Below are positions 1-64,000 of a stretch of DNA of 64,000 bases, one piece after another. The stretch comes from Yuukianura sp. NJ FZ-2021 (Eukaryota), in the NCBI GenBank assembly GCA_046563655.1, contig CM102290.1:5704001-5768000 (forward strand), written 5' to 3'. The translations under genes were made by a program, and so were the position numbers. The notes below the pieces were generated by a model. That model did not search any database. It was not told the origin of the DNA and was given only the letters and a program-made list of their open reading frames with translations. The stretch's first letter is position 1; every line of letters begins with the position of its first letter.

Positions 1-960
1 TAGAGTTTTTTAGAAAACTAAACGTGTTTAGTATGGAAAACTGAGGATGTACTCCGTATTTAAACAACAAACTGCCAATTGCAAATCAACTCTGAACATG
101 AACCAAATATTGGAAAACTGTTGGGGGACATCTTGAACGAGGTGTGAAAATCTAAATTAATCTTAAAACCTTGCTTTACCGTTTTTGCCTTGTGTGAAAA
201 AAAAGTTCTTAAGATTAAGCTCATGTTTTGATCAAGATCAAAATTTCGACATGTTTTTGAGAATTGATAATCAAAACTAACCGACAGAGATCCAATAGTT
301 ATACGAAATTATCGTAACTTCATCTAAAAATTACAACCGTGCTAATGAAAAATGTTTAAAATAAAACGAAAACTGAAAAAGTCAGGTCAAACGAGGAAGG
401 CAAACTCCAGCTCATACAACAAAACGATATTAGAATTAGTTTCTATTTTTAAATCTTAGTAACATAACTTATATTTTATTTTAAACATTTGCGCCATGGC
501 TTTTTCAGATGATATTTTTGATACGTTGGATAAAATTTAAATTCTAGCGACATGGAATACGGCAACACACACGAAGCCAACTACATAGTTTACAAAAATC
601 GCGCTTTTGTATTATATACTCTTATTAGTCATCCGTAAAATTTCGAAACTAAAAATTTGAAACCAGTTTCATAAAAAAAACCTTGTTGCATTTAAAACAT
701 TGATATGCTGGAAAATATAAGTTTTGACTGCAGCCCATGCGCCGGAATTAGGCAGAACAAACATTGACTATTAAAACTTTGGCATTGCACATGCCCTCAC
801 CCGCAGTCCCGGTTCGGATCGACCAATCAAGACTCTGAATGGTCGCTCTTTCAACGAATCAGGACTCTGATTGGTCGAATACCGACGACTTCTAAGTGTT
901 CCGACCACATTTCCAATCTGAATGACGACGAAGAGTAAAAATCTGGTGACCTTTGACCTT

Positions 961-3900
961 TTACATTCCTCCAGGTTTCGGTACGGTCGTGTCGTAAGTT
1001 CGAATCAGCTCCGACTGGGTCATGACCCCATGCTCCTCTTGAGAAAACGCATAGCCATCTACAACACAAAATCACAATTTAGTATTCATTTGTTCCAGAA
1101 TTTCAAAACTTTGTTTTCTAAACAAGTTGTTTTTCTAAAAAGTGATTTCTAACGATGTGAAAACATTTAATTGAAACAGATTCAAGGCGTGACTTCCAGA
1201 ACTCAAAAATGAGTTACATTTTTCCTGTTTTTGGAAAAGTTACATTTTCAAAAATTTGGTTTTTGAAGACTTACGGGACAATTCCACTTCCTGAGCGTGT
1301 TCGTCAACGTGCCGTCTAATAAATACGCTTCTTACATTTCGTAACAAACGTGCTGTTTCACTCAACCTGAGCGATTTTCATTGAAAAAAAAATCAAAATT
1401 CACATTTACACTTTCGGAATCAAAAAAAAATCTACACAGGGATGAATTTTGATGAAGTTCGAAATCCATTTCTAAAAATTCAGTTTAAAAAAAATCAAAA
1501 TCCTAAAATCAAGTTATAAGGACAAACGTTTTGATCGTAATTAAAAATAATAGGCTTGTGTCAGTTAGTACAAAAACTCGAAAAATGTTAGGGGATTAAA
1601 AATTGAAAAGCAAAGAGGTTAAATTTCAAATTGAAAGAAAATGTAGCTGGCAACCAAAAAATATAATATACGCGAGAAAATATGGAAAAAATATGAAACA
1701 ACAACGATCACACAACTGCACAAGCTTTCACAGGTTTGCTCAGTCGCAATTCAGCTTTAAAATTCAAACTTCCGGACAGCATCGGGCTGCCTTAAACACT
1801 TCTCGGTTTTTTTTGTGTGTGTTCCCAATAGAAATCCCTACTAATGTCACATACCACTGAAGGTCAAAGGTCATGAAAACATGCAAAAGTGGAAAAGCCA
1901 CTCTGAAGCTAAGAGGTCAAGACAGAAGTTTGGATGGCCGCTCAAAACTGTTTCAATGGAAACAACGTTTCAACATCAGCTAAACTACTAAATACATCCA
2001 CAAAAACTAAAGCTACAGAAGTTCATTGTCAACTTACATCGAACAAGTTGCCCAAGAACATGCATTGGTCTGAAACAAAGACAAAAGAGGTCAGAACAGG
2101 TCACGAAATGACCCAATTTCATCAACTCCTCAAAATTGGACGGTCTTTTCAGTCAAAATTTTACAAATCAAAAAAAAAGAAGAAGAAGAAATTCAAAACG
2201 TTCTAAATTCTGAGTGCGATAGGCTTGGATTTTTTGGAAACTACGAGGACGAAATGATGTGATTCACAGTGCAAATACTGCGGGACAGGTAAAACTTTTA
2301 GTCTAAAAAGTGACCTACATGACATTTAGCAAGCGGCATAAAAAGTGTTGCTTTTTCTAAAAAGTGCACTGAACTACACACACCGTGTGCGTTTGTACGT
2401 GTAGTACACCATGTACATTAGTAGAGCGTACAACATATAAGTATGTAACTTGTACACCGTGCAATCCAGCCCGATTGCATCAAAACCAAAAGAAAAGCAA
2501 ACTTAGCGTTACAAATCCTGGCAAATTAGAGATTACAGTTACAGTACTGCTCATGCGTTGTTACAAAAAGGCGGATTTGCTCCTAAGTTTGAAATTGGGT
2601 GTTAGTCAATACCTTAACAAGCATGCCGATACTGTTACAGGCGCTTCAACAACTGCAGCAGCAGCAGACCTAAAGGTTAAGATGCCAAAACTTACAAATT
2701 ACAAAATCATATTCTTCCTCCTTACTTCAAAATCAATTCAAATTGAAATCAAGCGCTTCTAAATCTCAAACGACTCAAAACGCTTCAGAAAAAGAAAACC
2801 ATGCCAAAACCTGTAAAAGGAAGGAAATGAAATGCAGTGTTTGCAGAAATGGGAAAAAGTGTGTTAATGGAAAGTGTAGCAGCAAGGTTCAAAGCGTGTT
2901 ACTTTAATTTTGAACCATGATGGAAGTATTTAGTAAAAGTAAGAGGACGGTGTGCGGTACGTGCATTGAGGGGTTTGGACATGCGCAGGACGTCAAGTTC
3001 TCGTTCAAACGATTTGGTGGACAGACTCGTGCAAAGTGGTGACTGCGGGCGACGATTTGATTTCATACGTTCGTCGTTTCCTCCGTCGCTTGTAGCATCC
3101 AGCACGACTTCGGAGACTAGAATGTGAATTGGCCGTTGCCGCTAAGGCAGACATTGGATGCGGCGTGCAACTTGGAGAAGCAGAAGGAAATTAATCACGA
3201 TCAAAATGTTACAGAAAAAAAATTAAAAAGTTGATTTGAAAATTATGGTTTCGAACTACACAAATAAAAGTCATCGAGATTTTCAATTTTTCAAATCTCC
3301 AACTCCAAGTTTGGATAATTTTTTTTAAGAAACCGAACCTGTGCTTTTCCTCTAGCAAAATAGCAGCAGGATCACCTCCGTGCGCCTCACAGTGGTGGAA
3401 TTTTTCAATCAAACCCGCATAGAACGTACTCCGTGTACTAAAAAAACAAGCAAAATATGTACAAAACACATGTAAAAAAAAAGTTTTCTTTTTAAAACTT
3501 TTTTTTAAAACTCCTTACGTTTTGAAGAGGATATCAGGCAGTAGAGCGGCACAGGTAATGAGAGGAAGTCCAAACCAGAAAACAGGGGAAGTAAAAACCA
3601 TATAGGCAATTCCACAAATCTCAGCACCAATTGGACCACCAGGGAATAGCTGGTAGACGTAACTGCCATAATCCAAGAAAACACATTATTTATATTTATA
3701 TTAATATATTATAATTATTATTTACACATATTTAATATGGCATTTCTTTAAAAAGTACCTGTACGCCGTAAGAAACAGAAACCACAGGGCAATTGACCCC
3801 CAGATTGACAAATGACTAAAAATTGTCCATGCAACAGTCTCAAGGCCCGACTTGAAGCTCACCACGACCACGACATACTGCAAGTATAAAATCCAACCTT

Positions 3901-6900
3901 CCAAATTTTTACGAAAACTATTTCATTACCCTATTTATCGGCGTATAACACGCGCGTGTTATCTGTTGTTTTTCGGTCGTAAGATGAAATACAAAAAAAA
4001 ATTCAGTCTATTTCTGATCTTCCTCAGTTCCAAACTCCAGAAATAGGCAAAATTCGGCTTATTTTAGAAATTGCAAATGATATTTCAGTGCGTATTATAC
4101 GCCAGTGCGCGTTATACGCCGATACCTTGGAATTGAGTAGTGGCATACCGTGTAAATAAAGTTGCCCAGGACCAAGTACCCCCCTTCCTTCCCATGTGGC
4201 CACACATCTCCATAGCCATAGATGGCCTTCGACCCCCAAAACAAAATCATGGAATGCAGAACGGCGTTTCCAACCCAGAAACCAAACGTCTTCAAAGAAA
4301 AGGAGTCGGAAGAGGCTCTGTACAGTATTGGATACTGCATTCTCACACTCATGCTGCAACTCTGCTCAAAGATCCCAATCACTATTGGTTGTGCACAAGT
4401 GAACAACTGAAATCAAAACAAAACTTCAATTAATCATGTCAAAGGTCAAAGGTCAACTGAACTTTCTCACCATGTTGTAGAGGCCGATGGTCCATCTTTC
4501 AAAAATAATTTGTCCTGACCAGCCAGAGTAAATTGCAAACCAGAGTTCAATAATGTAGAGACAAATGTTTTTGTAGAAACTGTAGAAAATCAGTTTGCAC
4601 ATTCGATCGTAGTTCCAAGCACCGTGGACCAGCAGCAGTTTCTTCAAGTAGCGAAACTGCGCAATGGCATAATCAGATGCACAAGCTGCCTGCAGACCCT
4701 CCACTCCTGAGATTCCTACGCCAACATGAGCTTTCTGGATCATCGCTACGTCATTGGCTCCATCCCCAATGGCAAGTGTGACTGCTCCTGTTTGAAGTGT
4801 CACGTACTCCACAATCTGAAATGACATTCCAAACTTTCAACGTTTCCTCAAATGTCAGAATCCAAATTTCAAATGCCAGAATCCAAATGTCAAAAATTTT
4901 ACCTCGGCCTTTTGAATGGGTGACGCCCGACAACAAATGACAGCACGACAACTTGTACATAGATTCAAAAAATCTCGACGTAACTCAGTACTCAGGGCAA
5001 ACTTGAGTGTCTTTCCATCCACAATCACCGCTGCATCATTCTCCTTGTTCAAATTCTGCCCATTGTCTCTGCCCAACTCACTGATGTAACCATTGATACA
5101 GTCTCGCGTTGCCTAGAAACACAAAAGTAAAACTTTTCATCTTCTCAATATCAAAGTAAACTTCAAATTTTGTGAAGAATTTAAAAATTGTGGTAAATTC
5201 AAAGTAGCCTCACGTCCAACGTTTCTTCGTTGACGATGAGAAGTTCCATGGACTGAGTAAGCAGACGACAGGAGTAGCCGATATTAATTGCAGTCTCTTG
5301 CTTGTCTCCCGTCAGAACCCAGATACTGATGCCAGCTTTGATCAGAGCAGCAATTGTTTCTGGAACCTAATTAATCGTCTTCCTTAATTAATTAACTTAT
5401 TCTAATTAATTTTCTTATTTTACTTAAATTATTAGCAATTGATGTTACCTCATCTTGCAGCTTGTCTTCAATCGCCGTTGCTCCGAGGAGATGCAAATTT
5501 ATTTCAATCAAGTTGGAAGCTTCTTCAACCTTAAGCTCTCGATTCTGAATGGCAGTGGATGCTTTTTGGTACGTTTGTCGCCAATCCTAAAAATAAAAAC
5601 CACAATTTTTTTCCACAAAACACAAAGCAACTGAAACCAATGTTGGAGTAGTTGTTACTTGATAGGCCTTTGGAGAAATATCTGCCACTGCACAGCAAAG
5701 TGTTCGAAGTCCTTGAGTCGCAAACTCTTCTAGATGCGCCTGAGTGACGGATTTCATTTCCGTAGAATTCAGTGGTGAATTGGACAGTCTGTCGTAGATC
5801 ATCGAATCAGCTCCCTACCAACACAAAATTCAAAATCATTTTCCCACTTTTTCAAAAATTTTGTTCAAAATGTCAGTCTAACCTTGCAGTAAAGTTTGAT
5901 TTTGCCTTCCGGGGTTTTGACAATGACTGACATCCGTTTCCTGGTGGACGTGAACTCAAGGACGTTGAGGACTTCGAATGTTTGCTGCGTGTCACCGGCC
6001 TTGATGACGACATGATTGGGTGTCCTGGTTTCAAAGACATAGCCTAATCGATTGGCCCCATAAACAAGTGCTCTCTCATCCGGTGAAGCGGCATGGTAGA
6101 TGAGTCCAGTATCAGCATATTCTGGAATCACAGTGTGACATACGGACAGGAGCGTCAGGAATTCACGAATATCCTCAGCCGACTTGTGTTCACTTTTCAA
6201 GTTGTCCAGCAGAGGGCAGCTATTCCCAAATAAATCTTCTGGACGATACAGCACACCGCCAACTGAACACCCTTTGAACTCCATGATATTTCTCGTCAGT
6301 GTTCCCGTTTTGTCAGAAAAGATGTAGCGAACCTAATTTCAAAAATTACGACAAAAAAAGTTCAATTCAACATTTTGAAAAATCCAAACAGTTGTTGAAA
6401 ATGTTAACTCACTTGGCCCAACTCTTCGTTGAGATTTGAAGTTCTGGCCATGGCTGGTGTGTTTGACTCTGCGTGGTACATGTCGAGATCATAGTTGATA
6501 AACATTGTCTACAAAACGACCCAAACCAAATCAGGACAACTTCAAATTAGCACAATTTAGTAATTCCTCTCACTTGTACAAATCGAACAACTTCTAGTGT
6601 GACTGTGAGCGAAATTGGAATTAAGTTGTTGTACAAAATACCAAACGTCAACACATTGTACAGGAACACTTTCACCCCAAATTCTAAAAAAAAAAAAAAC
6701 GCACAATCATCAATTATTCCAAACTTTTAGAAAACATTTTGTTAACTTTTAAAAAATCGTGTTTTGAACTTACCCGGTTTTTCTAGATACCATCGATCCA
6801 TACTGCTTTCGAAGAGGTAGCTACAAATGGCAGAGAAGACGGAGATGGTGATGAGGAGAACAAAGAGAATGAGGATTTGCGTATTTGTGAGTTTGTCCAC

Positions 6901-8598
6901 CGTAGAACGTTTGAGCGGAGCAGCAGTAGAGTTTTTCAACAGTTTCGTCTCATGTCCAGCATAAACAACTTGACCAAAGATCCAAGTCGTATTTTGCAAT
7001 TTAGCACCGCGGAGGAGCACTTGATCAGGACCAAGAGCCAAGTCCCTGTTTTCAAAAACATCAATTAACTTCCAACTTCTTAACATTTTTCACTTTTATG
7101 AATTGAACATACTCATTCTGGCCGAGACGCAACCTGCCCGCAAATTCATACAAGTGACGATTCGGTAGTTCACACTCCAGTTCTCCCGAGAGACTGGCCA
7201 AGTCCCTCGTCTCAAGCAGACCAGACGTCGCAAAGAGACCTTGACGCACTTTGAGATTAGTTTCGCCATCCAGGTTGGAAGTTTCTATGTAGCACAGCCC
7301 TTGAGGCTCACTGAAACACATCATTACATTTACATCATTGCATTAACATAATTACATTAACATCATTACATTAACGTAACCTAGCTTATTTAATGTTTCA
7401 TGTCTAACCTTGAGGAGTAGAGAATGAGATCAGCCGGGAAGAATGAATCATTGTGCACTTTGACAAAATCTCCAACAACGACATCTTTCCAGCAAATGTT
7501 TTCCCACGTTTCATTTCTCAGCACTTCCACCCTCCTGTTGTTCGTCTCTTGATCAGCTCGGTGTCTTTTCTACAAACAAAAGTCAAAGGTCAAAGGTCAC
7601 TCCATTCTCAATCACAACTTGACTCATTTTCCTTACATAGTCTTCTATAATTTCCTTAACTGCTGACACTGATAAAATAAATACGAGAGGTACAAGTGTA
7701 GTAAAGCGTCCAGTTGGAGACACGTCCGGGATTTGCTACAAATCAACCAAAAAGTCATTTTTACTTTTAAAATTTCCACTTTAAACTTTGAATTTTAAGT
7801 GATTTACCTGGAGTAGAACAATTATGAGGAAAAATATATTTGAGTAGCGTCTAAACTGTTCAAAGAGAAAGGCGGGCAGGAAGGAGACGAAGGAGTACTT
7901 GGCAGTTGAAATTCGGTTCCCTCCGAACTTTTCAATTTGTGGACTGTTGATGTAGATTAGGCGTGTTTTCTCCCGCCCTGGGGCATGACTAGCTCGACTC
8001 GCACGACGCAGACGTGCCATGGACGAACTGATTCCTCCAGCCACACGACCTTGACCTCTCCCGTCCTCTGCATCTTCCGCCATCACTGGAGAATTCCCAC
8101 CACCATCCGCATCTGTACAAAAATCAAACAATTTAGTGACCTCGTGACCTCTATTTCAAGTAATCGATAGTCACTTTGCAACAACTCATAAATTATTCCC
8201 TCTGCATCAATACTCACATGATCGATTCCTCTACATGCGTCACACTCATTACCAAACCCAAAAAACTAAAAACTAAAGACCTCAGCAACACAAAAGTTGT
8301 AAACAAAATTTAAAAATTTCAAAACGCCCTTGCCTAAGCAATGCTGCTCAAAGTGAAACTAAATCTTCCCATACAACCAAAAACCAAATTTGCAAAAAAA
8401 AAAAAATACCACAACAAAGTTATGCCTATACGTCACTCTTTTACAAATTAAGTTCTATCTTTAAAATTTTAAATCTTAAAAATTTAAAAATTTAGTTGTG
8501 TTTGAACCTCTTCTTCTTCCAGGTCCGCTTCCAAGGAGTGACATAAAGTACTCCGAACTCCGACGTTGAAACCGATTCAAAAACACTCTGAAATCCAT
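961..8598 (-). CDS. ATP8A: P4-type phospholipid-transporting ATPase (flippase), ATP8A1/2-like, multi-exon
   Basis: Hand-spliced GT-AG exons give [94 protein letters not shown] and C-terminal [20 protein letters not shown] (last exons 1366-1275 and 1058-961). First coding exon 8598-8508 is inferred from a phase-1 fit to the exon at 8112 and is less certain. Confidence 0.95.
3929..4130. mobile_element. pogo/Tigger-like MITE in an ATP8A intron
   Basis: Imperfect terminal inverted repeats (ccctatttatcggcgtataac...gttatacgccgatacc) after a TA; a related end occurs at 20457-20516. Confidence 0.55.
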
Positions 8599-11500
8599 TT
8601 CAAAATGTCACTTTTTATCCTCCTTACGCAACGTTAATATTTCACAACTTTAGAAAGTTTCATTTTCATTTCAAAATTCCTAGGATTGGACCATTTTTGG
8701 TCCGAAGGTCACCGGGGGTCAAATTACACTTTAAAAGCTGTCCAGCTCAAAAGTGGTTGTGTCCAGAACAAATACTGGAACCAGATCCACTTTTCCGCTT
8801 CCACAAACCAACTTCCTTTCTTGTCCATATGGAATCTCACAGTCCGGCGCCCAACAAACCATTTGACGAAACAGTTTTTTCATAACAAAAATCAATAGAC
8901 TAAGACTTTCACCCAAGTCTTCCCTCACTTTTCCAAAAAACCTCACTTTCTCCCCAAACTTACTTCGTCACTTTGAATTTCATCAATCATTTAACTTTGA
9001 CCTCGTCCAGTTCCAACTGTTCTTGTGGTCACTTCCGATTCAAACCCAAACTGATTCCTTACATTTTACATTTTTGGTAAAAGAATCATAACGAGCTAAC
9101 CAAAGTATCCTCTGCCCATTGACCAGAAAACCACATGCTCATTCCCCACAACCTAGACAACAAAAACACGCAAACTTTTACTTGGAAAAAATGTAACAAA
9201 AGAATTTCTAGAAGTTTAGCAGCAGGAAATTGCTAAAACGAAACTTATTTTCTAGTAACAAAAAAAAAATAAAAATAAAGCGGAAACGCATTGTTACCTT
9301 GTCCATAAATCATACTAATTTTATACTAAACATTACGGCACTAGTGCATAGTAACAGTTCTAGTTCTAGCTCTCGGAAATACCTAAAAATTTCATCTTGA
9401 TTTGATACCGTTCTCAGGAATACCTAAAATTTCCTGTAGATGCGATACCGCTATCAGAGATACCTAAAATTTCTAAATTTTTTGATACAACTGGCTTTTC
9501 TTTTGTCAGTTTTTGTAATGTTTCGTGTAATGTGGAAATCTACACTCACTTTTTCCCATAGTCTTTGACCTTCTAAAAATTGTCATAAACCTTGAGAATT
9601 TCCCTAAAATGAGCCATTTGCAAACTTGAAAGGAGGCACTTAGGGCGCTCTCCTCTGCATAAAATAATTGTGAATCCTATAAAACTAACTTGTGTCTCCT
9701 CAAATTAACCCAACAAGTCTTTTTCCTACTAAAAACCAACCTGTTTTTCATTAGAAGTTGTTAGACGTAAGTCCATAACTAATTCAACAGGAACCGACAA
9801 AATTCAATTCTCCGAAAAAACATCCAATTGAACTACTGGGAAACTAATAAGGAGAAACCACAAATTAAACTGTCCAATAATTACATACTTTCACTTTACT
9901 TTCTCCATCAACAACCCTAGCACACCCAAAGTGCAAAGTTCAAGGTCAAGTGTCAAATTAACACTTTGACAACTAAACACTTTGTACAACCACAATTACT
10001 AGCACCAATAATAAACTTTAGTATCCAAAATACACAAACATTTCCAAATTTAACTTACACTTCTTAGAATAGTACGTTTGAACAAAGTCAAAACTGAGAC
10101 AACGAAGGTTAACTTGAAGTAGGTTAATTAACAAGGTTAAGGTAAAAGCAATTAAGATTTAATCTTCTCCTGAATCGAAGGAACCTGCTCTTCATCGATT
10201 AAGAAGCACAGTTCACTCATATTTTATTCAACGTGTCCTTATCTTTCTCAATAACCTAACCTTGTTTTAGCCTAACTTTTAGGCTAACCTAATATGTTTT
10301 GATGAGGTTGCATGTTAAGTCACTTTTCCAGTGTATACGGGTGACGATGCACGAGGGAAGTTGAGTGAATTAAAAAGGTTTTGAAAGAGGAATGATGAAT
10401 TTGACATTTAATAATTCAATGTACCGACGAAACAGTTCGTCAGTTTCGGTTCCAGTGTCGGTAAAGGGTAAATGGAAAGGCTATGCATAATGGTCCTAAA
10501 TGTCATGAAAAGTGGAGCAAATGATGTGGATGGACGCCCAGACTACTCCACTCCCCATTTCAACCAAACGATCCGCAACATTTACCACGCCATTCAAAAT
10601 TTACAACATTTTCAGAACATGATTCAAAATTTAGAACATGGTTCAAAAGTTAGAAGATTTTTAGAACGATGATTCAAAATTTAAAAGATTCTTAGCAAAA
10701 ATATTCTCAGCTCTCCTGGAAAAACAAAACCCTGAAAAAATTGAATTGGTTTTGCCGAAGATGAAAGTGGAAAATTCGTAAATCAATTTTTTGAAAAATG
10801 GTATTTGAACACTGTAATTTTGAACAAGGGTGGAACGATGAATGGAAAATCGATGTAACTATAAGAAATGAAAATGCGGGTAGTAATCCCATTTTCTAAT
10901 TATCTAATTATCTTCACCAAATATCTTTTCGGTTTCGTATGTGTTGCTGAATCCGGGATTCCTGACACGCCCATTCCCAACTATTTAGTAACGCTTCTCT
11001 CAAATCGCTGCTGCCATGACGCCCATAAAGGCCAATGCGAGGCAGTGGCTTTGAGGTTCCATGGAATAAAAGGATGAGCCGATACTTAATCAACCACATT
11101 CTCCCCAGTCTCGTATTATCACAATTAAAAAAAAACTTTTGTTTGAACGCGTGTTTTAAACGAAAGGCAAAGCAAACTAATCAATTAATCATTAACTGTT
11201 AAGTTCCCAGTTAGAATTAGAAATTTTGAGTAGAAAGATCGAGCCGACTAGCATGCCGACATCGACATGGCCGTGGAGTAGCAAATCCAATTTTAAATTT
11301 TGAAACCTTTAGAATTTCGTTGTTTTTTAAATTTTGAATCTTTAGAAAAATGTAAATTGGAAATGGCATAGTAAGCTTACGATTTCCGTCCCCCAGATCA
11401 ACCTGCGTGTCTGTGGAGCCTGACAGACGAGTATTGTCCATTGGAATGCTTTCAGCTTGTGTCCCTTGGCCACCTTTGGATATGTCCATTTTGGGCCAGT

Positions 11501-13403
11501 GGACTACTTTATGACAAAGGTTGGGTGATCCATGACGATACAAAGCTAACTATGGACACCAACACTACACTGAAGGGAGACAAACAAGACAATAGAGCAC
11601 AGTTGACATTGAAAATACAGCGTGGTCCAGAATATTGTGTGATGGAATTAAGTCATGCTGGGATTTAAACGAAGTCATGCTGTGACTTAACCGTCCCTCA
11701 TGCTACTTAAGCTGGAGTAGTTCCAATTGAAATGATTGTCCACATTACTGTTTCCAGAGTATCCAAGAGGAAATCCGGGTCAGAACGACTGACTAGGCCA
11801 GTGGCTCTGGAAGTTATGAGAATGTGAATTTAGAGTTACATGATGGAACTGTGTGATTACTGTAAATTGGAATGCTAGAAATGGAATTATGACGATGTTC
11901 GTGTGAATTTTAGTCACAGGACTAGCACCACCTTCTCCATGGAATGACCGTGACTCACTAACTTCCCTCTTCACTCTACCTATCTCTTAAGTATATGGAG
12001 AAGGAATGTGAGAACACGAAGGTAAACATGGGTGTCGGTGTCATCCATGTTGGGACACATTCAAGAGTGGGACAAAGTGACGACATCCAATGGCCCTGTC
12101 TTTCCCAACTTTTCGTTTCCCTCCTTCCCTTCCGGTTCCGGGCAAACACTTTCGCTATGGCACTGTCTTCCTTTGTATGTCAATTGTCATGTCACTTGAG
12201 CAAAAACTAATGACCTATGACTTAACTACGTTGACAAAACGTTTTTCCATACCTGGAAAAGGAGTTGAGAATGAGGTCAAGGTCACCGACGGCTTCTTCC
12301 TCACCGAGACTGGACCAAAATGTCGTCACTGGAAAGAATAAGGCAGAGTTCCCTCTTTTGTTTACAGGATCTCCGTTCCGGACGGATGAGGAACATGAAC
12401 CGAAAGGTGGCCACTGGACATGAACATGACGTTAGTGTTGTGACTTAAGAGTGGGAAAGTAATTAAAAGTGGCGATTACTTAATTAAAACCTAATTCCAA
12501 AATTTAGTTTTTAGTGACAACAAAAATAGAAATTTCACTTTTTCTAAAAGTCGGTAACTGTAAAAGTCCTCTGCTCTTCCACCACTGTCACCCATTCTAC
12601 ATAAATGGGCAACTCTAAAACTGATTTTAATTATTAAATTAAGTAAGACTGATTCTAATTTTTAACTTAATTAAACCTAATCATAATCAACATTTAACAT
12701 TAAATTCTACTTTACTAACTTATATTTTGGCAAAGGCTGACTTTAGCATAGTATAATAAAATGAAGTGAAATCACTAGTAATCATTTTGTATCGGTGTAT
12801 ATCTAAAGCAACTATTATGAAAACTCATTATACAGTAGTGTGACATTTAACTTTAAACCAGTTTTGACGTAATTAATTACTGTTATTATTAATCATAAAT
12901 TATTAAGCAATTAGTTAATTTTTAACTACTTGTTCGTTCAGTAGTTTCACATTTGCCATTAAACCATTTAAATAACTCGTTTTCTTTATAACCGTTGCCC
13001 GTCTCAGATTTTGGCGGGAACAAAAAAAGGAAAGTGGGGTTTGTCAAAAAGTTACTTGCAATTATTGTTGTCCCCCACTCAACTTGTGTTGGGCAACAAA
13101 ATTAACTACCTAGATTTAATTTTTAAAAATTGCTCCCACTCGAGTGAAGGTCAAAGGTCACCCCTTTAATTAATTTCATTTTCATTACAAGAACACAAAA
13201 TCTGACTTGAACTGTAACACACAGAAAAACAGAAAAAGTAGACACATAAATTATTAGGTTAAGTTTAAAACACGTTTAAAAAAAGTTTGTTAATGTTGTT
13301 AACGGTCTTAAGCAGGCGATGCTATAGTTAAGGTCAAATGTGCTTATGTGTGACATTGGAGTTTGGTCCAACGTCAATTTCAAAGTCAAGGTCAAAGGTC
13401 ACT

Positions 13404-14377
13404 TCAGTAGTCTCTGTCTGAGTGTCCACGGTTGAACAGAGTAGCCACTGGACGGTGGATATCTCCCTTCAGCATCTGAAACAAAACAATTTTTATCTAA
13501 AAAAAATTAAATTTTTTGTTAAACTTTTAAGCACATTTTGAAAAATTGAAAACTGACTCTATAGTGTGAGACGGCACAAAAGAAGCCATAGCCCCAGAAC
13601 AGACACCAAATGATGACGACGATCGCTGGAACAAGGACGGAAGGCACTGGCCCACTCACAAGTCCAAAAATTAACTAAAAATAATTTTGAAAAAGTTGTC
13701 TCTGAAAACTCATTTTCAAAAAAATCAAGATCCAGATTTTGTAAATTACTTGAATGATGAAACTAATTAGGAAGAAGGGGATGATCATTGAGGAAGCAGA
13801 GATCCATGGAATCATGTTGTTGTAGTCTTCCTGTTAGGTAAAAAGGCTAAGTCAGTTAAAGCTAAATTAGTTAAATTAAGTTAGTTAATGTTAGGTTTTG
13901 AATAGTTTAAGTAAAACTTGCCCTGGAGACGCCGAGTATGAGGAAGATGCAGAGAATAATATAAATTACGGCAACAATTAAACTGAAAATATTCCCCCAC
14001 CAAACCACTGCAATTCAAAATCAACTAAATTAATTAACCAATTTAATTACAGTTAGGTTAATTATAATTAATTTAATTTTTACCTTTCAGTATTGTGTTG
14101 ATTGAATCTTCAGAAAATACTCCAACCTGATTGTAAGATTCTCTCACAGCTTCAGAGAATTTGTCCCAGTAAATTAAACCCAGCAGAATCAACACGAATG
14201 TCACCACGCACGCTGCCTGAATTCAAAAATTTTTAAATTTCAGTTTCCAATTTCAACTTTTCAATTTTTAATTTTTTTTTTTTTGGGTTTTACAATTGAA
14301 GCTACGGCAGTAAGAACAGTTCCTTTTCCAGTGTCCAGGCAGAGACAACACTTTCTCATGCGACAACAAGGAGCCAT
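13404..14377 (-). CDS. Small four-TM membrane protein (LAPTM/DUF4728-like), 6 exons, ~190 aa
   Basis: Exons splice in frame: MAPCCRMRKCCLCLDTGKGTVLTAVASI / AACVVTFVLILLGLIYW.. / ..IYIILCIFLILGVSR / EDYNNMIPWI.. / ..WGYGFFCAVSHYR / ..RDY*. Cys-rich N-terminus, four hydrophobic segments, PW motif. One GC-AG intron (donor at 13921). Confidence 0.8.
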
Positions 14378-15690
14378 GATAAAATATTTTAGGCGGAAAT
14401 TTTAAATTCAAAATTTTGAAATTTGAATTTGTCAAATTGAAAGGTTTTAGATTTAGTCGTGATGAATGCCAAAAAGTGACTGGCTGTTTATGTTTTAAGA
14501 ATGGATCTAGGTATATTTTGGAGTTTGAAGTGTTGCCAAAAAGGACGCTGAAGTTGGGAATGGAGGGAGTAACTACTTACCGTACTTGGGTAGGCGAAGG
14601 AAGTGGCAATGAAGATCAAACAAACTGAAGAGTGAAAGTGGGTCACACCCACTATTTGCGGAGGTTCAAGTTATGGTCATGTCTTGAGTAATCTGCAATC
14701 TGCCACTCTCCATTTTCACCTCATCATCATCAAATCATCTTCCGCATCATCACATGCATCAGTCATCATCATCGCTAGGGATCAATTCAAACTTTTTTTG
14801 CTGTTGTTTTAGTTAGAGCGAATCAACCACTGAAAATTCAGGATAGTTTAAGTTAGGAACTGATCAGTTTTATACGGAAATCTTTTTTTATGTAATTTGC
14901 AAAAATTCAGCGTCATATTTGCAAAGTTATCTAAAAAAAAATAAGTAACTGGCGTCATTTGAGGCCAAAGCCCGCGGCTCTTTTTTGAGTTTTGCCATTT
15001 TGCAATTTCAGTTTCAGAATTTGTTCAAAGCAAATTACAATTGAAATTGCGATATTGGCAAAACGCTTAGAATTAAATTAAAGCAATACTACAATGCTTC
15101 AAATTATTCTACCCGAGAGTAAACTAGACATAATTTCAACACTCATCATCTCAGTATTCATAACTAACAAATATTTAACCTTTAAAACAATTAAAAATGA
15201 CCAGTGCCGGTGAATTATTAATTTGTTTTGCAATCGTAGTGCAATTGCCAGTGCAAATGCTTTTCTGAGGAATGAAAGGGAAAATGAAGAGAGAACAAAC
15301 AAATTTTAGTAACACGTCAGCGATTGGACAGCTCTTCGTTAATTCCTTTAAGTTCTTGGAATAATTAGGGTTAATTGAGCAGCAGCAGTCATCCGTCTAC
15401 GGTGAGTTATTGCCCTTACACAATTGTCACATTAACACTTGTTAACCAGCAACTCATCAATCAATTGATTGTCTCCTAATTGATCTCTGTTCTCTGGTTC
15501 CGCTTACAGGTTGGTCAACTAACCCCCATTAAGTCCCACTTTCAAAGGAGCAACGCAAGAGGACAACTGAGCGAGTTTAAGCAAATAGTAATTAACTCCG
15601 CCAAACGTCCGTGTCCATCACTGTTCGTGTCCAGTATCCACTGGCAACTACGTACGTACCATCTACTTACTCCAATCTTACAGGAAAATC

Positions 15691-15839
15691 GGATAAAGTA
15701 AGGCTGATGGTGCCAATGCTGTTTTGCCATGCTAAATGCGGCAAGTTAGATAACAGTTTGGCGTACTTTTTAAACCTAACCTATCCTAAACAATGTAAAT
15801 AACACTAATGGCATTGGCACCATCAACCTTACTCCTACC
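15691..15839. mobile_element. Short MITE-like inverted repeat upstream of the nucleobindin ATG
   Basis: ggataaagtaaggctgatggtgccaatgc (15691-15719) pairs imperfectly with gcattggcaccatcaaccttactcctacc (15811-15839). Confidence 0.5.
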
Positions 15840-15929
15840 GGAAAATCCAATTGGAATATGTTACTCATCTTACCTTTCTTTGGATACTTTTCAGTTCAAA
15901 ATTCTGCATGTGATTTATTCACAACCATA

Positions 15930-18340
15930 ATGAAACTACTACTGCTTCTAGTCTGCTTTGAGCTACTCATCCACAGTTTAGTAGCACCGCCTGTAACTGA
16001 AAAGAAAAAGACAGAAGAACACGAAGATAAAGACAACGATGTCAACTCCAATGTTAGTTTCTAGTGTTGTCACTTTCTACAATTGAATGTTAGTAATTTG
16101 TTTGACTTGATCAGGTGATGGACGTAGAGTACAAGAGATACTTGCAAGAAGTTGTTCAGTTACTCGAGGGCGACGAAGACTTCAAGAAGAAACTCATCGA
16201 AGCTACACCAGAACAAATCAAAGTAAAGCATACAGCTAGTTAATTTGAGTTAATTGTTACAAACCGAATTTTTGAAAGAATTTTGAAATTTCAGAGTGGA
16301 GACATAGCTGAACATGTTGAAGGTTTACATCACGGTCTCCGAACCAAGTTGGACGAGCTGAAGCGACAAGAACTGGAGAGACTGAGGCATCTGGCCATGC
16401 AACAGTACGAATACGACAATCACATTGACAGTAAACATCTAAAAATTGCTCAGCATCTCGATGCTAGCAATCCACATACTTTTGAAATCGAGGATCTTCG
16501 TAAACTAATCATCCATGTAAGTTCCTTTCTTTGATTTTATTTTCTCGTTGTTTAATTTTTTTTTGTCTGTTTAGACTACGAAAGAACTGGAAGCTGCGGA
16601 TGACCAGCGAAAGAAGGAGTTCAAAGAGTACGAGATGCAGAAGGAGCTTACTTACCAAGAGCAACTGAAGCATCTTGACGAGAAGAATCGCATCGAGGCT
16701 GAGAAGCAACATCAAGAAATGATGGCGAAGCACAACAAGCACGCACCTATTCATCATCCTGGAAGTAAAGATCAGTATGAACAAGTGTGGGAGGAACAGG
16801 ATCACATGGCTTCAGACAACTTCAATCCCAAGACGTTTTTCCATCTCCATGACCTGGATGGAAATGGATTCTGGGATCCAGTGGAGGTGAAAGCACTGTT
16901 CAAGAAAGAATTGGACAAGATGTATGACCCCAATGCACCAGAAGATGACCTCAGAGAGAGGTACGAAGAGATGGAAAGAATGAGAGAACATGTCTTCAAC
17001 GAAACAGATGCAAACAGAGATCAGCTCATTTCGTAATGCTCAATTACTCTTTTCTTTCTTTTTTACAATTTTCAAGGTTTTTAATAATTTGTAAATACGT
17101 TTGTACAACGTTTTTGTTGTTTAGGTTTCAAGAATTCTTGGAGCAAACAAAGAAGAAAGAATTCGAAGACGATACACAGTGGGATCCGATTGATCAAAAA
17201 CAACATCCAGTCTACTCAGAAGATGAGTACAGACAGTATGAACGCCAACATGCTGAAGAGATTAGAAGAATGATGGAACAGGGACATGTAAGACCTTATA
17301 CAATGGAAACGTTTCTTTGTCGTTATTTCACATTTCCGATTCCTGAGTAATTTCTTACTTTTTTGGTAACATTTTGAAACCAATCTTCCCAGAGCTACTA
17401 GTTTTAAACATGTTTTTGCTTTTTGTATAAATGGAATTCCGCCATCGTGTTTTTCAGATTTTGATTGTTTTGTTTTGAGCGGCCTTTTTTGATTTTTTTT
17501 TTGCAACCTGTTTTTAGAAATATGCTTTGGGTTTTCTGTTACGTTACTTAATTTTTGAGTAACTAAGAATGTTGAGCTTTTGTGACTGGCGTTATTAACT
17601 AAGTTTAATTTAGTTAACTTTTGTTAATTTTAATTTGCATGAAGATTCCAGCGGCTCCGCCCGGATTCGTGCCCGTGGTCATTCCGCCTCCAGTGGGAAT
17701 TCATCCTGGATCCAATGTATGACAGACGCATGAGATCAAACACTTTCTCTTTTTTTCACCTTCCATAAGTTATTGCTTTGTTTTCTTAACTCCCGGGTGC
17801 TTCCTCATTTCCTAAAGAATGATCGAAGTCATTTGAATTTGTGGATTCTGTTTTTAGATCCCTCCAGGAATTAACCCAAATATGATGCCACAGGGGTATC
17901 ATCCTAATGGGTTCCAGCAGGGATACGCCAATGCTCCACCGCAGTATGGAAACCAGTTCCAAGATCCACATCACCAGCAGTACCAACAACAACAGCAACA
18001 GTATCAACAACAACAGTTCCAACCTCCTCCACAACAACAGCAGTTCCAGCCACCTCCACAACAACAGCAACAGTACCAACCACAACAACAGCAGTTCCAA
18101 GCACCTCCTCAACAGCAACAGCATCAACAACAACAACAGCAGCAGCAGCCTCCACAACAACAGCAGCAGCAGCCTCCACAACAACAGCAGCAACAACCTC
18201 CACTGCAACAACAACCTCCACAACAACAACAACAACAACCTCAAGCCCCGCCTCAACAGCAACAGCAAACTCAACCAGCGGCAACACTTAATCAGGGTTC
18301 GCCGGATCACAACGCCCCTCCCCAGACTGGGCATCACTGA
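15930..18340 (+). CDS. NUCB1: Nucleobindin (NUCB1/2-like secretory EF-hand Ca2+-binding protein) with Q/P-rich tail
   Basis: Exons 15930-16052, 16115-16222, 16295-16516, 16575-17032, 17125-17287, 17645-17716, 17858-18340, all GT-AG and in phase. Signal peptide plus APP, YLQEVV, RTKLDELKRQELERLR, HHPGSKDQ, EF-hands DLDGNGFWD and DANRDQLIS. Confidence 0.93.
17975..18275 (+). repeat. Coding CAA/CAG poly-glutamine/proline repeat
   Basis: Repeated cctccacaacaacagcag units in frame with the last nucleobindin exon. Confidence 0.9.
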
Positions 18341-19639
18341 TTCCTTCATCACTTCATCTCTAGCTTATCTTTTTAAAAAACTTTGTTTCCACAAGTTTTT
18401 TCTCTCTCTTTTGAATCTTACTTTCGGACTTTGGTTTTTTGACATTTTAGTCCGTGTCAACTCAGTTTTTAATTTTTGAAAAATTAGGTTTAATTTCAAA
18501 CGAATCTTGCCGCACATTCTTTTTAGTTTTAACGAAAGACGCTTGAGAGTATTTGAGTATTTCCATTTGTTGTGCTAAAACTCATTTGTGGTGATATTAG
18601 ACAAGTTTCCATCATCATTTAGGTTTGATTTCAGTTAAAGTTCAAGCTCAGGTTAGGCTTACTTAATGGAAGTCAAATAATTGGAAATTAACAAAAAGTA
18701 TTTGATCAATTAAAAACATTCGTACGATAAAATTTTGGAAAAGTGGATGGGGAAAAGGTGTGGAGTTGACGCATAGGGTTTCTGAATGCAATCAAATTGA
18801 AGTTGACGGACGGGAATTTAAATGAAAATGGACGTGGACTCATTTTTTAAAATCATTTTGTAAACATCAGTCACTCTTTTCTAAAAATAAAAATAGTAAA
18901 TTGATTTATGCGGGAGTAGTTCCGTGTGAACAGCAGTTTAAAACAGCATGTCTCCAATTAAGGGGAAGCTGGCATCGTATGCCTGTCTAAACTTTTAGAA
19001 AAATCCAAGGTTGTTTAACCTTGGATTTTTCCCAGTTTTCCCAGTTTTTAGCACAAGTCGCCCCATTTTAAACAACATAATTAAAAAAAAATTGTTCACA
19101 AAAATTTGAGGCGAAGCTACTTCTGCAAAAAAAAAATCGGGAGGTGTGCACCCTGTTTTCAAATGAAGAAGGTGAGTAATTTCCAGTTCCGAAAACGAAG
19201 ATGCGTCACTCTTCCTGGAAGACACAATTAGTTTTTTGGTGCTAGTTGTAAAAACGTGACAAAACATAAGTAAGGTGAAAGTTAGAAATCCCACTTCGGA
19301 ACACATCTTAATCCCACCTTTTCACTATTTTGGAAAGAAGAGGTGAGAACGTAGTATTTGCACAGCCCTTGAGCAATTAAGCCCTGCGTTCCTCCTGCAA
19401 AACACTAATGGAGTAGGATCAATCTGCGATGACACGGAAATGAGGGTGGTGGTTAATGAATTTCACCCAAAGAAGGGGGACGGGGGTTCGAATCCTCCTG
19501 GGAGGAGCAGCGCACTAAAAAAAAAGAAAGCGCCTTTTACCTGGGAGAGAGAAAACGTCTCCACGGTCGTGTTTTGTTGTGCTCCTGGTGTTTGTTCAAC
19601 TTTGACACTCGGAGGGAGATGACCTCTGCTCAAACTTAG

Positions 19640-19894
19640 TTTCAGTAGTGAGGTCAAAGGTCAAACTTTGACTAATTTGTAAGCTGGGTCAAAGGTCAAA
19701 CTTTTAGTATTTTGTAAGTTGAGTGAGCTGGGTCAAAGGTCACATGGTGTGCAGAGCCACGTGACACAAGTTTGTTTTGCGGTGAAAGTGGATTAGTTTT
19801 CACGTTTCACTTTCACGTTTTCACTTTTCACGTGACGAACGAAAAGTTTTTGCAGAACAATTGCGTGGAAGAACCTGTTGATACTTTGGTAAGT
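19640..19894 (+). promoter_or_regulatory. Putative promoter and non-coding first exon of the GRD-like gene
   Basis: Consensus donor TG|GTAAGT at 19889; three (A/G)GGTCAAAGGTCA motifs at 19651, ~19686 and ~19730; candidate acceptor ttcag| at 22443 upstream of ATG 22544. Confidence 0.35.
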
Positions 19895-20456
19895 ACTCAA
19901 AGCGGAAACTCAAATTTGTTCAAGCAACTTTAACAAAAAAAAAAGTTTATTCTGAAAAAGTTTGTTTAAAAAAAAGTTATTTTTCCTAAACAGAATGCGT
20001 TTGTTTATGTAAAAACGTAGACTTAAGTGGATCAGAATTTTAATTCCTTCAAAAACCTGTTTGAACTTAAAATTTGTTTTCAAATTTAAGCCAAGCTTTT
20101 GAAAACTTTGGTTCTCAAAATCTTCGTTTTTGAAAACGTTGTTCTAAAATCTGTTTTTGAAAATCCTAAAATCTTACTTAAAATGTTTCCAAATCCTGCT
20201 CGTGTTGGTCACTACTCGAGAGAGAAAGTCAATTAATAATTGGATTCAACGGGGGGCTTAGGAGGGGATTAAGTCCTTACCCTCTCCTCTCTCCAGCATT
20301 TCCTCCGAGTTACACTGGATTTTGATCTTTTCAAAAATCTAACCATTTACAAATTACATTTTCGATTTCAAAAAAAAAAACCTTTTTTGAAACTCCCACA
20401 ATTTCTCAATTTCTGTCGTTTTTGGCTTTTTTTTTTACTTTCTTTTACTACGCTTA

Positions 20457-20516
20457 CCGTATTTATTGGCGTATAGCGCGCATTTGCGTATAACGCGCAC
20501 TGAAATCTCATTTCCA
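20457..20516 (+). mobile_element. End fragment of the same pogo-like MITE family as 3929-4130
   Basis: ccgtatttattggcgtatagcgcgcatttgcgtataacgcgcactgaaatctcattt resembles the reverse complement of 4073-4125. Confidence 0.5.
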
Positions 20517-22543
20517 GTTTTATTCAATCAGTTTTTGACGTTTCTAAACTTTTTTTGAAAACATGGTAATTTTTAGTAAACTTTTAAAAAAGTTGGAAAA
20601 TTGTGTAGATGTTACGGTGGTGATCCGCATGTTGACAAATAAGGAGTTCATTACATTCATTCTTGAGGAAAGTGGAAAGCGATCTCATCTTGACAATCGC
20701 TCAACCGATTTCAAACTACAATAGCCTCTTTTCATTTTTTGAATTACCCGCCATTCACTTTTTAAATTTAGGCGCCTTTCATTTTTTTGAATTGTGGATT
20801 GATACGGAAGTTGAGATGGAACTGAAAACTAAATTCAATTGAAACCATGGTACCCTTAAGGCACCCCTTCTAAATGACACAAAGATTAAATTCCAAAAGA
20901 AGTTTCAAAAACAAATTTTAAATCAAGACATGACGAAACTTGTTCAAAATTAGTTTAGACTTTGAACAAAACTTTCACCACAAAAAAAGTAAACCCTGTG
21001 GACTTTTTGGGGTTTTTTAAACAAAAAGAAAGTTTTGTGCTAAAAAAGAGAGGTTTATTGCTTTTTCCATAACTTGAAGTTTCACTTTTTTTAAAGTTTG
21101 GGTTTGAATGGCCTAATCAAACATTTCCAAAATGCTAAACACTAAAAACTGTTTTTTTCGAAAATATTTTTTAAGGAGCATTTTGAAAAGGTTTTGTTCA
21201 AAGAGGCTTCGCCTATTAGTTGATTAGTGACTGAATAAACAGTGTTTTCTTTCACTTTCTCAGGGGAAAGTTGGGATTTGAAAACAGTCGAATGTTTTTC
21301 AAAAGACTTTCTTTCAAAGTTTCTAATCAACGCTCCACTTTCACTTTCTTTCCAAATTTCAAAAGTCGACTTCCAAATTTTGCTTTTGTTTTGGAAACTT
21401 ATTCAAAAACAGATTTGGAGAAAAAAAAGTACGAGTGGCAGGCAAACAAGAAGGAAAAAAAGTCAAAGGACGCCAATTTCTGGTAGAAAATGGAACTAGA
21501 TCAAAAGTTTTTTTCCTCGCTTAAAATTTGTTTGAAGTGAGTCAAGTGAACGTGTAACTTGACCTTTGCTGACCTTTGAATTTTGCTTGTGACATTTTTG
21601 TTTTGTAGTTTAATTGAGACAAGGTCTGACAAGAGACTTCGAATCGCTTGAATAAGGCAAGAGAAAGTTAAATTTGAGAAAAAAAAGTGAAAGTGAAGAA
21701 AACGAGGAAATTCTCCAAATTGAGAAAGTGAGCAGAAGTGCTTCAGTAGACGCTTTTCCATAAGTACAGACTAAGCAAATATTTTAGGTCAAACTTAAGC
21801 TTACACTAGTGACCTAGTTTCAGATTTTGTTGGTTAGGTTAAAACTAACGAAAGTGATGAAATCGATGTAAAGTTGGTCACCGACTGTATATTGCAAAAA
21901 AAGAGAGAGAAAAATACTTGTCTGGAATGGGACTCAAACCCACATCTTACGGTTCCGGCAAGGTTCCTTGACAACCGAATTGTATTCCTACAATAGATTG
22001 TCCAATAACTCAGGATTTTAAAAAATCCCGAATAAATAATTCTTTTCCTCCAATTTTCTTCCAATTTCAATTACACAACATCTAAACAATTACCATAGAA
22101 AGCTGCAGGAGAAAATTTTCGACGAATTTTTTTAAACAATTTTCAAAACATTGAGTTATTGGACAACCTGGTGTAGAAAATTTTTTTTTTTTTGTTAACG
22201 AACCTTGGGTTCCGGGGTAATCGCTCTTCCCATTGAGCTACCCACCCAGTTACAGTACCTTCCTGCTCTCAGATCCTACCTACACTATGGTAGAGTGATT
22301 TAGGGTGAAAGTTTTGTGTGAAACATTGTGAGCAACGCTGTATTTTCTCATTCGTTCGGGATTTAGAGCGTCTGGAGCAGACAGGTCCTCATTTGATCGC
22401 ATTTGCCTGTTTAAGTCTCCCCAATTTCTTTATTTAATTTCAGACCAATTGTACAAGTTGTCCAAGGCTTTCCAGCACTTTTTCTCTCCAGTGGTGGACA
22501 TAATGGACATAATGGACACAATGGACGGTGGACGGCAGAAACA

Positions 22544-25500
22544 ATGATGGGCATAAACATTTGTTGCTTCCTCGTCCTCACCCTCCTCCCATCCCGGTAA
22601 CAGCACAAACCAATCTCCACAAACAACACAACGACCCAATTCAATTAAACTTTCATTTGTGCCCAAATTTTAGCAACTTCGTTTTTTGAAATTGAAATTC
22701 ATGAATTTTTTAATTTGTAGAGCAAAATCAAAAGACAGTAGTCACAGAAATGTGTCTGAACTGTTGGACAATTTACTCAAGGGATACGACAACAGTGTAA
22801 GTACAACTTCACATTTTGTTGAAGAGATTTCAAAATTTCCAATTTTAGTTGCTAAGTTTAGAAATTTTGTAAAATTTTACAAATGGGTTTTCTTTCTTTG
22901 TAGGTTCGCCCTGACTTTGGAGGTAATTTTACACAGTGGATCAGGTTGTAAGCACAAATTCCGAAAAATGAAAAGAGCAAATTGTTTCAATTTTTTTTTG
23001 AAATTTTCTTATTTTTTGTCATTTTTTTTGTGGTTTTTGGTTTTTGACTTTGTCATGAGTTGGATGAGCTGACTTGACAAAAGATAGAATAGGATGTGAA
23101 AGTGCCCTTGTCTCTGCATTGTCTTTTCCCCTGACTAATGATCTACTAAAGAGCGTCCTTCTGCTCTTTTCAAATTTCAAAATCTCCCGGGACACATCAC
23201 ATCTAATACAACATGTAACAACTTTCACAACCTACAACTTTTACAAATTGAACAACAATTTAACACCCTACTAGGCATATATTCAACAAAAGTCTAAGGA
23301 TTTTTAACATTTAAAAAAAACAAGAGAAAAGGATTTGAAACCGATGTTGCCACTTAAGGCTGCGACAGAAGCAAAAAAAGTTGATTCCAGATTTTATTAA
23401 CAAAGTTTTTTATTTTGAATTTTTTTCATGGAGAAACATGGAGTAAATCTCTTTTAAATTGAAAACAAAACTAAAAAGTTGGGGAGAGAAGACAGGATTT
23501 GTGTCACACTGTCTATGTTCTATTGATTAAATGAAAATTTCTATCAAAAAAAAAAAAAGAAAAAAAATGAAGATTTCGAAAAGAAAATTACTATTTAACT
23601 ATTATTACTCTGTTGTTTCCCTAAAGGAAATATATTTCATTAAAATTTAGCCTAAAAATGATTTAGAAAATGAGTGACTCGGGAGTCATTTACAAGAGAG
23701 AAAATACAAACTTGACTTTGTGTTACCGTAAGGCTCCAAATACGGCTTCAAAGTCTTACGGATGTTTTGATATGATAAAGTATCTGTATAGTTCTTTAAG
23801 AAAGTGGGCCCCTAAAAGAACTCTAACGGTATTTAGAGTGCTTTTAGTCTCGAGCCCGTATTCCTGTCGGAGCCTCCTATGAGGAGATTTGCGGTATTTT
23901 GCTAAACGTTGGTTTTGTAATGTTGTGAAATATGAAAGTGAAGGCAATTGGGAGTTGAATGTTTTCGGGCGCGTATTCCAATCGGATCCTTTTATGAGGA
24001 GATTTACGGTATTTTGCTAAATGTTGGTTTTGGAATGTTGTGGAAGGTGAAAGTGAAGACATTTGGGAGTTGAGTAAATTAGACAAAGGAGAAAGCGGGT
24101 TTTTCCCACGGTGTGGCTCCCCTTGTTCCCACGCCTTACCTCACCAAGTAATTTTGTGCTTTTGATTCAATTTGCTGTCTATTCGGAGTGTCCTTTGATG
24201 AATATGGAACACAATTCACAACTTCAATTTAAGAAGTATGAACAGAAGTTTGGAGGCTGCGAGATGAAAGAATTTGGGCAAAGTGGAACCTTCATTGTCT
24301 TTTCACAGGAATGCTCCCACTCTCCAACTCAAGTCAAAGGCAGCTCAACTTTCACGACGCAAAAAATCCCAAAAAAAATTTAACTTGAAAGTTGAATTGA
24401 AAAAAGTTGTGTATTTTCTGTCGTTGGAAACCGTTCAGGTTACGTGAAAGATCCAATAATCAAAATTTCTTCATCCCAAGTAATTGCCTCGTTTACCTCT
24501 TCTTCTTCTATCTATTTTCTTGATCTTCCCCATGGCGACATTCACGGCGACATTCATGTCCACATTCACGACCATAAGAAATTTGCGTAGCCAGACATTT
24601 TACAAAAAAAAGCAGTTTAAAAAGTTGGACTTTGCTCAGGGGAAGAAGATTTTTTTTTAAATGTTTTTAGATTATTCGATTGCAAAAATTTTTTATGAAC
24701 TTTTTTTTCGACTTTTTTTTTGAAACAGGTTCTCCTACAGTTGTGGAGATTGACATTATGGTGCGATCGATGGGTCCAGTGTCTGAAACTGAAATGGTAA
24801 GTACAATCTCAAGTGTATTTACATTTTGAAATTTAAAATTGAAAACCAACAACAAAAAAAGGACAAGAGAAGAATTGGAAACTGTGACGAAAGTTGACCT
24901 TTCATATGAAATGGACGTTATTCATGGAGAACCTAACCTTAGCCTAATGTTAGCCTAACCTTAACCTAACGTGGTGGGTGAAAGGAAGGGCGGAACACTT
25001 TTGATTCCCCAAGGGAACAAAAACTTTGCAACTTTCTCATCCGTTTACTTTATCTCCCAAACCCACAGACTCATCTTCAAATCACACTCACAATCCAATC
25101 ACAACAGCCAACTTTTTCAAAAAAACTCAAAAAAAAATTATTTTTTTTTGAAAAACTGGACCTCTGACATGACCTCTGTGCTTCACCATTTCACGGTGCT
25201 TTGAGGATCATTAGGCTCATAAATCACAAAATTCACGTTTTCATGCTGCGTGTTTCTCAAAATCAATTTCATGGATCAATAATTCACAAAGTTTGGGTGA
25301 GTCAGAGGAAGAGACACTGATTAGGTTAGTCAGGTTATTCAGGTTAGTTAGGTTATGTTTCAATTAAGGTTTTGCAAACATACGCACTTTTTAACAGGTC
25401 TAAGCATGTAGTTTATTACCTTTATTCCAACATTTCCACTAATCACTTTCTCTACTTTCTCCTCTCTCACATATTTTCAAAATTTAAAACTTTAATTAAA

Positions 25501-28500
25501 AAAAACTCATTTTTTTAGAAATTTTTTTTAAAAAGGGACTGGATGAGAGTGTGCTGTGATGTTGCGATTGTTGGTGAAAGTTGGCGCAGAAGAAAGTTGT
25601 GACTTTGGGTTTATTTTGTTGTGGTGCTTTTGAAGGGGTTGAGCATGAGAGGTTTTTGGTGGAGAGGTCTCTCGGTCCATTCTTCCATTAATTGGTTTTG
25701 AACACGACGACAAAGTAGGTTGTTTGAACAGCACCAAAGTCAAATGGAAATGCACAACCTCTGTCAACACAAACAAAAGTACAATCCAAAAGTCACTCCA
25801 AGCACAAGAATTTACAAAAACAGAACAAGGTGTTTGAAGCTTCATTTACAAAAAAAAAAATGGAGATTTTTGAAGCTGAAATGTCAAATGGTTTGAATTT
25901 GAAAATTCAAAATTTTGAAATCAGGTTTGAGCGGGAATTGAAATGTGGGGTTTCGTAATTTAAGGTTTCAACGATAGGAGGAATTTGTTGGTCTGCTTTT
26001 TTTTTTCTTTGTGTGGAATGTTGTTGGTTGAAGTAGAGGAGAATTTTTGTGGTTGACTTGAGCGAGTGCTGCATCGGTTGTATCCATTTGTAAATTGTTT
26101 CCAGACGTACAGCATGGACTGTTACTTTCGGCAGTCATGGACGGATGAACGCCTCTCCTACAGTTCAGCCTCCAAAGGAACACTCGCACTCAGCATCTCC
26201 ATGCTAGAGAAAATTTGGAAAGTTAGTCCATTTTCAAACACACTTTTAAAAAATGCATTTTTTTCAAAACTGAACTCTTTTCTTTTTTGAAAATTTACTT
26301 TCTCTAGCCGGACACTACAATTAGAAATGGGTACATCGTGTTGTTGAAAAACCTGAATTTTTTAAAAGTGAAAGTTTAATTTTCGAAAAATGGAATTTGA
26401 TTTTGAGTTTGATTTTAGAAAGCAGTCGTACCTGCATACGATCACGACTCCCAACAAATTTGTGCGTCTTTACCCCGATGGACGAGTTTTGTACTCGTCA
26501 AGGTCAACTGTTAATTTAATTAAATTAAGATTAATTACGATTAATTATTAATTAGTTTTCATATTATATTTTTCACTCTATAGGTTAACAATCAAGGCTA
26601 GTTGTCCCATGGACCTCAGGTAACCAAACTATATGTATCCGCACGATAATCTAAAGAAGAAAAAAATAAAAAAAAAACAAAATTTTTTTTAAAAATTTTC
26701 TGTGCTGTTGAAATTTAGCAATTTTCCGATGGATACCCAAAGGTAAAAACATATAAAATTTTAGAGTAGAGCCAAAAACTAAAATGAAAACAATTTTTTT
26801 TTGTAGATGTTTGCTAAAAATTGGATCCTGTATGTAACAAATTAAATTAAATCCAAGTGCATTTAAATTAAACTATATTTAAGTTAAATCACATTGAAAT
26901 TAAACTTTAATGGTAATTAGCTGTATTTGCTCTCAGTTGGCTATACTACAAGAGACGTGTTGTACCGTTGGAATCCTAATCGGACAGTGGACATTGCCCC
27001 TGACATGAAGATGTCCCAGTTTGACCTCATCTCCACCCCTGCAGGCAACTCCACTGACCACATGAAGTCAGGTGACCTTTGACCTCTTACAACAAATCAT
27101 GCACAACTTTATTTGTTCTCTCAGAATTTTAGTCAAAATGAGGAGCAAAGTTATAAAAGTTGATGAAATTGACATCCCAAGAGTTGACCTTTGACCTGGC
27201 GTTGACCTTTGACCTTGGATTGACGTTAGGTGATGTGAGTGTGGTGGAGGCGTACTTCGTGTTGCGTCGTCACACAGGCTACTATCTGCTCCAAGTGTAC
27301 TTGCCTGCCTATCTACTCGTGGTCGTTTCCTGGGTTTCATTTTTCATAAGCACCCTGGGGGACAAGGTCACCTTGGGTGAGAGTTTCCGTCCTTCAGTCG
27401 ATTAGTCACAATGCTCACACACAGGGGTCACTCGAGGTCAAGGTCACTTGAAAGCACTGCTTTTACTTCACAAATCTATGCTTTCACCAGCAAAGTAGCA
27501 GGAGAGAGCAGGTTTTGTTCGAATGTGTGTGTGTGTTTTTATATTCTCAAAATAGGAAGACGACTGATTTAGAGAGAAAGATTTTGAGTGAATTTTTATT
27601 ATAATTTTTTGGAATTTTTGAAGAAATTAAGACCTCGCCGTTTTTTTTTTTCGTTTGCTTAGGAGAGTATTCTTCACTGGAAGTGAATTTTCATCTGCAG
27701 GTAACTTTTTTGAAAAAAAAAAGTTTTTTTTTTTTTTGAAAAAAAAAGGTGTTTTGAAAAAGTTTTTGTTGACATTTTGATTTTTGGGTAGCGTCACATG
27801 GGTAACTTCCTGATCCAAGTGTACGGCCCCTGTACACTGCTCTGCGTTCTCTCCTGGGTCGGATTCTTCCTCAATCGGGTGAGGAGGAAAACCACTTGCA
27901 TATTTTATTTTATATATTTTAATATATACTTCAATATTTTCATACACACTTTACATATTTTAACATGTTTTATATAATTTAATATAACTCACACCCCCAT
28001 TCACAACTTCTAATTACTCACTCTTATCCAGGAAGCCACTTCGGACCGTGTCTCACTTGGAAAGTTATCTTAATTACTTTAATTACAAGTAATTACAATT
28101 TTAATTCATGTAATTCGTGCAATTACAGGAATCACAACGCAGTTTACAATTACTCTGTTGGGACTTGAAGCGCGCGCAGATCTCCCCAAAGTCCCTTACC
28201 CAACGGCACTCGACTTTTTCGTGTTCCTCTCATTTGCATTCATATTTGCATCTATCATTCAAGTAATTAAATATTTTAACTAACTTATTTAATTACTTTA
28301 ATTAACTTATTTATTCAAACTTATTTAATTCATTTTTTCTAACTTATTTTATTGTAGTTTGCCATAGTTCATTCCTTTACGAAAGTGGGTTCTGGAGAAG
28401 TGTACTTTAATGAGGACTCTTCCGATGATGAAGATGGAAGCGACCAGGAACCTCTTCCACATCCTGTACTTTTTCAAGTTAAAATTCAAAAAGAAATTTA

Positions 28501-28895
28501 AAATTTTGAAAACTTCAAATTTTGAAAAATTGTAACATTTTTAGAGAAGCGGTGGCTCTGCTACTCCCAGGGTGGGAGAGAGTCGGAATGAAATGTCTAT
28601 AATACAGTTTGCTGCTCATGAGTTGAGCAACCATGGTCGGTGGAGCAGGAGCGGAGAGGGGAGTTCGGGAGTAACTCCTGCTCATGCCCAGCAGCCTCGG
28701 AGCAACTCCCGCCGCCAGGGATCGAACTGGGGCCTCTGTCCCAAAACCCGCCCTGGACCAAGGACGGACATCGAGGCAGTCAACTCTGTTTCAAAAGTGG
28801 ACCGCTTTTCCCGCGTCTTCTTCCCCCTCTCCTTTATTGCCATCAACTTCTTCTACTGGTACTCTTACCTCTACAACACTACACCCCTAGTCTAA
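22544..28895 (+). CDS. Grd: GABA/glycine-like Cys-loop receptor subunit, GRD-like, 17 coding exons
   Basis: Exons 22544-22596, 22721-22796, 22904-22922, 24729-24796, 26105-26221, 26308-26330, 26419-26502, 26584-26619, 26719-26742, 26807-26829, 26937-27071, 27663-27700, 27792-27878, 28032-28059, 28129-28262, 28358-28465, 28545-28895. GRD-type motifs: [77 protein letters not shown]. Confidence 0.92.
23770..24080. repeat. Degenerate ~120-bp tandem duplication in a GRD intron
   Basis: cgtattcc..tatgaggagattt.cggtattttgctaaa.gttggttttg.aatgttgtg..gaaagtgaag..tgggagttga occurs at ~23858 and ~23972. Confidence 0.7.
27230..27376 (+). CDS. Candidate alternative exon of the GRD-like gene encoding a second pre-M1/M1/M1-M2 linker
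   Basis: AG/GT-bounded, 147 nt, phase 1-1, stop-free: (G)DVSVVEAYFVLRRHTGYYLLQVYLPAYLLVVVSWVSFFISTLGDKVTL(G). Confidence 0.75.
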
Positions 28896-29303
28896 CTATT
28901 CACATTAATTAACAATTAACTAACCTCCATTTATAATTAACATTAACAAGTAATTAACTTTCAACTACTTCCAACGTACCTTCTTAATACCTCGCTTATC
29001 CTAAACTAACTTCAAAAATAAACTAACCGACTAAAAAGTATAACTCACAACAATTAAACCAACGTTGTTCATAATTTTGAAAAACTACGAATATTGTTAT
29101 GGTAAATCCTGTACATTCTGAAATCAGGATTTAAATCCGGATTTTTTCGACTAAAAATCCGTCAAAATCCGAATTCTGGATTTCTCAAAAGCAGTGACGG
29201 ATTTACATCCCTAGTGATAAGTATTGCTGTATGGGAAGTTTCTGCCTGGTAACCATTGAGTAACCATGGTTACCACCGGAAATGTTTTGAAAGCGGTGGG
29301 TGG

Positions 29304-32300
29304 TTACTTGTCTCGTCCTGGCTGTCTGTCACAAGTATCATGTAGGTAGGCATACATGACCCAGTAAAACACCTACAATTCAAATTAAATAATTAAAGTA
29401 TATAAAATAATTAATAAATAATTAATTAATAAATAAATAATTAATATATAAATAATTTTACGTTGAGGAAGAGGAATGAGACTGGGAAGAGGACACGAGA
29501 GACCTTGTCTATTTTGGAGACGCTGTTGGAGAATCTGCCCGATGCTGCTGCCCTCTGCCGCTGCCTCCGAAATTTGTCGTCTGCCACGACGCAACGCAGA
29601 AACTGCCTGAAGCACGACGCTTTCTTCTCCGTCTGCGTCTCCTTCGACTCTGTACTTCTGGAGGGGGTCACGATCCCCAGATCCCCCTTCCACCCACAAC
29701 CACGATCCTACAAGGTCAAAGGTCAAAAGTAGGTCAGAGGTCAAAGGTCATTCATCAAAGTCTTACAGTGTCGTTGAGCAGCAGGGATGGAACGCGGAGA
29801 CTCATGAGGGGAGGGGGGTCAAGATCACACGACCCCCCTTCCCCGTTTCCCCACTCCACAAGCTCCCCATCCTCATCCTCACCCTCCTCCTCCTCAGCAA
29901 TCTTCTCACCACTGTTGATCTAAACCAATTTCACAAAATCCCACTTTTTTCGAAATTTAATTTAAAAATTCAAAATTTTGGCAGTTGTAAAAGATGTTTA
30001 TGAATATTTAAACAACAGTTTCTTCTCTTCTTCTATAAATCAACGTCTAAATTTAAAAAAGAAGCGGTGGTTTTGAAAATAAAAATAACTGTTGAGCCTA
30101 TTTTAAAAAACATTTGTGTTTTTTTTTGAAAAGTGTGTTTAAATATTTCAAAGTTTTGAGGAATGAAGTTGAATTTGCGTAAGTTAAGTGGATGGGGCAA
30201 AGGCTTTTCTTGACTCGTTGTCATGTCTGCTCCAGAATACGAAAGTAGCAGCAAAGTGACTAATGTTTTCCACTTTCTCAAAAAAAGAGAAAGAGAGAGA
30301 AAGCGGAACTTCATTTTTTAAATTTGGCACAAACCGCCTCTTTTCTTTAAATTTTTATTTGAAAACGTTCAAAGTAAGTGACAAAAAAATTAAAGAAAAA
30401 AGCGGGATAAGGATTTTATCTTTTGAAAACGTTTCAGTAGCAAAACAAATGTTGACGTCCATCAGAATCTAAAATGTGCTAAATTTTGAAATTTAGTGTT
30501 AAGTTTTAAAAGAAAAATGGTGACACTTACCTTTGTAAAGTACTGGCCAGGGACAGATTGTTTTTTCAAAAACATGAAAAAATTGAAAAAGAGCTGGAAA
30601 TTTAAAAATTGAAAAAATTGCTTACATGGACTCCCGCGAATTCCAGTAGAGAGGCCATGCAGTATCCGAAACTCATGAGGATGAACCAGTCCAATGCCGT
30701 TGCGTAGTGGACTTTGGGCAAATCTGTTCTCGTGTCAAGACTGATTGTACTCAGAGTTAAAAAGGCAGTAATTCCTGAAATTTCACATTTCAAAAAGTAA
30801 GTCAAAAACTGGTTTTTCAAAAAATTTTCAAGGAGGGATGACCTTTGGCCTCCCAGTGTACTCCGAGAGTTTTTTTTTTTCAATTTTGAGGAAGCGAGTG
30901 GGTGCAATATGTGGGATGCAATAGTGAAAGTTGGAGAAAGTTGAAACAAAGTTTAGTTTTTAGAACAAACATTTTCAAAACAGTTGTGCAACTCACCCAG
31001 CCCAACACGGTCGCTAGTTGACTCCCGATTTATCCTGAACCGTTCAAAAAAAATTTTTTTTTTAAATTCTTGAACTTAACATTTCGAAAGTTTTGATTTT
31101 TTTACCAGAATGAAACCCAGGACAAAATGACGATGAGGATGCAAGGAACGTAGACTTGAATCAAGAAAAATCCGGCATGACGAACCAGCTCAAAATTTAC
31201 TTGCAACACGGAAAAATCTCCTAAAAATCACTTTTTTTTTAAAATTTCAAAATTTCAATGCTCATGTTTTTTTGAACAAGTGTTTACCATCTCTGGTTGT
31301 GAGGTTGTAAGAAGTGAATGGGCTTTTGACCAGGTCAAATTGAGACAGAGTCATGCCAGGGATGAAACTGACGCCTGGTTTGTCTTTGTCCCACGAATAC
31401 ACGATGTGTCGCAAGGGATAAGCAACTTTCAAAAAAACATTAAAAGGGCAACGCAGTTCGCTTATGGGCGAGAGCAGACCCGTACGATTTGGCTGAAAAT
31501 TTAACCAGTTGTTCTCGAGGTCCATAGGAACAACTTTTGTACAGGGCGTACATGGGGCATCAAACGGTTTGACCTCCAGGGGTCACCAAAGGTCAAGGGG
31601 TCATCCTATGACAACCCCCCACAAATAAGGTATCGTTGGAAAGGTCTTGACCTCAAGGTTCAGAAAATGTATGGGTATCAATACTTTGATTCAGGCGTTT
31701 AGCCGTAAAGGGTCACTGAAGGTCAACTATGAAAAAAGTTGCAAAGTACCAAAAAGTGTAAATCGTTACATGACAACCGGCAAAATGACTTATACAAAAG
31801 TTGTTCCACTCAGAAAAATAAGCAACTTCTTCCTCTTACATTTTTTTCTACGGCAAACAGCTGACGAGATACCGACCCAGTCCAAAACTGATAAAAGTAG
31901 ATTTCAGTTAGGACTTTCGCGACAGTAAAACGGGATCTGATTGTTTCCTACAGTTTGGACTGAAACGTGAGAATATTATTGTTTTAAGAAGCTACTTTCT
32001 TGACCCCTTTCCGTGTTCTGGGGTAGCCTAGAGGCATAGATTCGTCGTTCTTGTTCAACTTCCTTTTACTGTCGCGAAAGTCCTAACTGAAATCTACTTT
32101 TATCAGTTTTGGACTGGGTCGGTATCTCGTCAGCTGTTCGCCGTAGAAAAAAATGTAAGAGGAAGAAGTTGCTTATTTTTCTGAGTGGAACAACTTTTGT
32201 ATAAGTCATTTTGCCGGTTGTCATGTAACGATTTACACTTTTTGGTACTTTGCAACTTTTTTCATAGTTGACCTTCAGTGACCCCTTACGGCTAAACGCC

Positions 32301-35300
32301 TGAACCAAAGTATTGATACCCATACATTTTCTGAACCTTGAGGTCAAGACCTTTCCAACGATACCTTATTTGTGGGGGGTTGTCATAGGATGACCCCTTG
32401 ACCTTTGGTGACCCCTGGAGGTCAAACCGTTTGATGCCCCATGTACGCCCTGTACAAAAGTTGTTCCTATGGACCTCGAGAACAACTGGTTAAATTTTCA
32501 GCCAAATCGTACGGGTCTGCTCTCGCCCATAAGCGAACTGCGTTGCCCTTTCCAAATCTACTTATATAAAATCGAGACCCTGTTTATCTGTGTGTGTGTG
32601 TGTTCCACTACTCCTCCGAAACTACTGAACCGATTTTGACAAGTGAGGTGTCCTTTTTATCGTGAGGTCACCCCGCAGAGAATAGGCTATGTCACATCTT
32701 GACCTGTGACCTTTGACCTTGGCCCTAGCGCGATGACCTCACAAAATCATACCAAACACAGGCAAATGACATATCGTTCGAAAGCAGAGGTCAAATGCAG
32801 TCGATTGATGTATGACACATTGACCTGTGACCTTTGACCCTTGACCTAGAGCGGTGACCTCATATAGATTTAAGCTGAACATAGGCATGTTGTATATCGT
32901 CCGAAACGGGAGGTTCAAAGGAGTTGATTGACGTATTTCACGATGACCTGTGACTTATGACTATTGATTTAACGCAGTGACCCCATCTACTTATATAACT
33001 CCGAGCCCCTGTTCATTTGTGTCTGTTCCTCTACTCCTTCGAAACTACTGAAGCGATTTGGACAAATGAGCTGTCCTTTTCTTCGTGATGTCTCCCCGTA
33101 GGCTATGTCACATCTTGACCCGTGACCTCTGACCCTTCACCCAGCGTCATCACCTCATCATATCATATGAAACACAGGCAAGTGTCATGTCATTCGAAAG
33201 CAGAAGTCAAATGCAGTCGATTGATGCATCGCATAATGACCTGTGACCTTTGACCCCGGAGCTTTCGCGGTTACCTCATATAAACTCGAACGAAAAATAG
33301 GCATGTGATATATCATTCAAAAGGGGAGGTGAAATGCAGTTAGGGACATTGACCTGTGACCGTTGACCTTTGATCTATGGCCATGACCCAATAAGTACAC
33401 ACAAACATAGGCCTGTGATATATCATTCGAAAGAGGCGGTCAAATGGACTCGGTTTACGTATGTCGCGTTAATTCTGTGACCTATGGCACCAAAAAGGAA
33501 TTAAGTTCCACAGTATATGTCTCTTCTCTACATGTTAAACATTAATTGGATGGACTGGTAGTTTTAAGGGATTTCCGCCTGGGCAAAGGGTAGGGTATAA
33601 TATTTTCATAAAAATAGTCCAAGCGGGTCAGCATATGTATCTCAAACGGGTAGCGGGTTCCCAAAAGGGATAAGTTTTTCTGTGTGTGTTCGTATACACT
33701 ACCACAAAAGCTAGCCCCGCTTTCACAAGCGGGTATCATACCTTGTTTTTAATAAAAATGGAAGCAAACATAGTAAGAGCAAACAAACCAAAATTCCTTA
33801 TTCAAAATATTTTTTTTAAAAAAACTTACAACTTCCAAAAGTGAGAGCGCAGCGTTGTGTGTCCAGTGGAAAGTTCTGTTGAACGTCGGCAAAAATAAAA
33901 AGAGAAATTATTAGAAAGTGTCCTCACTCCAACTAAAGATAAAATATGTGAAAAGAAAGGATTTGCTAAAATGTGTTTGAATTTGGAATAAAACGTGAAT
34001 TTTGTTACCCTGAGGCACATTTCGCACTTGGCCTTGATAGTGAGTCTGGAATTGTTAATTGATAAGTTTAAATTGATGACCTTGACCTGGGTCAAAGCAG
34101 GATTGTTACCGCATGGAGTAGAGTATCTCCCCCTCCTGTGTAAGACGCAGTAGTTTGTTGGGTACGGTGATCGTGTGCACGTAACTGTGCCTTCCATTTC
34201 TAAAGAATGTATCTGGGCCTAAGGACATGGAAAACATTACGTTAGGGGTACTTCAAGGGCACTCAACATAGGATTAGGGGGTACTTATGCTTAGCATAAC
34301 TTTTGGTGTGGTTAACATACATTCATGTGGGGGTACTTACGCCAAAGTCTCTCGAGCATCTTGATGCTAAGGCTGAGGCTTTCCACAGGACCACGGAAGC
34401 TGAGTCTCGGATCCCTCCAGTACTACCAACCACATATCCCTCAATACAACTCTCTCAAATATGTTTGACCTTTGACCTTGACCTTCCCCACTTCCAAAGG
34501 TCAAGGTCACTCGCCAAAAAATACTTTTTGTAACAAGAAAGTTGTATTCAGAGTACGTAACTGGCGAAAGTAGCAATCCATCGAGTAGTCCTACAACAAC
34601 CAAATTCAAAATTTTAAAACATTTTTTTTTAAATTTTTTGAAAATGGTTTTTAAAAAAAGTGGTTCCTGACCATGTCCAATTCCGAGATGGGCCCCATGC
34701 TTCTGATGAGCATGTTTGTCCTTACGACGGTCGGTGTGCCTGTAAATGAAAAAAAAAGACTTTCTCCTGGAGTGAAAGTCACTTTCGTTAAAGTTAGGCT
34801 AAAGTTAGGCTAACCATAGTCTTTTAAGTGGTTTTTTTGGTGTGTGAATGGAGGTTTTTGTGTAATGGAGGGGGGACTTATCCTGAGGGGGGACTTAAGT
34901 CCAATCTACCCTCTCAATCTCACAAGAATCAATTCAAACCAGGAGACTTAAGTCCCCCTTTGTCTTCCCACAAAGGACTCACCTCCACACACCATTTCAA
35001 ACTTACTCAGACTTGGGATTTCACCTTTCAAGAATTCTTTGAAATGATTTCCATTTTGAAAACCGTGGAAATCTCGGCGGGACTTTTTGAAAGTTTCAAT
35101 TTTGCCACCAGTCAACAAAAACTGTGTGAGACACGAGAAAACAATCGGAGACTCACAGCAGCTTTTTCAATTTTTTTTGGCGGGAGCGGAAAGTGGAATT
35201 CCTCGAGGGCATAACATTCTTTTTGAATTTAGATTTTTATTATGATTTTTGAAAAGATGACTCCTGTGCATGAGTTAACACGGTCGTTGTCAGATTCGGA

Positions 35301-36471
35301 TTGAGATTAGTCATGCAAAGCAGCCTAATAATGGATTTGGAATTTACGCGGGAAAAAATGATTTTGAATTTTGGCGGGAAGAAAAGATTTTGAATTTGGG
35401 AGGTCGTTTTTGGGAGGAAATTCAAACGGTATCCCAAAATCCACTTGACGCTTAATCTCCACAAATAAGAAGTTCAATCCTCTCTCAACACAACAACCTT
35501 AGGCAAAGATCAGCTTCCGGTTAGCCTAACCTTACCTTCACATAATAACCTAACATGCTTAGCCTAACACAACAAAGCTTATGCATTTCTCAAAATTTGT
35601 GCCAACTTGGTTGAAGTTGAAGTTATGAAAAAGAGAAAGTTCAGTGGAGCGTATCATTTTCAGAAACAACTTTTCTAAAAAAGACTTTGAGAGAAGCTCA
35701 TCTTCCGTCTTTTCAATTTCCCGCTTAAAAGTGGACCATTTTGTGCAGAACGCAGCTCATCTTCTCTCATTTTCAAAAACTTTAATTTCTGTTCAAGATT
35801 TTTAGAACAAAGAGTGGAGAGAAAGCGAGGAGAGTTGCCTTGGATTTCCTTAAGCCACCAAAACCGTCACTTCCCTTCATTTGTCTTGCTCTTCAACAAC
35901 TTTATAAACTTTTGATTAATTGACTCTTTTTTAAAAAAAAAGTTTTTTTTTTAAAGAAGATTTTTAAAAAAGAAAAGAACTAATAGAAAGTGTTTGAGAC
36001 AGAATGAAGTGAAACTTTCCCTTTTGATTTCATTCATATTTTCTTCTTCGGCAATTGTCGCACTTACGCCTTATGCTTTTTCCCTTAAGTTTAACTAATT
36101 AATTTAATTAATTAAGTTAAATTTATTAAATTTGAGTAATTAATATATAATTAAAATGGTTTTACCGAATCTGTAGTTGGGATGCTGGCTGCTGTCGTAG
36201 TTTTCTAGCAGAAGATCCAGAATTTGCGTAATATTTTTTAGCAAAAGTTCCTGTTTTCCTCCCTTTCCAATCGTGTTTACTCCAGACACACTGAACATAA
36301 CAATAAAATAAAATAATTATTGTAACAATTAATAATTAACCAACTAGTAATTAAATTATTGTAATTAATAATGTATTTTATATTAGTTTTTAATAAATTG
36401 TTTTGTTACCTCGTGAAATATGTGAAGGAGAATAGAAGCGAAACGAGGAAAAAACCGGTGAGGTGGAACAT
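29304..36471 (-). CDS. GABA receptor alpha-like Cys-loop subunit, CG8916-like, multi-exon
   Basis: Spliced peptide: [13 protein letters not shown].., [117 protein letters not shown], 12-nt exon YFTK (30542-30531), [15 protein letters not shown], ..GRDK*. One donor is non-canonical (34560). Confidence 0.88.
31443..32551. mobile_element. Foldback element: 488-bp near-perfect inverted arms with a 133-bp spacer
   Basis: 31443-31930 is the reverse complement of 32064-32551. The mirror ORFs 31647+ and 32347- differ at only two residues. No TSD seen. Confidence 0.9.
32557..33745 (+). mobile_element. Non-autonomous Helitron-like element with an internal ~120-bp tandem array
   Basis: A|TCTACTTATATAAAA start, (TG)n, ctccgaaactactgaaccgattt; a second head near 32986; TGACCTGTGACCTTTGACC-type units about every 120 bp; 3' hairpin cccgctt..aagcggg followed by CTTG|T. 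Confidence 0.7.
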
Positions 36472-37295
36472 GATTTACGGCCGGATACAACAAAATTTTG
36501 TTAAGGATTTAAAATAGTTAAAATTCTAAGATTTGATTAGGAAATGACTCGAAAAAGGTAAAATTTTGAATTTGAGGCTAACTTATTAAATTGTTAGGTT
36601 AACAATTTATGTTGTGCTTTAAGAAGGGACTTAAGTGTCACTACGGAGGCTGGTTGTGGTTGTGGAGTGACTAAAATGTGGGATCTGTTCCGCAACTTGT
36701 TTTTGGTGACAGAGCAGACGCTCTGCTTAAACTCAGAATTTACTCTGATTCAACCCAGACCATGCTCATCTGCAGGGAAAACCGAAAAAGCCGGTCCGAT
36801 CTCCTACAAAATTCGTTTTGTCATTTCGTTTCGGTCGGAATCGTTTTGATTCATTTCCCACCGATAGTTTAAAACTTCCCTTTCTTTTTCTTTCCTAAAA
36901 CAAAAAGAGAAAAAAGTTCGGATTAAGTTCGGATTACGTTCGGTAGAAACCGTTTCTTTCCGTGTTAAATCGATCTCTGCCGAAAGGTGTGTGACTTAAT
37001 TCCATGCACTTTCTAGATTTACTTTCTCTCTACACCTTTTTCCCTTGTTTGGAAATCTCTTTTTCAATTTGAACTTGGAAATCTGAAGGTAAAATGCACG
37101 ACACGTTGCTTTCTCTTTTGAACATAAAAAGTGATGCCAAACGTGTTTCATCCACGTCAAAAAAAGTTGAAAAAAGTGAAAGCGTGTATCATCCCCCATG
37201 TCGTCTTTTCTCTTTTCAAAACAAATGAAAGTGTCACATTGTCACAACATTTGTATTAAAAACACTCTAAATTGAACATTCCTTCAACTCTAGTA

Positions 37296-37529
37296 CAGTC
37301 GAGTTTCCCTTTTATTCCATTTGCCAAATACAAAACAAAATACAATTGAGAAGTACAAAACTCGCACCCGTACATTGGCGGTGAACTGGCAAAATGAAAC
37401 GCCAAATGGCAAATTGGGGAATTGCCAATGACAATTTGACTTCAGACTCATGTAATTTTCTAACCCCAGTGTAGTCCAATTGCAATTTGTTTTGTATTTG
37501 GCAAATGGAATAAAAGGGAAACTCGACTG
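37296..37529. mobile_element. Tc1/mariner/pogo-type MITE with TA target-site duplication
   Basis: TA|cagtcgagtttcccttttattccatttgccaaatacaaaacaaa ... tttgttttgtatttggcaaatggaataaaagggaaactcgactg|TA; TIRs over 40 bp. Confidence 0.85.
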
Positions 37530-37808
37530 TACTCTCAAAATGTTAACATTCACACTAACCTAACATTCACACTAAAATATTCCAACTGTAGTACTCATCA
37601 TTTACACATTTTAAACAAAGTTTAACACCAAAGTGAAAGTTTTAGACAAATGGCACTTTTGCTCTTTTTTACGGCATTTTTAAAATTCTCAAACACTTTT
37701 AGAATAAGTTTCAAAAATTAAGCTTGAAATGGAGTCCCAAAGCATATATTATTCAGGATTAGGTTAATTAGGATTAGGTTAATTAGGTTAGGATTAGGTT
37801 ATGTTAGG

Positions 37809-40569
37809 CTAATCCTCTTGAGGAGGATCGTTTCCGACGTAGTAGGTGAAAGCAATCCAGTAGACGAGTACAAAGAGAGCGAATGCAGAGGGGAAAAGCC
37901 TCCTTGCATAGATGTCGAGTGGAGAGAACTTGTTGTGTGGCGTAGAGGTGGTGAAAGTGGCTGGATTTGTGAGTTTGTGTTGGATCCAGAGCCAGGGTTT
38001 GCAGGCGGGTGACTTGGGCGGGTGGGTTCGAGGCTTGAGAGGCTGAAATGAGACATTAAGTTTCTGTTAGGATCAGGCTTGTCAAAAATATGTACTAAAA
38101 CCCTTAAAATATTTTTTTTAAATGTGTTTTTTAAAAATAGCCCATATATTTACTTATTTAGGATAAAGGGCATGAGCAAATAAGTGAATATTTAGAAACA
38201 AAAAAAAGAAATATTTTTTTTTATTAAGATTCTGAGGAGGGAGACATTAAATATAAATATTTTTGCCATCCCTGGTTATCATGCATACAGTTGAATTTGG
38301 AGGTTAAAAATTTGAATTGAATTGACCTTGGTTTGGGTTTCCCGCCACTGGACCCTCAGTTTGTCTAGGTAGTTGATGCAGGCGTACTCCACCATGGATG
38401 CAAACACAAATGAGAAGCAGAGGATGAGGAACCAGTCGAGTGCAGTGGCGTAAGAGGTGCGTGGTAGAGATGCCCGCCCGCCAAAACCCAACGTCGTCAG
38501 GGACAACACTGTTGTCACTCCTACAAAAACAAAATTAGAAAGTGAGTGGAAGATTTAAATTCAAAGTGACGACGGAGGCAGGGGAGCGGGAAAGTGGATT
38601 TGAAATACCCGGCTACATCTGAGTGACAGACTGAATCTTTTTTAACAGTTTCCATTTTGTTTTGGGAACTTTTGAATCAGGCGGTATTTTTTTTAAAAAC
38701 TTACCGAGCGAGACACGGGCCGGGACAGCAGCCGGGTCAATCCAGAAACTGACCCAGGAACAGAAAACGATGAGAGTGCAGGGGACGTAGACTTGAAGGC
38801 TAAACACTCATTCCAAAGGAATTAATTAATTAAATATTTAATTAATTAAAACTTGATTTAATTAATAAAATGTTTTTGAACAATGGTGTACATTAGGACT
38901 TACAGGAAGTAGCCTGTGTGGCGACTGAGATGAAACTCGGCCGAGATGACAGAACCGTTGTCTAAATCGGTATTTTTTAAAGTGTTTTAAAGAAGATGAT
39001 TATTTGAATTATATTTATATTATATTAAATTAAAGTTTAAATTATTATAAATTGACCATGTCTGCTGGTGGGGAGGATGAGTTCATTAACGTGGATGGTG
39101 ACGAGGTCATACTGGGCAGGGTTCACGCCCTCCTCTTTGTCCACTGGCTTTGGGTCCCTCCACTTGTACTGTACATCCCCAGTCGAGTAACTGTAGCTCC
39201 CCAGCAACAGACAACACCTCTGCTCATCCAGAGGAAACTTCCTGAAGGGTTTATTATAATATATTAAATATATTATACAAAATAAACATATTTAAATATT
39301 TTAACCAGAATTATACCTTAGGTGCATCCTGCAACGAGCACGAATGGTAAGGCTAAAATAAAATAATAATTTGTGAAATACTTTTAATTAATTATAATTA
39401 AATATTTTATAGTCTGATTACCGCATAGAGTAAGTGATGAATCCGTCGTTCCTGAGGCGCAGAAACTTGTTGGGAACTGTGATGCTGTGGAGTTTCGTTC
39501 CAGTGACGCTGTTTATCACGTAAGTGTCAGGCTATAATATTTATTTATGATAAAATAAATTATTTAAATATTAATAACTATAAACATTACCGTCCACACT
39601 TTGTCCAGAAAAAGCCAGTTGAGTGAAAGTTCGTTTGTCGTGGGAAGGTGAAAGGCGAGACGCTTGTCATACCACATGTGACGCAAGTACAAGTCTGCGC
39701 TAAAAATCTAAAAAAAAAAAGTATTTTAAAAAGTTAAAACTTTTTTAAAGAAGTTTTTAAGTATATTTTTCAAAATATTTATAAAGTAATAAGAAAATTT
39801 ACTTCTTCCGTTTCCAGAACTGGTCCAATACTTTTGATATACAAGTTGACTTCAATTGTGAGGGGCTCTCCTTGAGAATAAATTTATTTAAATGTAATAA
39901 AATAAATTAAGTATTAAAATTAATAGAACAAGGGACCCTAACTTTTGATGAGGTAATTGAATTTGGCTTAGAGAAAGTTAGTTCCACAACTTTCTTTTTT
40001 CCAGCCCCACGCCTTCCAACTTTCTCCAGCTTAAAGTCGAAAGAAGAAATAAGTGGCGTCTAAGCTCTGGAATTGAATTTGGGGGGTGAGGGGGTGACTG
40101 ACCTTGAACCCCCCCCCCCACTTTGGTGACCCCCCCCTCTCTTTTAAGGGGGGGGTTGAGGGGGAGGGGTGACTCTGGTTAGTATTTGTCACTTGTGATT
40201 CATTGCTTGTTGCACATGGTGTACATTAACATGAACACCCCATTTACTTCCTTATTTCTGGCTTTAGTGAACATCAACAAAATATGACGACGTGACAAAA
40301 TAAGTTTCCGAAACTACAGACTTTTCAGGAACTTTAAAAAGAATTTTTTTTACTTGAAAAAAATTTGAAAACAAAAAAAAAATTACTAAAATTTTTGTTT
40401 TACCTCCGAAATTTGGTCTAAATCTTTTGTCATAGTTGTCCTCCCTGAGTAGATTGTCTAGGAGTGTGGTGACATTGTTGGACAATTCTTTGTAGTAACG
40501 CAACTGCGCCTGCGCACAAATTTCCAAAACTAATTTCAAAATAAGAATCAAAACACAAACCAAATTCAT
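37809..40569 (-). CDS. GABA receptor alpha-like Cys-loop subunit with PAR motif, 10 coding exons
   Basis: All [142 protein letters not shown]. Confidence 0.9.
38074..38274. mobile_element. Degenerate hAT-like MITE in the last intron of the PAR-motif subunit
   Basis: caggcttgtcaaaaata ... tatttttgccatccctg; 8-bp flanks gttaggat/gttatcat match at 6 of 8. Confidence 0.45.
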
Positions 40570-41430
40570 TTTACAAAAATGATTCACAAAAGCTGCAAAA
40601 AGAAACTAAAAACCTGGTCTTCGAACTGAGACAAAAAATGTTGTATTTTTTTAAGTGACTCTGAGTTTTGAAACTGTAAGTGTGGAGAAATGGTTTGTTT
40701 GAAAGTGTAAATGAGGGAGTAAGTGGAGAGAGAATGGAAAAGAAGGCAAAGTGACAACCATCATTTTTATCCCTTGGAATTTGTGCCCGTTGCCAGCAGA
40801 ATCACCTCAAGAAGTTCCGTTGAGCGATGAGGTCGGTTCCCCACCGGAATTCGGGGGAAGATGAAGATGATTCAGGAATTCGGGAAGATGAAGATCATTC
40901 GAAGGCACAAATTAAGATCTTTTGAATCTTCCGCCTTCTGCTTCCTCCTTCATTAAGCCCCGTCCTCAAAGACGGCTTCTGTCCCAGGCTTCATTTGGCT
41001 CCAGTAACTACCAAAAGTCACTAATCAATCTAAAACATCAACAACATACATGCACATCACATACAGGCAACACAGATAGCCAGCAGGCAACAAACCGACA
41101 GCAAGCGGGCAACGTGCAGGCAACATACAGATAGCAAGCAGGCAACAAACAGAGAGATCCGAAAGTGAAACACTTTCCATTTATTATTCAAACAGCCCGC
41201 CATTTCACACCAACACTTTCACCGAAATCCGCTTCTCTTGCTAAATTTTTAGTATCGGCTTTGTAACACGAAAAAAAGTGAAAGTAGAGAAGCAAATATT
41301 TGAAATCTTAAATTTTTGATTTTTATGACCTCCATTAGTAAATTTGTGGCGGTAAATGTTGAATGAAATTGTGTGAGAGTTGGCGGTGATTTGTGGAAAG
41401 TTTACTGGACGAAACAATTTTTTTTCGAAC

Positions 41431-43487
41431 ATGAAAAACTTTATTTCATCAAAAATATTTTTGAGTTTGTGGAAAATCCTTTGGATCTGCTCTACTGCCG
41501 ATTGGTAAATTTTGAATTTTTTTAGTTCAGGTAAACGTTTTTGCTAACAAAGTTATTTCAAGATGATTTTGTAGTTTGACCTCTGACCTGGACGAAACTT
41601 TGAAGCTGTCCAACACCTCTCTAGGTTTGGCCAAAATCCTGGACGGGTATGACGTCCGCCTCCGACCAAATTTTGGCGGTAAATTTGAATTTTCAAATTT
41701 ATTTGATCTGCGGTGACTAAAAAGAAAAGGCGGAGTTTTGAATTTTAAGTTTGTTTGATTTTCTGGGTGAAGCGGATCCACTTTACGTTGGGATCGAAAT
41801 CCAAATTGCAGAAATTAACGCCTTCTCGGAAGTCAACATGGTTAGTTAGACTGAGCAATTTGGTCAACAACAAATACGCCGACTGCAATTTGGTCAACAC
41901 TTGTTTCTAGGACTACACTGTGACGATATTTTTGAACCAGTATTGGAAAGATGAGCGACTTGCTTTTAGCACAGGCGAAGACCGGCTCACTTTTACCGGA
42001 GATTTTGCAAAGCGGATTTGGGTTCCTGACATTTTCTTCCCTGCAGACAAAGACAGGTCGATCAGGGGAAATCAAAATTTTCAAAATTTCATTTTTTTTT
42101 AACTTTTTTTCATTTTTTCATTTTTAGTTTCATTCATGACGTGACCCAGCGGAACCAAATGGTTCAGTTGAGTGGTGATGGAAGTATTTTGTACGGAATG
42201 AAATTCACGACTCGTGAGTCTTGTCAAATGGATCTCCGCAACTTTCCACTCGACTCACAAAACTGTACCGTAGAAATCGAATCATGTAAGACCGGAAACC
42301 GGAACAAAAGTTTCATTTTTGATTCCGGTACGAACCAATTAGAGAATAATTTGAGTTTCGCGGTTTTCATTTTTCCAAGATGGTTACACTGTGAAGGACG
42401 TCGTAATGTACTGGAAGGACAATGCCGTTTCCGGAGTCGAAGCCATTCGGTTGCCACAACTTCGAATCGGCGGCTACGACACGAACGACAGAATTGAACG
42501 ACTCGCCACCGGAATTTATCAACGACTTTCACTTTCCTTTAAATTTGAACGACGTTTTGGCTACTTCTTTTTCCAAATGTATCTTCCTGCCATCCTCATC
42601 GTCATGCTCTCATGGATCTCATTTTGGTACAAAAAAAAAATTCAAAATTAAAATTTCTGAACTTATTATAAATTCCTGGTTTTGTAGGATTTCAAATGAC
42701 GCCACAGCAGCCAGAGTGGCTTTGGGGATAACCACAGTGTGCGTAAATTTAAATATTGAATTTAATTAAGTTAATTTAAATTTAATTAATATAATTTAAG
42801 TTTAATTAATGTTTTAGCCTAACGATGACCACGATTAACAACAGCGTGCGGAACTCCCTGCCTCGAATCTCGTTTGCAGCCATTGACGTGTACCTGGTCA
42901 CGTGCTTCCTCTTTGTCTTTGCAGCTCTCATTGAGTACGCAGCAGTCAACTACATCTTTTGGGAACAAAAGAAGCCAAAACCAAAAAACGCCAAATCAAA
43001 ACCACCCAAAATATGCACCATTTCAAACGTAAGTTCCCGCAATTCCTTGTCTTTTCTCAACTTTTGAAATCCACTACTTTTGAAACACACTGTATTTTTT
43101 TCTAAACAGAGGTTAAAAGGAATGTCAACCGTCTTTCGAAGAAAGAGCAAAGAGCGGCAAGTTCAAAAATTTCAAAAAGAGCAAAAAGTACAAGTTTCAA
43201 TTGAGGAAAAGAGTGAACCTGCGGAGAACTTAAGCAGTGGCAGAATGCGAAGTTTCAGTTTCTCTGGAGCCATTAGTTTAGAAAAATGTGTGCGTAGAAA
43301 ACGAAATCAAGGAGTTGTGCGCATGGGCATTGCCCAACGTCGGATTTGGCAAAATTTGAAAACGAGAGTCCAAAGTCCAATGGTGCAAGACGTCAGTTCA
43401 GTTGACAACTACTCCAGAGTTTTATTCCCTCTCACATTCTGCATCTTCAATGCCTTCTACTGGACTATTTATAGGAACAAATCTTAA
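41431..43487 (+). CDS. Lcch3: GABA receptor beta-like subunit, LCCH3-like, multi-exon
   Basis: [113 protein letters not shown]; all introns GT-AG. Confidence 0.92.
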
Positions 43488-46400
43488 AAACTTAAAAAAA
43501 CACTGGTTTTTTTTAAGAAAAAGTTAGAAAAATACATAATTTAAAAAAGAGGTAGAAAAAGAGAACTTCAACCATACGATAACTGCGAAAACAAAGCTTG
43601 AGTAAAATTCATTTTGAAACAAGAAATTCTTTGGCGTTGAAGTAAAGCATAGGACTGCAGCGATCTCTTTTGGTTTCAGTTCAGAGAAAGTAGGTGGATG
43701 GCGTTTGTGTACTTTACAGCCACTTTTTAAAAGATGGCACTTCACTTTCTAAAAAAATACTCCACTGTTTTAGTTTTCTAAAACAACTTTTCAAAACTGG
43801 ATGGCGCTCCAGTAGATTCTAAGATTTTCGCTCAACGCCGTTTTCAAAAAAGGTCTAAGGCCTCACTTCCGTTGAGGCTTTGATCATGTTCGATGGTTTT
43901 TCAATTTTCTAAAAAAAAGGTATTTTTTTTTCAAAAATCGCAATTTAAAAAAATGAAAGCTTGAAAGACCTTACCAAGTGAGTTTAGTGTTCCTGACCGG
44001 AAGAGAGTTATTATAATGCTCTGTTCTATTTTTCTTAATGTTTTTTAAAAAGTGTTTTTTTTTAAGATGTGCTATTTTGTGTAACTGTTTTGAGAATGAT
44101 CCACAGCAGATATGGACATTAATCAAAATGTACAGCGTGTACCATATGTGTGGCCATAGATTGAAACAGGAAATGGAACTCTCCCTGGAGACTTTACAAA
44201 ATGAATTAGGTGTCACAATAAACAAAATTCACAAGTCCCCTGTACTTTCCTTACCATCTTGTACTAAACATTTTATAATTTTATAAAATTTAAATTCTAA
44301 ACTTTGAATTTTCTGTCCAATTCCTTGTTCAAACATTTTTTTGAAAGTTTGTGACATGGGAAACAAAAAATGTAAATTTGAAGCTGGTGCTACTCATCTG
44401 GAAATGTGGAGATGCGATTCTCCTTTTGTTGTTTTCTCTTCCGGGTCTTAGGGTGACCCTTAAGGGCCCCCTTCGGAGGGTTAAGGGTCCCCTGTTTCCA
44501 AAATAATGGGAGGAGGGAATCCCTGCCCTACTGTGTCTTCCTTCACACACACCTTTTCCTTCTCCCCGAAAAATCAGATTCAGTAAGGATCTAACGACGG
44601 GACGGAATCGGAGTTCTGCCAAAGTGTTTTTTAGTTTAAAAAAGTTTTAAAACTTAAAACCGTAACACCCTAAAACACATAAAACCGTAACACCGTAAAA
44701 CAGTGAAGACCCAAGTGATTAAGCGGTGGTCAGACAACAGTGTGTGCCGGTCAGAGAGAAAGTGGAGAAAGGGGGTGAAAACTGTGGGCGCCAAGAGACC
44801 AATATTTTAAAAATTCAAACTCCCCACTGCTCCTCATTAAACTTTAAGGACTTTTCTCCACTAAAAAAGTGTTTTCAAAAAAAAAAAAAAAACTTTTCAA
44901 AAATTTTGTTTTATACAAATTTTGAAGAAAAAAAAAGAGGAAGCATGTTGTGTTTGGTTGTGGAATGGTTTGTTTGGACAAGTTGGCGGTGTTCGGCGTG
45001 GCTTTTGAGCGGCAGAGACTGTGTTGTGTGCCGTTGTTTCCTTAAGTGAGCATAAAATTCGGAAGGAGATAATCCACTCATCTGCTTAACACAAATTTCA
45101 AAAATGCCCGCCCTGTAAACTCCCGCGTTTTTCTTCTTCTGGACAAGTTCGGAGTGACAGGAATGTTGGACGGCAGGAACTGACACAAACGGCGCATAAC
45201 TCGTCAAAAGTTTACAAAAAAACTACGAAGTTCAAATTACGAAGTGACCTCTGGCCTCTGACAACCACGTGGAATAAGGTAAGACTTCTCATTTCAGTTT
45301 AACTTTTCATAACTTTTTCAAAATTTTGAATTTTTTTGAGATTTGGAATGATTTTTGAAATTGTAGAGTTGTTATGTGGGAAGGGGTGAGTGGGGTATGG
45401 ATTTCCTTGGAAGATGACAAAGGGATTAGCCCTTTGGTGACGGAAGGAACCAGGAGGAACAATGCCATTTTTTAAGGGCCCATTGTTCCTTAAGAAGAAT
45501 AGGGGGGCCCTTGGGTGAGGGGGCCCTTAAAGTAGTGTGGGAATCCAGGTGGTGGAACAAGAGATGCGTAATCATAATAGAACAAATACCAAGATCATTT
45601 TTACAATTTGCCGACGACAGAGATTCGAAGGGGCTTTGAGAAGACTTGTTTCCAGGGAGGGGGGACTTCAAAGTCTCCTTTTGTTGTTCTTTTCCCAAAG
45701 GAGCCCTTTTTCGCTACTTTGCCCCCTCCAGTCCCCCTCCCCTTCAATTGTTCTTCCAGACTTTACTTACGATCCTCCCTTTGGATCAAATTTTTATCAT
45801 TTCCAGCTCTTCTCAAGTCTCACTTTACTTTCTGCTGAGCGTAAAGATCTCTATCTCAACCCCCCCTCCAACCCCCCCCCCTCTTCTTACAGCTCAACCC
45901 CCCCCCCCCTATGCTATAATCAAACTTTGATCAGAGAGGGGGGACTTCAACCCCCCCCTTCCTTGTCTGTGTTCACGTAAAATGCGAACGGCAAAACTCA
46001 ATCTTTCGCTACTTGAGCAAATCTGAACATTTTTTCAAAAAATGTTTTTTTTTATTTTTCGGCCCTCCTGTTTTGGATTTTGGATGGGATTACTTTTGCA
46101 AATTTTGAAATGTTTCGAAATCTGTTTCAAAATTTCAAATGTTTCAAAATTTTGTTAAAAACTTTTGAAAAAGTAGTTAGTAAGTGTGTTGAGGTCAACT
46201 ACCCTTGTGACCCTGAGTAGGAAGTTTTGAGCGTGGAGTGGAACGGGGATTATGAATGTTTCAACGACTCCATTCTGGGAAAGAGATTAAGACGAACAAA
46301 GATTGGGCAGAGGAGGAACTGATTGAGAGATTCATGCATTCCATCCCACATTCAATTAGGACCCACCCGCCCCACCAACGGCCCCACCAAAGGCCCCACT

Positions 46401-49400
46401 ATGAGTAGAAGGGTTGACAATTACTAAAGTGTAGTTGGATTGGATTACAATGGAGTAGGGTAGGGGAGAAACACTGTCCAAGTAACTGGATCAAGTGGAC
46501 ACAATAAACCAATTCTCAACCCTTTCACCCCACACAATTGTCTTCCAAATCATACAAAATTTATAGACTTTTTTACAAAAAGGATTCTCAAAATCTTTTT
46601 TTTAGTCTTTTGAATTGACTTTTCAAAAAAAGAAAAAAAGAAAAAAGATTTGAGTATCGTTTTCAATTAGAACACAATTAAACTCTCCCGCTTTCTTTTC
46701 AAATCACAAGCCCCTACGACAGCAATTCAAAAACTTGAGCTTCAACTTGTAATTGTTCAACTACTTTTTTCAAAATTTTACACAATGTTGGGAAGGAACT
46801 TCAAAATTTTGTGGAACTTTTTTTTTTGAAAATTATCAAATCCAACTACTAGCATCAGAAGAACTGTTTGATGGAGTAATTCTTTCCAAAATTAAAAATT
46901 AAATTAGTGAATGACACAGGACAACAACAACATCAGTTTTTTTGACAAAAGACTTTTTAAATTCAAATCTCAGCGGTCCTTTGCAGAGTAAGATTTTGAT
47001 CTTTTTGAATTTGGAAGTCGTTTTTTTCGTTAAGAATTAGAGAGTACAATGACTTTTTGGCCAAAGACAATGGAATCCCAGCATAAAAGACACAAGAAAC
47101 AATGTGTTTTGTGCTCCATCATCCTCCCCACCCCCTAAACAATGTCATCTCTGCATAGTCACTGCATTCCTCTTCAATTATTGTCACATCTTTCAACCCG
47201 GATTAGAATACAACAGTCTACGAACACTGAACAACAAAAATTAAAACTTTGATTCCACAAGTAAAACTATGAAAAGCAAAATTGAAATTTTGACTTTTTA
47301 GTTTTCATTGGCCAAAGTAAAACTTAACTTTTAGTTACATTTTGTAAGTTGAAGTTAGCTCTTAGTTTAATTTTTAAGTTAAAATACAGACACTTGAAGG
47401 AACGAAAGTGTGATGATAAATGGGATTTTAAATCCGAATTTTAAAATGATAATTTTTTGTTTGCGTGTGAATGGCGAGAATTAATAGAATTCGGAATGTG
47501 ACACTTGAGAATAATGATTGAGGATTTGAGGCAGGTAGGCCGTAGTACGCCACCACTTATTGGGGGGGGGGGATTTAGGGGAAGGGGGGACATTCCACCC
47601 TTTGTTGTTTCTGTCACTCTCTTCAACAAGTGAATAATGACTTTCTCCTTCCGCTTCACCACACACAACCAAATCACTTCTTCACTTACACAATTACAGT
47701 CCAAACCAATTAAAGTCTATGGCAAAGCTAAAAAATGTACAGGGTGGCTCAAAATAAACGCAAAAACGGAACTTAACTTACAGTCGCATACTGTTTTTTA
47801 ATAAAAAGTATCAAAAGTACAGGATGATTCAAAGATTTGCGTGTACTTTGCAAATTTTTAAATTTTAAAATTTTTTATTTTTAAATTTGTAAAAATGTGT
47901 TTAAATTCAAACGAATAAATAATAGTTAAAATAAAGTTACAAAATGAAACTAAAAAATAGTTCAGTTTTTTTTCAATTTTTACCCTACAATGTTTGTGAT
48001 GACGTAATACGCCGAACAAAAAAAATGAGTAGAGAGAAAGTTTGTTTTCTTTTCTCTTTGTAAAAAAAAGTTCGTTTGAGGAATAATTACTGACTTTGAG
48101 TTTTATTTTTGAAAAGTCTCTTGGGAAAGATGACAAAAGGACTTGTATTTTCCGAATGTTTGTCTAGAACAAAAACATTTAAAAAGTTCTTGTTTAAAAA
48201 AGAGTTTGATGATGTTCTACTTTTGTTGTTCCCTCGTCGCTCCTCTTTCTTTTGATCTCATTGGAGTTTGTGTCCACAAGTTACAAAGCCCTATTCTTCT
48301 TCTTCTTTCGTTAAGCTCCGTCGCTCGCAATTTTACAAAATTCAAACAGAGCGGCTCCATCCTTTGAGCCAGCTCCTCTCTTTTCAAAATTTTGAAAAGA
48401 ACAGAGAAAAAGTTGAATTTGCCTTGCAAAAACAAACTGACCCACACGAGGTTCAAAAAACAGAAGCAGGAGAGGCGTAAGGAAATTAAAGAACAAAGGA
48501 GGAGAAGCCGCTTCTGGTGGAAATCAGAACAGTGGTTCCGTTGTCATCCTCAAAAGAGTCTGGCTGGAGTTCAAATCCCAGTCCCTCTAAACTTTTTTTT
48601 TAAAAGTGCAATATGAATATACATAATAGGAATTGTTTCCAGATCTGTGAATGCTCAATTGGGAAAAATGATAGAGGCAGAGTGATGCCAATGTGTGTCT
48701 GGTTCAACTTCCGTTCATTATTTACAATAAGTTGAGGGAGGAAAAATTTCTAAAAATAAATCATCGAATCTTGTTTGAATTTGAACAAAGCAACGGAGAG
48801 ATCTTTGGGAATTCAAACAGATCTCTCCCTTCACAAACGAAACTCCTTTTTTAAACTTCAAACTTCATTTTTCTCAAAAATAAAAAGTTCTTGCCTGTCA
48901 TCAAGGTCTTCAAGTAAACAGAACACAGGCACGTCCTGTTTAAATTTTTTTGAAAAAGAAAAAAAAACAGTGGACTTTGTGTTGAAAACAATTAGGTCTT
49001 TTCAAAAAACCAAAATTTTATGTTTCGGAGATTAAAAATTATTATTTCAGTGCCTTATTTTAAACAAAAGTGTCGTAACTTAGAATCAAAATAAGTTTTT
49101 GGTTCAACTAAATTTCTTGTTTGAACCAAAAAGTGTCGTTTTTTAAAAAAGTGTATGATTCGGGAGATTTAGTTTGGAAGTGTGTTTGGATGCTCGTTAA
49201 AATGCATTATGAGTAATGAGTGTTGCATGGAGGAGTGCATTGGAATCACTTCACCCCTGGGTGTACTGATGGCGTAAATCCGCTAATGAGCGGCGCATAA
49301 CTCTGTTGTTACGCCTCGCTCTGAGGCGGGAACCTTTTGGCCTCGTATGACACCGTCCGATTGCCAAACAATAAATACTGAAAATGGAATGGAACTGACG

Positions 49401-52400
49401 TGACATGGGCCCTTATCACACAAACATAAATCCACCTCCCCCCGTATTACGTCATCAAAAAATACCCCCCCCCCTCTTTTTATTGAGGGGGAGGGATGAA
49501 ATTCATGGTTAAAAAGATTTGTTTTTGAATTCAATTCGTTCTGAAACAAAAGAAAGAACAAAAGTGAATGTTGGAAGTCGATTTTTCTTTGTGTAGGAAA
49601 ATACTTGTTGAGGAAATAATTGTTGATGGAAATTCCGTTTTTGTGAAAAGTGGAGATTTTAATCTTGAGTAATTAGTAGTCTGGAGTTTTAGTACTTTTG
49701 GACCAAGTACAGGAGAGAAGGGAAGAGGGGGGCCCTTTTCGTGCGATTGAGCGGATAGCTGCGTAATAAGGGACTCCGGAGGCCCTTTGTAGCTGCCAAG
49801 TGGACTCAGGTGGGGACTTATTTCGTTTGTTTGAATTGAGAGACGTGGGAGTATAATAGAAGGAAAGGATTGAGAAATTCAGTAGCCTTTTCTTCTGTTG
49901 TGATGAAATAATTCCTAGTGAATAGGGTGAATAGTTCCTTAGGAAATCCAAAGGAGCCCTTAACAATGGACACAAACACAATGGACCCTTAAGGGGCCCC
50001 TACATTCAATTGTCCACCAGTATCCAGTTACAGTCTGGTCCAAAAGTCTAAGGGCCCAATTTGTCCTGTGATAACTTCATAATAAAAATCAATGTAAATA
50101 AGATATTAAATTTGGAAAAAGTTGTGTTGACAAATGAGGTTTTTGAATTAATTTGAGAAAATTTTGAACAAGTAATGAGACAAAAGTTTAAATTAGATTC
50201 AATTTGTTAAATGATTCTCCAGAGACGATTCTAATCTGAGACAAGCAACAAAAGCGGGATTTCAAGTGTGAAAAAAACTTTTGAATTTTGAAAACTTTTT
50301 TCCAATTACGCTAATGTCAGACCGTTCTGCTTCAAAATTGGAGAAAAAAAATCGAACGCTAGATTTTTCTCCGTCTTGAGCCAAAAAAAGAAAAACTTTT
50401 CTCATCCATTTTCTTAAACTGGACGCATGTGATTAAACACACACAAAAAATTTAAAGTTTTCTTTTTAAAAGGAATTTTTTTTAAAGGAAAACTTTTTTT
50501 CCTTTTTGAATTAGAAACAACATCTCAGTCAAAGTTTCTTTTTCACTACGCATCATTCTTAAAGGAAACTTTGTTTTCAACTTTCGTTTTTTGGAACAAA
50601 GTTTTTGGAACTTAATTTTCAAAATGCATGTTTTTTTCTCCAAAAATATTTTGAAATTACCAATATTTTGTGTTTTTGAAAAGAGAAAGTTGTGTGAATG
50701 GGTTTGGCGGGAGAAAGTCTTTGTTGCTGTGCTGGTTGTTTGGAATGAGAGCAAAAGAGGCTAATTATTGGACCGTCTTTTATGTCTTTCTCCTCAAAGT
50801 CGCCTTCTTTTCAAAAAGTTCAACTTTTAGTCGAGTCTTTTTCGGCGGGTTTTCTGGAAAAGTCTTTGTGTTTAAGCCTTTTCAAACCAAAAGTCTCATT
50901 CTTCCTTTTGAAAAGTAAAAATAATGGAAAAATACGCCATCTTTTCTTCCATTATCTCCACAGACTGAGCTCATTCTTGTCCAAATTTACTTTTGGAACT
51001 CAATGCTCCAACTTCCATTCAAAAACAACAAATTAATTTGTGAACATGAAACGACTTTTACTAATAAGTCACAGTATTTCCCAAAACTAAGACTTTTGTT
51101 TTTCAAAAAGAAGGAAATAAAGAATGGAGAGAAAGCGTAGAAGTGAGTCCATTGACTAATTTCATGACAGGGAAAGTGGACAAAGAGGCTGTGTTCCATT
51201 CATGACTTTTGTGGAGAATAGTTACTCCCTCCAGTTTGTGGAGAAGTGGAGGGAGTAACTATTCCATAAACATAATGTAAAAGAAAAGACGGAGTGGATG
51301 AGCCTTATTTTTGTGGGAGAATAAAGAAAGAGTTTGGTTGTTTTGAGAGAACCACTTTCACTTTCCCTTTGATCTTCCTTTCCCTTCAATTCCTCCTGAA
51401 TAAAACAGGGGGGAGTTATGGCCAAAACCATGAGGGGGGGGGGTTAGTACATATGGGGGGGGGGTAACTGTACGCAGTAGTGCGTATTTACTTCACTTTA
51501 CTCTTACACCACTCTTCTAACGTCTCCTGTGAGTAAACTGTTGCCCCGTTGCACTTTAGTGAGCAGTTTGAGCAGATTAGACAGGCCATGGGTTCGAGCC
51601 TTGCCACCTTCACTTTTTTTGTTTAACTTTTTTTCAGTTCCCGGCTTGGGAGGTGGGTAAAGATGTCTAAAAGGCTTTGTTGGAGTTAGGGGCGGGTGTA
51701 AATCAGTGGACTTGGTTGAGAATTGAATTAGAGTAATTGAGTGAGAGGGAAGTGAGGTGCAGGAGTCTAGGAATGCAGGGGGCGTGGCCTAGCTAAGAAC
51801 AAGAGGTGGAAATTGAATGGGAGAAGAAGTGTTTCTTATTAAAGTGATTGTTGCTGTGGATCCTTGTTGTCTTTACTTTTGACATGATGGGGACTTGTTC
51901 TTTTCTTGTTTTAAACAGAGGGAGGGGGTTCATTTAGAGGGGGGAGGGGGCGCCTAGGGTATAATTTCTCGGAGTCTGGGGCACAATACTATTGGAATTA
52001 GGAAGACAATAGTCATCCTGATTTTGTGCCAACCTCATTACAGGTCCTTTTGTTCCTGGAAGCGGAGGTTTAGGCAGCCCTCCTTTCTCCAACTTTTACT
52101 TTCTCTCTCAAAATGAGGAACTTTTAGGCTGCATTAGGTTGGATGGAGAACTATCAATTCCTTCTCCCGCATCTTCCAACGAGGCACAATTACTTGAAAG
52201 GACTCTTCTCCACGTTAATATCCCTCCCAACTACTTGATCATCATCTCCATTCAAACTTTCACTTTCAAACCAGCACAAAATACCTTCGTCTAACAAAAC
52301 ATTTCACAAAAACTAACTTTCTTCGGAACCCCCCCCCCTCCGTTGAACCAGTGAAAGTAGAGGGGGGGGGGCTTGTTTCTCCACTGAAAAACAAAAAAAT

Positions 52401-52929
52401 CCAAGAAAAGAAAGTGACTTTTTAAAATTTATGTCTGTTTAAATTTACTTTTCAACCACCCCTCCCCTCTCTTTGTCAATTTTTTTTTGAAATATTGAAA
52501 AAATGGAAAGTTTGGCGTTGAAAGTAAAATGGAAGTTGTAATTTGTGTTGAGATTGAGATGTAATCAGAAGTTGGAAAATAAGTTAAGGAGTGAAACTTA
52601 TTTTTTGTTTGGGAAAGTAAAAGGAAAGCCACAGAGCCGTCGTGATTTGAGAGAGAAAAGGGCGGCAGAATTTCAATTTGAGTAACTTCAAAAACAGGCT
52701 GTATTGTGCCTTCTTAAAAACGTTGTTCTTAATGGAGCTAGTGTTACTTTTTCCAAGGAAAACAAGCAAGAACCCCCACAGTTTCTCCAACTTTCCCTTC
52801 ATTAAAAGTCATGTTTTATTTCTCATCAGTCAACAATGTCAAAAGTTCACTCCAGGGAACAACCTTATTTCGCCCCTTCAGCGACAAAAGTTAGCCACTT
52901 TTCAATAGCTTTAAAAAAAGTTCCTCACT

Positions 52930-53215
52930 CAAATTCAAAATTTACAGTTCGTTGTTCCATTTTGACCGGGATTTCAACCGGCTGAAACCACCGATTTTTC
53001 GTCACCTGGCCAAAAACTAGCAATTTTTTGTAATTTTCAAAATTTAACGTTTGTTGTTTCATTCTGGCCAGATTTCTGCCGGCTGAAACCACCCACTTTC
53101 CGCCACTGGACAAAAACTACCTTATTCTATTAATTTTCAAAAAAAGTTTGTTGTTTCATTTTGACCAGGGTTTTAGCCGGCTGAAACCACCGACTTTCGG
53201 CCACTGCCCGCCAAA
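52930..53215. repeat. Three degenerate ~110-bp tandem units
   Basis: cattttgacc..ccggctgaaaccacc..tttc recurs at ~52958, ~53060 and ~53157. Confidence 0.65.
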
Positions 53216-56200
53216 TTTAAAAAAAACGGGTTTCGTCGTTTTTTTTAACATTTTGGCAAACTTTGGGTAAAAGGTGTGTTGCGTCAGTGCTAATTGCATT
53301 TCCTTACTTTTTTGGAAGACCTTGAGTAAAAGTGTAAAACTTTGTTTTAAAAAATGTACTTTTGAAAAGAGTTTCCAGCTGGTGTTCAAATATTCCTATT
53401 TGGAGAGAGAATGAATAGGACATGCGAGGAGAAGCCTCCAAGCACGACTTGGTCTCTTATTTATGGTTATGATTACGTCTTCAGCCGGTTTATATCTCCC
53501 GCCTTCCTTCAAACAGTTATTACTCCACCAAAACTAAATTTACTCCACTTTTAACATGCTCAACTCATTTTTACAAAAAACGAACCGTTTTTAAAACATT
53601 GTTTCTAACATTCTCCTTCTTCTTGCAAAATCCAATCAAAATTGACGCTTACACTAATTTCCCTCTCTTTGTTTATTACACAACAAATGGGAAAGTGGGA
53701 GGAGAGGGGTGACAGGCTAGGTTCAAACTTTTTTAAAAGTTAAAAAAAGTGTTTAAAAAAAGATTTTTAAAACAGAAAATGAGGCTGTAATTCTGTGACA
53801 AAGTGTCCTTTCGCTCAACTCTCTCCGTTTCCGCTTCATGTCTCATTGCCGTTGTTTTATTTCCTTCACTTCCACAACTTTTTTTTCACTTTTTCAATTC
53901 CACTTTACTTTTTTTCAAAAAAGTGTTATAAGCTTTTTTCAAAAAATTTAGGTTTCTTACTCTTTTTATCCTTTTTGTTTAAAAAAAAGTGGCTTTAGCA
54001 TTTTCTTCTTTTTTTTAAAAAAAGTGTTGTGCTGTTTTTTTCATTTGGAAATGAGAATGCCAGAAGAAAAGGAGGTGAAAGACGGATGGGTGCTTACATT
54101 GGCACTAACAACTTGATCTCATTGAAAAGTTTCCAAAACATGCTCAACTAACCTTTAAATTTTTTTTTGCGAAATTTCGACACACAGAAGAAAAAAGCTC
54201 TTGTTTTGAAATTTATTGGACACGACTCAGTGGATTGTCGCTTGGTTTAGAGCTAATCAATACAAGCGACAGGAAGAGAAGAAAGAAAACAAAACTTTAA
54301 ATTTTCCCACTTCCAAACTTTTTTGAATTTTCCCACTTTGAATTTTTTTGTGAACAACAAATGAAAAAGTAGAGTAGAAAATGAGAATAATGGAGTTAAG
54401 TTGTGTTCCAAAATTGAAGTCATTTCCTTATCAAAGTCCTGTGGGGGGAAAGTTCGCGCCGTGAATTGGAATTAAGAAAAAAAAAGTAGTTTAGAAAAGC
54501 ACAATATAAATTCCAATACAAAACATCCCTCTCTCGCTCTTTGTGTAACACAAAGTCCCACCAAACTTTGAGTCTTCGGTCCCACCATCGTCCCACCTTA
54601 ATTCAATTTAGTTTCAACAAAGTCAAAATTTCCCTCCACTTCTGCCACTAAACCCAATTTCCGCTTTCCGCTTTCCTCACACCACTCACACCCCCCCTTC
54701 TCCCCCCCCCCCTCCAATACAACAAAATTAAATTTAAAACTGAATTGTCCAAAAACTAACAAAAGCTTGAGCAAAATTCGTACCACTGCAAACCCAAAAA
54801 CCTAAACTTTCACTACTAGAAAATGATTTTTACAAAAATTTTAGTAGAAAACAAAATTTGACATCGGAACATGCATTTATGTTGTTTCCAATAGAAACAA
54901 TTAGCCCCCCCCCCCATCTACCTTCTAACCCCCCCTCTCTTTCTCAAGGGGGGGAGTAAACCCCATTTGTCAATTGTAGACTCAATTTCTCATTTCCTTT
55001 CTCTACTTTCCCCGTTCTTGAAGAGTTTAAGCTGACAATGATTGGATCCTATGATTTAAATCTCAGCGTCTCTGAGGGGGGGGGGGGTCTAGAAGGGGGG
55101 GGGTTGAAAAGCGAGAAAGTTTGAATTTCTTTTGCCTCTGTTGGGAATTGGGGAGAAAGTCGAAGGCGTTATTGCCTGTTCTAATAATTGATGATAAAGT
55201 GTGACAGGGACATTAGATCTTGTGTGCAGAAGGGTAGAGTCCACCTAATCCTCGGAATTTCCTCATCCATTTGGTCCAATGAAGACACTCGGGAATAATT
55301 CCGAAGTCGGAGGAATAGGGGAGTTGTTTTTTATTTGCGGAGTGAGGAATGTGAAAGTTGTGTGGTCAATGGGGTCATGTTTAATGCAGAGGAACCTTTA
55401 CCCTTTCCACTTCCATACTAGAATCATCTTTATTCTTACCACAAAAAATATAAGAGAAACGACAGAGTCAAATCACATTTCCAAACCAACCAATTTTTTA
55501 CTTTCTCCTTTTTGGAAAAAAAGAAAAATAAGTCAACAGTTTTCTCCTTTAGAAAGTCCAACTTCAAAAATAAAACACGAAATTACCCTTCCTTTCTCAA
55601 CACAATTTTCTTTAGCTTACAAAAAAGGAATTGAAAAAAAGTTTCATAATCTTTACGTTTTTTTTCTGTACCTTGAACTACTTTCAAAATTTCACAATTT
55701 CTTTGGCTACTTTTATTGCAAAAGTGGTAAAACGATGCTAGAAATTGGCTTTGCAAAAAGTTGCGCAACAAAGTTGCACGTTTCTCGAAAAAAAAAGTTG
55801 CATGTTTCTTCCCAAAATAAAAGCAGGAAAGTTTTGCAAAGTTGTAAAAAAAAAAGTTTTTGGCACCAAAAAACGAAAAGGTTCATTGTAAATTTTGAAA
55901 TTGTTTTAAAAGTAATTACACCGCATTAACTAAGAACTACAATGTGTTTGGACTTTAAGATGAACAAGTAATTGGTTTGTTTTGTTCGTGTGGTTTTTAG
56001 TCTCAATTTACCCGAGTCTTATTGTTTGTCACTTTGAAAACAGTAATTTCAGAAAACTTTTTTTTTCCTTTTCTTTTTTGAATTTATGTATGTTTAGTGT
56101 TGGAATTTGGTAGAGAAGATGAAGTGGCTGTGTGATTAGAAGAATCACAGAGGATCTTATGCACAAATGAATGAGGGAAAACAAGGAATTTGGCCATTGA

Positions 56201-59200
56201 CGTAAATCTGGATCCCACTTCCGCCTCCTCCGCTCTCTATTCTTCTCAATTGTGCACGTTCTGCCAAAAAATACAATTTTACATGTACATTTCCAAAATT
56301 TACACTTTCAAAATAATACATTTTACACTTTTACACAAACTTCTTCTGCACGTCAATTCACAACCGACACATTCACGTCAATCCAACGCTGCACTTCCTG
56401 TCAACTCAGCTTTAATTGGGACACAACCAGCAAAACAGACTATTGCACCAACAAAACTAAAAAGCACGATTTTAGAATCGTGCACCCACTATTTAAAACA
56501 ACGCAAAAAAAACCTTTAGGGTTGTGCACCGACTATTTCAAAAAACGCGAAAAACACGATTTTAGAGTTGTGCACTATCAAGGTGTGATGAACGTGTTGT
56601 GAAAAAGGTGGACTTTGCTTTTTTTTTTGTTTCTCAAAACCTAAAATTAGAAATTCAGCACAAATTAATTTGAAAATCTAAATTTAGAATTACAAAACCA
56701 AAAAACGGTTGTTCTTTTTTAAGAATATTTTTTTTTGAAAAAGAGGTTTGAAAGTGCCAAATTAATTTTGTTGTGATTGCCAGGACGAGCGTAGAGATTG
56801 GTTTGAATGAATGACTTCCACACAAGAGACGGAAGGCTCTGATGAAAGAGGATTTTGTACTTTGTGAAAGTGTGAAAAGGAGAAAGAGTGATGCATGGGA
56901 GTGAGAAGAGAGATGACATTATAAAAATAATATATTTGATTCATCAGAATATATTGTGTAATTATTCTGTGGAGAGTCAAGGAGTCATTCATGACTCTCT
57001 TGACTCTCGTGAGTCACGGAGGAGTCAAACCACTTGCCACACTTTTACTCTATTCTTCTCTATTTTTATAAAAGAGAAAAAAAGAGAAGTTTTTGTGGAA
57101 AAGTTGGATTTTTTTTTGGAAGCTGCTCTTCTTTTGCTTCACTTTTTGCCATATGCTCATTTTCCGGACTTTAATCCTCTCTGGTCCCCCAAAATCTTTT
57201 TTTTTTGTTTTTTTTCTCCTGTTTTCTGTTCTATTTTTTGATCCACTTTATTTCCCAAAAACTGTTTCTTCAGTGTCCCCCACACAACCAAACAACTACA
57301 CCAAATTACAACTCTACTCTCATCCACTTCACTCACATTTTGGCCCAAAAACACAACAATTTTACTCAACCAAGAAAATTTTGAAGAAAAAATCTTGTCT
57401 AGTTCCAAATTTCTAAAATTCAGTTCCAACGATTTGTGAAAGTGAAGCAAAAAAAAGTGAATCTTGGGAGAAAAAAGTGAATTTTAGGAGAAAATGTAAA
57501 TTCCGGGAGATAAATGTGAATTTTTGGAGAAAATAGTTTTTTTTTGTCGTGAAAAGAAGATAGACAACGGAACAGGTATGAGTTTTTTTCCACTTTTGTT
57601 CACCTTGCCAGTCCTTTTTGAAAAAAAAAGTGAAACGCGCGCTTTTTTCTCCTCCTCCGGAAAATGCTGGACTTTGGACATGGGGGCGGGTGAGAGGAGA
57701 GGAAAAGAGAAAAGTTTTTTTTTCTTTTGGTCACAGAAACCTGCCCTACTTTTCTTTTTCTTTCGTTTTTTCTCTTTTTCCGAGCAATTTTTGAAATGAC
57801 GTGAAAAAGAAAAGCCTGCGGTGGTTTCTTTGAGTATAAAAATGGGATTAGAGTTGTTCTGGTCCATGAAAGGAAGGAGTATGATGATGATTGAGAAAAT
57901 GGAGAAAGTAATAAGGGACAGGAGACCTAATGAGTCTTGTTCAGGACATGGTTGGACATGGACATGGTTGGGCATGGACATAAAAGTGGGGATTAGGTGA
58001 TGAAGATGGAGTGGGTGGGGAGGGTAATGAAAGTGTGGGAATAATAACATGAATAAACCCAGTCTCCACTTTCTCTTTTGAGGAGGCGGGAATAAAAGGC
58101 AGTTGTAGGACTTTGGCACCTTCTAACAATCTCCAACACTTTTAATCCGCTCCACCCAGATTAAAACCCACCACAGCCCCACCACTAACCCACCAAAGGA
58201 CCCACGTTCCATTATCCCTCCTTTCTCCGCTCACACTTATTACTTTCTTTATGCTTTCTCTCAATAGACTCGCAGCCTAAATTTCACTCACTTTCATTCC
58301 ATTTCTAATTAAAATCGGTTTTAATCATTAAAAATCTGTGGTTTAAACACTCTCGATTTCAACATTTTGAGTTTAATAATAAACTCACTTAGCTTTTCAT
58401 TGGTCTTTGTAGTAAAGATTTCGTTAGGGCATAGAAGTTGTGTTAAAAATCGAGTTAAACTGGTGATTAAAACAGATTATTAGTGTTTTAGACCAAACAA
58501 TCCCTGGATTTGAGCATTATGTAGAGGACAAGGGTGTAATAATAGGAGACTCAGACGACACTTCAGTGTCTGACAAAAAGTCATTTTGTGAGTATTATCT
58601 TCGCCCACTTCAACATAAAATCCCAAAAACTCTGTGTCACCACGTTTACAAGGAGTTTCATTTTCAAAAAAAAAAAAAAAAAAATTGTAGTAAATTTTTT
58701 GAAAAAAAGAAATTTGAAAATGGTTTGCAGCTAATCTGGTTCTGGGTGTACCGGTGACCCAGAACATCTCAACTGCTGACACTTTCAATGAGTCGTAGTT
58801 GAGTGACGACATTTGACGCTAAAATGTTAGACAGAAATGGCAAACACATGAGAATTTTGCACAAACTGCAACACTCAGAAACTGTTCTTGGTCTATGCAC
58901 AAGGTCAGAGGTCACGGTGCTCAAAATGTCAAAGGTCACGGTGCAGAATGTCAAAAATCACAAAACATCATAAAATTGAGTAGAGAAAGTTTGGTTTCAC
59001 CCACCAGAAACTTTGAGCCTGCTGAATTCCTGTGAGGTTTAGGTGGGGAGGGGATCACAAAGGGAATTATTGAGGAGGGGGTGATTGTTGGGGGTGAGGG
59101 GGATGCTGTTGTGCCTGCTAATCAGCCTCTCATTCACATCAGAACATCATTTCATAATGTCCTCACTCATCAACATCAATTCTTCTGCCCCACCACACCC

Positions 59201-60903
59201 ACAAAGGACACCAAAACACAGACCCCACCACCCCACCAAGTAGTCTCCCCAACGCCACATTCAACCAAAAACCTCTTAATTATGTCTACAACCAAATCCA
59301 CTTTCACTCAATCCCAAAAACTAATTTTTACTTTTTCCACTTTCCAAATTTTAGGAAATTCTAAATTTCAAAATTAAAAAGAAAAACTAAACTGTTTAAG
59401 TAAAAATTCGAATTTTCTCCCAACCTTTCTCCAAAAAAAAATTGCGGAGGGGGGTGTTGAAAAAAATGTGGAAAATCGTTGGTTCAAAGGTTGTGACACT
59501 TTTTGCTACTTTTGGTTCATCTGCATCTACTTTTGGTTGAAGAAAAGAGAGAGTTTATCCATTCAAGCTCTCCCCCGCCCCCTCCCCCCTTCGAGTGCCT
59601 GTATAGAAGGTGGATGGAATTACGTGATCCATCATTCCAAGGGGGGAGGGGTTGGAGAAATTGACACTTTGGACAATATTCAGTATTGGGGGAAAGTGAG
59701 AATCCATCCTCCTGGATAGTCTGGATTAGTATTTGTGACATGGTTTAAGGATGGATGTGCCCTAAGCCCCTACTTTAGTTAAGTTCCTAATTACGACAGA
59801 ATTGTTAAACTCAAAACGACTTTTCCTGTTTCCCACTACTCAATCACTCGCCTGTCCAGAAACAGCCACCCACTCATGCCCCACCCTCGAGGTCACCCGA
59901 AATACACTTCTTGGGTTAAGTCCAAAATTACTTTTTTCGGAGCTTTAATTGCAAAAATTCTCCTGTCTTCATTTGGCCCTAAAACCAGTTTTTCATTTAT
60001 GAAAAAACTGAATTTAGCAATAAAAAAACTCCATTTAACAGAAATTTTTGTTAAATGGAGTCTTTTTGTCTTTGGCGCCATTTAGTGGCTAAATCGTCTT
60101 GGATGAAATTCATTTCCTAAGTTTAGCTTCGGATAAATTTTTTTCAAAAAAGAGAATTAGTTTTCGGTTGTTTCAGAATCAGTTCCGCTTTCCTTTCTTT
60201 TCCATGTACTTTTTTTGTTGAAATTTGGAGACTGTAGTTGTGTGTAAATGATGTTGTTGGAAGATGAAGATCTTTTGTGAAAGTGGTAACAGGATAATAG
60301 AGGTTGTGAGATGACAAATTGTGAAGGAAACGGTGGATTCCGTGGCAGAAGAAGTTAGGGTGATACCGTTTGTGAGTCCATTGTTAGGCTATTCAAAGTG
60401 AGGAAATGTTAGGTTGTCATGGCTAATGGCTCTCCACTGGTCTCCCTTACCCCACCATTCCGCTGAATCATTTTCAAATTTACCCGCCACTTTCCGAGTA
60501 TTGGTCACCCAGCATAACTTAGCATACAACGACACAAGATCATCAACAATTCCATTGTCACCCTCACCCAGGGAACAGCCACACCTTGGGCAGACGTGTA
60601 CTACACGTCTACACGTTTCGCGTCTTCTACACGTCAGGCACCCGTGTTCAACACTTCTTTTTCTAGAAAAAGTTTCGGGCCGTTGTCCAAAAAAAAAGTT
60701 GGGATGGTAGTGAGTTAATACTTGTTGATTGATGGGCCATCTGAACAAGCACATCCACAATTCCAGTAGCACAAAAAACTTCCCTCTTCTCATTTTCAAA
60801 CCAAAAACAAAAACGGAAGTTCAGTTTTTCAAAAAAAAAAGTTTTTTCTTTTTTTTTTAATTTTTAGTTTTAGTTTAAACAAGGAATGTTGAGTTTTGGG
60901 GAA

Positions 60904-60974
60904 GATGGGAGTAGCTCAAGCGTTAGAGCGCTTCCCGGATTAGAGCTCTGTGGGTTCGAATCCCACTCGGTTCA
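60904..60974 (+). pseudogene. tRNA-derived pseudogene or SINE head
   Basis: A-box gtagctcaa.cgttagagcg and T-arm gtgggttcgaatcccac are present, but the acceptor and anticodon stems do not pair. Confidence 0.55.
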
Positions 60975-61374
60975 TTATTTTTCTACATTCTCGTTCTTTG
61001 TTTCTCAATCCATGTAACGATGTAAATGCACAGTTGACAATGGAGAGTGCGCAGAAGGAGTGCAAATGACTATCTGTTCTGCGCATCCTTGTCTTTGCCT
61101 GGCTGAGCATTTGGGAAGACAAAGGCGGAGGAATGGGGCTTCCGATTGTGTGATGGGCTCAAAAGAGGGACAAAGGACAGAGGAGCCTTATTAAGGAGAA
61201 TTAAATGGAATGACAGGCCAAGGGGAGGGGCCCTGCACTGTCTCTTCTCCAATTAATTACTTTCAAACTCCTTTCAAACAATCACAACAGTCGAATAATC
61301 GCTGATCAAATCACGAGATACGAATTGTCACAATCCTAAGAGGGTGCAGCTCTGCATAAAATTCAAAATCAAGA

Positions 61375-61575
61375 TTAAGGTGACCTTCATTTTTGTAGTC
61401 GTGGGTACAACTTGCTAAAAATTGCTCTACTTCAACCAACGGGTACAACTTGCTCTACTTCAACCACATTTTCTCTACTTGAACCAACTTTTGTGAAAGT
61501 ATTAAGGTGACCTTAATTTTTGTAGTCGTGGGTACAACTTGCTAAAACTTGCTCTACTTCAACCAACTTTTGTGG
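61375..61575. repeat. Local ~127-bp direct duplication
   Basis: ttaaggtgacctt.atttttgtagtcgtgggtacaacttgctaaaa.ttgctctacttcaaccaac at 61375 and 61502. Confidence 0.75.
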
Positions 61576-63159
61576 AAAACTCGCTTCTTTTCTTGTGTGG
61601 AAGTTGAGGGTGTATGTTTTGGTTGATTTGAAGGAAGGAGCAGAAGTTGAGGTTGACGTGGGTACATGAGGAAGTTGTGCCTTAGTTCAACCGAAGAAGA
61701 GAAAGGGGTGTTATTGAAAAGACGTTGTATTGTTGGTTGAGCTGTGGGAAAGTGGTGCTGTTGAGAGTATTTTGAGTTACAGTGCTGGGCAAAAGAGGGG
61801 TGGGTAAAAGGAATGATTAATGACTCTGAACATTACGAAATTCTATTGACAAACATTCTAAGTTGGACTGAGATCTTTTCTGGAGGGACCCTTAGCCTGC
61901 CACGTCCAAATCCAACGTCAATCTCCCAACAATGCATCTCCACTTCCGAATCTGCAGAGGTGTCAACTCTTCACACCCTCAACAGCTCCCGTATCCTAAC
62001 TTAGCTCAAAATACGCTCTTTTAACCAAAAAAGGCTTTTGTGTTGGAGGGAGTAACTACGCACTTCCGATTGTTCAGTTAAGGGATTGTGAGTGTCACTT
62101 TAACTTACTTTGGAGAGGTGAAAGCAGGAGGAAAAGTGAAAAGTGGGGAAAACTGAGATTTGGGTGGCGGGAGTAACTATTCGAATTCTTACGTGGCTTG
62201 AGTAACTATTTGAATACCTATATGGAGGGAGTAAGTATTTGAATTCCTATTTGGCGGGAGTAACTATGTTGCATACCTATGTGGAGGGAGTAACTATTTT
62301 GTGCAGAGGGAGGGATCCCCTTGCCTAATTGGCATGGAACATTAAATTAACCTCCGTTTTCGTAATGAGAAGCGCGGAAATGAAAATGTAGGCGGGAGAA
62401 AGTGAAGTTTTCGGGAGTGGAAATGGCCGTGAAATGAATTGAGAGAGTGAAAATGAGCCCGTGAGGGAAGAAAGGTAGGAGAGAGTTAATTGCTAACATT
62501 TCCCTCGGCTAATTCTGTTTGTTCTTCCTTACTTTATTAGGTACACTTCATTTAAAACGAACTTTCTCCCAAAACTCTCCATTCAAAACTTCAAAGTTTC
62601 CAACTTTCTTTCCCGCTTTGTTTTCCTCTCCTACTCTCTCTCTCCTTTTAATTAATCCTTTCGGAATTCCAACTGTTGTGACTTTTGTTGCTGCTTTAAA
62701 TGGTGACTTGATTAGGCCCCTTCAAGGGCCCCTCCAAATCCCTTTGGAGAGAAAACAAAGCTGGAATGTAAGACTGAATAAACAGAGTCTCAATGTGCCC
62801 ACCAGATCCCTTTCCCTTTGATCTCACTCAAAGTTCAAAGAAAATTTGGAAGAGCGAAGAGCGGGAAAACGAAATGTAAAACGGAATTCTTCTCGGGAAG
62901 GGCAGGGGAGGGCCCTTAATGGAGAAACAACCACGAGAAACGGAGACTTCAAAGAAGTTAAAACAGTCTCTGCCTCATTGTTCTTATTTGCCAACATAAT
63001 TACTTTCCCAAACACTTCAATAATTGATGGACACTAAGAGCTACACTTTCATCTTCTACTCAACACTCATAGCTTCCAACTCAGTCGGAATAGCTAATTA
63101 TCCATTTAGTTAATTTTTAAATTAACTTAATCAGCTGATTAACAACTACTTCCCACCAT

Positions 63160-63330
63160 TTCCCACTACTTCCCAACAATTTCCCAGTATTTTCCACAAT
63201 TTCCCAGTATTTTCCACAATTTCCCAGTATTTTCCACAATTTCCCAGTATTTTCCACAATTTCCCAGTATTTTCCACAATTTCCCAGTATTTTCCACAAT
63301 TTCCCAGTATTTTCCACAATTTCCCACTAT
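63160..63330. repeat. 20-bp minisatellite
   Basis: ttcccagtattttccacaat x7 perfect (63181-63320) with degenerate flanking units. Confidence 0.95.
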
Positions 63331-64000
63331 TCCTCCTAATTTCATTGATATTTCCCCATTTCTTGTACTCCGAGTGACGTCATAGTTGCATAGCGACCGT
63401 CACGAAAAAAAAAGAGTGAGTTAAGGGTTGCCCGATTTTTTTTTAAATTGAATTGACCATCGCTTTTCAAATTTTTTTTTTCGTGTTTTTTTTTTTGAAA
63501 ACCAACTAAATTTTTTGTGAATTATTGTGAAAAGTCAGTGGACATGGAAAGGTGACACGGTCACTGTGACCTTAACAAAGGAAGAGACGATGACTTGGGA
63601 ACTTTTTCGGAAGAGTTGTTGAAATTGATTGAGATGCAACGGGATGCAAAGAAAACGCGCTAAATTTCAAACCCAACAAACCGCACGTCTTTCAACACAC
63701 AAAAGAAGAAGAAGGGAGTAACTATGATCTCATTAAATTTATGCAACGCTAAGGCCATTATGCTCAAATCTCCATTCACCACTAACGAGTCACCTTCTTC
63801 AGAGTCAAGGGCCTCACTCCCTTTTGTTCACTTTTTTTTTTAAAGAAACGGTGGTTGGGCTCGATCCCACGACCTCTTCAAAGTAAGACAAGAATGGGTT
63901 AGTCTCAACCACAAACGTGTGCTGACCCTCCGTTGTTCAAAACCAAACCACTTTTTTCAAATTTCAAACTTGAAATTCTAAATTTCAAAAAAATTAATTA

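Follow-up and report, generated by a model that had tools for sequence, protein, structure and literature searches.

A conserved tandem M1 exon under purifying selection in the GRD-type GABA receptor gene of a springtail-like hexapod

Locus anatomy and gene identity

In the 64,000-nucleotide stretch of DNA analyzed here (the window), which contains four Cys-loop receptor genes, one of these genes offers two routes from the exon ending at 27071 to the M2 exon starting at 28129. The first-pass annotation of the locus had proposed that a single exon (exon B) and a set of three short exons (A1, A2, and A3; route A) are alternatives, and that the choice between them exchanges the ion-selectivity filter of the receptor. 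This raises the question of whether exon B is a functional part of the gene and, if so, what the choice of route could alter in the subunit. The features of the locus are given below, together with their counterparts in two independent metagenome contigs, L001 (Folsomia-like) and L002.

26937..27071, + strand: constitutive exon 5' of both routes, loop C region; phase 1 at its end, GT donor
27073-27084, 27185-27196, and 27203-27214, + strand: three copies of the dispersed TGACCTTTGACC repeat in sense orientation, within the intron before exon B, occupying the place of the polypyrimidine tract
27230..27376, + strand: exon B, 147 nt, encoding pre-M1, M1, the M1–M2 loop, and M2 1'–4'; phase 1 to 1, AG acceptor, GT donor
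27435..27454, + strand: partial antisense TGACCTTTGACC copy 3' of exon B, complementary to 27189-27208 (75%)
27663..27700, + strand: exon A1, 38 nt, pre-M1 portion of route A; orthologs at L002:6765-6802 and L001:2077-2114
27792..27878, + strand: exon A2, 87 nt, M1 of route A; aligned to L002:6876-6966 with 82% nucleotide identity
28032..28059, + strand: exon A3, 28 nt, M1–M2 loop and M2 1'–4' of route A; GA donor at 28060-28061, L002 counterpart at 7098-7125
28129..28262, + strand: M2–M3 exon common to both routes; accepts route A or B in phase 1

The coordinates and sequences reported earlier for the two routes into the M2 exon all hold, and both routes are open and phase-matched. Exon B and the A module (38+87+28 = 153 nt) both lie between 27071 and 28129 and run from phase 1 to phase 1. 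When the exons were joined by coordinates from 26105 to 28262, which is where the M2 exon ends, the reading frame was open in 243 codons through route A and in 241 codons through route B. As the first-pass annotation had it, exon B (50 codons) is stop-free, bounded by AG and GT, and retains the M1 proline and the S-W-V motif. Among the splice sites checked in the gene, all 12 acceptors were AG and 11 of the 12 donors were GT. A multi-exon alternative side, with three exons in the window and two in L001, is atypical for mutually exclusive tandem exons.

The host gene is the ortholog of GRD (‘GABA receptor alpha-like’) in a springtail-like hexapod, the best named matches being springtails. The upstream exon shared 81% identity with GRD of Folsomia candida, 80% with Allacma fusca, and 76% with Orchesella cincta, and the 12 named matches were all either labelled ‘GABA receptor alpha-like’ or unnamed/hypothetical proteins of the same domain content (identity 64–81%, the query being one exon of 44 residues). 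‘GABA receptor alpha-like’ is given as the name of GRD in the abbreviation list of PMC12309072. When the 50-residue peptide of exon B was searched with phmmer, 1010 library proteins matched at E ≤ 0.001 and 27 at E ≤ 1e-10, and the resemblance to receptor proteins is far above chance. The top matches, P0002 and P0003, are presumably chained nematode models of the unc-49 type. A word-based protein search with exon B against longer proteins scored none of its 15 candidates.

In Pfam, residues 23–50 of exon B corresponded to positions 1–30 of Neur_chan_memb (PF02932) and exon A2 to positions 1–20, the M2 exon to positions 31–74, and M4 to positions 207–233, with all PF02932 matches of window exon translations lying under the whole-protein cut-off, as expected of fragments. 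Since B and A2 fall on the same Pfam positions, they would be alternatives, not complements. A Folsomia isoform containing only the B cassette matched both PF02931 (1.8e-43) and PF02932 (1.2e-31).

The pre-M2 motif of the window gene has Asp at -1' and no P-A-R, reading S-D-R in A and G-D-K in B. In PMC11037462, A-D at -2'/-1' is described as the cation signature of GRD, from which the window gene differs at -2'. By our own count from the 0' Arg, the M2 residues of the shared exon are Gln 8', Phe 9', and Leu 13', which is unusual. The Phe 13' trait of GRD is absent: the window and L002 combine Phe 9' with Leu 13', and Phe 13' with Leu 9' is found in Folsomia, L001, and thrips and odonate GRDs.

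Conservation and descent of exon B

A metagenome search returned 11 loci, nine of which (L003–L011) matched merely 16–25 residues at 52–69% identity. The other two, L001 and L002, show the order and phases of the window from the upstream exon through B and the A exons to M2. Orthologous B cassettes are located at L002:6002-6154 and L001:1392-1544, where exon B has AG/GT sites and strong polypyrimidine tracts, and are also present in Folsomia and Orchesella proteins. The whole-length identity of window B to the orthologous B cassettes was 68–73%.

The B-then-A order is common to the GRD models of Folsomia candida and Orchesella cincta. Eight Folsomia candida models were read: two contain only A (X3 and X5), two only B (X4 and X8), and four B and then A (X1, X2, X6, and OXA53154). 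The Orchesella cincta model consists of B, a read-through intron, and A. Over 243 residues, identity was 81.1% between window route A and X5 and 75.7% between window route B and X8. The same tandem layout in relatives, together with A-only and B-only models in Folsomia, bears out the asymmetric alternative of one exon versus three. The Folsomia isoforms are automated models, and this, like the presence of both cassettes in 4/8, counts against the explanation that we favor below.

The alignment of the window with L002 was limited to exons and their junctions, and exon B with 11 intron bases stood out as an island. Synonymous sites were saturated in all four parts (pS 0.72–0.78; B 0.73, upstream exon 0.73, A 0.78), and pN was 0.169 in B, 0.073 in the upstream exon, 0.026 in A, and 0.020 in M2. 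The protein encoded by the M2–M3 exon was identical in the window and L002. The comparison with relatives and the dN/dS analysis that had been suggested earlier came out in favor of exon B, which is conserved in four other genomes/contigs with a pN of 0.17 versus a saturated pS of ~0.73. Exon B is under purifying selection, and this, like the anatomy, orthology, and conservation described above, is a direct observation.

In a tree of 22 cassettes, of the kind that the first-pass annotation had proposed for exon B against its paralogs, all eight B rows formed one clade (support 98/93), in which window B grouped with L002 B (93/77) and with P0013 (99/96). The sole non-springtail turned up was a mite GRD with a single, intermediate cassette, which was placed with the A group on a long branch. 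The identity between A and B was 58–69% in the species pairs compared. Since the B cassettes constitute their own clade and window B is sister to L002 B, vertical descent within GRD is indicated, and exon B appears to be an ancient exon. The earlier suggestion of a captured or ancient exon thus stands in its second half, on the grounds of the tandem layout in relatives and selection, and falls in its first, given the separate B clade.

We consider it probable that exon B serves GRD as a functional alternative coding module and is maintained by selection. It probably arose by an old tandem duplication of the segment that runs from pre-M1 and M1 through the M1–M2 loop to the fourth residue of M2. 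A transcript would most likely take either B or A1+A2+A3 and continue into the M2 exon in phase 1, giving two subunit isoforms with the ligand-binding domain and M2–M4 in common. Splicing of B in this species, mutual exclusivity of A and B, and the functional consequences are what we infer from the sequence. The cassettes differ at approximately 20 of 52 positions, among them the surroundings of the pre-M1 arginine, the position preceding the M1 proline, and 2'. Position 2' is the blocker-resistance site in RDL. The isoforms would be expected to differ in gating, assembly, or sensitivity to channel blockers, and perhaps also in conductance.

The M1–M2 loop and the GA donor

The M1–M2 loop of window B is two residues shorter than that of A and of all five other aligned B cassettes. 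It reads G-D-K and then V-T-L-G, the shortening being an in-frame 6-nt deletion in a loop of otherwise invariant length; the alignment with A confirmed the shorter B linker with G-D-K that had been noted at first. The B loop of L002 is full-length with G-D-R, and the short G-D-K loop is peculiar to the window. The A and B loops are the same in Folsomia, Orchesella, and L001, and the sole difference between A and B loops present in all species examined is Ser (A) versus Thr (B) at 2'. Because position -1' is Asp and position 0' is basic (Arg or Lys) in A and B alike, no cation/anion selectivity switch between them is predicted. The proposed swap of the selectivity filter looks weak and unlikely, and the locus is not the switch envisaged earlier.

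The conserved Trp at the end of M1 is replaced by Phe or Tyr in both cassettes of the window and L002, via different codons, and the B cassette of P0013 has Phe at this position too. This parallel loss fits a joint constraint arising from the altered M2 of the lineage.

The first-pass annotation had overlooked that the third exon of route A has a GA and not a GT donor (28060-28061), the only non-GT among the 12 donors checked. The intron 28060-28128 starts with GA and ends with AG, and its removal is needed for the conserved frame. L002 contains the same exon A3 and the same G/GAAAGT junction at 7126, the A3 loop codons show no nonsynonymous and six synonymous differences between the window and L002, and the conserved block continues 6 nt into the intron after A3. 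Because L002 has the same donor, the A3–M2 intron should be a genuine GA–AG intron. A sequencing error or private mutation was ruled out, as the junction is identical in L002. When the GT five bases downstream of A3 was considered as the donor, no AG at the M2 exon mended the frame in the window or in L002. A U12-type intron was ruled out by reading the donor sequence, which is not U12-like.

GA–AG introns of Eurytemora affinis, Oikopleura dioica, and human FGFR genes are spliced in vivo, according to PMC7072748. The present intron resembles these in having GA for GT with an otherwise consensus-like flank, and here the junction is conserved between the window and L002. It differs in that GA is exceptional, being found in one of the 12 donors of the gene and not, within what the analysis covered, a general trait of the genome, and in that splicing is deduced from conservation.

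The window lineage combines a conserved GA–AG intron at the end of the A module with a fast-evolving B loop, two residues shorter in the window. A more far-reaching proposal is that an old, selection-kept springtail GRD switch, one exon versus multi-exon, acts on M1, the gating hinge, and the cytoplasmic mouth of the pore in a cation-permeable GABA receptor, with the conserved, weak GA donor possibly tuning the A/B ratio and with the remodelled, in the window shorter and nicotinic-like, G-D-K mouth of B and the M2 residues Gln 8', Phe 9', and Leu 13' altering conductance, calcium permeability, or blocker sensitivity. We regard this combination as speculative and, taken as a whole, unlikely.

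Flanking introns and rival readings

Both modules are multiples of 3 nt, and inclusion of both or neither keeps the frame; nonsense-mediated decay could therefore not enforce exclusivity. The intron between B and A1 is 286 nt long in the window and longer in L001 (532 nt) and L002 (610 nt). Of the mechanisms considered for enforcing exclusivity (decay after a shift of frame, an intron too short to splice, splice sites of incompatible types, and conserved RNA pairing), none was found at this locus.

The TGACCTTTGACC repeat has 33 matches in the window versus 0.42 expected and is absent in the corresponding L002 and L001 introns. Exon B of the window lacks the polypyrimidine tract of L001/L002 and has a TGACCT repeat in its place. 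An arm at 27440-27451, overlapping the antisense copy, is complementary to 27068-27079 (92%). In a crude pairing test (whole-intron duplexfold with mononucleotide shuffles), the pairing of the flanking introns was reached in 0/200 shuffles for the window, 63/200 for L002, and 75/200 for L001. No conserved intronic pairing able to enforce exclusivity was found among the window, L002, and L001. Competing RNA pairing via the TGACCTTTGACC copies was rejected as a mechanism, the repeat being dispersed and absent in L002/L001 and the duplex excess occurring in the window only; pairing around exon B is kept solely as a window-specific possibility.

The possibility exists that exon B is functional in relatives and has become a decaying or silent relic in the species of the window, where only the A isoform would be made. 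The protein branch of window B is accelerated (0.26 versus 0.045 for L002), window-specific substitutions outnumber L002-specific ones by 7 to 0 with the nearest outgroup (P0013), the two-codon loop deletion is unique, the pyrimidine tract at the 3' splice site of exon B is poor with a dispersed repeat instead, and A is approximately six times more conserved than B. Yet the frame is open with AG and GT intact, the loop deletion is in frame, conservative replacements make up six of the eight substitutions specific to the window (E>D, L>V, K>R, F>Y, L>I, and R>K), the pN of 0.17 lies well under the saturated pS of 0.73, and the rate excess is merely 6 versus 2 with three more distant outgroups. 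We find this reading rather improbable. It is also conceivable that this lineage relies mainly or solely on B as its functional M1 exon and that the A module is being lost after a GT-to-GA donor mutation, which would account for the single non-GT donor of the 12. This is highly improbable, as L002 has an identical GA donor and flank despite saturated synonymous sites, A is the most conserved part of the region (pN 0.026; A3 with zero nonsynonymous and six synonymous differences), and GA–AG introns are spliced in other animals (PMC7072748).

Double inclusion, giving a subunit with two M1 segments, would be in frame (147 and 153 nt), and Folsomia X1, X2, X6, and OXA53154 as well as the Orchesella model hold both cassettes. 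Tandem alternative exons are, however, commonly chained by gene predictors, the Orchesella model reads through an intron, Pfam positions 1–30 would be covered twice over, and an extra helix before M2 would be expected from the four-helix topology of the family to invert M2–M4; such a product is very doubtful. Capture of exon B from a neighboring paralog (the PAR subunit or a convergent GRD-like gene), or an assembly chimera, would leave the exon without a role. The window does contain four Cys-loop genes, repeats lie on both sides of exon B, and the short motif R-H-T-G-Y is common to exon B and the PAR gene at 38903-38959, so that the likeness to the PAR subunit claimed previously stands for this motif. 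It does not extend to the whole cassette: by tblastn the PAR gene matched at 65% over 17 residues plus 47% over 34, the other neighbor at 54% over 39, and exon A2 at 51% over 35, and the neighbor-gene identity of 47–65%, in pieces, compares with 68–73% to B orthologs. Moreover, L001, L002, Folsomia, and Orchesella have orthologous B cassettes at the corresponding position, the B clade is separate from paralog-like outgroups, and the flanking repeat is dispersed in the window and absent from L002, making capture or a chimera scarcely credible. We thus retain the selection-maintained alternative module as the probable explanation.

In C. elegans unc-49, one GABA-receptor gene yields different subunits by splicing a shared N-terminal portion to one or another downstream module of several exons with membrane segments. 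Those modules reach the protein end, whereas here a short internal module would be exchanged and M2–M4 shared. A conserved pair of alternative M1/pore-entrance modules would provide springtails, which are standard soil test animals, with two GRD channel types from one gene, and a sensitivity to GABA-receptor insecticides that depends on the isoform could then matter. The locus would provide a clean natural example of one exon versus a group of two or three very short exons, and of a GA–AG intron retained across saturated synonymous divergence.

In oocytes, GRD and LCCH3 together give a GABA-gated cation channel, and the in vivo role of GRD is still unclear (PMC2064938 and PMC11037462); such a channel with LCCH3 is reported for fly, bee, mite, and louse GRD (PMC11037462). 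The insect nicotinic alpha6 exon 8, in three versions, likewise consists of tandem alternatives that alter a pore-forming transmembrane segment and are conserved between species, but it concerns TM2, is exchanged single-for-single, and has been demonstrated by RT-PCR (PMC2064938), whereas the GRD modules concern M1 and the M1–M2 loop. Among arthropod GABA/glutamate-gated channels, RDL (exons 3 and 6) and GluCl (exon 3) have tandem exons that are used in a mutually exclusive manner (PMC2064938, PMC13762713, and PMC13512814); these affect the extracellular domain and leave the membrane helices and pore entrance untouched.

The sole splice variation of GRD found in print is that of Tribolium variants 1 and 2, where differential splice-site use inserts loop C residues and no alternative cassette is involved; the same beetle survey (PMC2064938) describes GRD splice variation in loop C only and no variants observed in Drosophila and Apis GRD. 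In the literature searched, we found no description of an alternative M1 cassette in GRD and no paper on the Folsomia isoforms. The earlier statement that such an exchange is undescribed in GRD accordingly holds for this literature and not for databases, where the automated Folsomia candida RefSeq isoforms model both forms. These isoforms belong to the same family and show the same two cassettes, order, and protein boundaries. L001, with a two-exon A module and a GT donor, differs from the window, whose A module has three exons and ends at a GA donor. The two Folsomia cassettes each comprise 52 residues and have the same loop, whereas window B has 50 residues with G-D-K.

The two routes into M2 and an unusual donor

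Joining the exons of the GRD-like gene by coordinates from 26105 to 28262 left both routes open, with 243 codons for route A and 241 codons for route B. The layout proposed in the first-pass annotation, a single exon B set against a three-exon route A, agreed with the coordinates, the splice-site dinucleotides and the open frames.

Exons of the two routes
26937–27071, + strand: upstream exon, ends in phase 1
27230–27376, + strand: exon B, 147 nt, AG before and GT after, open in phase 1
27663–27700, 27792–27878 and 28032–28059, + strand: route A exons A1, A2 and A3 (38+87+28 nt)
28129–28262, + strand: shared M2 exon, entry point for both routes

The product of exon B contains the pre-M1 segment, M1 with the proline and the S-W-V motif, and a short loop to G-D-K, followed by V-T-L-G. 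Acceptors were AG in 12 of the 12 cases checked, and the sole non-GT donor among the 12 checked was the GA after 28059, which the earlier account of route A had overlooked. The end of the last A exon (...CTTG) and the start of the following intron (GAAAGT) are common to the window and L002, a metagenome contig from a close relative. Between the two, the last A exon shows four synonymous site differences; counts over the loop codons were 0 nonsynonymous and 6 synonymous. Reading of both sequences showed that splicing from the GT that lies five bases downstream would shift the reading frame, and that no AG available at the M2 exon restores it. The conserved junction and this loss of frame argue that 28060–28128 is a conserved GA–AG intron; splicing of such introns is known (PMC7072748). 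At the corresponding junction, the Folsomia-like metagenome contig L001 has a two-exon A module ending in an ordinary GT.

Conservation, descent and constraint of exon B

Folsomia isoform X2 and an Orchesella model contain a B-like cassette with an A-like cassette directly after it. Among eight Folsomia models (a count that excludes X7), four contain both cassettes (X1, X2, X6 and OXA53154), two only A (X3 and X5) and two only B (X4 and X8). When an alignment of six B cassettes was used to scan metagenome contigs, 134 stretches fitted the pattern and 11 loci were confirmed, two of which, L001 and L002, matched the whole cassette. In each of the two, the elements follow one another as in the window, upstream exon first, then B, the A exons and the shared M2 exon, and the phases agree; in L002, the A module also has three exons and the M2 exon protein is identical.

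A tree was built from 22 cassettes (eight each of A and B, a single GRD cassette from a mite, and five phmmer hits resembling paralogs; 52 columns), with the truncated Orchesella A cassette omitted. The B rows formed one clade (support 98/93), in which window B was sister to L002 B (93/77) and both grouped with the unnamed protein fragment P0013 (99/96). The tree and the search of relatives, both proposed in the first-pass annotation, thus recovered orthologous B cassettes at the same place in a clade of their own, which excludes capture of exon B from a neighbouring gene. The earlier notion of a captured exon was not borne out, and that of an ancient exon was, given the same B–A layout in Folsomia, Orchesella, L001 and L002.

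The top phmmer matches to exon B (P0002–P0008) drew their scores from two or three separate M1 matches in each protein. These are chained or duplicated gene models, P0004 having the same 50-residue block three times, and automated annotation therefore often joins tandem M1-containing modules wrongly.

The suggested dN/dS check was run as pN/pS (nonsynonymous and synonymous proportions of differences) between the window and L002, and it indicated constraint on B. The pS was saturated at 0.72–0.78 in all four parts compared, and the pN was 0.169 for exon B, 0.026 for the A module, 0.073 for the upstream exon and 0.020 for the M2 exon. In short-word blastn, the aligned segments were the upstream exon, exon B extended by 11 intron bases, A2, A3 extended by 6 intron bases, and M2; the introns themselves gave no alignment. 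Since pN is far below the saturated pS and the alignment is confined to exons, exon B is a coding exon under purifying selection, although it evolves about six times faster than A.

It is nevertheless conceivable, if rather improbable, that exon B is a relic in the window's own species. Its terminal branch is long (0.26 vs 0.045 for L002), and with P0013 as the outgroup there were 7 window-specific and 0 L002-specific substitutions; with L001, Orchesella or the matched protein P0020 as the outgroup, the numbers were 6 vs 2, and the A cassette showed no such asymmetry. Moreover, where L001 and L002 have a pyrimidine tract before B, the window has copies of TGACCTTTGACC. However, conservative replacements make up six of the eight window-specific substitutions, and the loop deletion in window B preserves the reading frame; a functional alternative exon is the more probable reading.

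TGACCTTTGACC consists of tandem TGACCTT-like heptamers and occurs 33 times in the window on both strands, vs 0.42 expected. It lies mostly in introns and intergenic sequence (e.g. 947, 4444, 7588, 13149, 19652–19742, 29714–29750 and 32700–33375), and probably represents a short dispersed repeat or the remnant of a mobile element. It resembles direct repeats of a nuclear-receptor half-site.

Probable exclusive use and expected functional consequences

We infer that B and A are used in a mutually exclusive manner, because the Pfam positions spanned by B are also those of A2, and with an additional M1 the remaining membrane domain would be inverted. The frame is kept when both modules or neither are included. 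The B–A1 intron is long (286 nt in the window, 610 nt in L002 and 532 nt in L001). Pairing of the B-flanking introns exceeded shuffles in the window only (reached by 0/200 shuffles, vs 63/200 for L002 and 75/200 for L001), because TGACCTTTGACC lies in these introns.

Across species, A and B differ consistently around the pre-M1 arginine and at several M1 positions. The residue preceding the M1 proline is Gly in A and Phe or Leu in B, and pore position 2' is Ser in A and Thr in B. In both cassettes, -1' is Asp and 0' is Arg or Lys; a paper on louse GRD (PMC11037462) gives Ala-Asp at -2'/-1' and Phe 13' as the GRD cation signature. Since the loops are alike except at 2' in Folsomia, Orchesella and L001, the alternative is not, in general, the selectivity-filter swap first envisaged. 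The B loop evolves fast in the window/L002/P0013 clade. The short G-D-K linker noted earlier is indeed present in window B, but its two-residue deletion and G-D-K are found there only, the L002 loop being full-length with G-D-R. The A/B choice would be expected to affect gating, assembly, blocker sensitivity and perhaps conductance, and to leave the sign of the permeant ion unaffected.

The M2 exon (28129–28262; L002:7254–7387) has Gln 8', Phe 9', Ile 11' and Leu 13'. The usual GRD residues are a conserved Leu 9' and Phe 13', which are kept in Folsomia, L001, thrips and odonate GRDs. This odd M2 may matter more than the A/B choice for permeation and gating. In both cassettes of the window and L002, Phe or Tyr, encoded by different codons, stands in place of the otherwise conserved Trp at the M1 end, and the P0013 B cassette has the same Phe; this could reflect joint adaptation of the isoforms to the altered M2. 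A short exon (26308–26330; L002 about 4921–4944) reads P-D-T-T-I-R-N-G instead of the normal P-D-T-Y-F-Y-N-G, a further change peculiar to this lineage, here in a part of the ligand-binding domain that seldom varies.

Gene identity, precedents and neighbouring genes

With the upstream exon as the query, 18 of 21 candidate proteins matched at E<=0.01. The best named matches were 'GABA receptor alpha-like', the name used for GRD, from Folsomia candida (81%), Allacma fusca (80%) and Orchesella cincta (76%), followed by thrips and odonate proteins (70–75%); two unnamed protein fragments matched at 86–89%. Judged by these best hits, the window probably comes from a springtail-like hexapod.

On the sequence evidence, exon B and the A exons form a genuine, conserved pair of alternative modules for M1 and the pore entrance of GRD, unusual in its one-versus-three exon asymmetry, conserved GA–AG intron and the odd M2 of the lineage. 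Full-text search, covering few subscription journals, did not turn up any description of an M1 cassette in GRD, nor any paper on springtail GABA receptors. The earlier statement that this is undescribed in GRD holds for the literature searched, but not for databases, where automated Folsomia isoforms already model both forms. The accessible sections of a Tribolium survey (PMC2064938) give GRD variants in loop C only, and none for fly or bee; those of a potato-beetle survey and a spider transcriptome do not mention a GRD cassette. The closest parallels, in the same sections of PMC2064938, are exon 8 of nicotinic alpha6, whose alternative versions alter TM2, and alternative exons in the extracellular part of RDL and GluCl.

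Four Cys-loop receptor genes lie in a ~21-kb part of the window (about 22700–43500), and the M1-region intron positions differ in each.

Clustered Cys-loop receptor genes
+ strand: GRD ortholog, first of the four
about 29440–36300, minus strand: convergent GRD-like gene
about 37848–39704, minus strand: gene with P-A-R motif
about 41911–43472, plus strand: fourth gene, alanine-rich loop

An intron of the minus-strand GRD-like gene contains a 488-nt inverted repeat (31443–31930 / 32064–32551; arms 99% complementary, 133 nt spacer) that ends near one exon of that gene and could be a genuine hairpin-forming duplication or an assembly artefact. At about 16100–18340 (+), open frames carry an EF-hand-like stretch and then a glutamine/proline-rich run of ~160 residues, which may resemble a nucleobindin-type gene.
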